Part shown: positions 1 to 49,655 of the stretch, piece by piece
Layout of the letters: each line of letters starts with the position of its first letter
Numbering within the stretch: position 1 is the first letter of the stretch
IMG/VR virus record: IMGVR_UViG_3300045988_137874
Coordinates: 1 to 49,655 of that record
Strand: one strand, 5' to 3'
Length of the DNA stretch: 49,655 bases
Source: a virus
Made by a program: the position numbers and the translations under genes
Notes under the pieces: model-generated
The model's input: the letters and a program-made list of their open reading frames with translations, nothing else
Databases searched by the model: none
What the model was told of the DNA's origin: nothing

Positions 1-1059
1 CCAGGACTCCCAGGACCAATAGGACCTAAAGGAGACAGGGGGGAACAGGGACCTGTAGGAGCTCCTGGACCTAAGGGCGATAAAGGTGAACAAGGACCTG
101 TGGGACCACAGGGACCTATGGGACCGGCAGGTACGGGTGCATCCGACGGTGTTAAATTCTGGGGTGTGTTCTCTGCTTTTGAAGAGCTTTATGCAGAAGA
201 CGTTGTATCGAAAGCAAAGACAGGTGACCTAGCTCTTTTAAACGACCGAGGCATAGATAATAATTCTGACCCAAACCTAACCTACTTTATGTTTAAAGAC
301 AAACAGTGGTGCCATTACAGTAATGAGCGTACAATTAATATGCTATCCCAAGTGAACGGGTCAGTTGCTACGCAAGAATATGTACAGCAGTATGTTACGT
401 ATCAGATTGGTGCAGAAGCTGTTATGTTTTTAGGTGTACTCCCTAATTACAATGCACTTATTACTAATGAGGAGTTCAAGGCTAAAGCAAAGCCAGGGGA
501 TATAGCCTTTGTTAAGGTGAACGGTACAACTCCTGAAACTAAAGATGATTTAGAATACTTTGTATATACAGGTGAACACTGGAATATGTATGGTAGTAGT
601 GCTGCAACTAGAAGAACATCAGCACTTAACGGTGATGTTGTTACATCAGATATGCTAGAAGCGTATATAGAAGCTCTTAATGGCACTATTGCTAACATGA
701 GCAATATGCTGGAAACGTATAGAACAGAGGTAAACACTCGTATGGCTCAGTTAAGTCCTGCTGCTTTTTATCAGAGCAAAGAGCTTATTAAAGATATTAC
801 TCTTAAAGAGAACACGCCTTATATACAGACCGTTGAGGTTCCTATAGATAATATTAAAAGTATTACAGGTGCACTCTCCGTAGCTGGAAGCCAGATACTA
901 TTACCTATGACAGCTAATAACGCTGTAAATGGTAATCTTTCTTTAGAAAGTAATTCAGGAGGGCATACTCTAGTATCCTTCATTACAACCAGTATTATGG
1001 ATATTCTTAAGAACCAACCAGCTACACTTAAATTAACAGTAACGTATACAGCGGACTAG
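1..1059 (+). CDS. collagen-like tail fibre protein, C-terminal part (continues from 49256..49600 across the circular junction)
   Basis: The frame is open from nt 1. Nt 1-130 encode uninterrupted Gly-X-Y triplets ([46 protein letters not shown]) in phase with the ORF starting at 49256. A duplicated globular module follows, with the stop at 1057-1059. Confidence 0.8.
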
Positions 1060-1072
1060 AAAGGAGATAATT

Positions 1073-1402
1073 ATGAGAATTAATTGGAAAGTTAGGTTTA
1101 GGAATAGAGCGTGGCTTATATGCTTTATCCCACAGGTGTTGTCGTTTATATACACAATACTAGCTACCTTTGGGATTATTCCTAGAGTACCACAGGATGC
1201 AATCATGCATCTTATAACAATGCTGTTAGATATACTAGCAATTATAGGTATCATTACAGACCCTACAACTGCAGGTACTAATGATAGCAAACTAGCAATG
1301 TCATATAACAAGCCTAGTGCAGGACTCCCTACACTAGAGGCACAGTTCGCAGAACCACTTCCTGAAGAAGAAATTAATATAGGAGAGAAGATGAATGGGT
1401 AG
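1073..1402 (+). CDS. holin (phiLC3/LL-H-like, two TM segments)
   Basis: 109 aa with N-terminus MRINWKVRFRNRAWL, two hydrophobic helices, a DPTT-G-NDS motif and a charged C-terminus. The AGGAGA RBS is at 1061-1066. It sits immediately upstream of, and overlaps, the endolysin gene. Confidence 0.75.
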   Translation: MRINWKVRFRNRAWLICFIPQVLSFIYTILATFGIIPRVPQDAIMHLITMLLDILAIIGIITDPTTAGTNDSKLAMSYNKPSAGLPTLEAQFAEPLPEEEINIGEKMNG

Positions 1403-2432
1403 CATGTGGTATAATCAATACGACCCTAGGTGGTCACGTAAAGCATATGCTGGTAGGACTATGGCTATATCAGGCTGTGGTCCTACGGCTATAGCCAATA
1501 TAGTTAGTGCCAAGCACACAGACGTCACACCAGTACACGTAGCAGATTGGCTTACATCACATGGGTATGCGTCTAACGGTAATGGAACCTACTGGTCTGG
1601 AATTAAAGCAGCACTAGATGCTTATGGCTGTCCAGCAACACAGCACTCGTCTATGCAGCCTTTCTTTAATGAAATGGCTAAAGGAAATAGATGGGGTGTT
1701 ATTCTATTCCGAGCAGGAACTAGAGGTGGCATCACGTGGACTATGGGCGGACATTTCGTAGCAGTAGTTAAGGGCTACAAGTACGAGAACGGAAGACACT
1801 ATTTATATATTTCAGACTCAGGCGGTAGAGGTCATGATGGTTGGTATACATATGAAGACCACATGCAGGGACTTATTCCTACGCTTTGGTCGTGTGTAGT
1901 AGATGCTAATGACTCTACTCTAGTATCACCTCCTGCTAGTAACCCAGCACCTCCTGCTGCTCAATCCGTTGGTAGTGTAGTTTACAAAGTAAACTCTCCA
2001 ATAGGATTAAACGTTAGAGGCGGAGCAGGAACAAGCTACGCTAGAGTAGGCGGTCTTGCAAACGGAACAACAGTTACTATCACACAGGTTGCAGGTAACT
2101 GGGGTTACGCACCTAAAGCAGGTGGTTGGATCTGTATGGACTACCTAACTAAAGTAGGTGGAGCTACATCTGTTCCGGGAACAAATGTAGTTGCAGGAGG
2201 CACGTATACACTAACTGCAGACATGAGAGTGCGTACAGGTCCAGGAACGAACTATAGCGTTAAGAAGCGTGCAGAATTAACACCTGACGGTAGGAAGCAC
2301 AGTGCTGTAGGACTCTATGCTCTGCTACGTGCGGGCACTAGAATCACTATTCTAGAAGTACGAGGTAACTGGGCTAGAATACCATCAGGCTGGGTGTGTA
2401 TCTGGCAGGGTAATACAAGATTTATGAGGTAA
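1395..2432 (+). CDS. endolysin: N-terminal C39-like/papain-fold cysteine peptidase plus two C-terminal SH3b-like wall-binding repeats
   Basis: Catalytic-type motifs SGCGPTA (Cys) and GGHFVAV (His). A Pro-rich linker is followed by two repeats of the SH3b pattern (LNVRGGAGTSY..GNWGY..GWICMDYL and MRVRTGPGTNY..GNWARIPSGWVCIW). Its start overlaps the holin stop by 8 nt. Confidence 0.85.
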   Translation: MGSMWYNQYDPRWSRKAYAGRTMAISGCGPTAIANIVSAKHTDVTPVHVADWLTSHGYASNGNGTYWSGIKAALDAYGCPATQHSSMQPFFNEMAKGNRWGVILFRAGTRGGITWTMGGHFVAVVKGYKYENGRHYLYISDSGGRGHDGWYTYEDHMQGLIPTLWSCVVDANDSTLVSPPASNPAPPAAQSVGSVVYKVNSPIGLNVRGGAGTSYARVGGLANGTTVTITQVAGNWGYAPKAGGWICMDYLTKVGGATSVPGTNVVAGGTYTLTADMRVRTGPGTNYSVKKRAELTPDGRKHSAVGLYALLRAGTRITILEVRGNWARIPSGWVCIWQGNTRFMR

Positions 2433-2436
2433 TATA

Positions 2437-2526
2437 ATGAACGCTTTATTAGACGGAATCACTTTTATAATGCTAAACGCACAAGTGGGTATTGAAGTTG
2501 GTGTGTTTGGTTGGTCCTATTTTTAA
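2437..2526 (+). CDS. possible small hydrophobic peptide (29 aa, MNALLDGITFIMLNAQVGIEVGVFGWSYF)
   Basis: An ATG lies 7 nt after a GAGG motif, directly after the endolysin stop, and the sequence fits a single TM-like segment. It is too short for the ORF track and has no other support. Confidence 0.3.
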   Translation: MNALLDGITFIMLNAQVGIEVGVFGWSYF

Positions 2527-2539
2527 AGGAGTTTAAATA

Positions 2540-2851
2540 ATGCACCATGTCATATCACAAGTAATCACCTTCACTGTAGGAGGGCTGTGCACCTTTATAG
2601 TCACATATGCGATAATGTTTAGTGCACTTAAAAAAGGTGTATTAGCCCTACTACGCTATAGGTTGTTTGTTGAGTGCGAACGTATTATAAATCAGTCGTA
2701 CATCACAAGTGAGGAGCTTACTGATTTAGATAGTTTGCATGAAGCATACAAAGGGTTAAAGGGCAATGGTACAGGAGATGCCTTGTACAAACTAGCCACA
2801 GCACAACCCCTTAAAGTTATTGCTAACAGTATAAGAAAGGAGGTTAAGTAG
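2540..2851 (+). CDS. membrane-anchored protein of unknown function (lysis-cassette associated)
   Basis: 103 aa with an N-terminal TM helix (VISQVITFTVGGLCTFIVTYAIMFSAL) and an AAGGAG RBS at 2526-2531. It is co-oriented with holin and endolysin. Confidence 0.5.
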   Translation: MHHVISQVITFTVGGLCTFIVTYAIMFSALKKGVLALLRYRLFVECERIINQSYITSEELTDLDSLHEAYKGLKGNGTGDALYKLATAQPLKVIANSIRKEVK

Positions 2852-3702
2852 TGGCTACAAGTAATACTACACAAACACAGGTACAGTCTCCACAGACCAA
2901 CGAGAATACAAGCTCTGCAACTTCTAATATAACCCCAGAGTTTATACAACAGCTTGCAGATTTAGTAGCTCGTTCCACAGCACAAGGTAGGTTTGAATCT
3001 GGACGCTCTGAAGCTACGTATGATCCAGAGCAAGTAAGAGCAACCAACAGAGCTTTGCTAGAAGACGTTAATAGTTTGTTTAAAACAGGCTCGTTTAGTA
3101 ATCGAGATTATGGTATACTCACAGATAGAGATACAATATTGAATAACCTAAACGCAGCAACTAATGCAGCCTATGATACCCAGCGTATGGAAGGACAGGC
3201 AAACCTATTAGCTCAAGCTAATCTGGAAGCACAAAATAGAGACAGAGCTATCCAGAACGCTAGAGCAAACCTACAGACGTCTGCTTTATCTGGTGCTAAT
3301 GCCGGACAGATTAATGCAAGTATACTTACTAATCTGTTAACACAGCAACAGCAAGGCGTAGGAGAGCAAACCTCTGCATTACAGCAGTTGCAGGCTCTTG
3401 CTGAAAAGCGTAGACAGACACTCTCTGAAAATGAGAATACAGCTACGACGACAGCTAACCAAGCAGCAGGCACATTAGGCTCACTACTCAACGAGGAGAA
3501 AAATGCTAGAGTTGCAGCAGCAGGTTCAGCACTGTACAGTATGGGTGGACAGGCTGGTAGTTTTGCAGGAGCAACTAAAGCTAGAGAGTGGGGCAATACA
3601 GCTAATAATGGTATTAGCACAACATCTCCTTATAGCACCAAGAACACCACTAAAAATGGTGAACTGAAAACAACTACCAATACGTCAGGCTCCACCTCGT
3701 AG
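2851..3702 (+). CDS. Q/N/T/A-rich low-complexity protein (possible internal virion/ejection protein)
   Basis: 283-aa ORF with a GTG start overlapping the upstream stop by 1 nt and AGGAGG 9 nt upstream. Composition is biased and coiled-coil-like. Function is not recognisable. Confidence 0.5.
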   Translation: MATSNTTQTQVQSPQTNENTSSATSNITPEFIQQLADLVARSTAQGRFESGRSEATYDPEQVRATNRALLEDVNSLFKTGSFSNRDYGILTDRDTILNNLNAATNAAYDTQRMEGQANLLAQANLEAQNRDRAIQNARANLQTSALSGANAGQINASILTNLLTQQQQGVGEQTSALQQLQALAEKRRQTLSENENTATTTANQAAGTLGSLLNEEKNARVAAAGSALYSMGGQAGSFAGATKAREWGNTANNGISTTSPYSTKNTTKNGELKTTTNTSGSTS

Positions 3703-3711
3703 GAGAGTCGT

Positions 3712-6700
3712 ATGAAGTTTTTAGAAGATTTTAATATCAAGAAATACGTGAAACCAAAAAAGAAGACCTCTAAACCACAGGGGTCTTCTTCTATTACTTA
3801 TACAAAACCTTTACCTAAAGGACCTATCCCAGTAAAGAAAGTAGTTCCAGATAAGATACCTACAAAACCTTTACCTACTACAAGCTCTAACAAAAGTTCT
3901 ATTGTAACAAAACCATTTTTTAATATTCCTATCCAGCCAGCACTACCTAGCCCAACAGCAATTAAGGCAAGACACAATGAGTTTGTAAAAGCTAACGCTA
4001 GAGCTAATAGAGCAATAAGTGATTTTAAATCTAATAACGTAATTGCTAATGCTACCTCTGGAATATTTAAAGGTGTAGAGTTTAATAAAAGAGTAGCACC
4101 TTTTATAGACACACGCCCTCAAGCAGTTAGAGATTTTAAAGTAAAGAACTATGCTTTCAGGAAGAATCCTATATTCAAATGGTACGAAAAGAAAGTACCC
4201 AACGTAGGAGAGCGTAGGTCTGGTACAGGAGCGTTTAGTAATAACAGTTATGTCAGAAACTTTACTACAGGACTATTTAAAGTATTAAGTTCTGATGCTG
4301 ACCCTAGAGGTATGCTCTCTGATCCTACTAGACGTAAGATACATGAAATGCAGAGAGCTAATCAAGCTAAAGCTCTACGTGCGTTTACTAAAGGTACTGG
4401 TGATTTAATAGCGGATACTATTATACGTCCATTCTATCAGAACGCATGGCAACAGGCAGAGCTTAAAGACAGGCTTAAACTACGTGAGCGTAAAATGAAT
4501 GAGCTCTATGGTTTAAATAGAAAGCAGCAAACATACTATGTAGAGGATGATAAGGGACGTGTATATGCTATTAAAGGTAGTAAAAATGGCGGTGACACTT
4601 ATAGTTATATTGATAGCAACGGAAAAGCGTTAAGTTTAGATATAACTGCACTGCCTAAAGATAGGGTAAACACATATAAGAGTATAGGGCTTATTCCTAG
4701 AGATAAAGTATTTCGTGTTAAAGATGGAGACCAGTTCCTCTCACAGCTACTAGACCCTAACTATAATTCAGGACTTCTTGCTAGAGACAGCAAGGGGCTC
4801 CCTTATATTTCTAATAAAGGGCTTAAACAGTATCTGGAGAATAACGGAGTAAGAAGTAATAGCACGTCTCTATTTGAAGCTATAAGCCCAAAACGTAGAG
4901 CAGATGATTTAATGATGCAGAGATATCTAGTTAAGTCTGCTGATGATTATGTTCAGAATAAATACTTTGGCGGTTATCCTCAAATGAGTACACGCTCTAT
5001 AGGAGCTAATCTTGCTATTAACTTTTTAGGACTAGGATTAAATATTATTAACAGACCGCAGCAAGGTGTGTCTGCTTATATCTTAGGTAAGAAAGAAGGA
5101 AAGACTGCGTCACAGATACGTAAAGATATGTATGCTGGATTTGTTGAGGGTAAGGATACATCCTTTACAGAATACTATCTTACTAAAAAAGATAAGCATC
5201 CTTACTTAAAAGGATTACTCTTTGATAGTATTTCAGACCCACTACTCTTTACTGACTTTATAGCTAAAGGTGGTGCAGGTGTAGCTAAAGGTATAACAAA
5301 GGCTTCTGTTAAATCCGAAATAACAGAGCGTAGTTTGCGTGAGGTTACAAGTAAGTATCTAGGAGGTGCTAGACTTCTTAATAAAAATGAAGGATTAACA
5401 TTTAAAGAAAGTCTACACAGTGTATTTGAAACACACAAACTAGGTACAGTTCATCAAACTAGAGGCGTTTATTCCAGAACCCTAGGTAGACTTAAAGGTG
5501 TGCAGATGACAGCTGATGCTTTAGATAATACTCTACCTAAAGCTCTACTGCCTAACCGTACTAAACGTCAGCTTATCAATACAATGGTTACTAATCCTAA
5601 ACAGGTAAATAAAAACTGGATTGCTAATGTACTACATGAAGCTGGATTTAGAAATAACCTTAAAGAAGATTTAGCAGATGCAATCTATGATAGCTACAGA
5701 ACTAGCAGACTTGTGACTAACACAGCTAGAGCTAATAAGATTGCAGACTCTACATCAGGAGCTTATAAGGTTTATAAGAAGTTTAAAGCCTTTGGAGAAG
5801 AAATAGACAGAGTAGATACTGCACTCACTAAAGCAGCGTTCCCAGTATTTACTGGAACTGTAAAAGGAACTAAAAAAGTAGTAAGAGCTATCAAGGCTTC
5901 TGAATTAAAGTCTTTTGTAGAAAAAGCAAAAGCACTTAAACAGATGCCTCTTTCTGATGTGTTTAAAAGTGATGAGCTTTTAGACCTAACTAAACGTAGA
6001 GCTGTTAAACAGGTAGATAAAGCAGTAGAGCCTTTAGCCAAAAACCACAAACTCTCTATGGAGCTACTTAATGAAGAAGCTGAAAAAGTTGTAGCAGCTA
6101 AAAGATATGGACAGTTTGGTAACACAGATAGTCTAGCTGACCTTATTACTGCTAGAGACAGTCAGCTCATAGATACTTTAGACAATATTCAGACCGCTGT
6201 TTCATCTAAAGAAAATGGTTATGGAACAGCTATGCGTATTATTAAAGATACTTATGATGACGCAGCAGATGTAACTTCTGTACATGAGTTTCTAGATAAC
6301 GCTCTACAATCTAATGATAACTTCCGTGAAGGACTTGTTTACGTAACTGACGACTCAGAGCGTAAAACTTTAAGTACACTCCTTAACGCTAGAGAAAATC
6401 AGATATATAAAACACAGCGTGTTTTAGATAATACTGAGGCTACAAAGCGTTTAAAGGATTTAGCACAGTTTACTAACATAGCTAAACAACAGGTACGCTC
6501 TGTAGAAAATTACACTGCTCTTGAAAAATATTTAGTTGAGAGCATAGAGCAAGCACACAACGCTACACATTATGTAGATACACATTTACAGGAGCTTGTT
6601 ACAAAACGTATAGATGAGGTTAAGGAACTACTACGTAGTGATGCTACAACTAAAGAGTTTAACCACACTATTAACCAGATTATAGGAGATGTTAAATCAA

Positions 6701-9700
6701 CCGCTAGTCAGCTCAAGACTCTAAAGAAAGAGTCTAAAGCTGTATCTATTAGTTCGTTCTTTTCTAAATTCAATAAAGTAAAAGAAGAGCTTGGAGCAAA
6801 GTCAGTTAAAGGTACGTTCTATAAAGATAATACTATAGAGCGGGTACTTAAAGATAAAGCTACAGCAAATGCATTTACTACTTTAACAGATATTTCTGAT
6901 GAGTATATAAGCGTTGTGTCTGGTTTAAAACAGTATTTACCTGAGTATCTGCATAGCGCTTTAGAAAGTGTTACGGATGTTAATGTAGATGATTTAGCAT
7001 TACAAACTGCAAAACGTAAAGCATTTCGCAGAGGAGAAGATATAGAAAAAGCAGTAAGCAGTGATATCAAATATATAGGACTCTCTGATTTCCCTAATGG
7101 AATTACAGACCTCATGCAGACTCTAGAAACGCAAGACTTTAAAAAGTTAAGCATACTATTAAACCTAGACGCCAATAGTAATATGGTTACTTTTGTAAAG
7201 CACCTAGATAGTTATATTGAGGAAAGCGTTTCTGAAGCTATAGATACACTACGCCTTATAGATTCTAAAACAGGGGCACCTCTAGCTAATTATCTAGCTG
7301 ACGTAGAGAGCACGCTGATTAAAACTAGAAATGCTGCAAAGTATGAGGACATTACTCTAGACCAGTTCACAACAGTAAGAGCTATTAAAGCTAATGCAGC
7401 ACAACTAGAAGCTACAGCACAAGACATCTATAAACAGAATAAGCATTTATTTAAAACGGGAGATTACTATTTAGAAAGAGTAGACCGCCTAATTAAATCT
7501 GAAATGCTTGATAATATTATAGAGTCTTACAGATTAGCTGATGATTATAAAACTGCCACAACTGTAGAGCAGTTAGCAACTTTTGCTGATGATATAGCTA
7601 AAAAGAAAAAAGCTAATGCACTGCTATCATCTTCATTAGAAGAAGCAGAATCTGCATTATCTCCAGAGCTATATAACATTTATCGTGATGCTTTATTTGA
7701 TGCACGTGATTTAGGACATAGTGCTATGGAGCACCCAGAATTTCTGGCTCCTGATTTTGTAGATCACGTTATAGAACAGCACTACTATCAGTATGCAAAA
7801 GCTAACTACAACATAGATAAAACCATAGGTGACTTGTACTCATTTAGTAAATCAGACCTGTCTAAAAAATATGATATAGACAAAGAGATACTAGATAGAT
7901 TATCTATAGGACATACTGCTGGTATAGACACGTACCGTTCTATCTTAACTAATATAGTACATGACCCTGAAAGTTTTGGTGATTTAATTGAACGTGCTAA
8001 AGCAGGCAGAGATGTATTTATATTTGATACAGAAACACTAGGTCTTAATACTAAACGAAATACTAACCATGTGTTCAGTATGGGTTTGTATAAATTAGAC
8101 CCAGAGCGTTGCAGTTTACTTAAATATGATAAGGAGCTAGAAAGATACACTAGCGAGAGTATCAATGAGTTTATGCGTGCTTTACTAAAAGATGCTGATT
8201 CTGGCAATGGATATAAAGAAATCTTAAATAAGATTCCTAATTACTTGATTGATAATGGGTGGCATCCGGATACGTCTTTCATGGATATTGCTACATTTAA
8301 AAAGATGTATGGTCATGAAGGCTATAGAATAGAAAATGATGTATTCGCTAATAACATTGTAAATACTATGCAGGAGATGCAGGGTACTCCCACATTAGAT
8401 TTACACAATGTTGTATTGTGCGGATTTAACAACCATGGATTTGATAATGTAGTTCTAGCTAATAACTGCCCAGAGATTGCAGCACTATTCAGAGATGTAC
8501 CGCAGAATATAGATATGCTAGTTAACATCAAAGCTAAACACGGTTTAATTATCTCGGATAAAGATAAGAATATAATAGGCAATCTATACAATAGTCTTTT
8601 ATCTGCACTGCATGATACAGATATAGAGAAGTTTAAGTATGCTTATCCAAGTAGACTTATAGATAGCTATGATAGATTTTATAGCACACTTCAGCGTTTA
8701 GGACACAGTGCTACAAGTCTTGACGTTGCTGTTGCACATGGAACAGATGGTACTCAGTATGCCTCTGCTTTAGATACTCTATTTAAAAACACGCCAGAGA
8801 GTATAGACCTTAATCTAGTTGCTAGTGAACTCCGAGAACAGAAGTTCCTACTGAAGTCTATTAACCATCTTAAAGATGATTCTCTAATTGTAGATCACGT
8901 CTTTAATCTGATTCCTAGTAACGAGCGTGCTTGGGAAACAGGTTATCTAGTTATGAAACTAGAGAATCCTAAACTAACTAGAGCAGAGTACGAAGCACTG
9001 TATAAATCTGGGGAACTTGCTAAATACGAAACTACAATTTCTAATTGGTTCCATATCCTAGACAGTAGCCCGGAGATTGATGTGCTTAAATTAACTCCAG
9101 AAGAGTTTATAGCTAAAGCAGATGAGCTTCGTGCAGCAGCAGATGTTATGACTGGTGGACAAACAAGTAACATCATCAGATGGATTAATGGTGTAGCTGA
9201 TGGAGGTTACTCCTATTTCCAAACACTAGCTGTACAGAATAAAGTAAATAAGAACATGCTAGACTGGTTTGGACATGTGATGAATAACTATCACGCTATA
9301 GAGACATACAGACAGCTTACTGCTAATATTCAAAATAATCTCAGACACAACGCTGATGATATATTTGATATAGACAACAGAATGTTACTAACAGGCATAG
9401 CATGGCGTGAGCTTAAAGATTATTGTATTGCACGTCCAGAACTCGCTAGTGCACTCTATATTTTTAATATAGATTTTGATGCACGCACAGTGAGTGAAAA
9501 GTTTGCAATTCTTGAAGAATTAATTATGGGTAAAAAGTACGGTATGCGTGAGACACTGTTTGGTACTTCTGACAGTGCAGTAAGGTTACTTCCGTCTGCA
9601 TACTTTGATTTTTCAGAACACACTGTAGACGTAATAAACTACATATTTAATACACGTAAACATAATAATTATTATCTCTTTGATAAAGAGATAGGTTTCT

Positions 9701-12700
9701 TTACTAGAAATGCAAAGGGAGCTGCGTATGAGATAGCTAGTGAATTAGAACGTGTTAAGTATGATACAGATGCTTTTGAGGAGTTTGCAGAAAGACTCTC
9801 TGGAATAACTGGAGGTGCTTCTGTAGAAAAACACACTATGGCTGTAGCACTACAACCTATTAATAATTTACGTAAGCAAATAGTAAGAATACTTAATAGT
9901 ACGGATGCAAAAAACACAATCACAAACCTTTACTATGATTTACAGCAAATAAAAAATGTTTGGGACGAAGTACATCACACTAGGGTTAAAGCTCTTGTAT
10001 CCGATATGCTTCAGAATGAAGACGCTATCTTAGAGCATCTAATCACGCCTGACTTTAACGGTATGATGTTCCTGCGTTTCTCTCCTGATGATGATAACAT
10101 CAAGCTAGTAGACCAGCTATTATCAGGAACACACCCTAACAGCAAATACCTACAAGTGCGTTATTTAGAAAAAGATGAGGTTGTCGCTGTAACTCTAAAT
10201 AATTTGTGTGACCTAGATGATAAAGCACTACATCTACTCGACACAGGAAAAACCATACAGCGAAATAACATAATAGGAAGGAGTATGCCTACTGAATTAC
10301 TTAATACATTTAAAAAGCAAATAGATAAGCTAGATACTCTAGCACCTGATTCTGTATTAAGACTTTACTATGAGTCATTACAGAATCTAGCAGCATATAG
10401 CAAACACAACTTTAGAGATTACACGCACGGGTTACTCAATGTAGAAAAGATAGACCAGTTACGTGAAGTCTTTGATGTAGTTAATATGATGGATTTAGAT
10501 AAGTTTGGTATGCAGACTATAGATGGATTCGTAAGTGCAGGTTCTTACTTAACACTAGAACCACCTAAGGCAGTTAATGGTGTTAAGTTCTATAACAATC
10601 CATTACTCACAGCCGAGACATTATTAAAACGTAATGCAGAGCAAGCTCTTGATAGTCACACTACTGTTGCTTACTTCTTACGTAATGAAGATCTTAACTC
10701 TTTAAATAAATTTGATTTATCTGATAAAGAGTGGTTTAGAGTATTAGACCAGCTAGAGGATTCCTTTGTTGTTTGTGCTATGGGTACAGACAACAAGAAT
10801 AAAAAGTATTTAAGTAAGTTAGAGTCACAAATTAAAGAAGCTAAAAAGGCTGATGACGTTAAGACACTAGAGAAGTTAGGTGAAGAGTATAGAGCTTATA
10901 ATCCAGTACAGCTTAAATCCTTTGAAATAAAATCTTCGAGGGATTTACAAAGAGCTAAAGAAGCTAATGCAGTTCTAGTCCCTAGAGTTGTGTATGAAAC
11001 ACTCTACGGACACGTGAATAACTTTACACCAACCAATCCTATACTGCGTGGTTACAACAGATATGTAACTATGATGAAAGCGTTTTATATCTCTACGCTA
11101 GGTACAGCCATGCGTAACTACATAGACGAAACCATCAAGACCTATATAGATGTAGGTTGGGAAGGTGTACCTATTGTGCATAGAGCTAGATTTCAGGCTA
11201 TGGCGGACCTATCTGATTATAATCAGATTATGGATGCTATTAAGAAAGACCTCAATACAGGACAACTTATTAAGGGTAAACTTAATTCAGCACAAGCTAG
11301 AGCACACCAGAGCCTAATACAAAAAGGTTTTGCAGATACACCATATTATTTTAATATCCCTGTATCTGATGCACAGAAGTATTATGGTTATTTAGCTGAA
11401 GCTGGAATACTACCTAAACACCTCACTGAACGTATGGATGCAAGTAACTTCTTACGTATGCACGCATTTATGCTAGAGGGTGCATCTGGTGGTACTCAGG
11501 CTGGAGAAATACAAGCACGTGCATTAGCACACTCTATCCCTGAACTAGAGGGTGTTGCTGCTAGAAACAAAGGTGTGTTTGGAACTCTAGGTGCTTTTCT
11601 GAAAATGCCTGATAAAGATTTAGACTCCTATGTATCCATGGGTAACTATCTCTTTAGTAAAGGTGTTTCAGCAGCACTAACTCCAATGGCTTATACAGAG
11701 CAGATTACAAGACTTACACATATGTACACTCTTGAGGAGCTAGGGATAGGTAAAATAGAAGCGTTCTCCAGAATATCTAAAACACATTTCAATTATGATG
11801 TTAAAGATAGAGCAGCAGTTTATGCACAGCTTCTGTTCCCATTCTTTAACTTTACTAAACTAAATATAGACTACTGGATGAACGCATGGACTAAAGACGC
11901 ACACTCTATTCATAACCTACTCAGGCTAAACCAGCAGAACCTTAAAGAGGCTCTGGATGATAACTATGAGCGTACAAGAAATGGACAGTGGGTTGATATG
12001 TCTTATCTTAATCATGCTATGGCAGGTAACCCTAGGATACCTAACCCAGCACAGAATGAGGGACAGGCTGCGTGGTTAAAGTTAAATCCATCATTCTATG
12101 ATGCGTATAACTTCCTACTCGATCCTATGAATCAAGGTATGCAGGATATATTCAGTCCAATTCAGAATGTACTCCAGGATAGACACTTCTTTGATGGTGC
12201 TATTAAAGCAGGTATCTTTAACCAAGGTTATGGTGGAAATGGCTTAATGGATTTCTTACCGCTGATAGGTTCTACTATATTACCAATGCATGAGAATAAA
12301 CTCAGGTATATAGATAAAACCTTTACAGAGTATAGAAACGATACTTTCGCCCAGCTATTAAAATCACCCGGCTCATTTGCACAGCTTCCTACAATCCTTG
12401 CTTTTTCAAAGATAGACTTTGGAGAGGATTATGAGAAGTTTAATAAGTTCTTAAATGCTAATGGTTATGCTTACGATTTCTACACTCGTCAGATAAAACC
12501 AATTAAGGACTGTGTGGCTAGAGATAGTAAAGAGTTATCTATGTATATGTACAAAAAGTATGGGTTAGTATATGACTTCATTACTAAAACATTTGTACCA
12601 GCGTATCTATCCAAGGACCCTGTGACTCGAAATGTAAGTTTTAAAACACCGCATAGTCAAGCACAGTGGTCTGATATACAAGCACTTGCTAAACTCTATC

Positions 12701-20576: not shown

Positions 20577-21095
20577 TTAGATCTCCTCATCTTCTAGTGT
20601 TGGTGCGGGTGTTGTTGGTTCTGGTGTAGCTTCAAATGGAATATCGTCTTCAACTTCCTTGAAGCGGTCAGCAATGCTAGGCTCTGGTACATAGACATCT
20701 AGTCCCAGATACATTTCATTTCTGATATCAACTACAGACTTGTCACCGTACTGTTTGTTGCTATCTATTTTGAGCTCTACCATAGCTTGCTTACCTACAA
20801 GTATCTTTGTAAGGTCAGCCAGTTCAAAGTCTCCTTCAGGCTGTATACCAAAAGCAGTTAAGAACTGCTTCAGCTTGAAGAGCATAAAACCTTCTGAGGC
20901 TTCCTTGAAGATATCAAAAACATAAGCTCCACCTTTGTCTCCATCAGTTACCTGCTGCATACCTACCTTTAGGTAAGGGTCTCCAGCTTTGTTTGTCTTC
21001 ATTTCCGCTTTCTTAATTTCCATCTTGTGCCAGCCCTCAATTAGTAGGTTGTTTGCTGGTTTTTCTGCGTTGTTTAGTGCGTCAAAATTAATCAT
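20577..21095 (-). CDS. DUF669-like phage single-stranded DNA-binding protein (putative)
   Basis: The start pattern MINFDAL...LIEGWHKMEIKKAE...NKAGDPYLKV resembles DUF669 proteins, which usually sit next to AAA_24 ATPases. The acidic tail contains DDIPF, an SSB-like tip. Confidence 0.5.
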   Translation of the reverse strand: MINFDALNNAEKPANNLLIEGWHKMEIKKAEMKTNKAGDPYLKVGMQQVTDGDKGGAYVFDIFKEASEGFMLFKLKQFLTAFGIQPEGDFELADLTKILVGKQAMVELKIDSNKQYGDKSVVDIRNEMYLGLDVYVPEPSIADRFKEVEDDIPFEATPEPTTPAPTLEDEEI

Positions 21096-21099
21096 AATG

Positions 21100-21477
21100 T
21101 TACTGTCCTTTCTGTGTTACTCTGAGCATTGATTCTGTGAATGTAGCGGTTAGTCTCTGGATGTATTCAATGTCATCTCCTACCTGTCTCAATAGGTCGT
21201 GGTATGCATCCTCTGTGTTTCTCTTTGCTTCATATGCAGATTTAAGATTGTTTTCTAGCATTACAAGTTTATTGTCTGCTAATGCTACTTCTTTCTTGAG
21301 GTCATTAATGCAAAGGATAAGTTCCTTCTGAGTCATCTTTGTGTAAGGCACATTCTCTAGTACATCTAATGTTCTAGTCTTTGCTCTAGGCTTTCTAGTC
21401 TTCTTTGGTGCTTCTTCTTTCTTTACTACAGGTGTTACCTTTTCAGTTACCTTTTCTGTTGTCTTCTTTGTTTCCAT
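21100..21477 (-). CDS. hypothetical protein (Lys-rich N-terminus, coiled coil)
   Basis: 125-aa ORF with an RBS in the replication module. No recognisable motif. Confidence 0.5.
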   Translation of the reverse strand: METKKTTEKVTEKVTPVVKKEEAPKKTRKPRAKTRTLDVLENVPYTKMTQKELILCINDLKKEVALADNKLVMLENNLKSAYEAKRNTEDAYHDLLRQVGDDIEYIQRLTATFTESMLRVTQKGQ

Positions 21478-21493
21478 TTTTCTTTTCTCCTTT

Positions 21494-22453
21494 TTAATCT
21501 ACGGTTAGTTTAATGTATGCTTGCTTTAACGTGCTCAAAGGTAAATCTTTTACCTTGGCATCCTTATAGCCTAGTTCTGTTAGTATTAACTTCCAAAGTG
21601 TTTTCTTGTTTGCGTTTTCTGTGAGATATCCTTTTACAGCGTCCTCATATTCTTTATGCTGTGCTGCTTCAATCTCTTCTGGTGATGTACCATCTTCCAG
21701 ATACTTACGTAGCTGTTCACAAAGTTCTGGTGTAAAGTGATATGTTTCTCCTTTTACAAACATAGCGTATCTTGACTTAACTACTTTAGCTACAGGAGGC
21801 GTAGTTGGTGTTCCTGCTGTAATCATATGTAGCACTAAGTCAGGCTCATACTTAATGTCTGCCTGCATAATCTGCTGTTCACCTAAAGACTGTACTGTTG
21901 TTTTACCTTGTTCGTTAGTGCCAATTTCCATTTTCTCTTTGACTCTAACAGTTGTAATACAGTGTACTCTGTTGTCTCTCAAGAGTTCAAACAGTAGTCC
22001 TTTTTCTTTGGCTACTCTAGGGTCTCCCCATGCAGCGTATTCATTACTGTTTCTTGACGTTGCTTTAACATCATTTAGGATATCTAGGATACCTCCTTTA
22101 TACTGCCATGCATGTGAGATTGAGTCCATGATTACTACTGTAGCTCCTGCTTTAACAGCTTCATCTCTAAACGCTAGATAATGTGATGGCTTATAGCCAA
22201 TATCCGGTGTGAAGTTTCCAATCTGAAAATCTTCAAACTTACCTCCTGATGAGCTATTAAGTCCACTAAATAGCGGTAGCGATCCGTTCTCTGTGTCAAT
22301 AGCAAATACCTTTTTGTAGTCTCCAGCTAAAGCCTTACCAAGCACAAGTGCTAGTCCTGATTTGCCTGAACCTGTAAGTCCTTCAATCAGTATAGATGCT
22401 TTGCACTGTTTACGTTCTGCTTTATGGAAACTAAATACTGGATTTTGTGACAT
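21494..22453 (-). CDS. AAA_24/Sak4-like RecA-fold ATPase
   Basis: Walker A is EGLTGSGKSG and Walker B is VVIMDSISHAW. The neighbourhood (SNF2 helicase upstream, DUF669-like protein downstream) is typical of this family. Confidence 0.7.
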   Translation of the reverse strand: MSQNPVFSFHKAERKQCKASILIEGLTGSGKSGLALVLGKALAGDYKKVFAIDTENGSLPLFSGLNSSSGGKFEDFQIGNFTPDIGYKPSHYLAFRDEAVKAGATVVIMDSISHAWQYKGGILDILNDVKATSRNSNEYAAWGDPRVAKEKGLLFELLRDNRVHCITTVRVKEKMEIGTNEQGKTTVQSLGEQQIMQADIKYEPDLVLHMITAGTPTTPPVAKVVKSRYAMFVKGETYHFTPELCEQLRKYLEDGTSPEEIEAAQHKEYEDAVKGYLTENANKKTLWKLILTELGYKDAKVKDLPLSTLKQAYIKLTVD

Positions 22454-23858
22454 AACGTACTCCTTTCTGCTTTAGATATTTATTATAATCATTAATGACG
22501 TCTGTTTCTGTGAAGCGTTGTTCTAACAATGTGTAGATTTGTTCATCATAGGATTCAGTCATCATTAATTCGATTATCTTATGTGGCTTACTTGCTTTGT
22601 CCTCAGTAGTAGCTACAAACCTATCTTCTGCTTGCATGATATCTCCTATAGGTGGAAATTTATCAGCGAAGATAGCTGTTTCAGCCCTATCTAATGTAAG
22701 AGCTTCTTTACCTGCCTGTATGTTTATTAGGAATATATTAAACTTACCTGCTTGAAAATCCTGTTTATAGACCTCTCTGGTTTTCTTTGGTGTAGCTCCT
22801 ATAATCATAGCTAGTTTTGTTCTTGCCTTTAGCTCATTATAGAGCAGTTTCAAGAACTGTGTTGATGTGCTAAATATGATAATAGGTTCCTCAGGATAAT
22901 CTGATATATACTGTTTAATATAATCTAATTTAGGTGAGCGACCCTCAACCCCCACCAGAGCGGGATGTAGACAAAGCTGTCTTTCTCTTATCAGAGCCTC
23001 TAATACATTCTTTGTTTCTAAATCTCCTACTCTGAACTCGGTGTGTAGTTGATTGATTGCTCTTTTTTGTTTTGGTGCAAGTGTTAATGGTACTCTCACA
23101 TAGTCTTTACTAGGTAACCAAGGCATTACATCTTTACGTTTTCTCTGTGTAGAGTAGTCAGCTAGGATGCTCTGTAGTTCTTCCTGCATACCTTTCTTAA
23201 AGTCTGTAAACTCTGTATATGTCCTAGGTTGTTTTCTTATCTTATCCCAGATTTGATGTACTTCACTATCAAAATACTTGTGTTTAAACTGCCAGTCTGT
23301 GTCTGTAGTTATTCCTAAAAAGTATAATATGGAGTATATGTCATATGCTTTTCCTGGTGCTGGCGTTCCTGTAAGTGCTAGTCTGTTTGGTATCTTTTTT
23401 GCTAGTTTAAACATTGATTTAGCACTCGCTGAATCAGGTGTTTTGATTCTGTGTGCCTCATCTAAAATTATATATTTAGGTTTAGCTTTTAGGATTTCTT
23501 CTATAACACCTTTAGATACAACTGTTGTTTTACAACTGTCTAAAGATATTACTAAACCGTGGGTCCAGTTCTCTTTTATGATTTTCTTACGTTTAGCTAA
23601 AGTACCGTCACACACTATACATGGTTTTCCTACCCAGCGTTCGTATTCAGCAGCCCATTGATATAGTGATGAGGCTGTAGCAATGATTAATACTTTTTCA
23701 TTTTCTAATTTACGCAGCTTGATTGTTGCTAATGCTGTAGGTGTCTTACCTGTACGCTGTTCATTAAAACAAGCCATAGCAGGTTTTGTTACTAAAAACT
23801 TTGCATCTTCTTTCTGATAAGGTCTTAGTACTCTGGTAGTTCTTGTTTCTTTACCCAT
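22431..23858 (-). CDS. SNF2/SF2 family helicase
   Basis: LRPYQ, motif I EQRTGKT, motif II DEAHRIK, motif III LTGTP and motif VI-like QAEDR. Confidence 0.9.
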   Translation of the reverse strand: MGKETRTTRVLRPYQKEDAKFLVTKPAMACFNEQRTGKTPTALATIKLRKLENEKVLIIATASSLYQWAAEYERWVGKPCIVCDGTLAKRKKIIKENWTHGLVISLDSCKTTVVSKGVIEEILKAKPKYIILDEAHRIKTPDSASAKSMFKLAKKIPNRLALTGTPAPGKAYDIYSILYFLGITTDTDWQFKHKYFDSEVHQIWDKIRKQPRTYTEFTDFKKGMQEELQSILADYSTQRKRKDVMPWLPSKDYVRVPLTLAPKQKRAINQLHTEFRVGDLETKNVLEALIRERQLCLHPALVGVEGRSPKLDYIKQYISDYPEEPIIIFSTSTQFLKLLYNELKARTKLAMIIGATPKKTREVYKQDFQAGKFNIFLINIQAGKEALTLDRAETAIFADKFPPIGDIMQAEDRFVATTEDKASKPHKIIELMMTESYDEQIYTLLEQRFTETDVINDYNKYLKQKGVRYVTKSSI

Positions 23859-24328
23859 TCTTTTTCTTCCTTTGTAAGTTCAACTGTACTCTGTAGTTTT
23901 CTTAATTGTGCATCTAGCTCTGTTGCAGTTGGTGCGTGCTTCTGTGCGGATGTTAATGGTACATAGCAGTAAATAAACGCAGGTCCTTTGTCATTGTCTG
24001 TGTCTGACTCGATTTTCTGAAGTGCATTAATGAGTTGTGACTGTGCTACTGACCTAGAGTCACTAGAGTTTGCAACCATTTTGATTAGTGCAGAGTCTTT
24101 TAGTATCTGCATTTCAGAACTTCTGTATTTAATTACATCAGGTTCCTTTAGAAATGCTGACCAGTATTCTGAAGTTAAATACTTTAAATCAGTTAGGCTT
24201 GGATTTATTTCGTCACATAGTTCTGCAAGCTCGTATTGGTTTGCACCTATTGCTGTTTCTCCTAGACTCTTAAAAATCTCCCAGAGTCTTTCTTTCTGTG
24301 TTTTATTCAGTCGGACTGTTGTACTCAT
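23825..24328 (-). CDS. hypothetical protein (167 aa)
   Basis: ORF overlapping both neighbours in an operon-like arrangement. No recognisable motif. Confidence 0.5.
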   Translation of the reverse strand: MSTTVRLNKTQKERLWEIFKSLGETAIGANQYELAELCDEINPSLTDLKYLTSEYWSAFLKEPDVIKYRSSEMQILKDSALIKMVANSSDSRSVAQSQLINALQKIESDTDNDKGPAFIYCYVPLTSAQKHAPTATELDAQLRKLQSTVELTKEEKEWVKKQELPEY

Positions 24329-24779
24329 TTAATACTAATACCTCCTTTAAATCTATAATAGTCTCTATTAATATAATCATTGTTCTATGGTCTTTTGCAG
24401 TTAGGTTGTATATCCAATGTGGTGGAAGTACTTCTGCTCTAGGTCTGTGCTCACCGTCTCCTAGGTGATGCTTAACACTAGAATAAGACACGCCTAAAAT
24501 TTTAGCAATTTGATAAGGTGAGTAGTTCAGATTAGTTAGCATCAATACCCAGTATCCTTTTGCTATTTTCTTTGGGGCATGTCTTATTGCTTTCATTACT
24601 AATGATTTAATTTGTGCTGTATAGAGGTCTTCTTTAGCTAGATTTGCTATAGTGAATAGGAACTCTAGTAATCTTTGTATGTCAAAGCCAGCTCTATTTG
24701 AAAACATAAAGCAAATTTGTAAAAATTGTGCTTCTGCATATAGCATGTAATTTAGTTCTTCATACTTTGATTTATACAT
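24303..24779 (-). CDS. helix-turn-helix protein, sigma-70 region-4/LuxR-like (putative phage transcription factor)
   Basis: The C-terminal segment LNYSPYQIAKILGVSYSSVKHHL is a classical HTH. It is the first gene after a long structured leader, with an AAGGA RBS. Confidence 0.5.
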   Translation of the reverse strand: MYKSKYEELNYMLYAEAQFLQICFMFSNRAGFDIQRLLEFLFTIANLAKEDLYTAQIKSLVMKAIRHAPKKIAKGYWVLMLTNLNYSPYQIAKILGVSYSSVKHHLGDGEHRPRAEVLPPHWIYNLTAKDHRTMIILIETIIDLKEVLVLNEYNSPTE

Positions 24780-24807
24780 ATTATGTTCCTTTTATTACTT
24801 TACTGTT

Positions 24808-24882
24808 ATATAGCAGGGCGTGCAAGTGGATCTTTCCGGCTAGTGGGGTGCCTGGAAAGATCCCTTCGCATGAGCGCTATAT
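24808..24882 (-). promoter_or_regulatory. long imperfect stem-loop in the leader of the HTH gene (or an independent small RNA)
   Basis: The outer stem is ATATAGC/GCTATAT (24808-14 / 24876-82). The inner perfect 10-bp stem is GGATCTTTCC/GGAAAGATCC (24828-37 / 24854-63) with a 16-nt loop. Additional TGC/GCA and AAG/CTT pairs lie between them. Confidence 0.45.
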
Positions 24883-24903
24883 TTAGTGAGTGTATCACTT
24901 TGT

Positions 24904-24931
24904 GTTACATTAGCGAAACGCATAATGCTTA
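24904..24931. repeat. left copy of a 28-bp direct repeat bracketing the RT module (GTTACATTAGC-N5-GCATAATGCTTA)
   Basis: 25 of 28 positions are identical to 26521-26548. Both copies are intergenic and lie upstream of minus-strand transcription units. Confidence 0.8.
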
Positions 24932-24949
24932 ACTTAGTAGTCAAAATGG

Positions 24950-25105
24950 CTAAAGTAATATAGCATAAAGTTTTCATAAAAAAAATAGATACTCAAGAGT
25001 GTGTATACATGTGACTAATTTTAGAGAGAATTTATGATGAACATGTTTTGAGTAATTCGTTAGAAATATCTAAAGTAATAACGTAAAAGTTTTGAGTATC
25101 TATTT
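24950..25105 (-). repeat. structured non-coding segment downstream of the RT: 14-bp perfect inverted repeat plus about 25-bp direct repeats
   Basis: The inverted repeat is AAATAGATACTCAA (24983-24996) / TTGAGTATCTATTT (25092-25105). The direct repeats are CTAAAGTAATA..AAAGTTTT at 24950-24974 and 25070-25093. No ORF with an RBS is present. Confidence 0.6.
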
Positions 25106-25112
25106 CGTATTT

Positions 25113-25172
25113 AAAAACAGTAAGTGCTCTCTTATTTGTGTTTATGTGTCTTTTGTTTATAAGCACCTACTG
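25113..25172 (-). terminator. candidate terminator after the RT gene (11-bp stem, large loop, T5 on the minus strand)
   Basis: CAGTAAGTGCT (25118-28) pairs with AGCACCTACTG (25162-72) with one mismatch. The A5 run at 25113-17 gives a T5 tail on the minus-strand RNA. The large loop makes it atypical. Confidence 0.4.
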
Positions 25173-25184
25173 TTCTTAACAAAG

Positions 25185-26304
25185 TTAGTATAGCATATTT
25201 TTCATATACTGCTCTACGTTGGTTTTATATTTTACAGTATATTTATGTAATATGTAATTTGTGTAATCAGGGTCTACAGCCTTTGCGTAAGCTATGTTCC
25301 CCTGTAGTTCCTGTATTTCGGGTACAGTCCATGTCTTCTTTTCAACTATGTTTTCATAACAGAATCTATTTATCTTTGCGTTTAGGATTTTATTGTTTTT
25401 ATGTCCTAATGTAATTCTGTTATCTTTGTTCAGCATGAGTCCTACATTCCAGTTTCTTCCTGCGTTAGACCCGTATCTTGTTTTCTTATTGTTGATTTTA
25501 AATGGAGCATTAAAGTTATTTAGAATGTTTTCTATTTCTTTAATAACGTCTGTCCACTTAAAACTCTTACCTGCACTAATGATAATATCATCAGCGTATC
25601 TTGTGTATGTGAAGAATGTTCCATACTTCTTACCTAGTTCTACGCATAAGTTTGTTATGTCATAGTCTATAGGTACCATGCAAAGATTTGTAAGTGCTGG
25701 ACTAACAGGCGTACCCTGTGGGAGTTTATCGTTTAGGAGGCAAATGTCTAGCATTTTAGAGATGACAGCTCTATCATTTTTGATAAGTGCTCCTATAGGG
25801 TAAACCTGCTCCAGCATGTTTAAGATATATTCTTTGTTGTGTGCTGGGAAGAAGTTGCTAAAGTCTATTTTCAAGAACCATTTAGCTTGCATGTTTTGAT
25901 GTTTCTTTAAACTTTCTATATGGCTTCTTCCTTTGACGTATGCATAAGCAGCGTCATGTGGTAGTATATGCAATTCGTCTTGTAACCAATACGCAAGTGT
26001 TGACTGTATAGTTTTGAGTTCCTGTATTGGGGCATCAATCTCACGCAGTCCTCCAGACTTCTTTGGAATTTTGAACGAAGAGTATAGCTGTAAATTAGAT
26101 TTACTTAAAGACTCCCAACTATTTAAGATGTAGTCTCTAAATCGTGTAGCGTCCTCTGTTAGTGTAAAGTTAGTAGTATCTGGTAGCTCTACTGTTGTAT
26201 ACTCTCGTAGTTTCGTTTTTTCTGGTATAGGTTCGTTTAGAAGTATTTTTCTTAATGTTACTTTTGGGTAGTTTATTTTTTTCTCTGTGAATTGTGTAAT
26301 ACAT
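25185..26304 (-). CDS. reverse transcriptase, retron/Abi-like (non-DGR, no maturase or endonuclease domain); needs a +1 shift in an A7 tract
   Basis: RT motifs read in one frame: FKIPKKSGGLREIDAP (1-2), WFLKIDFSNFF (A/3), LPQGTPVSPALTNL (4), YTRYADDIIIS (YADD, 5), FKINNKKT (6) and RNWNVGLML (retron VTG-like, 7). This frame is open over 26318-25185, but its first canonical start is the TTG at 25973, which lies after motifs 1-2. The ATG at 26304 with a GGAGG RBS is in the frame one nucleotide off. Confidence 0.85.
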
Positions 26305-26520
26305 TTTTGTTTCCTCCATTACTGTGATAGTTTGAGCTCTTTGTCTGTAGCTGCTGACAGGGCGTCGCACTGGACTCGTTTGGTTTGTGCACCTTGGAGT
26401 TTTAATCTTTTGCTGGTTTATCCTGCATTTGGATTATTTGCATCCTTCTGTAGCGTCAGGTTCCTGAGTAATTTTTTCTTTTCTACGTCATCCAGCTCTT
26501 CCGTTTTTCTCTGACAATGC
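26305..26520 (-). ncRNA. candidate structured leader/ncRNA upstream of the RT
   Basis: About 215 nt with no RBS-preceded ORF, lying between the 28-bp repeat and the RT start. It is more GC-rich than other intergenic DNA. It contains an 8-nt direct repeat GCTACAGA (26447-54 and 26344-51 on the plus strand as TCTGTAGC) and several short hairpins. No secure fold could be derived by eye. Confidence 0.3.
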
Positions 26521-26548
26521 GTTACATTAGCTAATAGCATAATGCTTA
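26521..26548. repeat. right copy of the 28-bp direct repeat bracketing the RT module
   Basis: GTTACATTAGC-TAATA-GCATAATGCTTA, compared with GTTACATTAGC-GAAAC-GCATAATGCTTA at 24904-24931. The copies are 1617 bp apart. Confidence 0.8.
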
Positions 26549-26595
26549 TATTTTTTATTAAGAGTATAAAATAACTAATGGATAATATTTTGATT

Positions 26596-27267
26596 TTAGA
26601 ACGAGTCTAAAAACATGTCAAATACGTTAATTGTTGCAAACTTTTTTTGTGCGCCTGTGTTTATATAGTTTATAAAGTTGGCTACCTGCAAGCTCGCTAA
26701 CACGTGCACCGTAGGGGACACTGATAACGACATCCCACAAGCACTTGTTGGTGTTTCAGCTTTTGCTTCTTCATGACTAAAACACATAGAAGCTAGTAAG
26801 CGTTCTTGGTCTTCCTTATTCTTCCAATCCGCAGCTAAAACAGTACCATCTTCCAAACCGAGCCTAATGTCAAAGATTGCTTTTATCTGTTTGTTCTTTG
26901 TAGCTACAGTTGTTATGTCTCTTCTTGTGTCAATGTTATCTACTGCTAGAAAAACATAACCAGCTAGTCTATCTGCTGGTGTGCAACGTTCTTTCTTTGT
27001 GATTCTGCAAGAGTCATTTATTTTAAGTAATCTTGCTTCAAGTGCGTCTGTTTTTAGCATACCTACTTCTGTGTTATCGTAGAGCTGATTTACTACATTG
27101 TGAGACTCAATTGTGTCAAAATCCCATAGTGTAATCTTGTCTATTCCAGAGCGTACTAGCATATCAGCTAGAAATGAACCTGTTGCTCCACAGCCTACAA
27201 TATGTACTTCTGTTTTGCCTAGTTTCTTTGGGTCAAAGTAGTCCTTACTTTTGTTTAGGTTAATCAT
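26596..27267 (-). CDS. ThiF/MoeB/E1-like adenylyltransferase (short, 223 aa)
   Basis: Rossmann motif HIVGCGATGS, then WDFDTIESHNVVNQ (DxD..N..Q), GMLKTDALEARLLKIN, FLAVDNIDTRRDI and a C-terminal SACGMSLSVSPTVHVLASLQVANFI. This is the canonical E1 adenylation-domain motif order. Its ATG overlaps the JAB stop. Confidence 0.85.
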   Translation of the reverse strand: MINLNKSKDYFDPKKLGKTEVHIVGCGATGSFLADMLVRSGIDKITLWDFDTIESHNVVNQLYDNTEVGMLKTDALEARLLKINDSCRITKKERCTPADRLAGYVFLAVDNIDTRRDITTVATKNKQIKAIFDIRLGLEDGTVLAADWKNKEDQERLLASMCFSHEEAKAETPTSACGMSLSVSPTVHVLASLQVANFINYINTGAQKKFATINVFDMFLDSF

Positions 27268-27986
27268 TATTTGTTTCTCCTTCCATAGTAGAAATTACGT
27301 TCATCACCTATAGGATATCCTGCGTCACCGTAGTAATAATCTTCCAGAATGTCATCATCCATTTCTAATAGTGCTGTCGTGTCTTTCCAATTGTTCTTGT
27401 TCTTATTCTTATTCTTATTGTTCTTGTTATAAGTATAAACTGTTGGCTTATACTCTGTGACTTTTTCTTTTGTTTCTCTAATAGCCCACTCTGTTTCTTT
27501 GTTAGCAACTGGGATTATCTGAATATCCTTTGTTTCATACTGTAAGCCAGTTACTGTGTCATAAATGGTGCACCAGATTTCTCTTTTCTTATTTACAATT
27601 AAGAATATGTAGAAGTCACCCTCTTGTAGCTGTGCTAAATGGTCTTCTTGTAATTTGGTGTCTGTAGCACTAGGTGATGTTCCCATAGTTACGTGGGAGT
27701 GTCCGTGTATACGTAGTTTATCGAATACGTTTGAGTTAAGGTCAAGTCTATAACCGTCTAGCCATTCTGCAAACTTAGCTTCGTCTGCTACTATAGATGT
27801 TGCATCTACAGCCTGTGGGTATACTAGAATATCAGTTATTATGAAAGTGTTATCTTTTCTTTCTACTGTTCCGTGCCAGCCAATTTCTTTTGTGTTGTAA
27901 TCTACTAGAGCCCACATTTTGTTATAGGCTGTTTCTGTAAATGTTACAACTGGCTGTACATAATCTTTTTTAAGAATCGGTTTCAT
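27267..27986 (-). CDS. JAB/MPN (JAMM) metalloprotease
   Basis: A complete JAMM signature is present: upstream Glu (KEIGWHG), then HGHSHVTMGTSPSATD, which is HxHx7SxxD. The start is chosen at MKPILKK (27986) because the track start at 28040 overlaps the upstream gene by 71 nt. The C-terminus has a (NK)n low-complexity tract. Confidence 0.85.
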   Translation of the reverse strand: MKPILKKDYVQPVVTFTETAYNKMWALVDYNTKEIGWHGTVERKDNTFIITDILVYPQAVDATSIVADEAKFAEWLDGYRLDLNSNVFDKLRIHGHSHVTMGTSPSATDTKLQEDHLAQLQEGDFYIFLIVNKKREIWCTIYDTVTGLQYETKDIQIIPVANKETEWAIRETKEKVTEYKPTVYTYNKNNKNKNKNKNNWKDTTALLEMDDDILEDYYYGDAGYPIGDERNFYYGRRNK

Positions 27987-29577
27987 TTGTTTCTCTCTCT
28001 GTTTCATACTCTCTACAAAAATCAATATCTTCCCAATCAAAAGTAGGTCCGTCCCATTCTTTATAGTAATCTGTCTGTATAAAGTCTTTTATGATTTGGC
28101 GTAATACACTTCTTGTATATACTCTCTTTTTTTCTACAGTGTCATATAGACCGGATTCTGCATTATTTAGACAATACTTTACGAGTGCCCTTACTACATA
28201 ATCATCAGTTAGATTTATCTGTGTCATAGCATAATTAACTTGTGTTACTGCACCTTCTAAATCATTGTTATCTAGGAACTCTTTGATTGCATATTCGTGA
28301 GAGCCCCAACAATCAAATCTCATTAAGTGGGGGTGGTATAGGTTTTTTGTTTCTGGATTTAGGCGTGTTACTGCTGTGTCTTCTCCTATGTGTGCGTTTA
28401 TAGTCTTTGTTCTATAATTTAAGTCACACTCAGTATACACAGGTACTTCATATTTTTTCTGTATAAAGCACGCCCATAGTAAAGCTAGTTTTGGTAGAGG
28501 CTCTGTATTAAACTCTTCTAGCATTATATCTATTTTGTCAGGATCCCATTCAGTTAAGTGTGTTGCTCCTGCTATATGTACTTTTTGTTCTAGCGTATCA
28601 ACGTCTACTGTTAGATGTGAAAGATATTTACCTGCATAGCTTAATAGATTTTTGACCATCTCTTTTTGTGTTACTATAAGACTGTAATCAGGTCCTTCTT
28701 CTTTAAGTGTTAGTAATCTATCTTTAACTTCAATTATTTTATTTTGATAGTTGGTTATGTCCTCCTGTTTGTCCTTTATACGGTTTGTGTAATCTCTTAT
28801 TGTTGCGTTTGTAGCGAATAATTCTTTTTCATAACTCTTTATTACATCTTCTAGTTCCTTTTGTTTATTGTACCACGTATTAACACAGCGTTCTTTTAGT
28901 GCAAACTCTTCACTTGCACACTTCTCTTTAATACTTGCTATGGTTTTGTTTATATCATTTGTGGTGTGTAATTCTGCGAAGATACTATATGGGTTTGTTC
29001 TTATTTCTTTTGGTAGTCTGCTATAGAAATACATTAGTATCTCTAATACTGCATACTTATTTTTTGCAAAAGAATCTATAGGTGTATCCATAAAGCAGAG
29101 TGTCATTTTGGTACCATTTGGTGTTTTGTATGTTACTGCATATGTTTCTGTGCTATATAGTGTGTGTAAGAGCTGCGTGAGTGTATTATCTATTTCCCAA
29201 TCATTACTATTTGGAATTAATGCTCTTATTCGTTTTATCTGTTCTATGTCTTGTACGCTTGCACATGAAAGGTGTATCTGACTTCTATGTCTATTTGGAT
29301 TTGTGAGCGTGTGTTCTATCATTTGTATAAAATTTGTTGCTGTATTTTTATCTATTAGGATTACATCTAGACTTTTATAACTAAGTAGCGATACGCAGTT
29401 AGTTATAAATGTACGTAATTCTGTAATGTGCTCTATGTTTGGTGTTACGTTGTCTACATAAACTGGAGCATATGAGCTAGGGTTAGGTAGCATTCTGTTT
29501 AATCTTGGAAGTAAATCAAAGATGAACTCTTGATTTTCGCTATTCACATACTCCTTAAAGTTTTTATATTTTGTCAT
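27970..29577 (-). CDS. 535-aa protein with central coiled coil and C-terminal E2(UBC)-like HPH..C motif (putative E2-like conjugating enzyme or adaptor)
   Basis: The C-terminal segment NLYHPHLMRFDCWGSHEY resembles the UBC HPN-x(6-8)-Cys active-site loop. Its position between the Ubl and JAB/E1 genes fits bacterial Ubl operons. The N-terminal 400 aa are unrecognisable. Confidence 0.35.
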   Translation of the reverse strand: MTKYKNFKEYVNSENQEFIFDLLPRLNRMLPNPSSYAPVYVDNVTPNIEHITELRTFITNCVSLLSYKSLDVILIDKNTATNFIQMIEHTLTNPNRHRSQIHLSCASVQDIEQIKRIRALIPNSNDWEIDNTLTQLLHTLYSTETYAVTYKTPNGTKMTLCFMDTPIDSFAKNKYAVLEILMYFYSRLPKEIRTNPYSIFAELHTTNDINKTIASIKEKCASEEFALKERCVNTWYNKQKELEDVIKSYEKELFATNATIRDYTNRIKDKQEDITNYQNKIIEVKDRLLTLKEEGPDYSLIVTQKEMVKNLLSYAGKYLSHLTVDVDTLEQKVHIAGATHLTEWDPDKIDIMLEEFNTEPLPKLALLWACFIQKKYEVPVYTECDLNYRTKTINAHIGEDTAVTRLNPETKNLYHPHLMRFDCWGSHEYAIKEFLDNNDLEGAVTQVNYAMTQINLTDDYVVRALVKYCLNNAESGLYDTVEKKRVYTRSVLRQIIKDFIQTDYYKEWDGPTFDWEDIDFCREYETERETNETDS

Positions 29578-29591
29578 GTTTATATCCTCCT

Positions 29592-29620
29592 AAAAAAAAA
29601 TAGGGGAATGTATCCCCTAT
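29592..29620 (-). terminator. rho-independent terminator between the Ubl gene and the E2-like gene
   Basis: The 8-bp stem ATAGGGGA/TCCCCTAT (29600-07 / 29613-20) has a 5-nt loop. The A9 run at 29592-29600 gives a T9 tail on the minus-strand RNA. Confidence 0.8.
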
Positions 29621-29622
29621 TT

Positions 29623-29859
29623 CTAAAAGTTTCCGTCAGACTTAACTGTCTTTGTTAGTCTGTATTCATCAGCTTCACCTGCAAGATTTAGGATTGTTTC
29701 ATCTAGTTTGTGTTCTGGAACTGCTACTCCGTTTAGGAATGGTAGTCCAACCTCAGGCTGCATACCGTTGTCTAGAAAAGCCTGTCTTACTGTAAGTTCA
29801 CCTGGCTCAATTATTACGCTCTTTCTGTTGTGATTATCTGCTATTAGCATGTTTTTCAT
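29623..29859 (-). CDS. small beta-grasp (ThiS/MoaD/ubiquitin-like) protein candidate, 78 aa
   Basis: Size and pattern (..IIEPGELTVRQAFLDNGM....FLNGVAVPEHKLDETIL..) resemble ThiS/MoaD-type Ubls. The C-terminus is ...KSDGNF, a single Gly 2 residues from the end that JAB trimming could expose. It has a strong AGGAGA RBS. Confidence 0.45.
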   Translation of the reverse strand: MKNMLIADNHNRKSVIIEPGELTVRQAFLDNGMQPEVGLPFLNGVAVPEHKLDETILNLAGEADEYRLTKTVKSDGNF

Positions 29860-29888
29860 GATTTTATCTCCTTATCTTTTCTTTTCAT

Positions 29889-29918
29889 TAAAAAGCTGAA
29901 GAGGCTTTAAGCCTCTTC
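29889..29918 (-). terminator. rho-independent terminator overlapping the stop of the 142-aa gene
   Basis: The 8-bp stem GAAGAGGC/GCCTCTTC (29898-905 / 29911-18) is followed by a T5 run on the minus strand. Confidence 0.7.
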
Positions 29919-30335
29919 GTTTGTTGTTGGTACTGCGTCTGCGGTAACTTCTGCTGTGTCTTCAAACATCTCCAGAGTAGCGTTCACTGCAGCGTCATAC
30001 TTAACAATTGCTTCACCGAACTTAGTTAGTACAGCGTCTAGTTTAGGTAGCATAGGTGCGATAGCTTTTGCCATCTTCTCTTTGCTTACTGGCAGGTCAA
30101 ACGCAATTGTAATGTCTGTACCGTCTTTGCGTGTAGCAATTGTCACTCCGTGTACAATGTCACGTGCTGCGTTGTAGTAGTTACCATCTACAACATTTAC
30201 ACGGAATGTTTCATTTCCGTCTTCGTCCTTCAGTACGGTTGCTTCTCTGTTGTTTCTTGCAACTTCCAGTATGTGCTCTGGATCATACTTTTTTAGTTCA
30301 ATAACTGCTAGGTGCTTTAGTGTTCTAATCTTCAT
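29907..30335 (-). CDS. hypothetical protein (142 aa), monocistronic unit
   Basis: It has an AGGAGG RBS, its own upstream hairpin-motif site and its own terminator. No recognisable motif. Confidence 0.6.
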   Translation of the reverse strand: MKIRTLKHLAVIELKKYDPEHILEVARNNREATVLKDEDGNETFRVNVVDGNYYNAARDIVHGVTIATRKDGTDITIAFDLPVSKEKMAKAIAPMLPKLDAVLTKFGEAIVKYDAAVNATLEMFEDTAEVTADAVPTTNEEA

Positions 30336-30374
30336 AATTTACCTCCTTGTGAAGACTATAAAATAAACGGTATT

Positions 30375-30442
30375 GTGAGGTAAGTGTTAGTTAAGTTACC
30401 TATTGTTATTTTGTGCGTCTTACCTCACGCTCCCCGTATGGG
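30375..30442 (-). promoter_or_regulatory. hairpin-motif site C (CCCATACGGGGAGCGTGAGGTAAG on the minus strand) plus a 10-bp leader stem GTGAGGTAAG/CTTACCTCAC
   Basis: The motif lies at 30419-30442, about 95 nt upstream of the ATG at 30335. Its 3' part pairs with 30375-30384. Confidence 0.4.
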
Positions 30443-30445
30443 ACA

Positions 30446-30775
30446 TTAATAAATTTCTTTTTCCATGAACCTATATAATGTTTCAATAGCGTGTTCTATA
30501 CCTAGGTTATATGGTTCATACTTTTCTTTGTTTCTTGTGTTTCTATCAGGTCTTCTCTGGAATAGTTCACTAAAGAGCTCATAAAGTTCTTTATATTCTT
30601 CTTCAGTTACTGGACAATCCTCGTGCTCTGCATAAAACCAATCTAGTTTCATCTGACAATCTGTTAATGCTGAGTTGTAAATTTCCATAGGGTCATTAGT
30701 CCAGTCTGTGCTGTGTTTAAACCATTCCATTTCTGACTTAATGAGTGCGTGTGTTACTGCTCTCATTTTGTTCAC
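30446..30775 (-). CDS. hypothetical protein (109 aa)
   Basis: ORF with an AGGAGG RBS. No recognisable motif. Confidence 0.55.
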   Translation of the reverse strand: MNKMRAVTHALIKSEMEWFKHSTDWTNDPMEIYNSALTDCQMKLDWFYAEHEDCPVTEEEYKELYELFSELFQRRPDRNTRNKEKYEPYNLGIEHAIETLYRFMEKEIY

Positions 30776-30778
30776 CTC

Positions 30779-30997
30779 CTAGAATATAGGATTAATAGGC
30801 TTTGTACTACCGCTGGTTACAACGCCCTCAGTAGGGGACTCTGTTTCTTCTAAAGCGTCTAGTTCTTTGTACTTGGCAATCCAGCGAACTATAGCACTTT
30901 TATTTAGACAAGCACAAATAACATCATATTTAATTTCTGTCTTTCTGATGTAGTACCTCTGGCGTGGTGTAGCTAAATCCCATGTTTTAGGTAACAT
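30779..30997 (-). CDS. hypothetical protein (72 aa)
   Basis: ORF with an AGGAGG RBS. It contains hairpin-motif site E near its 3' end. Confidence 0.5.
   Translation of the reverse strand: MLPKTWDLATPRQRYYIRKTEIKYDVICACLNKSAIVRWIAKYKELDALEETESPTEGVVTSGSTKPINPIF
30816..30837 (-). promoter_or_regulatory. hairpin-motif site E (CCCCTACTGAGGGCGTTGTAAC on the minus strand)
   Basis: It lies about 40-60 nt upstream of the ATG at 30775 and shares the CCCCTAC core and a GT-TAA tail with the other sites. Confidence 0.3.
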
Positions 30998-31008
30998 AAC
31001 TAACCTCC

Positions 31009-31440
31009 TTAAACTCCTGTGTGTCCGAAGCCTTTATTGCCTCTAGTGGTTTCTGATAGTTCATATACAATATTTGGTGTAATGCGTGTATACTCCGTCA
31101 CTACCATCTGTGCAATACGGTCTCCGTCTTTAATCTGCATTACATGTTCACTCTGATTAATCAGAGGTACGTGTAACTCGCCTCTGTAGTCTGAGTCAAT
31201 AGTACCTACGCCACTTATAAGCGTAATTCCGAACTTTGATGCCAGTCCTGAACGAGCTCTAATCTGTGCCTCATAGCCTTCAGGTAGTTCAATAAACACG
31301 CCTGTTGGAATAAGCATCCTCTGCCGTGGCAAGAGCGTTATAGGTTCTTCTAATCTAGCTTTTAAGTCCATGCCTGCAGCTCCTTCTGTGGCATATTCAG
31401 GTGTGTACTTCGTGTCAGTTACTTTCATATTAATTTTCAT
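31009..31440 (-). CDS. dut: dUTP diphosphatase (trimeric dUTPase)
   Basis: All five dUTPase motifs are present: AAGMDL, RSGLA, GTIDSDYRGE, GDRIAQ and RGNKGFGHTG. Confidence 0.95.
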   Translation of the reverse strand: MKINMKVTDTKYTPEYATEGAAGMDLKARLEEPITLLPRQRMLIPTGVFIELPEGYEAQIRARSGLASKFGITLISGVGTIDSDYRGELHVPLINQSEHVMQIKDGDRIAQMVVTEYTRITPNIVYELSETTRGNKGFGHTGV

Positions 31441-31441
31441 G

Positions 31442-31747
31442 TTATATCTCCTCGCTTGCTTGATTGAGTGCTATCGTATGTATAGTGATAAGTATAACAT
31501 ATACGCCCCTAAAGATAAGGTTATTCTCTAGGAGCACGTATATAAACAGAATAGGCGTGTCTATAAAAGCTACGAGTATTGCGTCAAGAACTAACAGATC
31601 ATCTGCAAACATTAATACTATACAGCTTACAACAGCTCCAATTCCGTACAGCAGTATTTCTTCGTTACTGTGTGCCATAAATATTCGGAGCACTAATACA
31701 ACCGTTATTAAGCACTGCGTAACTCTAACTGAAACTTGAGTTTCCAT
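31442..31747 (-). CDS. small integral membrane protein (about 3 TM)
   Basis: 101 aa, strongly hydrophobic, with its stop abutting the dut start. The overlapping plus-strand ORF 31464..31739 is judged spurious. Confidence 0.5.
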   Translation of the reverse strand: METQVSVRVTQCLITVVLVLRIFMAHSNEEILLYGIGAVVSCIVLMFADDLLVLDAILVAFIDTPILFIYVLLENNLIFRGVYVILITIHTIALNQASEEI

Positions 31748-32036
31748 TATTATCCTCCGTAAATATATGCCTTCTGTTGTTGTAGTCTATCGTGAAGTCC
31801 TCGTCATTTTCGATACATTCCTTGAGGACTGTCAGAAGCTGTTCTAGACCCTCGCATATACTCTGATGCATTAGTTCTGACGCCCTACAAAAGCCGATAG
31901 TGTACATAACCTCTGGCAGGTCCTCTGCTGGCACCCCTTGTGCCTGAGTTTGCTCCAGAGCCTTCGGATATGTCATCTCTGCTCCTTCCAGTATTGTCTC
32001 TGGATTTACAGTCATATCCATAGTAATTTCATTCAT
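31725..32036 (-). CDS. hypothetical acidic protein (103 aa)
   Basis: ORF with an AGGAGA RBS just downstream of a terminator. No recognisable motif. Confidence 0.55.
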   Translation of the reverse strand: MNEITMDMTVNPETILEGAEMTYPKALEQTQAQGVPAEDLPEVMYTIGFCRASELMHQSICEGLEQLLTVLKECIENDEDFTIDYNNRRHIFTEDNNGNSSFS

Positions 32037-32056
32037 TTTAATAGTCTCCTTTCAAT

Positions 32057-32084
32057 AAAAAAAAAGTAGGGAATTATCCCTACT
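32057..32084 (-). terminator. rho-independent terminator overlapping the stop of the 158-aa early gene
   Basis: The stem is AGTAGGGA/TCCCTACT (32065-72 / 32077-84) with a 4-nt loop. The A9 run at 32057-65 gives a T9 tail on the minus-strand RNA. Confidence 0.8.
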
Positions 32085-32556
32085 TATTCTCCAAAATCTG
32101 GCACTCTGAAATAACCTCCGCAGTTGCCCTCCAGTTAACGAACTCTGGATTCTGTTCATTACGCTCCAGTCGAACGTACACTGTTGCGTCTGAGCCATTT
32201 GCAGCTTCTGGGACAGTTCTCTTGCCCATCTGCCTAATAACAGGCGCCAGGAACTGTACGAGCATCTGCCTCTGCTCTGGTACTACCTGCATGAGGCTAA
32301 ATGCTCCCACAGGCTCTTTGGTATCTAAGTTGATACCGTCAACAAAGTGAAGCAGAACTATGTCCCTGCCTGTTACTCTGCTGGTGAACATGCTGAATCC
32401 TGTGCACACTCCCTTTAAGTATACAAGGTCTGTGTCAGCACAGAGTTCATTCTGTGATAGCTCTACTGGAGCCGTAAACTCCGCAAAGCTACCTGTAGGA
32501 GCCGAAAACTCCTGAAAATTAGAATTAGTTGATTTTGTTCTGTTAATGTTAGCCAT
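32080..32556 (-). CDS. early protein, paralogue of 34942..35481 (function unknown)
   Basis: The N-terminus MANINRTKSTNSNFQE matches MANIKTVKNVNSNEMAKE in the other gene. C-terminal similarity is also visible (VVPEQRQMLVQFL / KLPEDVRKHLPLML; GSDATVYVRLE / GSDKTAIALLT). It has an AGGAGG RBS. Confidence 0.6.
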   Translation of the reverse strand: MANINRTKSTNSNFQEFSAPTGSFAEFTAPVELSQNELCADTDLVYLKGVCTGFSMFTSRVTGRDIVLLHFVDGINLDTKEPVGAFSLMQVVPEQRQMLVQFLAPVIRQMGKRTVPEAANGSDATVYVRLERNEQNPEFVNWRATAEVISECQILENK

Positions 32557-32600
32557 GATATACCTCCTAATTATATTATTGTTGTTTATGGCTGTGATAA

Positions 32601-32619
32601 CTTATACGTCCCGTAGGGG
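32601..32619 (-). promoter_or_regulatory. hairpin-motif site A (CCCCTACGGGACGTATAAG on the minus strand)
   Basis: It lies about 45-65 nt upstream of the ATG at 32556. GTCCC/GGGAC can form a 5-bp stem with a 4-nt CTAC loop. Confidence 0.4.
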
Positions 32620-32683
32620 ACTAAAATAATAAAAGAAATAAAATATTATATACTAGGTAATAATTATATTTGTAAACCTGATT

Positions 32684-32705
32684 GTTTACACATGCTCCGT
32701 AGGGG
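32684..32705 (-). promoter_or_regulatory. hairpin-motif site B (CCCCTACGGAGCATGTGTAAAC on the minus strand)
   Basis: It has the same core and orientation as site A and lies about 85 nt further upstream. Confidence 0.3.
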
Positions 32706-32862
32706 ATTTTATTGATTAAAATATAAAAATGATTAAAATTTTAGGTCTAGAAATTGTGCTCAATTTAATTGTATGTTTTTGCGTTTTCGCTAAATCGTGT
32801 GAAAACTGTGTGAAGATTTGTTTACGAATAATATGACTTTTTCAACCTGATTTGGGCTGACC

Positions 32863-32883
32863 CCCCTACAGGGGCTGTATAAG
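32863..32883 (+). promoter_or_regulatory. hairpin-motif site D (CCCCTACAGGGGCTGTATAAG), on the opposite strand to the other copies
   Basis: It is nearly identical to site A but reads rightward on the plus strand, into the 600-nt non-coding stretch 32.9-33.5 kb. Confidence 0.35.
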
Positions 32884-32894
32884 ATTTTAAAATG

Positions 32895-32916
32895 AGTGTA
32901 GCATATATAGTACACT
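32895..32916. promoter_or_regulatory. 22-bp palindromic operator-like site O1 (AGTGTAGCATATATAGTACACT)
   Basis: The AGTGTA/TACACT arms are perfect. The whole approximately 35-bp context (TAAAATGAGTGTAGCA...) recurs at 33096-33128. Confidence 0.5.
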
Positions 32917-33025
32917 AATTCACTGTTTCTACACAAAACCCATTTTATGTGATATTTAATATCATCTATTCTTCACATAATCTTCACACATTGACTCCTC
33001 GTATCTTTATAATATATAGTAGGAA

Positions 33026-33073
33026 GGTGTATATATATATCATTATATATATATTTTATGATATATATACACC
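33026..33073. repeat. AT-rich near-perfect palindrome (GGTGTATATATATATCAT ... ATGATATATATACACC), origin-like
   Basis: The arms at 33026-33043 and 33058-33073 are complementary apart from one extra AT. They are separated by a pure A/T spacer and flanked by O1/O2 and promoter-like elements. Confidence 0.6.
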
Positions 33074-33102
33074 TGGGGGTAGGTGATTATTTTGGTAAAA
33101 TT

Positions 33103-33124
33103 AGTGTAGCAAATATGTTACACT
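33103..33124. promoter_or_regulatory. 22-bp palindromic operator-like site O2 (AGTGTAGCAAATATGTTACACT)
   Basis: It has the same half-sites as O1 and lies 208 bp away, on the other side of the AT-rich palindrome. Confidence 0.5.
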
Positions 33125-33491
33125 GATTTTTTTTTTGATGAGTAAGGGTGTGGGGGGGGTACCCCTGTGAGCACGAAGCTCTCAACCAATTTTTAATATT
33201 TTAAAACTCACAGGTACATTTCGTCTAGCAGTGAGTTAGAGATACATAACAACATACGCCACAGTGGGTGAGTTTACAATAAAAGTTACTTTAGCCCACA
33301 CGGGGAGTCTGAGGGGTGAGCATCGGTCAGTTAGAGTGTGTATGGCTCTAGGTGCTTAGTACTTAATCTGTCGGGTGCTATAGCTCGTGGGGAGGTGGTG
33401 GGACGTTAACCTATCTCGTGCTATGGGAGATACAGCGATACATACAATCTTCTTCTATTGAATACACACACACACTAGAGGAACGTAGAGC

Positions 33492-34895
33492 TTATAGCCC
33501 TACGTCCTCATTATCTAGTCCTAACTCATCTAGGATACTGTTTACTCCATCTAGGCAGAAGTCAGTATCTTCATCAGGTCTATCTCTGAATAGGTTTTCA
33601 TAGGATACATCAGCACCTAGGTCTACCCAGTCACCTTTATAGGAAGTGTAACCATAATCTTCTGGAGTGTTACTATAGATGAGCTGATTCTCCAGTACGA
33701 GCTTGTCGCAGTTAGGGCAGAAGTTGTCTCTGCCTTCATCTAGGAGCATGAGTTCACCGCAGTCAGGGCAAACTCCATAAACTGCCTTACCGCCTTTGGT
33801 TTCAGGCATAGTCTCTGTGTACAGTTCTAACAGTTCCTCGTTGTTGAGGATTGTTAGCACTGCGTGACCCCACTCTGCCAGGTTCTTTGTTGGAACCTTA
33901 CGGAGCTGTTTTTCACCTGCCCAATCTAGGGACTGTAATATATCCCTAAAGTCTGAGTAGAGTTCCTCCAAATCTTCTCTACGATAGAGCACACCCTCTA
34001 CCATATATGTAGCTGGTGTTCTTTTAGCTTGGTCGTCATTAGCATTATTTTCAGCCTTTACCTTATCGTAAGGCTTGTTATATTCCCTCCAGAGCTGTGC
34101 TTCTCTGTTAGTTCCGAGCATCTTGTCTCTTTTACGGAGACTAGCAGCCTGCCTCTGTATTCTCCTATAGTAGCTCTCTCTTCGTAGAGCTTCTATGAGT
34201 TCTAGAGTGTACTGTTTTTCCTCGTAATCATCTATCTCAATTACGAGCTGGTATGGTTTTCTATCAAAGTTGGAATACTCTGTGAGAGCATATTTCTCTC
34301 TATCTGATAGGTGTAATCTACCTGACTTACGTCTACGTAAGTTTGTATACTCTGGAGACTTTAGCTGTCTCTTACCTTTGCGTATTCTTGCCTCTCTTTT
34401 AGCCTTAGCCTTTGCATGTGCTTTACGCTCTGCTAACTCATCTAACAGATGTTTAGCTGTATTATCTAGAGCTGATGATTCTTCTTTAACTCTAGTTACA
34501 TCTGTTTTTCTGTTGAGACGGTTTGCACTCCTAGCTGCTTCTTCCATAGTGTGTCCTGCTTCTAGTAAGGTGCAGATGTGGGCTGTGTGTGGGCTGTTAT
34601 CTTTCTTTAGATCTAGCCAGTATAGAGCTTTACGCTTTAGCTCTTTATCAGTTAGATGGTACATACCCCAATCATCTATAATTCCGTGTGGAACTATGAT
34701 GATGCTGTTATCATCTACATCTACGTAGCACGCTTCAGTAGCATCTAAGCTACGTATATATAGTGCATCTCCATCTTCTTCTTCAAAGTAGGACACAACT
34801 CCTACCTTGTTGTCATATATGCAAATGTAAGTTGCATCTTTGTCATTGAAATAATTGTTGCTGTTGTTGTTGTTGTTGATTGTAGTAGTTTTCAT
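33492..34895 (-). CDS. hypothetical protein, 467 aa, poly-Asn N-terminus, basic central region, C-terminal zinc ribbon
   Basis: The ORF has an AAGGAG RBS. CPDCGELMLLDEGRDNFCPNCDKL is a CxxC..CxxC zinc ribbon. The central K/R-rich region looks helical. Confidence 0.6.
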   Translation of the reverse strand: MKTTTINNNNNSNNYFNDKDATYICIYDNKVGVVSYFEEEDGDALYIRSLDATEACYVDVDDNSIIIVPHGIIDDWGMYHLTDKELKRKALYWLDLKKDNSPHTAHICTLLEAGHTMEEAARSANRLNRKTDVTRVKEESSALDNTAKHLLDELAERKAHAKAKAKREARIRKGKRQLKSPEYTNLRRRKSGRLHLSDREKYALTEYSNFDRKPYQLVIEIDDYEEKQYTLELIEALRRESYYRRIQRQAASLRKRDKMLGTNREAQLWREYNKPYDKVKAENNANDDQAKRTPATYMVEGVLYRREDLEELYSDFRDILQSLDWAGEKQLRKVPTKNLAEWGHAVLTILNNEELLELYTETMPETKGGKAVYGVCPDCGELMLLDEGRDNFCPNCDKLVLENQLIYSNTPEDYGYTSYKGDWVDLGADVSYENLFRDRPDEDTDFCLDGVNSILDELGLDNEDVGL

Positions 34896-34941
34896 TTTAA
34901 TACTCCTTTACTATTTGTTGATATAACTGTTTAGCATTAAC

Positions 34942-35481
34942 TTACTTATTTGCTAGAGCATTATCTCTAGCTATTAAAGCATCTGCTCTAGCCTGTCTGG
35001 TAAAGTCTACCTTGACATATTCTTTACCTTCCTTACTAACCTCATGAGTTAGTAGGGCTATTGCAGTCTTATCACTTCCTTCGTGATATAACTGCTCTAG
35101 GGAATTTACCCTGAGTTGGTCTAATAGACCTTTTAACATCAGAGGTAAGTGCTTACGCACATCCTCTGGTAATTTTGTGAAGAACACTACCTCATTGTAG
35201 TGTTCATCTGTTATGAGGTTTTTAGCCTCAAGTCTGAACTTGAGACCTCTAACCTTAGCTGTGTTAACGAACTCTACAGCTTTGTACTGTAGTTTGAGAG
35301 CTAGAAACTCTGCTTCTGGCTCCAGTAGCTCCGTCATTGAAACATCTATTTTGATGTCTCCATACTGCTGGAAGAATAGTTCCATTGAATTAACTTGCTG
35401 TGTCTGTGGCTTATTAGTCATAGGTGCCTCCTTTGCCATCTCATTAGAATTAACGTTCTTAACTGTTTTAATGTTTGCCAT
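34942..35481 (-). CDS. early protein, paralogue of 32080..32556 (function unknown)
   Basis: It is the first gene of the leftward arm, has an AGGAGG RBS, and shares N- and C-terminal similarity with the 158-aa protein. Confidence 0.6.
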   Translation of the reverse strand: MANIKTVKNVNSNEMAKEAPMTNKPQTQQVNSMELFFQQYGDIKIDVSMTELLEPEAEFLALKLQYKAVEFVNTAKVRGLKFRLEAKNLITDEHYNEVVFFTKLPEDVRKHLPLMLKGLLDQLRVNSLEQLYHEGSDKTAIALLTHEVSKEGKEYVKVDFTRQARADALIARDNALANK

Positions 35482-35523
35482 GATATTTACCTCCTATCTG
35501 GCTAATAAAATAAAATATAATCT

Positions 35524-35540
35524 AGCTCACGTATGGAGCT
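35524..35540 (-). promoter_or_regulatory. hairpin-motif site G (AGCTCCATACGTGAGCT on the minus strand)
   Basis: It lies about 45-60 nt upstream of the ATG at 35481. The 5-bp stem is AGCTC/GAGCT, and the CCATACG core is shared with site C. Confidence 0.35.
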
Positions 35541-35648
35541 TGCGTAATATGTGGCGGCGACTGTATGACATGGGGGTCGGGTTTAAAAATCTATATATAA
35601 GGTTATATTTATATATGTATGTAGTTACCTTTATGTTTGTGTGTTTCT

Positions 35649-35750
35649 AGTAAAACACCACAAAATTTAAAAAAGTGGCACAGAGTAAAACACCATCCAG
35701 AATTTAAAAATTTCTCAAGGAGTAAAACAACATAAATTTTAAAATCCCAC
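35649..35750. repeat. three tandem direct repeats AGTAAAACA[CA]CA-N3-5-AATTTAAAA, spaced 35 and 37 bp
   Basis: The copies start at 35649, 35684 and 35721 in the divergent early/late control region. Confidence 0.7.
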
Positions 35751-35784
35751 ACCCCCTCCCACCTAAAAGCCCTCCCCCTCACCC
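35746..35784. other. C-rich tract (G-rich on the minus strand) with quadruplex/i-motif potential
   Basis: The tract reads CCCACACCCCCTCCCACCTAAAAGCCCTCCCCCTCACCC. Six runs of at least 3 C occur within 39 nt of otherwise AT-rich intergenic DNA. Confidence 0.4.
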
Positions 35785-35792
35785 TAAAAACG

Positions 35793-35801
35793 TGTTATAA
35801 T
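35793..35801 (+). promoter_or_regulatory. extended -10 promoter element TGTTATAAT for the rightward arm
   Basis: A perfect TATAAT with a TG at the extended -10 position lies about 25 nt upstream of the ATG at 35826. The -35 element is poor. Confidence 0.5.
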
Positions 35802-35825
35802 ACCCACATATTAAGGGGGTATATT

Positions 35826-36221
35826 ATGAAAATCACAATTACAGAAACAAACGGACAGCTAGATTTCCAGCCAGAAGGCGATATTAACTTCGAGGATGGG
35901 ATCACCATGCTTCTAACTGCAGTATTAGGTCAGGCTAACAGCCTATTTGCTGCAGCAGAACAGGATGGAATGGATGCAGAAGGAGTTCAGTGCCTAAAAG
36001 AGGGCGTATATGACCGCTTCAACTACGCATTTGCTAGGGTCCTGGACGAGATTCTACCACCATCTAAAGAGTTTACGGAGAATCTAACTGCAGAAGCTAT
36101 CGTAAGAGCGGAAAATGAGCTGATTCAGGAAGCCTACGACCAGCTTTCGGAGGAAGATAAGGCTACACCTGTAGAATTTCCAAAGGCACCTGTAGAAATG
36201 GTAGAGGAAGAAGATGCTTAA
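35826..36221 (+). CDS. acidic hypothetical protein (small terminase candidate by position only)
   Basis: 131-aa ORF with an AAGGGGG RBS that overlaps the terminase start by 8 nt. It has no recognisable DNA-binding motif. Confidence 0.5.
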   Translation: MKITITETNGQLDFQPEGDINFEDGITMLLTAVLGQANSLFAAAEQDGMDAEGVQCLKEGVYDRFNYAFARVLDEILPPSKEFTENLTAEAIVRAENELIQEAYDQLSEEDKATPVEFPKAPVEMVEEEDA

Positions 36222-36475
36222 AGACATTGACCACTTCCTTGCAGAGGAAGATTTAGGTTTAGACGAGGTAGATCTATTAGCAGAGAGGATGCAGAGGTGT
36301 CCTCGCTGCGGAGCTCCTTGGCAAACTACTTTAGCCTTAAACGAAGGTCCGTCTGAATTTTGGAAAGAGTGTAGTAACCCGAAGTGCAATACGTACCTAA
36401 ATACGTATATGCCTCAGGCACACCAGTTCGAGTTCCACGAGGACGGGCATAGGTTTAAAGCTAACTTCGGAGGGT
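36214..36475 (+). CDS. terL: terminase large subunit, exon 1
   Basis: A zinc-ribbon-like segment CPRCGAPW...CSNPKCNTY is followed by ...HRFKANFGG. The track ORF stops at TAG 36475-77 in the middle of what should be the Walker A loop. The T at 36475 is the predicted last exon nucleotide. Confidence 0.8.
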
Positions 36476-37283
36476 AGAAAATCCGTAGCCCTCGGTAAAT
36501 TCGGCAAAATCGGTGGAAGACTAGAACAGTTAATACCGAGGTAACTAGCACCTTAACAAGTGTTAGCACCGTAACGCATAGGCGTTGAAACTCACAGAGA
36601 ATATAACACGCCCACGAGTGCCGAACTGTTATGTAGCTTGACTCTACAAAACATAATTGTTACACTTAAAATAAAAAAGGCAAAAGCTAAAAGGAGACAA
36701 TTATGTTTAAGGATGTCAAAGGATTTGAAGGACTTTATCAGGTAAATGAAGAAGGTGTAATAGTAAGTACCCCTAGAAATGGGAATGGATATAAGGAACA
36801 CATTATGAGCCATTCTACAGATTCAGACGGGTATGCGGTGTGTAAACTACGTAATAAAGATAAGGTTATTACTAAAAAGATACACAGAGCTGTTGCTGAA
36901 GCCCATCTTCCTAATCCAGATAATAAGCCTCAGATTAACCACAAGGACGGAAATAAAAAGAACAACCACATAAGCAACCTAGAATGGGTGACTGCTTCTG
37001 AAAATATTAGACACGCTAGACAGTTAGGCTTACAGAAGACGCAAGGAGAAAAAGCTGTAAGACAGGTTGATAAACAAACAGGTGCCACACTAGCTGTGTT
37101 TAGGAGTATGAAAGAAGCAGAGAGACAAACAGGCATAGGTTGGACTGGTATTTCCGCAACTGTACGAGGAGTACGTAAAAGTGCAGGTGGTTATTTCTGG
37201 GAACTACATACAGAAAATATATGCTGAACTATATGGGGACATATAGAGCTATAGGATAAAAAGCCTATAGGGTAACAACATTG
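36476..37283 (+). mobile_element. group I intron (808 nt) carrying an HNH homing endonuclease ORF
   Basis: P1: exon GAGGGT (36470-75) pairs with intron GCCCTC (36488-93), with a U-G wobble at the splice site. P10: intron CCGT (36483-86) pairs with the 3' exon ACGG (37284-87). The intron ends in G (37283). Joining gives GGG-TAC-GGT-AGT-GGT-AAG-ACT, which is G-Y-G-S-G-K-T, in frame. Confidence 0.8.
36703..37227 (+). CDS. HNH homing endonuclease (NUMOD4-like N-terminus, HNH_3 core, C-terminal NUMOD1/IENR-like helix)
   Basis: The N-terminus is FEGLYQVNEEGVIVS. The HNH core is INHKDGNKKNNHISNLEWVTASEN. The C-terminus is FRSMKEAERQTGI. It has an AAGGAGA RBS and lies wholly inside the intron. Confidence 0.85.
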   Translation: MFKDVKGFEGLYQVNEEGVIVSTPRNGNGYKEHIMSHSTDSDGYAVCKLRNKDKVITKKIHRAVAEAHLPNPDNKPQINHKDGNKKNNHISNLEWVTASENIRHARQLGLQKTQGEKAVRQVDKQTGATLAVFRSMKEAERQTGIGWTGISATVRGVRKSAGGYFWELHTENIC

Positions 37284-38710
37284 ACGGTAGTGGTAAGACT
37301 TTAACCTCCAGACAGGAGATTTATAAACACATTTTCCTAACTCCAAATGGGACGGGAGTTATTGGAGCTAATGTAAGTTCGCAGTATGAGCAGACAATTA
37401 AGAGGGAAATAGAAGCAGATATCCCTAAAGCGTTTATAGCCAAGGTTAGTACCCAGAAGAACTACTACGAGTTTAAGAACGGGTACAGACTTCTGTTTAG
37501 ACCTTTTGACGATCCAGATAAACTGCGTTCTTATAATGTAGATTTGTTTGTAATTCTGGAGGCATCTGAAGTTAAGCAGGCTAGTTTCACGCAGCTAAAA
37601 ACGAGACTACGTAATAAGGCAGCTATGCTTCAGAAGAAGGATGAGGACGGGTCACTACTCTTTAGAAAAGCCAAGAACGGAGCGAAGATTCCTGTAATTG
37701 AACAGGAGTGGCTTGAGGGGATTATTGAGAGTAATCCGGACGCAGGATGGATTAGAGACGAGGTGCTTTTAAACTCCGAGGAGATATATAAGCACGGGGA
37801 TGTTCTAGATGAGATTCATATAGAGGAGTCTAGGAAAGACCCTATGATTTCTACGCACATAACTGCGACATCAGCTAACGAGTTTCTTCCGGCAGACTTT
37901 ATAGAGCAGAACACAAAGAACAAACCGTTATGGTGGGTTAACAGGTTTATCTACGGGAGCTTTCTTTACGCAGAGGGGCTTGTATATCCAAACTACGCAA
38001 AGTGTTTTGTAGATGACTATGACATACCTCCGCAGTGGAAAAGAGTTATAGCATTTGACTACGGGCTTGTAGACCCATCTGTTTTCTTATTCTGTGCTGT
38101 AGATATGGAGCACAACAAAGCAGTCATCTACAAAGAGGTAAGGATTAATGACAAGAACGTAGAAGAACTGGCTATGCTTTTCCACCATGAGTGTAGGGAC
38201 ATTCCTATGGGAGGTATGTGGATTCCACCTATCATTGACCCGAAGTCTGGACCTAAACGAGATTATGAGAAGAAGTCTTTAGCAGATCACTTCCTAGATT
38301 ACGGAATAGCTTTTCAGCCGGGAACAGTAAACGTTGAGGCTAGAATGTTTAGGCTTAATACTTACATTGAGTCAGGAAGACTGGAGATGTTTAACTCTTG
38401 CGTAGACTTACGAGAGGAGTTATCTAAATACAGATTCCAAAAAGACTCTGGGGCAGAGTTCGGATTTACTAACAAACCTATAGATAAAAACAACCACGCC
38501 ATTAACGCACTTGAGTGGATTACTATGGAGTTACCTAGTGACCCCCAGAATTTAATAAATGGAGTGTACGCTAAAACAGGAAATAGGCTTGACACCGCAA
38601 GTGCAAGTGACGAAGATAAGGTTGCTTTTTATGCACTTACAGATGACGAGGATTTAGAGTATAATACTCTTGTAAAGGAAACACCGTTCGAAATAACGGA
38701 GTGGTATTAA
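37284..38710 (+). CDS. terL: terminase large subunit, exon 2
   Basis: The frame is open upstream of the track start back to 37271. It reads (Y)GSGKTLTSRQE (Walker A) and DLFVILEASE (Walker B). The RNase-H-like nuclease half shows VIAFDYGLVDPSV and NNHAINALEW. Confidence 0.85.
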
Positions 38711-38732
38711 CGCCAGCTAATAAGGAGGAACT

Positions 38733-39041
38733 ATGGTTTATGCAAACACTATTATATTAATTATCATTGCTATGTGCTTATTGGTAGGGCTTGTTATGTT
38801 AGCTACTGTTAGTTTACACTTAGCCAGAACCTGTCATATATTAGATAGAGTAACTAAGGCATCAGAGGAAGCACAGATGCGACCTCAAAAGATATGTACG
38901 TTAGAATCTATAAATGAAACTACACCTGAAACAGAAGAAGCTAACGATAAGCTCAATGAGGATAAGCCAGAGTTTGAGGGACTTATTGAAGTTATTAACG
39001 ACATTATGTTAGGAGATGAGCATGAGCAAAGCAGAAGATAA
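38733..39041 (+). CDS. small membrane protein (N-terminal TM, acidic tail)
   Basis: 102-aa ORF with an AAGGAGG RBS and the TM helix ANTIILIIIAMCLLVGLVMLATV. Confidence 0.5.
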   Translation: MVYANTIILIIIAMCLLVGLVMLATVSLHLARTCHILDRVTKASEEAQMRPQKICTLESINETTPETEEANDKLNEDKPEFEGLIEVINDIMLGDEHEQSRR

Positions 39042-40830
39042 GAAGCGTGAAGAGCGTGAAGCTGACAACAAAGTAGTGAAAGAGTGCAGAGGGTACTGGG
39101 AAAGATGTGCACCGCTATACAGCAGAGCTATTAAGAAGATTCAGCTTTTAGACGCAACCGACAACGGAGATATGTGGAGAGCACTTAAAGCAAAGTTCCC
39201 AAACTTTCAGGTTCTTCCGGACTCTAACTGGGTTAGCTACATTAAGAATAATATCCTAGCGTCACTGTACACTACGACAAAGAGTGCAGAGCTGACCTTT
39301 ACATCTGAACTAGATAAGGAAGCTATTACGCACATTAATGTAGCACTAGAGCACATCTGGGATACTGACAGCGTAGGGTACTATCAGTTCCTAGCAGGAG
39401 AGCGTGCAGCACTAACCAACATGGGAATTACACAGGTAGGTTGGGACGACAGTTTTAGAGAAGGCAAGCGTAAAGGTAAGGTTGCCTTTAAGAACATTGA
39501 CCCGATTAACTTTAGGAGGGATCCTTACGCAACTGATTTAGACTCTGCGAAGTGGTGTGCTATTGTTGAGGTATACGACAAGTATTACTTTAAGGCACAC
39601 CCACTATATAAGGAAGCGTTTAATAAGTACGCAGGTAAGGATGACGTAGCAACAACCTTTAGCAAACCTGAGTACATTTCAGGACCAGTTAAGACTGGAG
39701 GCGAAAATCACCACGCACTACTTATTTACTGGGTTAAGCAGGACAACGGTAAGATTAATGAGTACCACATTTTAGATAATGAATATCTACTACATAAGAA
39801 GGAAGACATTAGACCAAGTAAATTCCCATTCGCAATTCTGTACTGTAACTTACCTAGTGCAGGTCTTATAGGTACATCAGAGCCAGCAAAGATATTTGCA
39901 AACTCTGTAGCTTATAACACACTTAACTCTGTAGCACTTACTGCGGAGTATAAGAACCAGAGACCTCCTAAATTTGTAAGCACACAGTCAGGACTTAACG
40001 TTCAGGCATTTGCTAAACACGGAGATGAAGCAGACAGAACATTTATTGTAAATGGAGATGCTTCTAAAGCTGTACACTACCACCAGTTCCCTACTGTATC
40101 TAATACACTTGATAAGGAACTCATGAATCTAGCTAAAGACATTCAGGACGTTTCAGGAGTAGATGGTAGATATACAGGTAGAGACACAGGAAGTATTATT
40201 ACTACAGGCGGAACAGAGGAGATGCTTAACAGAGTTACGCTCGTAGACACTCCGAAGATTATGCTATTTGAGCGTTACGCTAAACAGCTAACTGATTTAG
40301 TTCTGCGTAATATGATTGAGTTCTCACCAGCTAGGACTTATATTACAAAAGAAAAAGGAACTAACGAGTACGTAGAGCTAACTATAGACTTCCCAGAGAT
40401 TCCGGATTCAGTTGCACTGAACTACAACATTCAGATTAGTTCAGAGCTTCCAAAGAATAAGCAGAGAGTTATGGCGTGGGCTAACACGCTTATGGAAAAA
40501 CAAATGCAGTATCAGGAAGCTAACATGCAGGTGGATCTAATTACTGCAGAAGAGTGGCTCATGTATCAGGACGTACCTTATAAAGAACAACTCCTAGAGC
40601 GTATGGGTATTCAAAGAGAAACTTCTATCCTAGAAGAAACTGCACAGAGCATCTATGAATATGGAGAAATGATTGACCAAGGTATGGCTCCTGAAGATGC
40701 ACTACTTCAGACCGCACAAGGCGTCATGAATAGAAGGCAAGGACAGCCAACACCATTAGAAGAGAACACTGCACTAACACCACAGACCTCACTCTCTCCA
40801 GATAATTTAACTGGAGGGGTTGAGATATAG
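39016..40830 (+). CDS. portal protein (putative)
   Basis: 604 aa, placed between terminase and scaffold/capsid with an acidic C-terminal tail. The call rests on size and synteny only. Confidence 0.6.
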   Translation: MSMSKAEDKKREEREADNKVVKECRGYWERCAPLYSRAIKKIQLLDATDNGDMWRALKAKFPNFQVLPDSNWVSYIKNNILASLYTTTKSAELTFTSELDKEAITHINVALEHIWDTDSVGYYQFLAGERAALTNMGITQVGWDDSFREGKRKGKVAFKNIDPINFRRDPYATDLDSAKWCAIVEVYDKYYFKAHPLYKEAFNKYAGKDDVATTFSKPEYISGPVKTGGENHHALLIYWVKQDNGKINEYHILDNEYLLHKKEDIRPSKFPFAILYCNLPSAGLIGTSEPAKIFANSVAYNTLNSVALTAEYKNQRPPKFVSTQSGLNVQAFAKHGDEADRTFIVNGDASKAVHYHQFPTVSNTLDKELMNLAKDIQDVSGVDGRYTGRDTGSIITTGGTEEMLNRVTLVDTPKIMLFERYAKQLTDLVLRNMIEFSPARTYITKEKGTNEYVELTIDFPEIPDSVALNYNIQISSELPKNKQRVMAWANTLMEKQMQYQEANMQVDLITAEEWLMYQDVPYKEQLLERMGIQRETSILEETAQSIYEYGEMIDQGMAPEDALLQTAQGVMNRRQGQPTPLEENTALTPQTSLSPDNLTGGVEI

Positions 40831-40864
40831 GATAGTTGTGATTAACTATTTTATCTTCCTTACA

Positions 40865-40897
40865 AGTAGTCTAGTTGACACTAGGCTACTTTTTTTA
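40865..40897 (+). terminator. rho-independent terminator after the portal gene
   Basis: The 10-bp stem AGTAGTCTAG/CTAGGCTACT (one G-U pair) has a 6-nt loop and is followed by T7. Confidence 0.75.
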
Positions 40898-41001
40898 TAT
40901 TATTATTGCAGCAAGTATATTGGTTTCCACTAGCCTTAAATTAGTGTGTATGTTATTTGCTCTCCACGTAATCGTTGTAGCGAAAGGAGTATATACAACA
41001 G

Positions 41002-41796
41002 ATGGAAGATAACAACCAGACACTATCCGCAGAAGAGCAGGCTTTCGTAGATTCCCTTGGCTCAACTGCACCACCAGAAGGTGATCCAGCACCTAGCGGA
41101 CAGGAACCCGACCCAGTAGAACCACAGGAACCTGAAGGTTCTACAGAAGGACAGGAACCTGAACCACAGAATACATCTGGAGATGACGCTGATGTTGATG
41201 CACTACTTGGAGATGATCCTAAAGACGCAAACAAAGCATTTGCTTCTATGCGTGTTAAGAACAAAGAACTCACAGGTATTGTAAACAGCATTGCTTCAGT
41301 TATTGGACTAGACCCTGCACAGATGTCAGCAGACGAGCTAAAGACAGCCATGAATCAGGCTATACTAGAAGCTCAGTCAAAGCAGACAAACATTCCTAAA
41401 GAGTTTCTAGATAGACTTAACTACCTAGAGAACCAGAACAAGGAACGTGAGGCAGAGAGATACCACGCTGAAGCTAGAAATGGGCTTCTTGCTATTAAGC
41501 AGCAGTACGGTGCTTCGCAGGAAGAACTAACAGAGTTTCTCTCAAACCTAGCACAGGACGGAATTGATCCTATGCACCAAGCTGTAGACCTAGCAACAGA
41601 ATACGTTAAACGTAACTTTGATAAGGTTGTTGCAGCACAGGTTGAAGCTAAAGTTAATGCAGAGTTAGAGCGTAGGGATAAGGCTAAAGCGCAGGCTAGT
41701 ACTCCTAACAACTCTACAAGCAAGGCTCCAGAAAACGGGGCTGAAATAAATAGCGTAAAGGATTTCGAGAGAGCACTAAATAACTTAACACTATAA
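41002..41796 (+). CDS. scaffolding protein (putative)
   Basis: 264 aa with an acidic, Pro/Glu-rich N-terminus and a helical, coiled-coil-like remainder, directly upstream of the capsid gene. The call is positional and compositional. Confidence 0.55.
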   Translation: MEDNNQTLSAEEQAFVDSLGSTAPPEGDPAPSGQEPDPVEPQEPEGSTEGQEPEPQNTSGDDADVDALLGDDPKDANKAFASMRVKNKELTGIVNSIASVIGLDPAQMSADELKTAMNQAILEAQSKQTNIPKEFLDRLNYLENQNKEREAERYHAEARNGLLAIKQQYGASQEELTEFLSNLAQDGIDPMHQAVDLATEYVKRNFDKVVAAQVEAKVNAELERRDKAKAQASTPNNSTSKAPENGAEINSVKDFERALNNLTL

Positions 41797-41816
41797 TTTA
41801 ATAAGGAGAAAGTATT

Positions 41817-43031
41817 ATGGCAAACGGAGCACTATACTTGAACGCAAGCAATTCACAGGCTAACCTTAACCGAATGATTGACCTTGCGAACGGACAGACA
41901 AATCTGACCAACCCTGAAATCTTCTACTCGAAGCAGGTGCTTGACACTATCCAGATGGATGCTGACAACTACGTGTACTACAGATACGCAGATGAGACAC
42001 CTATTCAGGAAAAGGCAGACAAGCTAACACTACGCAGATGGGCACCACTTCAGGCTCACACCACACCACTTCAGGAAGGAGTACCTCCTGTTTCTGATAA
42101 GGGTTCAGTAGAGAAATACGAACTTACTGCAAAGCAGTACGGACGTTTCATGGAGTTTACCGACCGAGTTAGTTTCGCTGTAGTAGACCCTGTGATTGCA
42201 CACTACACTAGACAGTACGCTATCGTAGCTATTGAGACTCTTGATATGCTTGCTAGAGAAACTCTTCTTGCAACAGCACAGAAGCAGTACGCAAAGGCAG
42301 CAAAGGACTTCGAGGCACTAACAGTAGCATCTGTTCCTAACCTCACTGACCTACGTATGATCGTACTTCAGATGAAGAAGGCACTCGTAAAGCCAAGAAC
42401 TAATGGAAGATTCCACGTTATTGGTTCTCCAGAGTTCTACTTCGACATGATCTCTGACCCTACAGTGGAGCAGTACATGAAGATTAATCAGACTACAGCT
42501 ACAATGTACTCTGATACAAAGCTCGTTCCTCTATTCGATATGGAGTTCTACGAGACCATGGCTGTTCCTACATCAGGAGAGTTCATGAAGAACGGTGTAC
42601 TCAACCTACGTGTATTTAGAAAGAATGGAGCTACATACCAGTACGACTCTGTTCCTAGCACAGACGCAACTGTGTATAAGAAGGAGACAGGTTACGTAAA
42701 GGATGCAAGAACAAAGCAGGATGCTTCTTGGATTCCTGACCACGTAACTTGGGATGTATCCAAGTACACTGGAGGCAGTAACAGGGACTGGAGAGAGTTC
42801 AAGGCACAGCACATTCTTGTGCTCGGTAAGGACGCTCTTATCAGAACTGGTCTTGCAGGCGAAGGAAATACCAAGGTTTACACCAAGCCACTAGGCTCCA
42901 CTGGTGTTCTGGATCCTATCGACCAGAGACAGTCCATTGGATTCAAGATCAACTCTGTAGGTTTTGGAACCGTAAGACTCGAAGCTGTAGTAGACTACAT
43001 CTGCGTACCAACACAGGTAAATGTACTATAG
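41817..43031 (+). CDS. major capsid protein (putative, HK97-fold class)
   Basis: 404 aa with an AAGGAGA RBS and high-expression-type codon usage. It follows the scaffold gene, and a terminator lies one gene downstream. The call rests on synteny and size. Confidence 0.65.
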   Translation: MANGALYLNASNSQANLNRMIDLANGQTNLTNPEIFYSKQVLDTIQMDADNYVYYRYADETPIQEKADKLTLRRWAPLQAHTTPLQEGVPPVSDKGSVEKYELTAKQYGRFMEFTDRVSFAVVDPVIAHYTRQYAIVAIETLDMLARETLLATAQKQYAKAAKDFEALTVASVPNLTDLRMIVLQMKKALVKPRTNGRFHVIGSPEFYFDMISDPTVEQYMKINQTTATMYSDTKLVPLFDMEFYETMAVPTSGEFMKNGVLNLRVFRKNGATYQYDSVPSTDATVYKKETGYVKDARTKQDASWIPDHVTWDVSKYTGGSNRDWREFKAQHILVLGKDALIRTGLAGEGNTKVYTKPLGSTGVLDPIDQRQSIGFKINSVGFGTVRLEAVVDYICVPTQVNVL

Positions 43032-43049
43032 TATAGAGAGGAGTATATA

Positions 43050-43523
43050 ATGGCAAAGAAAGATGTCGTTACCTCCGAAATCACAGCAGAAGCTCCTGAC
43101 AATCAGGAGCCTGCTATGGTTTCAGCAGAGGAAGTAAATAAGCTAGTTCAGGACGCTGTAGCCAAAGCACTTGCAGAAGCAGACAGCACAAAGAAGTCTC
43201 TGGAGGATGTAGCAGCACCTAATCTGATTGATGCACAGAAGCAGAAGGCAGAGGTGTACAAAGAGTACATGGAAGAGGAGATGGTAGACATCTATCTATC
43301 TCCTGCATACAGAGGACGCTTTGGAAACGTAATGCCTGTCACAATCAACGGTATTACAATCATGTTCCCTGTAGATGGTTCTCTTCAGAGAGTCCCTGCT
43401 ACATTTGCTGATGAGATTAACAACAGACGTGTTCTCGCAGATCAGCTTGATTACAAGACAGATATTATGAGTAATATTTCTGGTAATGTAGAAAGCACTC
43501 CGGGTGAACTAGAGCTTGTATAA
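43050..43523 (+). CDS. head-associated protein (decoration or accessory, putative)
   Basis: 157-aa ORF with a GAGGAG RBS between the capsid gene and a strong terminator. Confidence 0.45.
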   Translation: MAKKDVVTSEITAEAPDNQEPAMVSAEEVNKLVQDAVAKALAEADSTKKSLEDVAAPNLIDAQKQKAEVYKEYMEEEMVDIYLSPAYRGRFGNVMPVTINGITIMFPVDGSLQRVPATFADEINNRRVLADQLDYKTDIMSNISGNVESTPGELELV

Positions 43524-43534
43524 CGCAGCTAAAG

Positions 43535-43562
43535 AAGGGACATTAAGTTGTCCCTCTTTTTA
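43535..43562 (+). terminator. rho-independent terminator after the capsid module
   Basis: The stem is AGGGACA/TGTCCCT (43536-42 / 43549-55), followed by CTTTTTATTT. Confidence 0.75.
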
Positions 43563-43577
43563 TTTAAGGAGTTATAT

Positions 43578-44018
43578 ATGAACGTAAATAAAATAGTACT
43601 ACAAGTGAATAGACTGCTTGGTGATGAGCTGTATCCTTACAGTAAGCTAGAGCAGTTTCTAGATGCTGTGGTGGATGAGATTAATGACCAGCTCTCTGCG
43701 TGCTTTCCTGTATTTAGTGAGGTTGTAGATAACCCTACAGATACAGATATTGAGTATGACTATTTTCCTGATAAGTATATTAGAGAAGTAGTAATTAAAG
43801 GAGCTGCATATAAATTTTATACACAGGACGAGGAAGGTATCCCTACCGCTAACCAGTACGGCATAGAGTATAAGGATGCACTATTTGTTATGCTACGAGA
43901 TTATGTACGTGAGGTTCCTGCTGAGTTCAGAGTAGACCATATTGCAGCAGTAGACACTAACTTTGAGAATTTAAGTGAGCTTGAGATAGAGCCTATACTT
44001 ACAGGGTGGTGGTTCTAA
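43578..44018 (+). CDS. virion protein (head-tail connector candidate)
   Basis: The ATG at 43578 is preceded by AAGGAG. The track start at 43548 (TTG) lies inside the terminator hairpin and is rejected. Confidence 0.5.
   Translation: MNVNKIVLQVNRLLGDELYPYSKLEQFLDAVVDEINDQLSACFPVFSEVVDNPTDTDIEYDYFPDKYIREVVIKGAAYKFYTQDEEGIPTANQYGIEYKDALFVMLRDYVREVPAEFRVDHIAAVDTNFENLSELEIEPILTGWWF

Positions 44019-49655: not shown

What the first reader, a model, noticed from the sequence alone, without database searches (positions are those of the whole stretch)
24780..26595. Retron/Abi-like reverse transcriptase with long structured non-coding flanks in a phage genome
- One frame across 26318-25185 carries all RT motifs: IPKKSGGLREI, KIDFSNFF, LPQGTPVSPALTNL, YTRYADDIIIS, INNKKT and a VTG-like NVGLML. 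There is no maturase, endonuclease or other fused domain.
- QGxxxSP plus YTRYADD, together with the post-palm pattern, are retron/Abi/UG-like rather than DGR-like.
- The gene is surrounded by unusually long non-coding sequence for this densely packed genome. About 250 nt lie upstream. About 400 nt lie downstream and contain a 75-nt long stem-loop, a 14-bp perfect inverted repeat 95 nt apart, and 25-bp direct repeats.
- Standalone RTs with ncRNA partners are established bacterial defence systems (retrons, DRTs). A phage-borne copy next to a Ubl cassette is unusual. It could make a cDNA or msDNA-like product for superinfection exclusion or counter-defence.
Basis: partly seen in the sequence, partly recalled or inferred. 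Interest (0 to 1): 0.8.

Follow-up and report, generated by a model that had tools for sequence, protein, structure and literature searches.

The report
Phage retron-like RT with template-RNA genes
This phage carries a retron-type reverse transcriptase flanked by two copies of a conserved structured RNA gene and always linked to a ubiquitin-like conjugation cassette, a widespread gut-phage module I could not find described.

Summary
One frame on the minus strand (26318-25185) carries all RT motifs, flanked by 276 and 405 nt of non-coding DNA.

In this window the gene is broken. Both candidate start codons (26319, 26304) and the ribosome-binding site lie in another frame. An A7 run (26282-26276) is A6 in relatives.

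The RT is retron-type (PADLOC RT_II-A 3e-58; closest solved structures are retron RTs). It is not DGR, group II or DRT.

The flanks hold two paralogous RNA modules on the RT strand: U (26582-26315) and D (24960-24793). Each has a long-range closing helix followed by a G, a variable hairpin, and a fixed-geometry 22-nt hairpin. Both helices covary across the family. A covariance model finds exactly these two copies in the window. In unrelated genome loci it gives 87 hits, all on the RT strand, with up to seven in tandem. Rfam has no match.

The Ubl cassette is not a chance neighbour. Ubl, a 535-aa protein, JAB and E1 precede this RT clade in about 95% of loci, and the link holds reciprocally.

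Best reading: a phage-borne retron-like system, probably a new retron type. cDNA synthesis and biological role are untested.

The parts
26593..26621 (-). Sigma-70-like promoter, TTGACA-17-TAAAAT. The -10 hexamer overlaps the E1 stop codon. The predicted transcription start lies a few nt upstream of unit U.
   Evidence: 11 of 12 consensus matches; coordinates. This is a consensus match only.
26315..26582 (-). ncRNA unit U (268 nt). In order: a1 TCCATTA 26582-26576; G 26575; AT-rich P1; hairpin P2 26545-26524; AACGCATTGTCAG 26523-26511; about 180 nt of fast-evolving A-rich interior; CTATCACAG 26330-26322; a2 TAATGGA 26321-26315, which overlaps the RT ribosome-binding site and first ATG.
   Evidence: Covariance model R1 hit 26591-26508 at 52.5 bits. 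RNAalifold on 5 orthologues predicts a1/a2, P1 and P2. Coordinates. In L004 about 165 nt of the interior are deleted while the ends are kept.
25185..26319 (-). Retron-type reverse transcriptase gene (377 aa in intact relatives). In this window it is split by a +1 A insertion. The start codons at 26319 and 26304 are in one frame. The RT frame is open from 26318 to the stop at 25187-25185.
26276..26282 (-). A7 homopolymer that causes the frameshift. It is A6 in L001 and L002 (96-97% identical RT). L003 and L004 (69%) have no such run there.
   Evidence: alignment; (the intact protein P0001 begins MEETEMYYTIHREKINYPEV).
25111..25179 (-). Hairpin A. It has 18-19 bp and a loop of 31-33 nt, and begins 5 nt after the RT stop codon. 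Its 3' arm runs into TTTTT.
   Evidence: (I6). The helix is kept in L003 and L004 with a different stem sequence. It is not called by the terminator scan because the loop exceeds 8 nt.
24978..25106 (-). Long-range helix I1, followed by a T8 run. The arms are 25106-25092 and 24996-24982 and enclose 95 nt.
   Evidence: (I1). There is a compensatory A-U to G-C change between the window and its 96-97% relatives, and further changes in L003 and L004. Its role is not established; a terminator or processing site is possible.
24793..24960 (-). ncRNA unit D (168 nt). In order: a1 TATTACTTTA 24960-24951; G 24950; P1 TTGACT-ACTA-AGTTAA 24944-24929; hairpin P2 24928-24907; AACACAAAGTGAT 24906-24894; long msd-like hairpin with core 24864-24828; CTATATAACAG 24813-24803; a2 TAAAGTAATA 24802-24793. 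The ribosome-binding site and the ATG (24779) of the next gene follow directly.
   Evidence: R1 hit 24982-24891 at 44.2 bits. MFE fold. Coordinates. The a1/a2 pair shows a compensatory change in L003 and L004, TACTTCA/TGAAGTA.
26596..27267 (-). E1-like ThiF-family adenylating enzyme (223 aa), immediately upstream of unit U.
   Evidence: Pfam ThiF 1.8e-28. PADLOC CBASS 'E1-E2' models 1.4e-20. Closest solved structures are TcdA, UBA5 and MccB. Found upstream of the RT in 80 of 84 viral loci.
27267..28040 (-). JAB/JAMM metalloprotease-like protein (257 aa) carrying HSH-x7-S-x2-D.
   Evidence: Motif read in the translation. Weak PADLOC JAB hits, 3e-4. Found in 79 of 84 viral loci.
27970..29577 (-). 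535-aa protein (P535) with a central coiled coil and a conserved C-terminal PNPHIxxYxCLG motif. His417 and Cys423 are invariant. It may be E2-like; this is unproven.
   Evidence: (homologues in 126 loci). No Pfam or PDB match. The AlphaFold model is unusable, pLDDT 38.
29623..29859 (-). 78-aa ubiquitin-like candidate ending ...KSDGNF. Family members end ...VVKADNA or ...KADGA.
   Evidence: (homologues in 79 loci). The beta-grasp fold was not tested.

Best explanation
The locus is a phage-borne retron-like system.

**Components**
- A retron-clade RT.
- Two paralogous non-coding RNA genes that flank it, U upstream and D downstream.
- Four genes just upstream: Ubl, a 535-aa Cys/His protein, a JAB protease and an E1.

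**Proposed mechanism**
- Each RNA is transcribed on the RT strand.
- Its ends pair in a long-range helix, a1/a2.
- Hairpins P1 and P2 form the handle that the RT recognises.
- The RT then copies the interior, starting next to a2. By analogy with retrons it would prime from the 2'-OH of the conserved G that follows a1. The product would be an RNA-linked single-stranded DNA, up to about 200 nt from U and about 100 nt from D.
- The RT-RNA/DNA complex then acts together with the Ubl conjugation enzymes, as sensor, regulator or specificity factor, in conflict with the host or with rival phages.

**What is shown:** RT family placement, RNA structure and covariation, copy number, and gene linkage.

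**What is inferred:** that the RNAs are templates, the priming chemistry, any coupling to the Ubl enzymes, and the biological role.

**This window's copy:** it carries a 1-nt homopolymer insertion. Either the assembly is wrong at that run or this copy makes little or no full-length RT.
For: **RT family placement**
- The best 25 PADLOC matches shown are all retron RT models, RT_II-A best at 3.3e-58 over nearly the whole model.
- NCBIfam retron_St85_RT scores 205.6 bits. Group II scores 77.8, Drt3a 42.8 and Drt2 38.9.
- The 12 best solved-structure matches are retron RTs, with Ec83 at 1.5e-21.

**RNA structure**
- P2 shows two-sided changes at 7 of 9 pairs. Its covariation score is 0.86 against 0.24 in shuffles and at most 0.15 with slid partners.
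- In the a1/a2 closing helix, 341 of 408 cells pair, against 271 +/- 7 with partners swapped between units (maximum 293 in 1000 trials).
- RNAalifold on 12 full units recovers the 10-bp closing helix independently. Six of its pairs carry compensatory changes.
- The position after a1 is G in 52 of 68 units that were chosen without reference to it.

**Specificity to this RT clade**
- Model R1 finds only the two RT-flanking copies in the 49.7-kb window.
- In 80 genome loci not used to build it, R1 gives 87 hits at E <= 0.01. All are on the RT strand and cluster just upstream and downstream of the RT. None falls in the 13 loci that hold ordinary retron RTs.

**Gene linkage**
- E1 is upstream in 80 of 84 viral loci and JAB in 79, while the downstream genes are shared by only about 25.
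- The same holds in most genome loci with RT identity of about 35% or more, and in none at 34% or less.
- Starting from E1 instead, 78 of 79 informative loci have the RT downstream.
Against: - No RT product has been observed.
- The retron signature residues are only partly kept. NAxxH reads SLKKH and VTG reads NVG.
- The NCBIfam score is below the St85 family cut-off of 235 bits.
- The RNA interior is usually not a strong hairpin as in classical msd. Mean z is -1.1, and only 5 of 34 units fall below -2. Unit U has z = -0.7.
- Several RNA copies per RT, and arrays of 7-9, are unknown for retrons as far as I know.
- The a1/a2 helix of unit U is only 7 bp and is invariant among its five orthologues. 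It also overlaps the RT start region, so its conservation could be due to coding or the ribosome-binding site.
- The seed for the P2 test was selected for perfect pairing, so '100% paired' is true by construction.
- The linkage of RT, RNA units and Ubl cassette could in part reflect common descent of these phages.
- In this window the RT is frameshifted.
Confidence: 0.6

Rival explanations
1. The repeated RNA modules are RT-independent phage elements, such as structured 5' leaders, small RNAs or antitermination and stability elements. They would mark the starts of several early transcription units. The RT would be only one of the genes they flank.
For: - Each unit's 3' arm is followed directly by the ribosome-binding site and start codon of a gene. 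Unit U precedes the RT and unit D precedes the 158-aa HTH gene. The same is seen in L039, L052 and L065.
- Extra copies lie 1-4 kb from the RT, among other genes and RNA genes: 8 further copies in L019, next to tRNA, tmRNA and drum RNA genes in L012, L020 and L039.
- The interior is weakly structured. About 165 nt of it can be lost, as in L004.
Against: - All 87 independent hits are on the RT strand and concentrate immediately beside the RT.
- In the 49.7-kb window the motif occurs only at the two RT flanks.
- Tandem units with no gene between them exist, for example L039 units 2 and 3, and 7 units in the 3.1-kb L164. A leader function does not fit these.
- A closing helix followed by a conserved G, then handle hairpins, is the retron RNA layout.
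Confidence: 0.15
2. The RT does copy these RNAs, but not in the retron manner. It might start from a 3'-OH or a protein primer, or use template jumping or rolling-circle copying as in DRT2. The closing helix would bring the template ends together, and the product would be free or concatemeric cDNA.
For: - The closing helix juxtaposes the two ends of a 200-280-nt interior.
- The interior is T-poor (18% T) and A/C-rich, unlike typical msd hairpins.
- The retron signature motifs NAxxH and VTG are degenerate.
- A nearly invariant G lies 9 nt after P2, in 67 of 68 units. It has no counterpart that I know of in retron RNAs.
Against: - A continuous open frame of the Neo type is not enriched. 5 of 34 units have an open sense frame against 3.7 expected, and 5 of 34 on the antisense strand.
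- The Drt2 and Drt3a models score only 39-43 bits against cut-offs of 390 and 200.
Confidence: 0.15
3. In this particular genome the RT is a recently inactivated pseudogene: the extra A is real. The locus would then be a decaying copy of the module.
For: - A7 in the window against A6 in both 96-97% relatives. The ATG frame ends after 44-49 codons.
- Related genomes show decay of parts of the module. L004 has lost about 165 nt of unit U. The D unit of L003 has a damaged P2 base and a shortened interior.
Against: - Downstream of the run the 1.1-kb RT frame is fully open, with all catalytic motifs intact, and is 96-97% identical to intact relatives.
- A single-base error in a 7-nt homopolymer is a common assembly artefact.
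- The slippery run is not conserved in the 69% relatives, which also argues against programmed recoding.
Confidence: 0.2

Closest known systems
Bacterial retrons (RT + msr-msd RNA + effector). The nearest by sequence are types II-A (St85/Sen2, Ec86) and I-A (Ec78, Ec83).
   Same: - The RT falls with retron RTs in every profile and structure-sequence search.
- The RNA gene lies directly upstream of the RT on the same strand.
- The RNA ends pair in a covarying a1/a2-like helix followed by a conserved G, then stem-loops next to it.
- Accessory genes are tightly linked to the RT.
   Different: - It is carried by phages with their own replication and virion genes.
- There are two to nine RNA modules per RT, with a shared handle and different interiors.
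- The interior is long (200-280 nt) and mostly weakly structured.
- The RT has about 50 extra N-terminal residues and degenerate NAxxH and VTG motifs.
- The partner genes are a Ubl, Cys/His protein, JAB and E1 cassette. That is not among the effector types in the 2020 classification, whose text contains no ThiF, JAB or ubiquitin.
Bacterial ubiquitin-like conjugation operons: Bil (Ubl-E2-JAB-E1) and the CBASS type II Cap2 (E2-E1) and Cap3 (JAB) pair.
   Same: - The E1 matches CBASS Cap2 E1 models at 1.4e-20 and the JAB matches Cap3-type JAB models weakly.
- The gene order, small Ubl-like protein, large Cys/His protein, JAB, E1, matches my recollection of the Bil operon order. That point rests on memory, not on a test.
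   Different: - There is no CD-NTase.
- The E2 identity of the 535-aa protein is unproven.
- The Ubl candidates end in NA, GA or GNF rather than GG.
- The cassette is phage-borne.
- It is obligatorily linked to an RT and its RNAs.
DRT2 (UG2) and other defence-associated RTs with upstream ncRNA templates.
   Same: A single-domain RT with a structured ncRNA directly upstream that is presumed to be its template.
   Different: - The Drt2 and Drt3a profiles score far below their cut-offs.
- There is no enrichment of a stop-free frame in the template region.
Diversity-generating retroelements of phages.
   Same: A phage-encoded RT with nearby repeated sequence.
   Different: - RT motif 4 reads QGTPVSP, not the DGR-type I/LGxxxSQ (the DGR motif is from my own knowledge).
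- There is no template/variable repeat pair. Allowing A-to-N mismatches, the unit interiors match nothing in the window except themselves.

Membership tests
Retron | RT belongs to the retron clade of prokaryotic RTs. | tested here: met
   - The best 25 PADLOC hits shown are all retron RT models, best RT_II-A at 3.3e-58 covering 19-302 of 304 positions.
- The 12 best solved-structure matches are retron RTs.
- The score is below the narrower NCBIfam St85 family cut-off, 205.6 against 235 bits.
- No full phylogeny was run.
Retron | Retron-specific RT residues, the NAxxH and VTG motifs. | tested here: inconclusive
   Aligned to the Ec83 RT, NAKIH corresponds to SLKKH and VTG to NVG. Only the H and the G are kept. 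The family consensus reads DAxKRH and NLG.
Retron | Adjacent ncRNA whose ends pair (a1/a2 inverted repeats). | tested here: met
   - At family level the closing helix covaries.
- Window unit D has a 10-bp helix, with a compensatory change in L003 and L004.
- Window unit U has a 7-bp helix that is invariant among orthologues.
Retron | Conserved priming (branching) G at the end of the 5' arm. | tested here: inconclusive
   A G follows a1 in both window units, at 26575 and 24950, and in 52 of 68 family units. Its role as a 2'-OH primer cannot be tested here.
Retron | msr stem-loops plus an msd stem-loop template. | tested here: inconclusive
   The msr-like hairpins P1 and P2 are present and P2 covaries. 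Unit D has a strong msd-like hairpin. Unit U and most family interiors are not significantly structured.
Retron | Production of multicopy RNA-linked single-stranded DNA. | not testable with these tools
   This needs nucleic-acid analysis from cells expressing the RT and its flanks.
Diversity-generating retroelement | Template repeat paired with a variable repeat in a target gene, differing at adenines. | tested here: not met
   Scanning both unit interiors against the whole window while scoring only non-A positions returns only self matches.
Group II intron | Intron RNA domains, and an RT with a maturase domain. | tested here: not met
   There is no Rfam intron hit at gathering threshold or at E <= 5. 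group_II_RT_mat scores 77.8 bits against a cut-off of 300.
DRT / UG-Abi reverse transcriptases | RT matches DRT family models. | tested here: not met
   Drt3a scores 42.8 against a cut-off of 200. Drt2 scores 38.9 against 390. Both match only the palm region.
Bil / CBASS-type Ubl conjugation cassette | E1 adenylation domain and JAB/JAMM protease. | tested here: met
   ThiF 1.8e-28. PADLOC E1-E2 1.4e-20, JAB 3e-4. The JAMM motif HSH-x7-S-x2-D is read in the translation.
Bil / CBASS-type Ubl conjugation cassette | E2 with a catalytic Cys, and a beta-grasp Ubl with an exposed C-terminal Gly. | tested here: inconclusive
   The 535-aa family has invariant His417 and Cys423. It has no Pfam or PDB match and the AlphaFold model has pLDDT 38. 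The Ubl candidates share a ...K[AS][DE][NG][AG] C-terminus. No fold was tested.

The most novel reading that the evidence does not exclude
This would be a new class of phage retroelement system with two unusual properties. First, one retron-type RT would read an array of interchangeable template RNAs that share a handle and differ in cargo. Second, its RNA/DNA products would be mechanistically coupled to a ubiquitin-like conjugation machine, for example by directing or gating protein tagging during phage-host or phage-phage conflict. If so it is more than another retron type: a programmable, multi-template RT system joined to protein conjugation.
Probability: 0.25. Interest if true: 0.95.

Novelty: new variant of a known kind. 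Interest (0 to 1): 0.8.

Why it matters
- **Scale.** Retrons are known as bacterial defence systems with one RNA and a toxic effector. Here a retron-clade RT sits in phage genomes. At least 538 stretches in IMG/VR viral contigs and 492 in the genome collection encode relatives.
- **Hosts.** Most of the 80 genome loci shown are gut metagenome bins assigned to Clostridia (Bacillota); a few are Bacteroidales.
- **Several templates per RT.** The RT has several template-like RNAs. That bears directly on how retron RTs choose templates, and on engineering multiplexed DNA production.
- **A new partnership.** The RT is always accompanied by a Ubl, JAB and E1 cassette. This links two active fields, reverse-transcriptase immunity and bacterial ubiquitin-like conjugation, in one testable module.
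- **A new RNA family.** The RNA family itself is absent from Rfam 15.

Tried and rejected
- **Nucleotide search of phage records.** A blastn search of 50,697 phage records with the 3-kb locus found nothing. The protein search found only distant RTs, best 35.7% identity in an unannotated faecal phage.
- **Rfam.** Nothing at gathering threshold over the whole window, and only noise at E <= 5 over the locus. Related loci gave only tRNA, tmRNA and drum RNA.
- **DGR hypothesis.** No variable-repeat partner was found.
- **DRT2-like 'endless ORF' hypothesis.** Open frames in the unit interiors are at chance level.
- **Small-peptide idea.** Both window P2 hairpins contain an ATG that opens ORFs sharing MxxANVT. 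The ATG is absent from the upstream P2 of L003 and from other clades, and the stem covaries, so the idea was rejected.
- **Programmed frameshift or slippage.** The A-run is A6 in close relatives, with an intact frame, and is absent in the 69% relatives.
- **Cargo as spacers.** The interiors of 197 candidate units were compared with all 1.5 Mb of fetched loci. They hit only orthologous units or their own hairpins. Host genomes could not be searched.
- **A third unit in the window.** An exhaustive R1 search found only two.
- **Identifying the 535-aa protein.**
  - Pfam on 40 members and a profile against PDB gave only coiled-coil noise.
  - Database searches returned only 5-6 relatives.
  - AlphaFold on that shallow alignment gave pLDDT 38 and was not used.
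- **Literature.** Searches combining retron or reverse transcriptase with ThiF, JAB, E1-like, JAMM or ubiquitin-like found no description of this module.
Full report
**1.

Translating 26327-25185 on the minus strand gives one open frame after a TAA. Pfam finds only RVT_1.

The gene is flanked by 276 nt upstream (26595-26320) and 405 nt downstream (25184-24780) with no plausible ORF.

The downstream stem-loop is at 25179-25111. The inverted repeat 95 nt apart has arms at 25118-25092 and 24996-24970. The downstream flank folds far better than shuffles (z = -8.7). The upstream flank does not (z = -0.7).

**2. The gene is frameshifted in this window**

The RT frame has no ATG, GTG or TTG before TTG 25973. 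A strong ribosome-binding site, GGAGG at 26317-26313, and the ATGs at 26319 and 26304 lie in another frame, which ends at 26170.

Alignment with four related viral contigs shows the cause. An A-run is A7 here (26282-26276). It is A6 in the two 96-97% relatives, which encode an intact 377-aa protein beginning MEETEMYYTIHREKINYPEV. The 69% relatives have no such run.

So this is a window-specific one-base insertion in a homopolymer. It is either an assembly error or a very recent mutation. It is not conserved recoding.

**3. The RT is retron-type**

| Search | Result |
|---|---|
| PADLOC | Best 25 matches shown are all retron RT models; RT_II-A best at 3.3e-58 over 19-302 of 304 positions |
| NCBIfam retron_St85_RT | 205.6 bits (family cut-off 235) |
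| NCBIfam group II RT/maturase | 77.8 bits |
| NCBIfam Drt3a / Drt2 | 42.8 / 38.9 bits |
| Solved structures | 12 best matches are retron RTs (Ec83 1.5e-21, Ec78, Kva2, Ec67, Ec86) |

In the alignment to the Ec83 RT, the retron signatures are only partly kept. NAKIH aligns with SLKKH and VTG with NVG. The protein also has about 50 extra N-terminal residues.

**4. The window is a phage and the RT family is large**

PHROGs identifies a portal, a major head protein, a family-A DNA polymerase, a primase-helicase, a RecE-like exonuclease and an amidase. Related contigs are 49-51 kb, the size of the window.

The RT has 2305 database relatives at E <= 1e-20. The best 120 are mostly 355-395 aa. At least 538 stretches in IMG/VR viral contigs and 492 in the genome collection encode relatives. 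The genome hits are mostly gut metagenome bins assigned to Clostridia, some on contigs of 100-360 kb.

**5. A conserved RNA module lies in the flanks**

*Discovery.* A 27-nt motif, AAGCATTAYGC-N5-GCTAATGTAAC, occurs exactly twice in the window. One copy is upstream and one downstream of the RT, on the RT strand, against 0 expected. Distant loci also share short direct repeats between the RT's two flanks. The sequences differ from clade to clade.

*Hairpin P2.* Read as structure, these repeats are one 22-nt hairpin of fixed geometry. It has a G-U pair, a C-G pair and four more pairs, then a 1-nt bulge, three pairs and a triloop. It is followed by AAC and, 9 nt after the hairpin, a nearly invariant G. 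Across 67 distinct copies, 7 of 9 pairs show two-sided changes.

*Caveat.* These copies were picked for perfect pairing, so the paired fraction is true by construction. The diversity of pair types and the slid-partner control remain informative.

*Full unit.* In most clades the full unit reads as follows:
- ..TGYAAY (a1), then G
- a variable hairpin P1, stacked on P2
- AAC-AAnTTG
- a 200-280-nt interior rich in A and C and poor in T (18% T)
- (A)TGTAG, then RTTRCA.. (a2)

*Closing helix.* The a1/a2 helix covaries within each unit, and not between neighbouring units. 341 of 408 cells pair, against 271 +/- 7 when partners are swapped among units. RNAalifold on 12 full units recovers the 10-bp closing helix, with compensatory changes at 6 pairs. 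It also recovers P2 and an internal ATTG-N5-CAAT hairpin.

*Specificity.* A covariance model of the 5' half, R1, finds only the two known copies in the window when every position is scored (52.5 and 44.2 bits; the next hit has E = 4.5).

*Independent test.* In 80 genome loci that played no part in building the model, R1 gives 87 hits at E <= 0.01. All are on the RT strand and cluster just before and after the RT. None falls in the 13 loci (L151, L152, L154-L163 and similar) that carry ordinary retron RTs of 34% identity or less.

*Copy number.* Copy number ranges from two to nine. L019 has nine copies and the 3.1-kb L164 has seven in tandem. Tandem spacing is 254-340 nt.

*Rfam.* Rfam 15 has no match, even at permissive thresholds.

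**6. Anatomy in the window**

All coordinates are on the minus strand.

*Promoter.* A sigma-70-like promoter, TTGACA-17-TAAAAT, lies at 26621-26593 and overlaps the E1 stop codon.

| Element | Unit U (26582-26315) | Unit D (24960-24793) |
|---|---|---|
| a1 | TCCATTA 26582-26576 | TATTACTTTA 24960-24951 |
| G after a1 | 26575 | 24950 |
| P1 | AT-rich, not delimited | 24944-24929 |
| P2 | 26545-26524 | 24928-24907 |
| Motif after P2 | AACGCATTGTCAG 26523-26511 | AACACAAAGTGAT 24906-24894 |
| Interior | about 180 nt, fast-evolving | strong hairpin, core 24864-24828 |
| Motif before a2 | CTATCACAG 26330-26322 | CTATATAACAG 24813-24803 |
| a2 | TAATGGA 26321-26315 | TAAAGTAATA 24802-24793 |
| What follows | a2 overlaps the RT ribosome-binding site and first ATG | ribosome-binding site and ATG (24779) of the next gene |

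*Support for U.* RNAalifold on five orthologues predicts a1/a2, P1 and P2 for unit U. Its closing helix is invariant there, so it carries no covariation of its own.

*Support for D.* The closing helix of unit D shows a compensatory change in L003 and L004, TACTTCA/TGAAGTA.

*Decay in relatives.* L004 has lost about 165 nt of the interior of U but keeps both ends.

**7.

Hairpin A (25179-25111) and the long-range helix I1 (25106-25092 with 24996-24982, then T8) are both kept in relatives with changed stem sequences. One A-U to G-C exchange separates the window from its 96-97% relatives.

Their position suggests a terminator or a processing site for the RT transcript. That is inference. The simple terminator scan does not call them.

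**8. The Ubl cassette is a conserved partner**

*From the RT side.* In 84 viral loci with RT identity of 35-97%, an E1 homologue lies upstream on the same strand in 80 and a JAB homologue in 79. The exceptions are cut by contig ends. The downstream genes (SNF2 helicase, AAA_24 and others) are shared by only 23-25 loci. Contigs range from 8 to 152 kb.

*In genome loci.* The pattern repeats in the genome loci. Most with RT identity of about 35% or more have E1 and JAB. None at 34% or less does.

*From the E1 side.* Of the 80 best E1 loci, 75 showed the RT motif directly and three more by tblastn. One is cut by the contig end. That leaves 78 of 79 informative loci with the RT downstream.

*The other two genes.* Profile iteration finds the 535-aa protein in 126 loci and the 78-aa protein in 79 of about 165. 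Both counts are limited by the flank fetched. An independently annotated locus with a 50% identical RT has the same order of gene products: 76 aa, 476 aa, 273 aa, ThiF 221 aa, a 320-nt gap, RT, then a 363-nt gap.

*What the proteins are.*
- The E1 matches CBASS Cap2 E1 models (1.4e-20).
- The JAB matches Cap3-type models weakly and carries the JAMM motif.
- The 535-aa family has invariant His417 and Cys423 in PNPHIxxYxCLG. An E2-like role is plausible but unproven.
- The small proteins end ...VVKADNA...KADGA or ...KSDGNF.

**9. Alternatives excluded**

- **DGR.** There is no variable-repeat partner, and RT motif 4 is QGxxxSP.
- **Group II intron.** There is no intron RNA and no maturase-level match.
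- **Neo-type open frame.** It is not enriched in the interiors.
- **Small peptides from the ATG inside P2.** The ATG is not conserved.
- **Interiors as spacers.** They match nothing else in 1.5 Mb of fetched loci. Host genomes could not be searched.

**10. Most likely mechanism**

*Shown:*
- a retron-clade RT;
- covarying RNA modules with a retron-like layout, restricted to this RT clade and its strand;
- a tightly linked Ubl, Cys/His protein, JAB and E1 cassette.

*Inferred:*
- The RNAs are transcribed from their own promoters.
- They fold with a1/a2 closed, and the RT binds them through P1 and P2.
- They are reverse transcribed from the position next to a2, probably primed by the G after a1.
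- The resulting RNA-DNA complex works with the Ubl machinery.

The direction of benefit is open. It could be exclusion of rival phages, counter-defence, or control of the phage's own cycle. The module sits in the replication gene block of a phage with its own polymerase. Relatives also lie on long contigs of genome bins, so some may be prophages.

**11. Comparison with known systems and novelty**

By RT sequence and RNA layout this is closest to retrons. It differs in five respects:
- it is carried by phages;
- it has multiple RNA modules with a shared handle;
- the interiors are long and mostly unstructured (mean z = -1.1);
- the signature motifs are degenerate;
- the partner genes are different.

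The 2020 retron classification contains no ThiF, JAB or ubiquitin term. Searches of 8 million papers and preprints found no description of the module.

I therefore rate it a new variant of a known kind, a candidate new retron type. It could be something more distinct if the multi-template and Ubl links prove to be mechanistic.

**12. Caveats**

- No product has been seen.
- The seed for the P2 statistics was selected for pairing.
- The closing helix of unit U lacks covariation of its own.
- Linkage by common descent cannot be fully separated from functional linkage.
- The window's own RT may be defective.

Noticed in passing
window 3712-13887 (+): A single 3391-aa ORF with no PHROGs match at E <= 1e-5. 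It is by far the largest gene of this 50-kb phage.
   Followed up: no
L012 2446-4340; L020 7852-9086; L039 6495-7088: In related phages the region just downstream of the RT and its RNA units holds arrays of tRNA genes, a tmRNA gene and a drum RNA (RF02958). The RT sits at the edge of an RNA-gene island there. The window itself has no tRNA gene.
   Followed up: partly
L164 384-2402: Seven RNA units in tandem, about 320 nt apart, on a 3.1-kb contig directly after the end of an RT gene. This is the longest uninterrupted array seen.
   Followed up: partly
L004 about 5925-5990, compared with L003: A close relative has lost about 165 nt of the interior of the upstream unit while keeping a1, P1, P2 and a2. 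The D unit of L003 and L004 has a damaged P2 base, and a third intact unit follows it.
   Followed up: partly
window 25071-25081 and 24792-24802: An 11-nt perfect complement to the a2 arm of unit D lies inside the I1-enclosed region (TTATTACTTTA). It is a second copy of the a1 sequence, so a longer alternative fold is possible. It is not conserved in L003 (I22, 26).
   Followed up: partly
window 27267-28040 (-): The JAB protein has a low-complexity NKNNKNKNKNKNN tract and an acidic, Tyr-rich tail. Its called TTG start overlaps the end of the 535-aa gene by 71 nt, so the true start may be an internal ATG.
   Followed up: no
window 25001-26000: The RT region has the lowest G+C of the window, 33.3% against 35-46% elsewhere. 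This is compatible with acquisition as a cassette.
   Followed up: no
family-wide, 9 nt after hairpin P2 (window 26515 and 24898): A G conserved in 67 of 68 units, in the AAC-AAnTTG motif. It is the most conserved unpaired base of the RNA and has no assigned partner or role.
   Followed up: no
L058, L061, L074, L076, L081, L084: One RT subclade has a different handle hairpin, CTCTT-C-GG-TTATAT-CC-AAGAG, also repeated on both sides of the RT. The two copies differ by compensatory changes (CTCTT/AAGAG against CCCTC/GAGGG). Model R1 does not detect it at E <= 0.01.
   Followed up: partly

Follow-up and report, generated by a model that had tools for sequence, protein, structure and literature searches.

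The stretch of viral DNA analyzed here (the window, 49,655 nucleotides) carries a cassette at positions 24793–30335, with all of its genes on the minus strand. It is bordered by a gene for an HTH-like protein of 158 aa (HTH158; 24303–24779, minus strand) and a dUTPase gene (31009–31440, minus strand), and the genes on either side form a genuine replication arm, encoding YqaJ, PolA, a primase-MCM helicase, AAA_24 and SNF2. An earlier note on this DNA had placed here an accessory island with a reverse transcriptase (RT) module, a set of ubiquitin-like (Ubl) genes and a gene of 142 aa, and this gene content and its positions were confirmed. In coding order, the cassette comprises g142, the Ubl gene, three enzyme genes (E2-like, JAB and E1) and a retron-type RT with two RNA genes.

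The first cassette gene, g142 (29907–30335, minus strand), encodes 142 aa and has no match in Pfam, PHROG, NCBIfam or PDB. Since g142 and Ubl are fused in a single ORF in approximately 10 phages, g142 belongs to the system, as a partner protein of Ubl. The Ubl protein itself (29623–29859, minus strand) has 78 aa, and the top PDB matches of its family profile are the UBL domains of ubiquilin and ubiquitin, aligned over the full length with E-values of only 0.03–1.6. In the window its C-terminus reads ...KSDG-NF, so that processing would, from the sequence, expose Gly76. The C-terminal motif of the family is K-[ASG]-[DN]-[GN]-[AG]-x, with ...KADNA and not Gly-Gly as the usual tail, which counts against the explanation we favor below. 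The two small proteins, g142 and Ubl, are probably abundant; a hairpin with a T-run follows each of their genes.

The three enzyme genes overlap one another, and their order matches that of the Bil operons: first an E2-like protein carrying Cys423, next a JAMM protease, and last a minimal ThiF-type E1. In the E2-like protein (535 aa; 27970–29577, minus strand), a variable N-terminal domain is followed by a long coiled coil and then by a conserved C-terminal domain bearing the motif HPH-x5-C423-x-G. An exhaustive search yielded 104 clusters, all of 435–600 aa, in which P416, H417, C423, G425, D458 and V461 are invariant. An AF2 model (pLDDT 77.7) shows secondary-structure elements in UBC-like order. 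Searches of sequence families, HMMs and PDB sequences gave no match for this protein, nor did Foldseek, and hhalign against three eukaryotic E2s aligned the HPH/HPN stretch alone, at 0.8% probability; its identity as an E2 is unproven. The JAB/JAMM metalloprotease (27267–28040, minus strand) has weak matches to PADLOC JAB and Pfam Prok-JAB and an exact H-x-H-x7-S-x2-D motif (HSH-x7-S-x2-D), and is predicted to be the Ubl-processing and deconjugating enzyme; its translation probably begins at an internal ATG. The E1 adenylating enzyme (223 aa; 26596–27267, minus strand) matches Pfam ThiF (1.8e-28) and retains as invariant features GxGxxG, the Asp/Arg/Asn-Gln motifs and Cys177.

The RT gene (25185–26304, minus strand) matches NCBIfam retron_St85_RT at 9.3e-61 and 205.6 bits, the cut-off of that family being 235, and its top PADLOC matches are all retron RTs. 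The protein has an N-terminal extension of approximately 60 aa and keeps just the His of the NAXXH motif and just the Gly of VTG. As assembled, the gene is frameshifted, with an A7 run (26276–26282) where relatives have A6; removal of one A gives an ORF of 372 aa, and the intact ORF in relatives has 370 aa. Because of this frameshift, the retron half may be inactive in the window, or the additional A may be an assembly error. The RT has no other retron effector gene as a neighbor.

A 28-bp repeat (26521–26547 and 24904–24930, minus strand), previously read as a candidate promoter, is a covarying stem-loop (hairpin B) inside retron-style RNAs, found on the gene strand only and only beside the RT. 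In its alignment 98–99% of cells are paired, both partners have changed in 7/8 pairs, and none of 500 shuffles reached the score. All 117 matches lie on the gene strand, 115 of them downstream of E1 and just two in the window. There were zero matches in the four complete loci that lack the RT, and the stem-loop model found none in 24/72 RT-bearing loci. Rfam contains no family matching the RNA elements. These RNAs are built like those of retrons: a G comes after a long-range closing stem and is followed by stem-loops. Two such units are present in the window, one on each side of the RT, and relatives have up to five. Long-range stems scoring at least 10 were present in 53/115 units vs. 15/115 controls (p = 1.4e-8). 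The closing stems comprise 72 different arm sequences, and a G follows the 5′ arm in 63/84.

The downstream unit (24793–24960, minus strand; CM match 44.6 bits) has an MFE fold (z -6.17) that is exactly the retron-type architecture. Its 5′ arm TATTACTTTA (24951–24960), followed by a G at 24950, pairs with the 3′ arm TAAAGTAATA (24793–24802) in a perfect 10-bp closing stem that was also recovered by a constrained search; hairpins A and B (CM match at 24891–24932) and a long msd-like hairpin (24809–24882) lie between the arms. The upstream unit (26315–26582, minus strand; CM match 50.9 bits) is the weaker of the two, with a closing stem of only 7 bp between TCCATTA (26576–26582) and TAATGGA (26315–26321) and a fold without significance (z -0.68). 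Here a G at 26575 precedes hairpin A, and the conserved hairpin B with GTAAC occupies 26508–26549. One relative (L005) lacks 155 nt of the interior of this unit.

The island had been described as punctuated by its own terminators. Those at 29592–29620 and 29889–29918 are real, whereas the one at 25113–25172 was not called by the terminator scan. This last feature, directly 3′ of the RT stop codon, is a conserved 19-bp hairpin (25111–25179, minus strand) with an A-rich 31-nt loop and compensatory changes. The intrinsic-terminator-like hairpin between Ubl and the enzyme genes (29592–29622, minus strand) has a 10-bp stem and a T9 run and is kept in close relatives. Across loci this gap contains a hairpin with a T-run in 48/92 cases, and in 6/9 loci of the fused form, with unrelated stem sequences, supporting the earlier suggestion that Ubl is made in excess over the enzymes. 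The terminator-like hairpin and T-run overlapping the g142 stop codon (29889–29918, minus strand), detected by the terminator scan, is likewise kept in close relatives, and a comparable feature occurs in 21/92 loci. Two further minus-strand structures have compensatory changes: a long-range stem of 15–27 nt enclosing approximately 95 nt and followed by T8 (24970–25118; kept in L002 and L005), and a long-range hairpin upstream of g142 with a 10-bp stem and a 34-nt loop of conserved sequence (30375–30428; stem changes in L002, L005 and L006). The only strong sigma-70-like site found, TTGACA-17-TAAAAT (26621–26593, minus strand), is by its consensus match (11/12 positions) a putative promoter, from which transcription would start immediately before the upstream retron RNA. 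The search gave no promoter for g142, and no promoter or T-run terminator sets this gene apart as the monocistronic unit it had been taken for.

A synteny comparison with related phages, the check named in the earlier note, contradicts a variable island: g142-Ubl-E2-like-JAB-E1 occurs at the same site in 12/12 related contigs, whose SNF2 proteins range from 99% down to 39% identity, and the RT is present at that site in 11/12. The same gene order was found in approximately 120 E1-centered loci, of which roughly 80% belong to other phage backbones (SNF2 backbone in only 21/101). Among E1-centered loci, JAB adjoins E1 in 105/106, the E2-like gene is present in 104/106, g142 lies upstream of Ubl in 102/106 and Ubl is present in 100/106. 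The RT accompanies E1 in 99/107; reciprocally, among the best 80 of more than 554 RT relatives, E1 lies upstream, on the same strand, in all 68 whose flank is long enough. Because of this reciprocal linkage and the Ubl-g142 fusions, the RT, the Ubl genes and g142 are one co-inherited unit and not three separate items, and their joint inheritance extends across hundreds of phages. The sole part ever missing is the RT with its RNAs, in 4/21 loci on the same backbone, all of which keep the Ubl genes. Since the Ubl module persists there, and since the RT of the window is frameshifted, the coupling between RT and Ubl is not obligatory. In total the cassette was seen on more than 550 phage contigs, and in none of the isolate bacterial genomes searched. 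The combination of RT and Ubl tagging is thus carried by hundreds of uncultured phages from gut and rumen; a literature search found no description of it.

The reading of the island as a discrete module was supported: its boundaries are sharp, as shown by a drop in identity and a DNA breakpoint at 24784, and both edges are real evolutionary breakpoints. Compared with L002 and L005, protein identity falls from 94–97% (g109, HTH158) to 31–91% across g142 to RT. Against L002, the values within the cassette are 73% for g142, 69% for Ubl, 32% for the E2-like protein, 57% for JAB, 91% for E1 and 69% for the RT, vs. 94.5% for g109, 97% for HTH158 and 98% for SNF2. E1 is the least diverged cassette protein in both comparisons (approximately 90%), and flanking proteins are overall 94–99% identical. 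The cassette is thus a divergent allele in genomes with approximately 94% DNA identity: divergence affects the block in its entirety, next to near-identical flanks, and alleles are exchanged wholesale. Its rate of evolution, far above that of the flanks, is what would be expected of a conflict locus. The GC content of the island is slightly below that of the flanks.

What lies here is a fast-evolving cassette that combines a Ubl protein-tagging system with a retron-type RT and its own structured RNAs. We consider it probable that the island is a single conserved phage cassette in which the Ubl-tagging machinery is tied to a retron and serves in conflict. The patchwork originally proposed, of three unrelated morons, all dispensable and separately equipped with promoter and terminator, could draw on the real internal hairpin terminators, the slightly lower GC and the sharp boundaries. 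It is nevertheless very improbable, as the island is present in all relatives, fusions join Ubl and g142, the repeat once read as a promoter is an RT-linked RNA element, and g142 has no promoter that we could find. Independence of the retron and the Ubl operon, as two systems sharing a hotspot, would account for the RT following the E1 stop codon with a sigma-70-like site of its own, for the 1–7 kb between E1 and RT in several loci and for the RT-less variants that retain the Ubl genes. We regard this as improbable too, given the reciprocal linkage across backbones with order and strand fixed, the divergence of the whole block as one unit and the lack of another retron effector gene beside the RT.

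A core life-cycle module, providing msDNA or RT-made replication primers, or Ubl tagging for virion or replisome assembly, is unlikely, though it has the best claim among these alternatives. The cassette is in every relative, on the same strand and at a fixed position within the replication arm; E1 identity to the window drops broadly with SNF2 identity in most relatives; and the distribution over phage contigs and not isolate bacteria would suit it. Near-universal conservation is equally compatible with a core function and with a conflict role. Against a core function, E2-like proteins are 31% identical in genomes 94% identical in DNA and alleles are swapped wholesale, a pattern typical of arms-race genes; the RT was lost in four lineages and is frameshifted in the window, the genome being otherwise intact; and the same cassette sits on unrelated backbones. 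Most likely, the tagging and retron system acts against host defenses or rival phages in early or middle infection.

In such a system, JAB would trim the Ubl tail (NF in the window) or cut the natural Ubl-g142 fusions, E1 would adenylate the exposed C-terminus, and Ubl would be handed on to the cysteine of the E2-like protein and attached to a target picked by its variable N-terminal and coiled-coil part, with g142 as the best candidate partner or substrate. Starting at the 2′-OH of the G after the closing stem, the RT would reverse-transcribe a portion of its RNAs into msDNA, and the RNA-DNA product may sense, scaffold or gate the tagging machinery, by analogy with msDNA and the effectors of other retrons.

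As in retrons, an RNA that follows a promoter-like site immediately precedes the RT and combines a long-range closing stem, a G, stem-loops and a long hairpin; the RT is closest to St85/Sen2-type, type II-A models. Unlike in retrons, the RT scores under the St85 cut-off, has the N-terminal extension and partly kept motifs, is accompanied by several RNA units, one of them downstream, and adjoins a Ubl-conjugation set, neighbors that are absent from the 13 described retron types (Mestre et al., 2020); the genomes carrying it are apparently those of lytic phages. The order Ubl-E2-DUB(JAB)-E1 equals that of bilABCD (PMC10557695), the bacterial ISG15-like system; as there and in CBASS Cap2/Cap3, a JAMM protease is predicted to pre-process a Ubl with extra C-terminal residues, and no E3 is present, so that the E2 would choose the targets. 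In contrast to these systems, the E1 is a single ThiF domain and not IAD-AAD-CYS, without the inactive adenylation domain and the Cys domain that BilD has; no similarity to known E2s could be detected for the E2-like protein, which is long and contains a coiled coil; the Ubl usually ends in ...DNA; CapH/CapP regulators are lacking; and the cassette is phage-encoded, with g142 and a retron in addition. Phage-encoded pairs of Ubl and JAB peptidase are known from the tail-assembly proteins I (Ubl) and K (JAB/NlpC) of lambda and T1 (Iyer et al., 2006), although these lie in the tail module without E1, E2 or RT, and not in the replication arm. Eukaryotic ubiquitin fusion precursors (Ub-ribosomal protein, polyubiquitin) offer a further analogy, in that a Ubl that carries a short tail or is joined head-to-tail with g142 would need a dedicated protease to free its C-terminus by the predicted cleavage.

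The record represents a circular phage contig of 49.6 kb, since it ends in a 55-nt terminal duplication (bases 1–55 recur at 49601–49655). All genes from approximately 35.5 kb down to 13.9 kb are carried by the minus strand, and the cassette discussed here (approximately 24780–30335) comprises, in order, g142 (a 142-aa gene), Ubl (ubiquitin-like, 78 aa), E2-like (535 aa), JAB, E1 (ThiF-type) and a reverse transcriptase (RT). It is flanked on one side by genes for a YqaJ exonuclease, a family-A polymerase, a primase-MCM helicase, DUF669, AAA_24 and the SNF2 helicase, and on the other side by dUTPase. These flanks are a genuine replication arm, and the six genes sit between them as the earlier note had placed them.

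The same note regarded the region as a variable accessory island. Searching IMG/VR with the SNF2 protein identified 12 related contigs (99% to 39% identity). In the synteny check that the note had proposed (tblastn and HMM annotation, with contigs cut at the site joined), every one of the 12 had Ubl, E2-like, JAB and E1 at this position, and 11 had RT. Under the refutation criterion set in the note itself, the reading as an accessory, variable island fails. The only part that is ever missing is the RT with its RNAs, in 4 of 21 loci with the same SNF2-containing backbone (L006/L019, L046, L075, and L086), in which E1 abuts the HTH gene (HTH158, 24303–24779 in the window). The description as a discrete module was borne out by sharp boundaries and by faster evolution than the flanks, as judged from protein and DNA identity with two close relatives (L002 and L005). 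Their flanking proteins are 94–99% identical to those of the window, whereas identity in the cassette is 73–76% for g142, 69–71% for Ubl, 31–32% for E2-like, 57% for JAB, 90–91% for E1 and 68–69% for RT. At the DNA level, 94% identity stops exactly at 24784, the RT and E1-JAB regions align at 75–77%, and the E2-like gene cannot be aligned. Genomes that are otherwise nearly identical thus carry strongly divergent alleles of the cassette. Like a moron or anti-defence island, it has discrete boundaries and evolves faster than its surroundings, but it lacks the patchy presence of such islands among close relatives.

An alignment search with E1 was used to sample the cassette more broadly, taking in 80 of 133 viral loci and 41 MAG contigs (gut and rumen), which were annotated with HMMs built from the relatives. 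None of the 41 MAG contigs is from a cultured isolate and one is a single-cell assembly contig; the scan of bacterial genomes with E1 gave MAG contigs only, many of phage-like size (95–125 kb). The order g142-Ubl-E2-like-JAB-E1-RT was found almost everywhere in the viral and MAG loci, and the E1-centered loci contained JAB (105/106), E2-like (104/106), g142 (102/106), Ubl (100/106), and RT (99/107). The SNF2 backbone is present in only 21 of 101 loci, the others being mostly contigs of 66–125 kb. Conversely, an alignment search with RT matched more than 554 viral stretches, and among the best 80 of these E1 was located upstream on the same strand in all 68 with enough upstream sequence. A search of GenBank phage DNA gave no match, and the closest E1 protein match (39.5% identical) is encoded by an unannotated fecal phage. 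The two MAG contigs with the SNF2 backbone (L111 and L130) were binned with Bacteroidales/Bacteroidia and contigs with other backbones mostly with Clostridia, a weak hint about the hosts.

The protein-modification part of the cassette is recognizable to different degrees. E1 consists of a single ThiF domain of 223 aa (Pfam, 1.8e-28). JAB gave weak HMM matches (3e-4 and 0.03) and carries an exact JAMM motif, HSH-x7-S-x2-D. Comparison of the Ubl family profile with PDB placed the UBL domains of ubiquilin and ubiquitin on top, aligned from end to end at E-values of only 0.03–1.6. The C-termini of the family follow the pattern K-[ASG]-[DN]-[GN]-[AG]-x, and most members end in KADNA; the Ubl of the window ends in KSDG-NF, with G76 followed by NF. 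This tail parallels that of BilA, of which an additional C-terminal residue is cut off by the JAB enzyme BilC (PMC10557695). A single ORF, with Ubl at the N-terminus, encodes both Ubl and g142 in about ten phages (L027 7015–7623, L037 4945–5565, L093 6173–6775, L041, L053, L070, L088, L095, L119, and L127), with the junction ...VVKADNA(A)|(K)IKIAG, and in some loci the g142-Ubl pair is doubled (L109 and L112). These arrangements make g142 part of the Ubl system.

The 535-aa protein, which the earlier note called an E2, had no match in Pfam, PADLOC, PHROGs, NCBIfam or the PDB sequences. An exhaustive HMMER search yielded 104 E2-like clusters, all of 435–600 aa, with a conserved core at residues 360–480 that contains the invariant residues P416, H417, C423, G425, D458, and V461 and the motif HPH-x5-C-x-G. 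AlphaFold2 with only 5 close sequences reached a pLDDT of 40; a run with 60 sequences gave a usable model (pLDDT 77.7, rising above 90 for the C-terminal domain). In this model a helix is followed by two strands, two inserted helices, two strands, the HPH loop, the cysteine and three helices, so that the predicted order of elements in the C-terminal domain is that of the UBC fold. Foldseek gave no PDB match with E < 0.001, and against PDB and BFVD only uncharacterized phage proteins matched the model; the family profile matched only coiled coils in PDB, and in hhalign comparisons with three eukaryotic E2s the alignment was restricted to HPH against HPN, with a probability (0.8%) that was not significant. 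The motif, the order of elements and the gene context fit the designation, while its identity as an E2 is unproven, and the name E2-like is used here on those three grounds only. The allelic hypervariability of the protein probably marks the site of target specificity.

The E2-like, JAB and E1 genes overlap or abut, and the gap between Ubl and E2-like has a median length of 93.5 nt across the loci. The terminator that had been proposed in this gap, between Ubl and the enzyme genes, is supported: a hairpin followed by T9 is kept in the close relatives, in L006 another hairpin occupies this junction, and a strict search for a hairpin plus T-run was positive in 48 of 92 loci and in 6 of 9 fused forms. 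The same search was positive after g142 in 21 of 92 loci, and in only 1 of 110 E2-like/JAB and 8 of 112 JAB/E1 junctions. The recurrence of such signals after Ubl and g142, with almost none between the enzyme genes, supports the idea that Ubl would be made in excess over the enzymes, to which we add g142. The proposed terminator at 25113-72 is instead a conserved hairpin (stem of 19 bp, A-rich loop of 31 nt), which is not a canonical terminator.

The RT belongs to the retron clade according to PADLOC, in which all top 25 matches are retron RTs (best RT_II-A, 8e-46), and to NCBIfam, in which the 372-aa protein (one A removed) matches retron_St85_RT at 9.3e-61 with 205.6 bits, below the cut-off of 235 bits. 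Hallmarks of retron RTs are NAXXH in region X and VTG in region Y (Mestre et al., 2020). Read by eye, the RT has SLKKH and NVG at these positions, retaining the His and the Gly, the two most conserved residues, and differing at the other motif positions. In the window, the ORF tool reports only a TTG-started fragment of 262 aa; the frame is open for 115 more codons upstream without a start codon, and a Shine-Dalgarno sequence with an ATG at 26304 is one base out of frame. The shift is caused by an A7 run at 26276–26282, which reflects either a mistake in the assembly or a genuine mutation that naturally knocks out the RT. A programmed +1 frameshift was rejected because four relatives carry A6 and a single continuous RT ORF. 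A diversity-generating retroelement was likewise ruled out, as the RT is of the retron type and a repeat search of the window found no long imperfect repeat pair near the RT that could serve as template and variable repeat.

The RT is flanked by two copies of a hairpin (26521–26547 and 24904–24930; hairpin B) with a bulged 8-bp stem and GTAAC directly after it. This is the 28-bp repeat that the earlier note had taken for a candidate promoter, and in distant relatives the RT is flanked by the same shape with a different sequence. In 15 seeds 98.3% of cells were paired, with 7 of 8 pairs changed on both sides, compared to 32–45% pairing in slid controls. An ad hoc hairpin detector was equally noisy on the reverse and forward strands, and a covariance model was used instead. 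In the window, this model matched the two copies only, at 50.9 and 44.6 bits. Over 80 viral loci it found 117 sites, up to five per locus, all on the gene strand, 115 of them downstream of E1 and none inside the RT ORF; no site was found in the four complete loci without RT. Among 98 distinct sequences, 99.1% of cells were paired, and many pairs are U-G, which would mismatch on the opposite strand. Covariation, strand bias and absence without the RT identify the element as an RNA stem-loop associated with the RT rather than a promoter. A search for the hairpin sites C and F, the other candidate promoters of that note, did not identify them. A more specific alternative, that the repeat is a hairpin promoter of the N4 type read by a virion RNA polymerase, was prompted by a 3391-aa ORF at 3712–13887 (plus strand), which has the size of such polymerases in N4-like and crAss-like phages. 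This alternative was ruled out because the genome has only two copies, both beside the RT, because the U-G pairs make the repeat strand-specific, and because the repeat is missing where the RT is missing and occurs on unrelated backbones.

Hairpin B is part of larger units with the a2-G...a1 layout of a retron msr-msd. The 5′ arm ends 8–45 nt upstream of the hairpin and pairs with a 3′ arm 100–400 nt downstream. Closing stems scoring at least 10 were found in 53 of 115 units, compared to 15 of 115 reversed controls (Wilcoxon p = 1.4e-8), with 72 different arm sequences among the closing stems, and a G directly follows the 5′ arm in 63 of 84. This matches the inverted repeats a2/a1 that close retron RNAs, in which a G comes right after a2. 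The well-formed unit of the window is the downstream one (24793–24960): all 10 bp of its closing stem are perfectly paired, a G comes next at 24950, and the interior folds into three small hairpins plus a long msd-like hairpin at 24809–24882 (fold z-score −6.17). The upstream unit (26315–26582) differs from retrons in lacking the long msd hairpin; it has a closing stem of only 7 bp and no significant fold, and in L005 its interior is shortened by 155 nt. Transcription would start just before this unit from a sigma-70-like site at 26621–26593 (minus strand), which matches the consensus at 11 of 12 positions. That the retron RNA lies only upstream of the RT could be ruled out, as the upstream gap folds no better than shuffled sequences. 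Neither unit matches an Rfam family, even when the threshold is relaxed from the gathering score to E ≤ 10. In L002 (8870–9085) and L005 (8845–9079), the RNA unit downstream of the RT carries an insert of approximately 200 nt with about 55% G+C, while the genome around it has a far lower G+C content (36–38%). Classical retrons have a single RNA; here, tandem arrays of up to five units per RT gene occur, mostly downstream of the RT (for instance L102 10735–13419, L038, and L063 12408–12712 and 19822).

The cassette is a single, co-inherited and fast-evolving unit in which a Ubl system with the Bil gene order is combined with a retron-type RT and the RNAs of that RT. It shares with BilABCD the order Ubl-E2-DUB-E1 (PMC10557695) and a JAB/JAMM enzyme with an exact HxHx7Sx2D motif. 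It differs in its E1, a single ThiF domain without the IAD-AAD-mobile Cys layout, and in its location, on phage or MAG-binned contigs only and not in a bacterial chromosomal defense locus with CapH/CapP. No retron was associated with ubiquitin, ThiF or JAB genes in the survey of Mestre et al. (2020), and the full-text literature search found no description of the cassette. We propose a pathway in which JAB would process Ubl, E1 would adenylate it, a thioester would form on Cys423 of E2-like and the variable part of E2-like would choose the target, with g142 as a putative partner or substrate of tagging; the RT would synthesize msDNA, which would control the tagging. The cassette could be a new type of retron, borne by phages instead of cells and with Ubl conjugation as its effector, in which msDNA from one to five RNA genes would gate or direct covalent tagging against host defenses or competing phages; we consider this a credible reading that falls slightly short of probable. 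In its most extreme version, an MccB-like E1 would join msDNA covalently to the Asn- or Gly-ending Ubl. A role in conflict is consistent with the hypervariable alleles and with an RT that is lost now and then. As the cassette is near-universally conserved, a module of the core life cycle remains a serious rival to a conflict system.

Retrons and bacterial Ubl conjugation have hitherto been separate fields, both seen as host defenses. Here the genomes of hundreds of uncultured phages from gut and rumen combine the two, with a reciprocal linkage above 90%, which raises the questions of whether retron msDNA can control a protein-modification cascade and whether phages use Ubl tagging offensively. 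The loci also provide new material, namely a large E2-like family, a minimal 223-aa E1 and multi-copy retron RNA arrays, and compact new pairs of retron RT and RNA are of interest as genome-editing tools.

Outside the cassette, collagen-like GXY repeats with a 9-nt periodicity (1–132 and 49439–49655) lie in a gene that spans the contig ends. A stretch of 935 nt without a gene-strand ORF (32557–33491) contains repeats in pairs (CCGTAGGGGA... at 32611 and 32697), has terminator-like hairpins on both strands and may be a regulatory or origin region. Upstream of g142, a conserved hairpin with a conserved 34-nt loop (30375–30428) is accompanied by a small hairpin (30429–30441). The stem of the larger hairpin has changed in a compensatory way in L002, L005, and L006, and in form this hairpin resembles the one after the RT.

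Follow-up and report, generated by a model that had tools for sequence, protein, structure and literature searches.

The closest described relatives of the locus analyzed here are the BilABCD operons (types I and II, bacterial ISG15-like), whose four genes encode, in order, a ubiquitin-like protein (Ubl), an E2, a JAB deubiquitinase (DUB) and an E1 (PMC10557695). These operons belong to bacterial defence islands, their beta-grasp Ubl loses one or more extra C-terminal residues to the JAB enzyme before adenylation, and their E1 is composed of IAD, AAD and CYS domains. Three other groups of systems share some of the same parts. In CBASS type II, Cap2 and Cap3 respectively activate a protein C-terminus (Ala or Gly) and, as a JAB enzyme, reverse the reaction. 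Sulfur-carrier pathways of the ThiS/MoaD-ThiF/MoeB and QbsE/CysO types combine a small beta-grasp protein with a minimal ThiF-fold E1 and, in some such systems, JAMM trimming of a C-terminal tail. Retrons consist of a reverse transcriptase (RT), an msr/msd ncRNA and an effector.

The present locus lies in a window of 49,655 nt, the whole stretch of DNA that was analyzed, and all of its features are on the minus strand. A preliminary description had reported a tightly coupled cassette of four genes (Ubl, E2-like, JAB and E1) in a phage genome, and all four open reading frames and the motifs quoted for them were recovered at the same coordinates. The order of these genes, with a 535-aa protein (BIG) in the place of the E2, is that of BilABCD. 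The JAB stop and the E1 start codon share 1 nt, and the 5′ part of the JAB frame overlaps the end of the BIG gene (27970..29577), which indicates tight coupling. The phage setting also holds, as the window encodes PolA, a primase-MCM protein, SNF2, SSB, dUTPase, TerL, portal, MCP and tail genes, and IMG/VR contigs of 48,981 and 49,871 bp are close relatives of this ~50-kb gut phage.

The conserved unit is larger than these four genes. It spans positions 24790-30335, adding a 142-aa protein (P142) upstream and a structured RNA element and a retron-type RT downstream, such that the module comprises six genes and an RNA in the order P142, Ubl, BIG, JAMM protease, E1, RNA, RT. An HMM survey recovered ~150 independent loci on viral or MAG contigs from gut samples, and the protein-coding order is nearly invariant among them. 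This arrangement, recurring in nearly all of these loci, is far beyond chance. Among the exceptions, no E1 is seen between JAB and RT in locus L012, and a single clade (L016, L017 and L024) is without the RT. Contigs that carry the module fall into at least three size classes (42-66 kb, ~100-150 kb and MAG contigs).

The 78-aa Ubl (29623..29859) belongs to a family of 53 proteins and had been called ThiS/MoaD-like from its sequence. Its AlphaFold model (pLDDT 91.5) has the topology bb-a-bb-a-b, and the top Foldseek matches are all ubiquitin, SUMO or Ubl structures, including the bacterial Bil Ubl 8tyx_A, with a probability of 1.00. As modeled, the protein is thus a ubiquitin-type beta-grasp fold, which upholds the Ubl call. 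Across clades the C-terminus follows the pattern K-x-[D/T/K]-[G/N/C/S]-[G/A/N], followed by a tail of 0-4 residues. We read this as the signature of a processed and activated end because the conserved position precedes zero to four variable residues, and because in several clades the protein simply ends there (..DNA, ..DCA). The residue at this position is Ala in most clades and Asn in the window phage, with no conserved Gly, in contrast to the terminal Gly of Bil Ubls and the Gly-Gly of sulfur carriers. The window protein ends in ..VKSDGNF, and this cross-clade pattern makes processing at ..SDGN|F more likely than the ..SDG|NF cleavage that had been proposed.

The E1 (26596..27267) is a 223-aa, single-domain ThiF-type adenylase (Pfam ThiF, 1.8e-28) whose relatives by sequence in the PDB include TcdA, UBA5, MccB, MoeB and ThiF. 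Its nucleotide- and Mg-binding residues are invariant, with GxGxxG, D110 and S175-A176-C177 present in 49/49 homologues. The Pfam score supports the adenylase assignment. In NCBIfam the protein matches ThiF and MoeB models best, and all equivalog scores fall far below their cutoffs. A suggested relationship to PRTRC elements found no support, given a TIGR03736 score of 33.6 bits (cutoff 144.75). The protein has neither a separate CYS domain nor a UFD, and in this it resembles sulfur-carrier E1s that never pass their cargo to an E2.

The JAMM/MPN+ metalloprotease is 257 aa long as listed (27267..28040), although its listed TTG start is probably to be replaced by an ATG at 27986 or 28007. It carries the exact signature E52...H114-S-H116-x7-S124-x2-D127 (H114-D127 encoded at 27660-27701), and E52, H114, H116, S124 and D127 are present in 72/72 homologues. 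These residues sustain the JAMM call, alongside weak profile matches to Prok-JAB (E=0.032) and to a PADLOC model of Cap3-type JABs (E=3e-4). The latter is its best match in that defence database, as a CBASS Cap2-type E1-E2 model is for the E1. Despite these similarities, the module differs from CBASS type II in having neither a CD-NTase nor an effector, in encoding E1 and carrier candidate as separate proteins and in possessing a free-standing Ubl.

BIG (27970..29577) consists of an N-terminal domain, a coiled coil at approximately residues 209-318 (low-confidence model) and a C-terminal domain with the motif P416-H417-x5-C423-x-G425 (28309-28335). H417 and C423 are present in 75/75 family sequences and P416 in 74/75. 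An exhaustive HMMER search yielded a diverse, unannotated family with 104 representatives at 50% identity, and the PH-x5-C-x-G motif is common to them. The part of the E2 claim that stands is the HPH..C motif, reminiscent of the HPN..C of E2 enzymes, together with the position of the gene between Ubl and JAB, which is that of the E2 in BilABCD. Similarity to the UBC fold did not emerge: sequence and profile searches of Pfam and the PDB returned no match, hhalign against five E2s aligned only the HPH/HPN stretch with 4% probability, and the structure model (pLDDT 40) is unusable. Five residues separate His from Cys, compared to the canonical HPN-x7/8-C, and the His precedes the Cys, whereas in BilB Cys138 is followed by His151. 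BIG is accordingly best described as a candidate E2-like thioester carrier from a new ~500-aa family, its E2 role being unproven and without statistical support.

The unproven fold of BIG, together with the minimal ThiF/MoeB-type E1, leaves some room for a sulfur-carrier pathway, in which the Ubl, once processed by the JAMM protease and activated as an adenylate by the E1 (as for QbsE/QbsD/QbsC or CysO/Mec+), would become a thiocarboxylate that donates sulfur. BIG Cys423 might then help to transfer the sulfur, perhaps in thiolating a nucleic acid (RT product, tRNA or phage DNA). A JAMM protein, a tailed beta-grasp protein and a minimal E1 form a known layout of such systems (Iyer et al. 2006, PMC1779556), and both the NCBIfam matches and the PDB relatives of the E1 fit it. 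However, the module yielded no sulfur-mobilizing enzyme of the rhodanese, cysteine desulfurase or PP-loop ATPase kinds, the Ubl lacks a Gly-Gly end in most clades, the E1 misses every ThiF/MoeB equivalog cutoff widely, and the gene order copies that of a conjugation operon. We consider this pathway distinctly unlikely.

Part of the cassette has a counterpart in Xanthomonas/Erwinia jumbo phages (e.g. PhiXhv-12), where an E1 annotated as ‘thiamine biosynthesis protein’ is 32% identical to the window E1. An 892-aa protein carrying HPHM-x11-C-LGSFH is encoded upstream, and the cassette also has a 140-aa protein ending in ..KASGG; homology of either to the window families was not statistically detected. 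HMMs of the module detected neither JAB nor RT in the jumbo-phage cassette.

The RT gene (25185..26304) was recognized with NCBIfam and PADLOC profiles and encodes a YADD active site. Among NCBIfam models, retron_St85_RT fits it best (E=5.6e-48 for the 262-aa ORF of the window), and its top PADLOC match is RT_II-A (8e-46); five full-length relatives score 145-204 bits against retron_St85_RT, below the curated retron cutoff of 235. In the window the gene is interrupted by an extra A in a homopolymer (26276-26282; A7, compared to A6 in L004 and L005).

Between E1 and RT lies a non-coding gap of 291 nt (26305..26595) containing a conserved, bulged 9-bp hairpin followed by AACGCATTGTCAGAG (26507-26550). 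The hairpin is supported by covariation: 97.5% of cells are paired, 6/9 pairs are compensatory and 0/500 shuffles reach the observed score. A covariance model that we built from it (R1) aligns 82 distinct sequences, with 99.3% paired and 7/9 pairs compensatory. R1 matches the E1-RT gap in 41 loci and finds the hairpin ≤450 nt past the RT in 28; in 21 loci the RT is flanked by it on both sides. Hairpins adjacent to the RT are on the coding strand, and matches elsewhere number 12 in 1.1 Mb. In the window, a second copy (24890-24933; 30.4 bits, E=0.0026) is found ~250 nt past the RT stop, ahead of a GC-rich stem, GGATCTTTCC/GGAAAGATCC. This region (24790..24933) is conserved in L004, L005 and L021. 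The ends of the gap carry a 7-nt inverted repeat, TCCATTA/TAATGGA, which is conserved in position and not significant alone. A sigma-70-like sequence, TTGACA-17-TAAAAT (26593..26621), matches the consensus at 11/12 positions and is the best of 26 matches, a count not above that of shuffles; its location at the E1 3′ end is suggestive of a promoter that could start an RNA-RT transcript.

These features recall retrons, which likewise have a same-strand structured RNA directly upstream of an RT, a promoter-like site, terminal inverted repeats and tightly linked accessory genes. The module departs from them in the sub-cutoff RT scores, in a hairpin that is often on both sides of the RT, in accessory genes that form a Ubl cassette and in its residence in virulent-looking phage genomes. 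Ubl cassettes are absent among the retron effectors in the retron literature that we searched, and we did not find the combination of a Ubl cassette, a retron-type RT and a conserved RNA hairpin described. The R1 covariance search gave no matches in the RT-less clade. Because the RT and hairpin accompany the cassette nearly everywhere, and are lost together, the RT is not a chance neighbor. Nevertheless, there is a clade without the RT and the window RT is frameshifted; therefore, the Ubl half and the RT half can exist apart.

The joint retention and loss of RT and hairpin weighs against a purely counter-defensive role, in which the JAMM protease and E1 would undo or saturate Bil or the Cap2/Cap3 enzymes of CBASS type II in the host, with the Ubl for a decoy and the RT an unrelated neighbor. 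Such a role draws on the Cap2- and Cap3-type database matches, but a decoy leaves the invariant His/Cys motif of BIG unexplained, and we regard it as very improbable.

The retron affinity of the RT and the adjoining same-strand RNA bring to mind a phage-borne form of abortive infection or superinfection exclusion. Here the RT-RNA-cDNA complex would act as both sensor and antitoxin, and the effector would be the Ubl machinery, with triggered tagging of competing-phage or host proteins, as with Bil. All characterized retrons, and Bil, are anti-phage systems, and the spread of the module over several contig size classes agrees with such a role. Against it, in phages of the 42-50 kb group the module always lies within the replication module, flanked by the dUTPase and SNF2 helicase genes, rather than in a variable hotspot; the module lacks a toxin-like effector domain, and the window retains an intact cassette with a broken RT. 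A system of this type is in our judgment rather unlikely. It would specify a role for the conjugation cassette that we favor below, and the chemistry of the two is compatible.

P142 (29907..30335) has homologues directly upstream of the Ubl gene in most loci of the HMM survey, and L103 and L104 each carry two copies of the P142-Ubl pair. Neither the window protein nor a 20-sequence profile matched Pfam or the PDB. A consensus scan, which reports pattern matches only, placed terminator-like hairpins with T-runs at the end of P142 (29898..29918) and between the Ubl and BIG genes (29604..29617). Such signals 3′ of P142 and Ubl would be compatible with an abundant substrate and scarce enzymes.

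On balance we lean, with moderate confidence, toward a phage Ubl activation and conjugation cassette in BilABCD order as one half of the module, the other half being the retron-type RT and its structured RNA. The Ubl, made with a short C-terminal tail (Phe in the window phage), would be trimmed by the JAMM protease to expose a small C-terminal residue, and the same enzyme probably also reverses conjugates. The E1 would then adenylate the Ubl C-terminus, and its invariant Cys177 may accept the Ubl as a thioester. Judging from gene position, motif and conservation, the Ubl could pass to the invariant Cys423 of BIG, beside the invariant His417, while the N-terminal domain and coiled coil of BIG might choose the target. 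The Ubl might then be attached to P142, to the RT, or to a protein of the host or of a rival phage. Finally, given their near-universal co-occurrence with the cassette, the RT and RNA, with their putative promoter just after E1, may act in the same pathway, whether by sensing or regulation, as in retrons, or by serving as a substrate.

Compared to bacterial BilABCD, then, this is a phage-borne system with a minimal E1 and a new E2 candidate, and we found no retron link reported for Bil. An RT, an RNA element and a 142-aa gene, three conserved parts additional to those of Bil, accompany the cassette almost everywhere, and this changes what the system is.

The four consecutive minus-strand open reading frames (ORFs) that the preliminary description interpreted as a phage-encoded ubiquitin-like (Ubl) conjugation cassette are all present in the window where that description placed them, each with every motif quoted for it. 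They encode a Ubl protein of 78 aa (29623-29859), a large protein of 535 aa, here called BIG (27970-29577), a JAB protein of 257 aa when counted from a TTG start (27267-28040), and an E1 of 223 aa (26596-27267). The E1 start codon shares one base with the JAB stop codon. The JAB ORF also overlaps the 3′ end of the BIG gene, and an ATG at position 27986 or 28007 is more likely than the TTG to be its start.

Both enzymes that the preliminary description considered secure belong to the expected superfamilies. E1 is composed of one Rossmann-type ThiF domain (residues 14-211), which matches Pfam PF00899 (99.8 bits; cutoff, 28.1) and carries the GxGxxG loop and Mg-binding Asp. Residues involved in nucleotide or Mg binding (G25, G27, G30, D49, D51, K72 and D110) are invariant in 49 of 49 homologues, as is the tripeptide S175-A176-C177 in the same number of distinct homologues. 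C177 is thus a candidate for the catalytic Cys with which conjugating E1s, unlike other members of the superfamily, form a Ubl thioester. Matches of E1 to the equivalog models for ThiF, MoeB, TcdA, PRTRC and Cap2 all fall far under the respective cutoffs, and thus we place the protein outside these named families. The JAB protein carries an exact JAMM signature, E52...H114-S-H116-x7-S124-x2-D127, and this full zinc site is invariant in all 72 homologues. Because its Pfam Prok-JAB score is 14.5 bits, below the 25-bit cutoff, JAMM/MPN+ membership is assigned from the motif together with this and other weak profile matches.

The beta-grasp fold proposed for the 78-aa protein is borne out by structural modeling. 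An AlphaFold model derived from an alignment of the 53 homologues in this family reaches a pLDDT of 91.5 and adopts the bb-a-bb-a-b topology of ubiquitin. Almost all of the top 50 Foldseek matches to this model are ubiquitin, SUMO or Ubl proteins (probability 0.97-1.00, TM ~0.55-0.66), including ISG15 and the bacterial Bil Ubl (8tyx_A). Across clades the C-terminus follows the pattern V-x-K-x-[D/T/K]-[G/N/C/S]-[G/A/N], and zero to four unconserved residues come after it. Examples of these tails are ..KSDGN|F in the window, ..KSDGA|R, ..KMDNA|R, ..KMDNA|LAA, ..KATGG|R and ..KGDGG|VM, and in several clades the protein stops exactly at ..DNA or ..DCA. Such a pattern is what a C-terminus subject to trimming and subsequent activation would show. 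Ubl modifiers typically have a flexible tail ending in Gly-Gly or Gly, whereas here the last residue would usually be Ala, and would be Asn in the window phage. MccB-like chemistry at a conserved Asn was considered for this C-terminus and rejected after additional Ubl clades had been aligned. ORFs matching the Ubl profile are 205-254 aa long at several loci (L047, L128, L140 and L151), and in that of L047 the beta-grasp is not C-terminal, suggesting fusions or N-terminal extensions.

A sulfur carrier pathway is a rival explanation for these genes, and the preliminary description had likened the 78-aa protein to ThiS/MoaD. Such carriers end in Gly-Gly and are linked to a sulfur-transfer enzyme, whereas Gly-Gly is found in only a few Ubl clades, the window protein has Gly-Asn followed by Phe, and the cassette proteins yield no match to rhodanese, desulfurase or PP-loop families.

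BIG has no matches in Pfam, NCBIfam, PHROG or the PDB. Word-indexed homologue searches recover five close relatives only, even after the homologue from the related locus L001 is added to the query. By comparison, an exhaustive HMMER search yields 104 cluster representatives of 435-600 aa, most of which match over the C-terminal third. Among 61-75 diverse members, P416, H417, C423 and G425, together with N455, D458 and V461, are invariant or almost so, giving the consensus hPHhxxaxCaGxH...DxxGA..Q...A..NxN..D..V.

The E2 identity that the preliminary description proposed for BIG is still only putative. An [H/N/Q]-P-H-x5-C-x-G motif resembling the HPN...Cys loop of E2 enzymes is indeed present, a resemblance at the level of the motif, with spacing and context that differ from HPN-x7/8-C. 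Profile methods find no similarity to UBC proteins, whose fold is a-b4-a3, beyond this motif: neither UQ_con nor Prok-E2 appears in Pfam searches at E<=10 with 61 full-length and 39 C-terminal BIG members, and a PDB profile search with the C-terminal domain is empty. In an hhalign comparison with five human E2s, the alignment is confined to 13 columns surrounding HPH/HPN and its probability is 4%. The available AlphaFold model, built from five near-identical sequences, has a pLDDT of 40, and its Foldseek matches are noise. Rather, it is mainly the position of the gene that points to BIG as a candidate E2-like carrier, because the order Ubl-E2-DUB(JAB)-E1 of the BilABCD operon (PMC10557695) places BIG in the E2 slot.

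Among known systems, BilABCD comes nearest to the four cassette genes, with like order and logic, but there are distinctions besides the putative status of the E2 candidate. The Bil E1 is a multidomain protein (IAD, AAD and CYS domains), whereas the window E1 is a single ThiF domain of 223 aa. Likewise, BilABCD is an anti-phage system encoded by the host, whereas the window cassette is carried by a phage genome. In CBASS type II systems, an E2-E1 fusion resides beside a CD-NTase and an effector. The window E1 is a separate protein and no CD-NTase is encoded in the cassette or its immediate neighbours, and therefore the cassette is not CBASS type II. A relation to PRTRC-type cassettes, also raised in the preliminary description, did not hold up. 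A PRTRC cassette is defined by a specific ThiF protein and a ParB-related gene; here the TIGR03736 match reaches 33.6 bits, far from the cutoff of 144.75, and the cassette proteins match no other PRTRC model.

At approximately 50 kb, the window has the appearance of a phage genome that is complete and circularly permuted. Its minus-strand arm (~14-35 kb) includes genes for a RecE-like exonuclease, a family-A DNA polymerase, a primase-MCM helicase, an SSB, an SNF2 helicase and a dUTPase, and its plus-strand arm includes those for a large terminase, a portal, a major head protein, a tail protein, an amidase and a protein of 3391 aa. The ORF for this last protein (3712-13887, plus strand) belongs to the structural arm and is without matches in Pfam or PHROG; by size alone, it may be reminiscent of the virion RNA polymerases of N4-like and crAss-like phages. 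In the region 35826-38710 (plus strand), an HNH endonuclease ORF (36703-37227) resides directly upstream of the large-terminase ORF (37544-38710, 388 aa), which covers just the C-terminal part of terminase profiles. It is possible that this gene is split, or that it is interrupted. None of the window proteins scanned was recognised as an integrase, and searches of the window for Rfam families and tRNAs were empty. Viral contigs of 49,871 and 48,981 bp in IMG/VR are the nearest relatives. A megablast search with the 7-kb region against 50,697 annotated GenBank phage records returned no DNA-level relatives, and tblastn revealed no BIG relatives among annotated phages.

The best phage relative of E1 (39.5% identity) is encoded by MT835544, a 35-kb human-faecal scaffold that carries the cassette genes in identical order along with two extra genes. 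One is an upstream gene for a 141-aa homologue of the 142-aa window protein P142 (29907-30335), and the other is a downstream gene for a 445-aa reverse transcriptase (RT). When six protein HMMs were scanned over 153 fetched loci, the order P142-Ubl-BIG-JAB-E1-RT proved nearly invariant in approximately 150 gut-derived viral and metagenome-assembled genome (MAG) contigs. This nearly invariant order extends to both the 42-66 kb and the 100-150 kb viral contigs of IMG/VR, as well as to 54 of 55 matches from GTDB species genomes. All 54 of these GTDB contigs are binned into gut Clostridia or Bacteroidales MAGs, and the single isolate match in this set, from Allochromatium, has E1 and JAB only. Within the 42-50 kb phage group, the module is always located between the dUTPase and SNF2 helicase genes. 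Two of the module protein families lack annotation.

Departures from this architecture are few. One phage clade (L016, L017 and L024) lacks the RT, locus L012 has no E1 between JAB and RT, and the module of L153 appears degraded. Two loci carry the P142-Ubl pair as a tandem duplicate (L103 4717-6211 and L104 713-2209). In the ~145-kb elements L007-L010, the gene after the RT (15048-15524) encodes an LPD18 domain, of the sort present in the polyvalent proteins of both phages and conjugative elements, and a tyrosine recombinase is encoded ~1.7 kb beyond it.

For the RT half of the module, the closest known system is the retron, and the Ubl cassette occupies the place of the retron effector. The best NCBIfam model for the RT is retron_St85_RT, which five full-length relatives match with 145-204 bits, short of the curated cutoff of 235. 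The top PADLOC models are retron RT types II-A, I-A and III-A. The RT gene of the window (25185-26304, minus strand) is full length and split over two frames, the first of which opens with an ATG at 26304. A homopolymer at 26276-26282 comprises seven A residues here versus six in the close relatives L004 and L005, whose RT genes are intact. The extra A may reflect an error in sequencing the homopolymer, a genuine frameshift or inactivation, or slippage.

Most loci have a gap of 200-400 nt between E1 and RT, and this gap contains a candidate RNA element. Approximately 25-50 nt past the E1 stop codon there is a bulged 9-bp hairpin followed by a AACGCATTGTCAGAG-like sequence. Pairing extends to 97.5% of the alignment cells of this hairpin across nine divergent clades, and six of the nine pairs exhibit compensatory changes. 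None of 500 shuffles reached its covariation score, and controls in which the position was slid drop to 25-41% paired; some selection bias attends this nine-clade test because the sequences were picked after the motif had been seen. A covariance model built from the nine sequences, called R1, was then searched over 1.1 Mb and produced 86 matches, all of which are on the coding strand. Matches fall in the E1-RT gap at 41 loci, within 450 nt after the RT stop at 28 loci, and in both places at 21 loci; only 12 matches lie elsewhere. In the alignment fitted by R1, 99.3% of cells are paired and seven of nine pairs show compensatory changes. The clade lacking the RT has no R1 matches. The RT and its covarying RNA are co-inherited and co-lost.

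The window carries the upstream hairpin copy at 26507-26550 and a second copy at 24890-24933 (region 24790-24933), both on the minus strand. A GC-rich 10-bp stem comes after the second copy, which lies ~250 nt past the stop codon of the RT and is shared with relatives. In retrons, an adjacent structured ncRNA on the same strand is flanked by inverted repeats (a1/a2), and a second hairpin copy after the RT is atypical for them. Single-sequence folding of the E1-RT gap of the window is no better than that of shuffles (z = -0.16), and the RNA signal in this gap is exclusively a comparative one. Terminal inverted repeats of 7-10 nt occur, in a placement reminiscent of retrons, at equivalent positions near the gap ends in several clades, including TCCATTA/TAATGGA in the window, ATCGTGAT/ATCACGAT in L007 and AAATTAAAAC/GTTTTAATTT in the related locus L018. 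An exact inverted-repeat test is not significant for most clades, and because individual repeats mostly lie within shuffle range, we refer to the element as a retron-like ncRNA rather than a proven msr/msd. The hallmark of a retron is msDNA branched from the 2′-OH of a conserved G.

A group of loci denoted L025-L046, consisting of contigs from ~56 to ~114 kb plus short fragments, has an E1-RT spacing of ~13 nt (L025 7484-7498) and no hairpin detectable by R1. These loci exhibit an unexplained gap of ~350 nt between Ubl and a 427-aa BIG homologue (L025 4354-4701), and it may be that in this group the RNA element has relocated or become too divergent to recognise.

A near-consensus sigma-70-like site, TTGACA-17-TAAAAT, resides at the 3′ end of E1 just before the RNA (26593-26621, minus strand). 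Terminator-like hairpins are located on the same strand after P142 (29898-29918) and after Ubl (29604-29617). To judge from these signals, P142 plus Ubl, the enzymes, and the RNA-RT unit may have separate expression levels. The two terminator-like hairpins would fit high expression of P142 and Ubl relative to the enzymes, and this pattern makes P142 a candidate substrate or partner.

Other phages exhibit partially similar arrangements. Jumbo phages of Xanthomonas and Erwinia encode an E1 that is 32% identical to the window E1, and JAB and RT are absent at these loci. Two proteins are encoded beside this E1, one of 892 aa with HPHM-x11-CLGSFH and one of 140 aa that ends in ..KASGG; an example is Xanthomonas phage PhiXhv-12 (L003 799-4675), whose ThiF protein is annotated as ‘thiamine biosynthesis protein’. 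No significant hhalign match links the 892-aa protein to the BIG family despite its similar motif, and homology of the jumbo-phage neighbour proteins to the window families was not statistically detected. It may be that the PhiXhv-12 locus is a related Ubl cassette for which a trimming protease is not required. In crAss-like phages, a JAB-domain protein adjoins a ThiF gene in the replication module; the Steigviridae phage cr111_1 (L002 3658-5663), for example, has a 415-aa protein with weak similarity to Prok-JAB directly upstream of ThiF. No BIG counterpart was detected beside this pair. When cr111_1 proteins were compared by hhalign, a 426-aa protein was unmatched and a ‘metalloprotease’ protein gave a weak, JAB-level match.

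Our proposal for the function of the module begins with trimming of Ubl by the JAMM protease, after which E1 would adenylate the trimmed protein. Ubl would then be handed by thioester to Cys423 of BIG and attached to a target, with the RT and RNA presumably acting in the same pathway. Rival explanations are that the module is a phage-borne exclusion system, or that it serves counter-defence alone. A more novel reading, which we regard as less likely than not, is that the Ubl machinery and the retron-type RT constitute one pathway used by phages during infection, for which there are two versions. It is possible that a cDNA/RNA complex made by the RT gates Ubl conjugation, in which case the module would be a retron with a ubiquitin-like ligase as its effector. 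Equally, Ubl might be attached to the RT or to its nucleic-acid product, yielding a protein-nucleic-acid conjugate.

We found no description of a phage-encoded Ubl/JAB/E1 module like that of the window, nor any link between a retron or RT and ThiF, JAB or Ubl genes, within our incomplete coverage of the full-text literature. The module includes two unannotated protein families and a new RNA element. The module is compact (six genes and an RNA of ~290 nt) and simple to synthesise, and therefore is directly testable. To our knowledge, bacterial Ubl conjugation (Bil, CBASS type II and Bub) and retrons are known so far as weapons of the host against phages, and here both types of weapon are joined in one conserved module carried by phages. 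If this module works as proposed, then phages themselves deploy Ubl conjugation, a new family of E2-like carriers exists, and reverse transcription is tied to protein tagging. Either version of the pathway, if true, would represent an undescribed type of retron and an undescribed use of Ubl proteins, encoded by viruses rather than by their hosts.

What the first reader, a model, noticed from the sequence alone, without database searches (positions are those of the whole stretch)
36214..38710. Large terminase split inside its Walker A codons by an HNH-carrying group I intron
- The terminase ORF stops at ...KANFGG-TAG. It resumes, without a start codon, as ..GSGKTLTSRQE.. 808 nt later.
- The predicted P1 is exon GAGGGU paired with intron GCCCUC, with a U-G pair at the cleavage site.
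- The predicted P10 is intron CCGU, immediately 5' of the P1 guide, paired with the first four 3'-exon nucleotides ACGG.
- The intron ends in a terminal G at 37283.
- The ligated exons read in frame as FGG-Y-GSGKT, a perfect P-loop.
- The intron carries a free-standing HNH/NUMOD endonuclease with its own RBS.
- Insertion in the most conserved codons of an essential gene is the classic homing-site logic.
Basis: partly seen in the sequence, partly recalled or inferred. Interest (0 to 1): 0.7.

Follow-up and report, generated by a model that had tools for sequence, protein, structure and literature searches.

The report
HNH-carrying group I intron in terminase
The phage's DNA-packaging ATPase gene is interrupted, inside the codons of its ATP-binding loop, by an 808-base self-splicing (group I) intron that carries its own homing endonuclease gene; this is real and well supported, but it is a familiar kind of mobile element in phage genes.

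Summary
The terL reading frame stops at 36475-36477 and resumes without a start codon at 37284. Removing 36476-37283 (808 nt) gives a 562-aa protein reading NFGG-Y-GSGKT.

- **Empty site.** An uninterrupted allele, 99% identical in protein, lacks exactly these 808 nt.
- **Endonuclease-less allele.** A third allele has a 235-nt intron with no endonuclease gene at the same site.
- **RNA fold.** The RNA belongs to a large phage intron family, found in at least 193 IMG/VR contigs. Its P3, P4, P6, P7.1, P8, P9 and P9.1 helices covary strongly. The P7 pseudoknot shows perfect two-pair covariation.
- **Rfam.** Rfam's group I model does not reach its threshold here (22 bits against 50). The proven T4 td intron also falls short (40 bits). 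Sister members of the family with a td-type P7 score 75-93 bits.
- **Endonuclease.** The HNH gene resembles I-HmuI, sits in the P8 loop with its own ribosome-binding site, and is under purifying selection. Its stop codon lies in the 3' strand of P7.

Group I introns with HNH genes in phage terminase genes have been known since 1995 (phage LL-H) and have been shown to splice in other phages. This is therefore a new member of a known kind. Splicing and homing are inferred here, not shown.

The parts
36214..36475 (+). terL exon 1 (87 codons plus the first base of the Tyr codon). It encodes an N-terminal Cys4 motif and the first half of Walker A (NFGG).
   Evidence: ORF list and translation. Colinear with the uninterrupted allele L005.
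36475..36477 (+). In-frame stop UAG spanning the 5' splice site. U36475 is the last exon base and AG are the first two intron bases.
   Evidence: Read directly from the sequence.
36476..37283 (+). Group I intron, 808 nt.
   Evidence: Exactly this stretch is missing from the intron-less allele. The 235-nt endonuclease-less allele sits at the same site. Fold supported.
36470..36493 (+). P1: exon GAGGGU (36470-36475) pairs with the internal guide GCCCUC (36488-36493), with U36475-G36488 at the cleavage site. The P10 guide CCGU (36483-36486) lies in the P1 loop.
   Evidence: Sequence. P1 also forms in the minimum-energy folds.
36500..36570 (+). P3 5' strand UUCGGCA (36500-36506); J3/4 AAA (36507-36509); P4 UCGGUG (36510-36515) with UACCGA (36534-36539); P5 ACU/AGU (36520-22/36528-30); P6 GGU/ACC (36540-42/36568-70); P6a CUAGCAC/GUGUUAG (36545-51/36560-66).
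   Evidence: Covariation on alignment A1: P3 97.8% of cells paired, P4 99.6%, P6/P6a 92.2%. Most pairs show compensatory changes.
36571..36625 (+). J6/7 GUAA (36571-74); P7 5' strand CGCAUA (36575-80); P7.1 GGCGU/ACGCC (36581-85/36608-12) with inner CUC/GAG (36591-93/36597-99); CACGAG (36613-18); P3 3' strand UGCCGAA (36619-25).
   Evidence: Compensatory changes in P7.1 occur among alleles of this same intron.
36626..36636 (+). P8 5' strand CUGUUAUGUAG (U36630 bulged). It pairs over about 570 nt with 37204-37213.
   Evidence: In all family members P8 directly follows P3' and directly precedes the conserved J8/7. Complementarity read. The long-range pairing in this window is inferred.
36691..36696 (+). 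Ribosome-binding site AAGGAG, 6 nt before the endonuclease ATG.
   Evidence: Sequence.
36703..37227 (+). HNH homing endonuclease gene (174 aa, I-HmuI-like) in the P8 loop. Its last codons overlap the P8 3' strand, J8/7 and the P7 3' strand; the stop UGA is at 37225-37227.
   Evidence: Pfam HNH_3, NUMOD4 and I-HmuI_NUMOD-like. PDB 1U3E at E 2e-12. PHROG 59 at 4e-46. Intact, with 22-29 synonymous against 3-7 nonsynonymous codon changes, in four diverged alleles.
37204..37283 (+). 3' core: P8 3' strand CUACAUACAG (37204-13); J8/7 AAAAUA (37214-19); P7 3' strand UAUGC(U)G (37220-26, U37225 bulged); P9 CUAUAUG/CAUAUAG (37229-35/37240-46); P9.1 CUAUAGG/CCUAUAG (37249-55/37264-70); tail GGUAACAACAUUG ending in the terminal G at 37283.
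   Evidence: 80-91% identical to the 3' ends of insertions in split tape-measure and terminase genes of many phages. P9 99.1% and P9.1 99.2% of cells paired, with covariation. P7 covariation.
37284..38710 (+). terL exon 2 (the last two bases of the Tyr codon, then GSGKT... through the stop). There is no start codon before TTG at 37544.
   Evidence: Pfam Terminase_3 and Terminase_3C.

Best explanation
An 808-nt mobile group I intron (36476-37283) interrupts the large terminase gene within the Tyr codon of its Walker A motif (GGYGSGKT).

Proposed mechanism:
1. terL is transcribed as one pre-mRNA.
2. The intron folds into a group I core: P1, no P2, P3-P9.1, an extra P7.1 hairpin and a P3/P7 pseudoknot.
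3. An external guanosine bound in P7 attacks after U36475, which forms the U-G pair of P1.
4. The terminal G (37283) then enters the same site, P10 aligns the 3' exon, and the exons are ligated to GGGU|ACGG. This restores a 562-aa TerL.
5. The P8 loop holds an I-HmuI-like HNH endonuclease gene with its own ribosome-binding site.
6. The enzyme probably nicks or cuts intron-less terL alleles of co-infecting relatives near the Walker A codons. Repair then copies the intron into the empty site (homing).
7. The endonuclease stop codon lies in the 3' strand of P7, and the ORF end covers the P8 3' strand and J8/7. Translation of the endonuclease and formation of the active ribozyme on the same RNA molecule should therefore be mutually exclusive.

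Shown here: the exact boundaries of the insertion, the three allelic states, the covariation-supported fold, and the endonuclease family together with purifying selection on it.

Inferred: self-splicing, endonuclease activity and target, homing, and the coupling between translation and splicing.
For: - **Exact insertion.** The uninterrupted allele P0001 (562 aa, 99% identical) is encoded by L005/L006. It aligns with the window with one gap of exactly 808 nt. Four further intron-less relatives are in IMG/VR (L206-L209).
- **Junction.** All 120 best homologues read NFGG[YF]GSGKT without interruption. The Pfam Terminase_3 match extends from profile positions 65-185 to 2-185 once the exons are joined.
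- **Exon 2 cannot stand alone.** It has no start codon for 87 codons.
- **Endonuclease-less allele.** A 235-nt intron sits at the same site (L061 = L212). It has 4 differences in the 5' 152 nt and none in the 3' 72 nt, and its fold z-score is -4.25.
- **Covariation.** On a sequence-only MAFFT alignment of 39 cores, 95.4% of cells pair, against 31-43% when partners are slid. 44 of 60 pairs show double changes, and 0 of 500 shuffles reach the observed values.
- **P7 pseudoknot.** CGCAUA with UAUGCUG occurs in at least 120 contigs and CGACUA with UAGUCUG in 73. The mixed combinations occur 0 and 0 times.
- **Link to accepted group I introns.** CGACUA/UAGUCUG is the P7 of T4 td. Family members with that P7 score 74.7-92.8 bits on Rfam Intron_gpI and align with the window core at 52-60% identity.
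- **Within-lineage compensation.** P7.1 and P9 show compensatory changes among endonuclease-bearing alleles of this same intron.
- **Endonuclease.** I-HmuI at E 2e-12, with the His and Asn of the HNH motif aligned. The ORF is intact and mostly synonymously diverged in four alleles.
- **Precedent.** Introns in terL splice in vitro and in vivo in Bastillevirinae (PMC11878797).
Against: - Rfam Intron_gpI is below its gathering score on the window (22.3 against 50). It gives no hit on the endonuclease-less allele or on 0 of 20 family members of the same P7 type.
- A sequence-only HMM of the family does not detect the T4 td core above shuffled controls.
- No RNA data were available, so splicing itself is unobserved.
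- The minimum-energy fold of the full intron pairs the P8 5' strand with the 3' splice-site region rather than forming the long-range P8.
- One allele (L211) has an uncompensated change in P8 (37209 U>C).
- Some phage terL introns in PMC11878797 did not self-splice in vitro.
Confidence: 0.9

Rival explanations
1. It is a group I intron but not autocatalytic in practice: splicing needs a host or phage protein, or the ribosome, as a cofactor.
For: In PMC11878797 several phage introns, including a terminase intron, spliced in vivo but not in vitro. Here P8 must close over about 570 nt. The minimum-energy fold prefers an alternative pairing of the P8 5' strand with the 3' splice site.
Against: The core is complete and strongly conserved. 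The endonuclease-less allele folds into most core helices without constraints (z = -4.25). Phage introns of this general type, such as T4 td, self-splice (established knowledge).
Confidence: 0.2
2. The intron splices, but the HNH gene is an inactive passenger and the element no longer homes.
For: No activity data exist. Intron-less, endonuclease-less and endonuclease-bearing alleles coexist among near-identical phages, as expected late in a homing cycle. The endonuclease-less allele shows that the endonuclease gene can be absent.
Against: The ORF is intact at 174 aa in five alleles that differ by about 7% in nucleotides, with 22-29 synonymous against 3-7 nonsynonymous codon changes. The HNH His and Asn positions align with I-HmuI. 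A ribosome-binding site is present.
Confidence: 0.2
3. There is no splicing: a free-standing HNH cassette has split terL into two separately translated pieces, or has made it a pseudogene.
For: Gene callers annotate the two halves as separate genes. Rfam gives no hit above threshold.
Against: - Exon 2 has no start codon or ribosome-binding site before TTG at 37544, so the P-loop half GSGKT could not be translated.
- Walker A would be cut in two.
- More than 1000 homologues are single proteins of 538-562 aa.
- The non-coding flanks of the insertion are a conserved, covarying RNA.
- The endonuclease-less 235-nt insertion at the same site has no other rationale.
- The element persists in several diverged, near-complete phage genomes.
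Confidence: 0.03

Closest known systems
Group I introns in phage terminase large-subunit genes: Lactobacillus phage LL-H (Mikkonen & Alatossava 1995, cited in PMC4299906), Bacillus phage Moonbeam (PMC4299906), and Bastillevirinae SIOphi and phiAGATE (PMC11878797)
   Same: Same host gene class (terL), same element type (a group I intron with an embedded homing endonuclease, often HNH), and the same logic of insertion in conserved codons. Splicing was shown experimentally for SIOphi and phiAGATE terL.
   Different: Different phage lineage: an uncultivated ~50-kb phage whose TerL is only 35% identical to the nearest isolate, Paenibacillus phage API480. Whether any of those introns belongs to the same RNA subfamily, or sits in Walker A, was not tested here. 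None appeared among the blastn hits.
T4 td intron with I-TevI (subgroup IA2, proven self-splicing)
   Same: - Extra hairpin(s) between P7 and P3'.
- J6/7-P7 (UAACGACUA) and J8/7-P7' (GAUAUAGUCUG, with a bulged U) are identical to the sister type of this family. They differ from the window by two compensated pairs.
- The endonuclease ORF runs into core sequence.
- The 3' tail has the form ...AACAUAAUG.
   Different: - td has P2, P7.1 plus P7.2, and P9.1/P9.2; the window has no P2 and a single compound P7.1.
- The td ORF is in the P6 region and encodes a GIY-YIG enzyme.
- Overall sequence similarity is undetectable with a family HMM.
- The subgroup assignment of the window intron is therefore tentative.
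I-HmuI (phage SPO1 DNA polymerase intron; PDB 1U3E)
   Same: Both are 174 aa and share NUMOD4, the HNH motif and the C-terminal NUMOD-like DNA-binding region. Both are encoded in phage group I introns.
   Different: The phmmer alignment covers residues 2-121 of the 174. The target gene differs (DNA polymerase against terL). I-HmuI is a strand-specific nickase, and whether this enzyme nicks or cuts is unknown.
Related introns in tape-measure and terminase genes of Staphylococcus phages 6ec and BE02, Clostridium phages phiCP13O and phiCD211, a crAss-like phage (cr7_1) and Mammaliicoccus phage phi116
   Same: Same ribozyme family, with 80-91% identity in the 3' 70 nt and the same helices.
   Different: - The endonuclease gene is absent, or sits in another loop: P5 in 6ec, BE02 and BMBtp13, and 5' of P3 in phi116.
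- In phi116 the endonuclease is of another family (LAGLIDADG).
- Host genes and insertion sites differ.
- In GenBank the split halves are annotated as separate CDSs, and none of these family introns carries an intron feature; phiCD211's misc_RNA Intron_gpI marks a different, adjacent element.

Membership tests
Group I intron | P1 helix between the 5' exon end and an internal guide, with a U-G wobble at the cleavage site | tested here: met
   GAGGGU (36470-75) pairs with GCCCUC (36488-93), with U36475-G36488 at the cleavage site. P1 also appears in the minimum-energy folds.
Group I intron | Terminal G at the 3' end, and a P10 pairing between the guide and the 3' exon | tested here: met
   G37283 is the last intron base. 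CCGU (36483-86) pairs with ACGG (37284-87). The boundary is fixed to within 1 nt by the intron-less allele.
Group I intron | Canonical helix order P3-P4-P5-P6-P7-P3'-P8-P7'-P9 with a P3/P7 pseudoknot, supported by covariation | tested here: met
   95.4% of cells paired against 31-43% in slid controls, and 44 of 60 pairs show compensatory changes. For P7, the matched types occur in at least 120 and 73 contigs and the mixed types in 0 and 0.
Group I intron | Match to Rfam RF00028 at its gathering score (50 bits) | tested here: not met
   - Window: 22.3 bits.
- Endonuclease-less allele: no hit.
- Family members of the same P7 type: 0 of 20.
- Control, T4 td: 40.3 bits, also below the gathering score.
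- Sister members with td-type P7: 74.7-92.8 bits, aligning to the window core at 52-60% identity.

The model is insensitive to this subtype, so this failure carries little weight.
Group I intron | Precise excision restores the host reading frame | tested here: met
   The ligated exons give a 562-aa protein with 6 substitutions relative to the uninterrupted P0001. The DNA gap is exactly 808 nt. This is a genomic inference, not RNA evidence.
Group I intron | Guanosine-dependent self-splicing | not testable with these tools
   Requires in vitro transcription and a splicing assay, or RNA data.
Subgroup IA (T4 td-like, IA2) | Additional pairing(s) P7.1/P7.2 between P7 and P3' | tested here: inconclusive
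   A covarying hairpin P7.1 (36581-85/36608-12), with an optional distal stem, lies between P7 and P3'. There is only one compound hairpin, not two. No subgroup-specific models were available.
Subgroup IA (T4 td-like, IA2) | Detectable sequence homology to td-type cores | tested here: not met
   nhmmer with the family HMM does not find the td core above 2000 shuffles. Only short motifs are shared: J3/4-P4, P4'-P6, J6/7-P7 and J8/7-P7'.
HNH homing endonuclease, I-HmuI type | HNH catalytic motif with flanking NUMOD DNA-binding modules, encoded inside an intron | tested here: met
   Pfam HNH_3 at 5.5e-11, NUMOD4 at 1.7e-7 and I-HmuI_NUMOD-like at 1e-3. 1U3E at E 2e-12, with the motifs NHKDGNK...N and ...EN aligned. 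The ORF lies wholly inside the intron.
HNH homing endonuclease, I-HmuI type | Site-specific nicking or cleavage of the intron-less allele | not testable with these tools
   Only indirect support: purifying selection on the ORF and the coexistence of empty and occupied sites.
Terminase large subunit (Pfam Terminase_3) | N-terminal ATPase with Walker A, and a C-terminal RNase H-like nuclease | tested here: met
   Spliced protein: Terminase_3 at 7.4e-11 (residues 79-299, profile positions 2-185) and Terminase_3C at 3.7e-5 (24.6 bits, just under its 26.7-bit cut-off). PHROG 2 at 1.8e-25. Walker A is GGYGSGKT at residues 86-93. The gene lies upstream of the portal and major head genes.

The most novel reading that the evidence does not exclude
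The intron belongs to a very widespread, largely unannotated phage group I subfamily.

- It was found in at least 193 IMG/VR contigs from two exact-match patterns, spread across Staphylococcus, Clostridium, Bacillus and crAss-like phages.
- The standard Rfam model misses it whenever P7 is CGCAUA/UAUGCUG.
- One conserved ribozyme scaffold has acquired different endonuclease genes (HNH, LAGLIDADG) in different loops (5' of P3, P5, P8).
- It has hit the Walker A codons of unrelated terminases at least twice (this window and Mammaliicoccus phi116).

In this one phage lineage all three stages of the homing cycle coexist: the empty site, the endonuclease-less intron and the endonuclease-bearing intron. 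That makes it a natural system for studying how an endonuclease gene invades an intron.
Probability: 0.45. Interest if true: 0.45.

Novelty: new member of a known kind. Interest (0 to 1): 0.3.

Why it matters
- **Annotation.** Gene callers split this terL into an 87-aa and a 361-aa gene, and Rfam's gathering threshold misses the intron. TerL-based phage detection, phylogeny and prediction of packaging strategy will therefore fail or be distorted for such genomes.
- **Evolution.** The coexistence of empty, endonuclease-less and endonuclease-bearing alleles in near-identical phages gives a clean natural example of the homing-endonuclease life cycle.
- **Regulation.** Placing the endonuclease stop codon inside P7 suggests built-in competition between endonuclease translation and splicing of an essential late gene.

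None of this changes current understanding of group I introns.

Tried and rejected
- **Rfam at gathering score, whole window:** 0 hits. In E-value mode there was only a 22.3-bit Intron_gpI match. Part of that match aligns the A-rich leader upstream of the endonuclease gene, and it vanishes on the endonuclease-less allele. I do not use it as positive evidence.
- **Family HMM (nhmmer) against T4 td:** no signal above shuffles. A firm IA2 assignment was therefore dropped.
- **PDB sequence search with the spliced TerL:** no hit.
- **Promoter and terminator scan of 35400-39100:** promoter-like sites are no more frequent than in shuffles (6 found, 7.7 expected). The two in the P8 loop upstream of the endonuclease gene (36638-36672) are therefore not evidence for a dedicated promoter.
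- **Minimum-energy folding of the full 808-nt intron:** it does not recover the long-range P8 and cannot represent P7. The fold rests on comparative evidence instead.
- **Second copy of the intron in the window:** only one exact match each to GTAACGCATAG and ATATATGCTGAAC.
- **Rejected alternatives:**
  - Intein: the insertion has in-frame stops.
  - Group II intron: no domain structure and no Rfam signal.
  - IStron: no transposase.
  - Assembly artefact: the same element occurs in several independent contigs.
- **Not built:** a covariance model of the family. The covariation counts and the Rfam bridge made it unnecessary.
Full report
**1. The observation**

The window sequence and ORF list show an ORF at 36214-36477 that ends ...KANFGG followed by TAG. 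A 174-aa ORF lies at 36703-37227. A long open frame runs to 38710, and its first possible start codon is TTG at 37544.

Joining 36475 to 37284 gives an in-frame 562-aa protein that reads ...KANFGG-Y-GSGKTLTSRQE.... The removed stretch is 36476-37283, 808 nt.

- GAGGGU (36470-75) is complementary to GCCCUC (36488-93), with U36475 opposite G36488.
- CCGU (36483-86) is complementary to ACGG (37284-87).
- One unpaired A (36487) separates the two guide segments.
- The last intron base is G37283.

**2. Is the insertion real and exact?**

A search of the protein database with the ligated protein returned 1118 relatives at E <= 1e-5.

- The best, P0001, is 562 aa and differs at 6 residues.
- All 120 listed homologues carry an uninterrupted NFGG[YF]GSGKT.
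- P0001 is encoded on ENA and Logan contigs (L005, L006) with the same gene neighbours.
- Aligning L005 with window 36214-38710 gives 92.5% identity and a single gap of exactly 808 nt between GGAGGGT and ACGGTAG.
- Because both the intron and exon 2 start with A, the boundaries could slide by one base. The U before the 5' splice site and the terminal G favour 36476-37283.

Pfam Terminase_3 covers profile positions 65-185 on exon 2 alone (35.5 bits). On the ligated protein it covers positions 2-185 (42.4 bits). The junction therefore lies inside the ATPase domain, and GGYGSGKT fits the Walker A pattern G-x4-GK[ST].

**3. Three allelic states**

An IMG/VR contig (L061 = L212) carries a 235-nt intron without an ORF at the identical site. 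It has 4 substitutions in the 5' 152 nt and none in the 3' 72 nt.

Close relatives in IMG/VR fall into three groups:
- four have an empty site (L206-L209);
- one has the endonuclease-less intron;
- three complete copies (L210, L211, L213) and one contig-truncated copy (L216) have the endonuclease-bearing intron. The complete ones are 796, 810 and 795 nt and about 7% diverged from the window.

The exact endonuclease protein of the window occurs on five contigs, one of them 49,746 nt long (L007).

Among the diverged alleles there are compensatory double changes:
- P7.1: 36583/36610 C-G to U-A, and 36585/36608 U-A to G-C;
- P9: 37235/37240 G-C to A-U.

**4. The RNA**

blastn shows that the last ~70 nt of the insertion are 80-91% identical to the 3' ends of insertions that split tape-measure or terminase genes. 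These occur in Staphylococcus phages 6ec and BE02, Clostridium phages phiCP13O and phiCD211, a crAss-like phage and others. The 5' core matches Mammaliicoccus phage phi116 and Bacillus phage BMBtp13.

I aligned 38 compact cores plus the window core with MAFFT, using sequence only. The interior of the window's P8 loop was removed first. I then counted pairs for a hand-drawn group I model:
- 95.4% of 2262 cells form standard pairs, against 31-43% when the 3' partners are slid by 1-3 columns.
- 44 of 60 pairs show changes on both sides.
- None of 500 shuffles reaches the observed values.
- P3, P4, P6/P6a, P7.1, P8, P9 and P9.1 are each 92-100% paired.

P7 was invariant in that set because the search pattern fixed it. 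Three further scans settle it:
- CGACUA with UAGUCUG occurs in 73 contigs.
- The two mismatched combinations occur in none.

The P3/P7 pseudoknot is therefore supported by a double compensatory switch. CGACUA/UAGUCUG, with its bulged U, is exactly the P7 of the T4 td intron.

**5. The Rfam test**

At gathering score the window has no Rfam hit. In E-value mode Intron_gpI scores 22.3 bits against a gathering score of 50. Controls:
- T4 td scores 40.3 bits, also below the gathering score.
- The endonuclease-less allele gives no hit at E <= 1.
- None of 20 family loci is found through its family intron.
- 4 of 20 loci of the sister type with td-like P7 score 74.7-92.8 bits at the family intron. 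Those four align with the window core at 52-60% identity, block for block.

The family is thus continuous with accepted group I introns. The failure on the window reflects the model's insensitivity to this P7 and J8/7 variant and to introns that carry ORFs. A sequence-only HMM of the family does not find td, so I call the intron IA-like, not IA2.

**6. Anatomy in the window**

| Element | Coordinates |
|---|---|
| P1 | 36470-75 / 36488-93 |
| P2 | absent |
| P3 | 36500-06 / 36619-25 |
| J3/4 (AAA) | 36507-09 |
| P4 | 36510-15 / 36534-39 |
| P5 | 36520-22 / 36528-30 |
| P6 | 36540-42 / 36568-70 |
| P6a | 36545-51 / 36560-66 |
| J6/7 (GUAA) | 36571-74 |
| P7 | 36575-80 / 37220-26 (U37225 bulged) |
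| P7.1 | 36581-85 / 36608-12 |
| P8 | 36626-36 / 37204-13 (10 bp, one bulge) |
| J8/7 | 37214-19 |
| P9 | 37229-35 / 37240-46 |
| P9.1 | 37249-55 / 37264-70 |
| Terminal G | 37283 |

P8 closes a ~570-nt loop that holds the endonuclease gene. Its long-range pairing is inferred from the family rule that P8 directly follows P3' and directly precedes J8/7.

P8 of the endonuclease-less allele (CUACAU-AUA-AUGUAG) is not colinear with the window's P8 strands. Gain or loss of the endonuclease gene was therefore not a clean loop insertion.

**7. The endonuclease**

- The ORF (36703-37227) has AAGGAG 6 nt upstream of its ATG.
- It matches HNH_3, NUMOD4 and the I-HmuI NUMOD-like domain, and PHROG 59.
- It matches I-HmuI (PDB 1U3E), also 174 aa, at E 2e-12, with the HNH His and Asn positions aligned.
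- In four diverged alleles it stays intact, with 22-29 synonymous against 3-7 nonsynonymous codon changes. This indicates selection for function.
- Its last codons overlap the P8 3' strand, J8/7 and P7'. The stop UGA (37225-27) includes the bulged U and the closing G of P7.

A ribosome finishing the endonuclease ORF must therefore unfold the catalytic core. This is an inference, in line with what is known for T4 introns.

**8. Context**

The upstream 131-aa ORF overlaps the terL start. Downstream lie a 102-aa ORF, the portal gene and the major head gene. The nearest isolate TerL is from Paenibacillus phage API480, at 35% identity. No second copy of the intron motifs exists in the window.

**9. 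Comparison with what is known**

- A group I intron in a terminase gene was reported for Lactobacillus phage LL-H in 1995 (cited in PMC4299906).
- The Moonbeam terminase has two such introns with endonuclease genes (PMC4299906).
- 5 of 52 Bastillevirinae terL genes are split, some introns carry HNH genes, and the SIOphi and phiAGATE terL introns splice in vitro or in vivo (PMC11878797).

The finding is therefore a new member of a known kind.

**10. Verdict**

Novelty is low.

Three aspects have modest extra value. The three-state polymorphism is a clean example of the homing cycle. The intron subfamily is large and is missed by Rfam. Related ribozymes have hit terminase Walker A codons more than once while carrying different endonucleases.

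Interest: 0.3.

Noticed in passing
L002 (Mammaliicoccus phage phi116) 1262-4236; putative intron 1526-2697: An unrelated-looking terminase gene is also split inside its Walker A codons (FIASRGLG | KSFLS). The insertion has a ribozyme core related to the window's, preceded by U and ending in G. It carries a LAGLIDADG endonuclease ORF (1575-2459) placed 5' of P3 instead of an HNH gene in P8. I could not identify its P1.
   Followed up: partly
window 36626-36660 and 37204-37213, compared with L061 (minus strand) 8952-9186: P8 of the endonuclease-less allele (CUACAU-AUA-AUGUAG) and the two P8 strands of the HNH-bearing allele (CUGUUAUGUAG ... CUACAUACAG) look strand-swapped rather than colinear. 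A local hairpin (36630-36657) could compete with the long-range P8. How the endonuclease gene was gained or lost is unexplained.
   Followed up: partly
window 36625-36634 with 37278-37288: In the minimum-energy fold of the whole intron, the P8 5' strand pairs with the 3' splice-site region (ACAUUG|ACGGU) instead of with the P8 3' strand. This could be a folding trap or simply a prediction artefact.
   Followed up: no
window 3712-13887 (+): A single ORF of 3391 aa, very large for a ~50-kb phage genome. It was not examined.
   Followed up: no
window 36298-36387 (+): TerL exon 1 encodes a Cys4 motif (CPRC ... CSNPKC) upstream of the ATPase domain. The only support is weak Pfam zinc-ribbon hits (E 0.05-0.06).
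   Followed up: no
L009 (phiCD211) about 2303-2864; L004 (BMBtp13) 542-760 and about 1083-2207: In both phages the tape-measure gene appears to hold two different group I introns. One belongs to the family described here. The other is of a type Rfam recognises: 97 bits in BMBtp13, and an annotated Intron_gpI feature in phiCD211. In phiCD211 the two are separated by a mini-exon of only a few dozen bases.
   Followed up: partly
L210 and L213, corresponding to window 36674-36688: Two endonuclease-bearing alleles lack 15 nt of the A-rich leader just upstream of the endonuclease ribosome-binding site. The leader is therefore dispensable or variable.
   Followed up: no
L013-L132 and L134-L205 (IMG/VR loci): Rfam RF00028 at gathering score finds none of 20 tested introns with P7 = CGCAUA/UAUGCUG. 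It finds 4 of 20 with P7 = CGACUA/UAGUCUG. A large phage intron clade is thus under-detected by the standard model, and the halves of split genes are annotated as separate CDSs in GenBank records (6ec, BE02, phiCP13O, TPWB06).
   Followed up: partly
L206 2750-2775: One intron-less relative reads GGAGGGTATGGTAGTGGAAAG at the empty site (TAT instead of TAC for Tyr, plus further changes). These changes would weaken P10 and might alter recognition by the endonuclease. It is a possible resistant allele.
   Followed up: no
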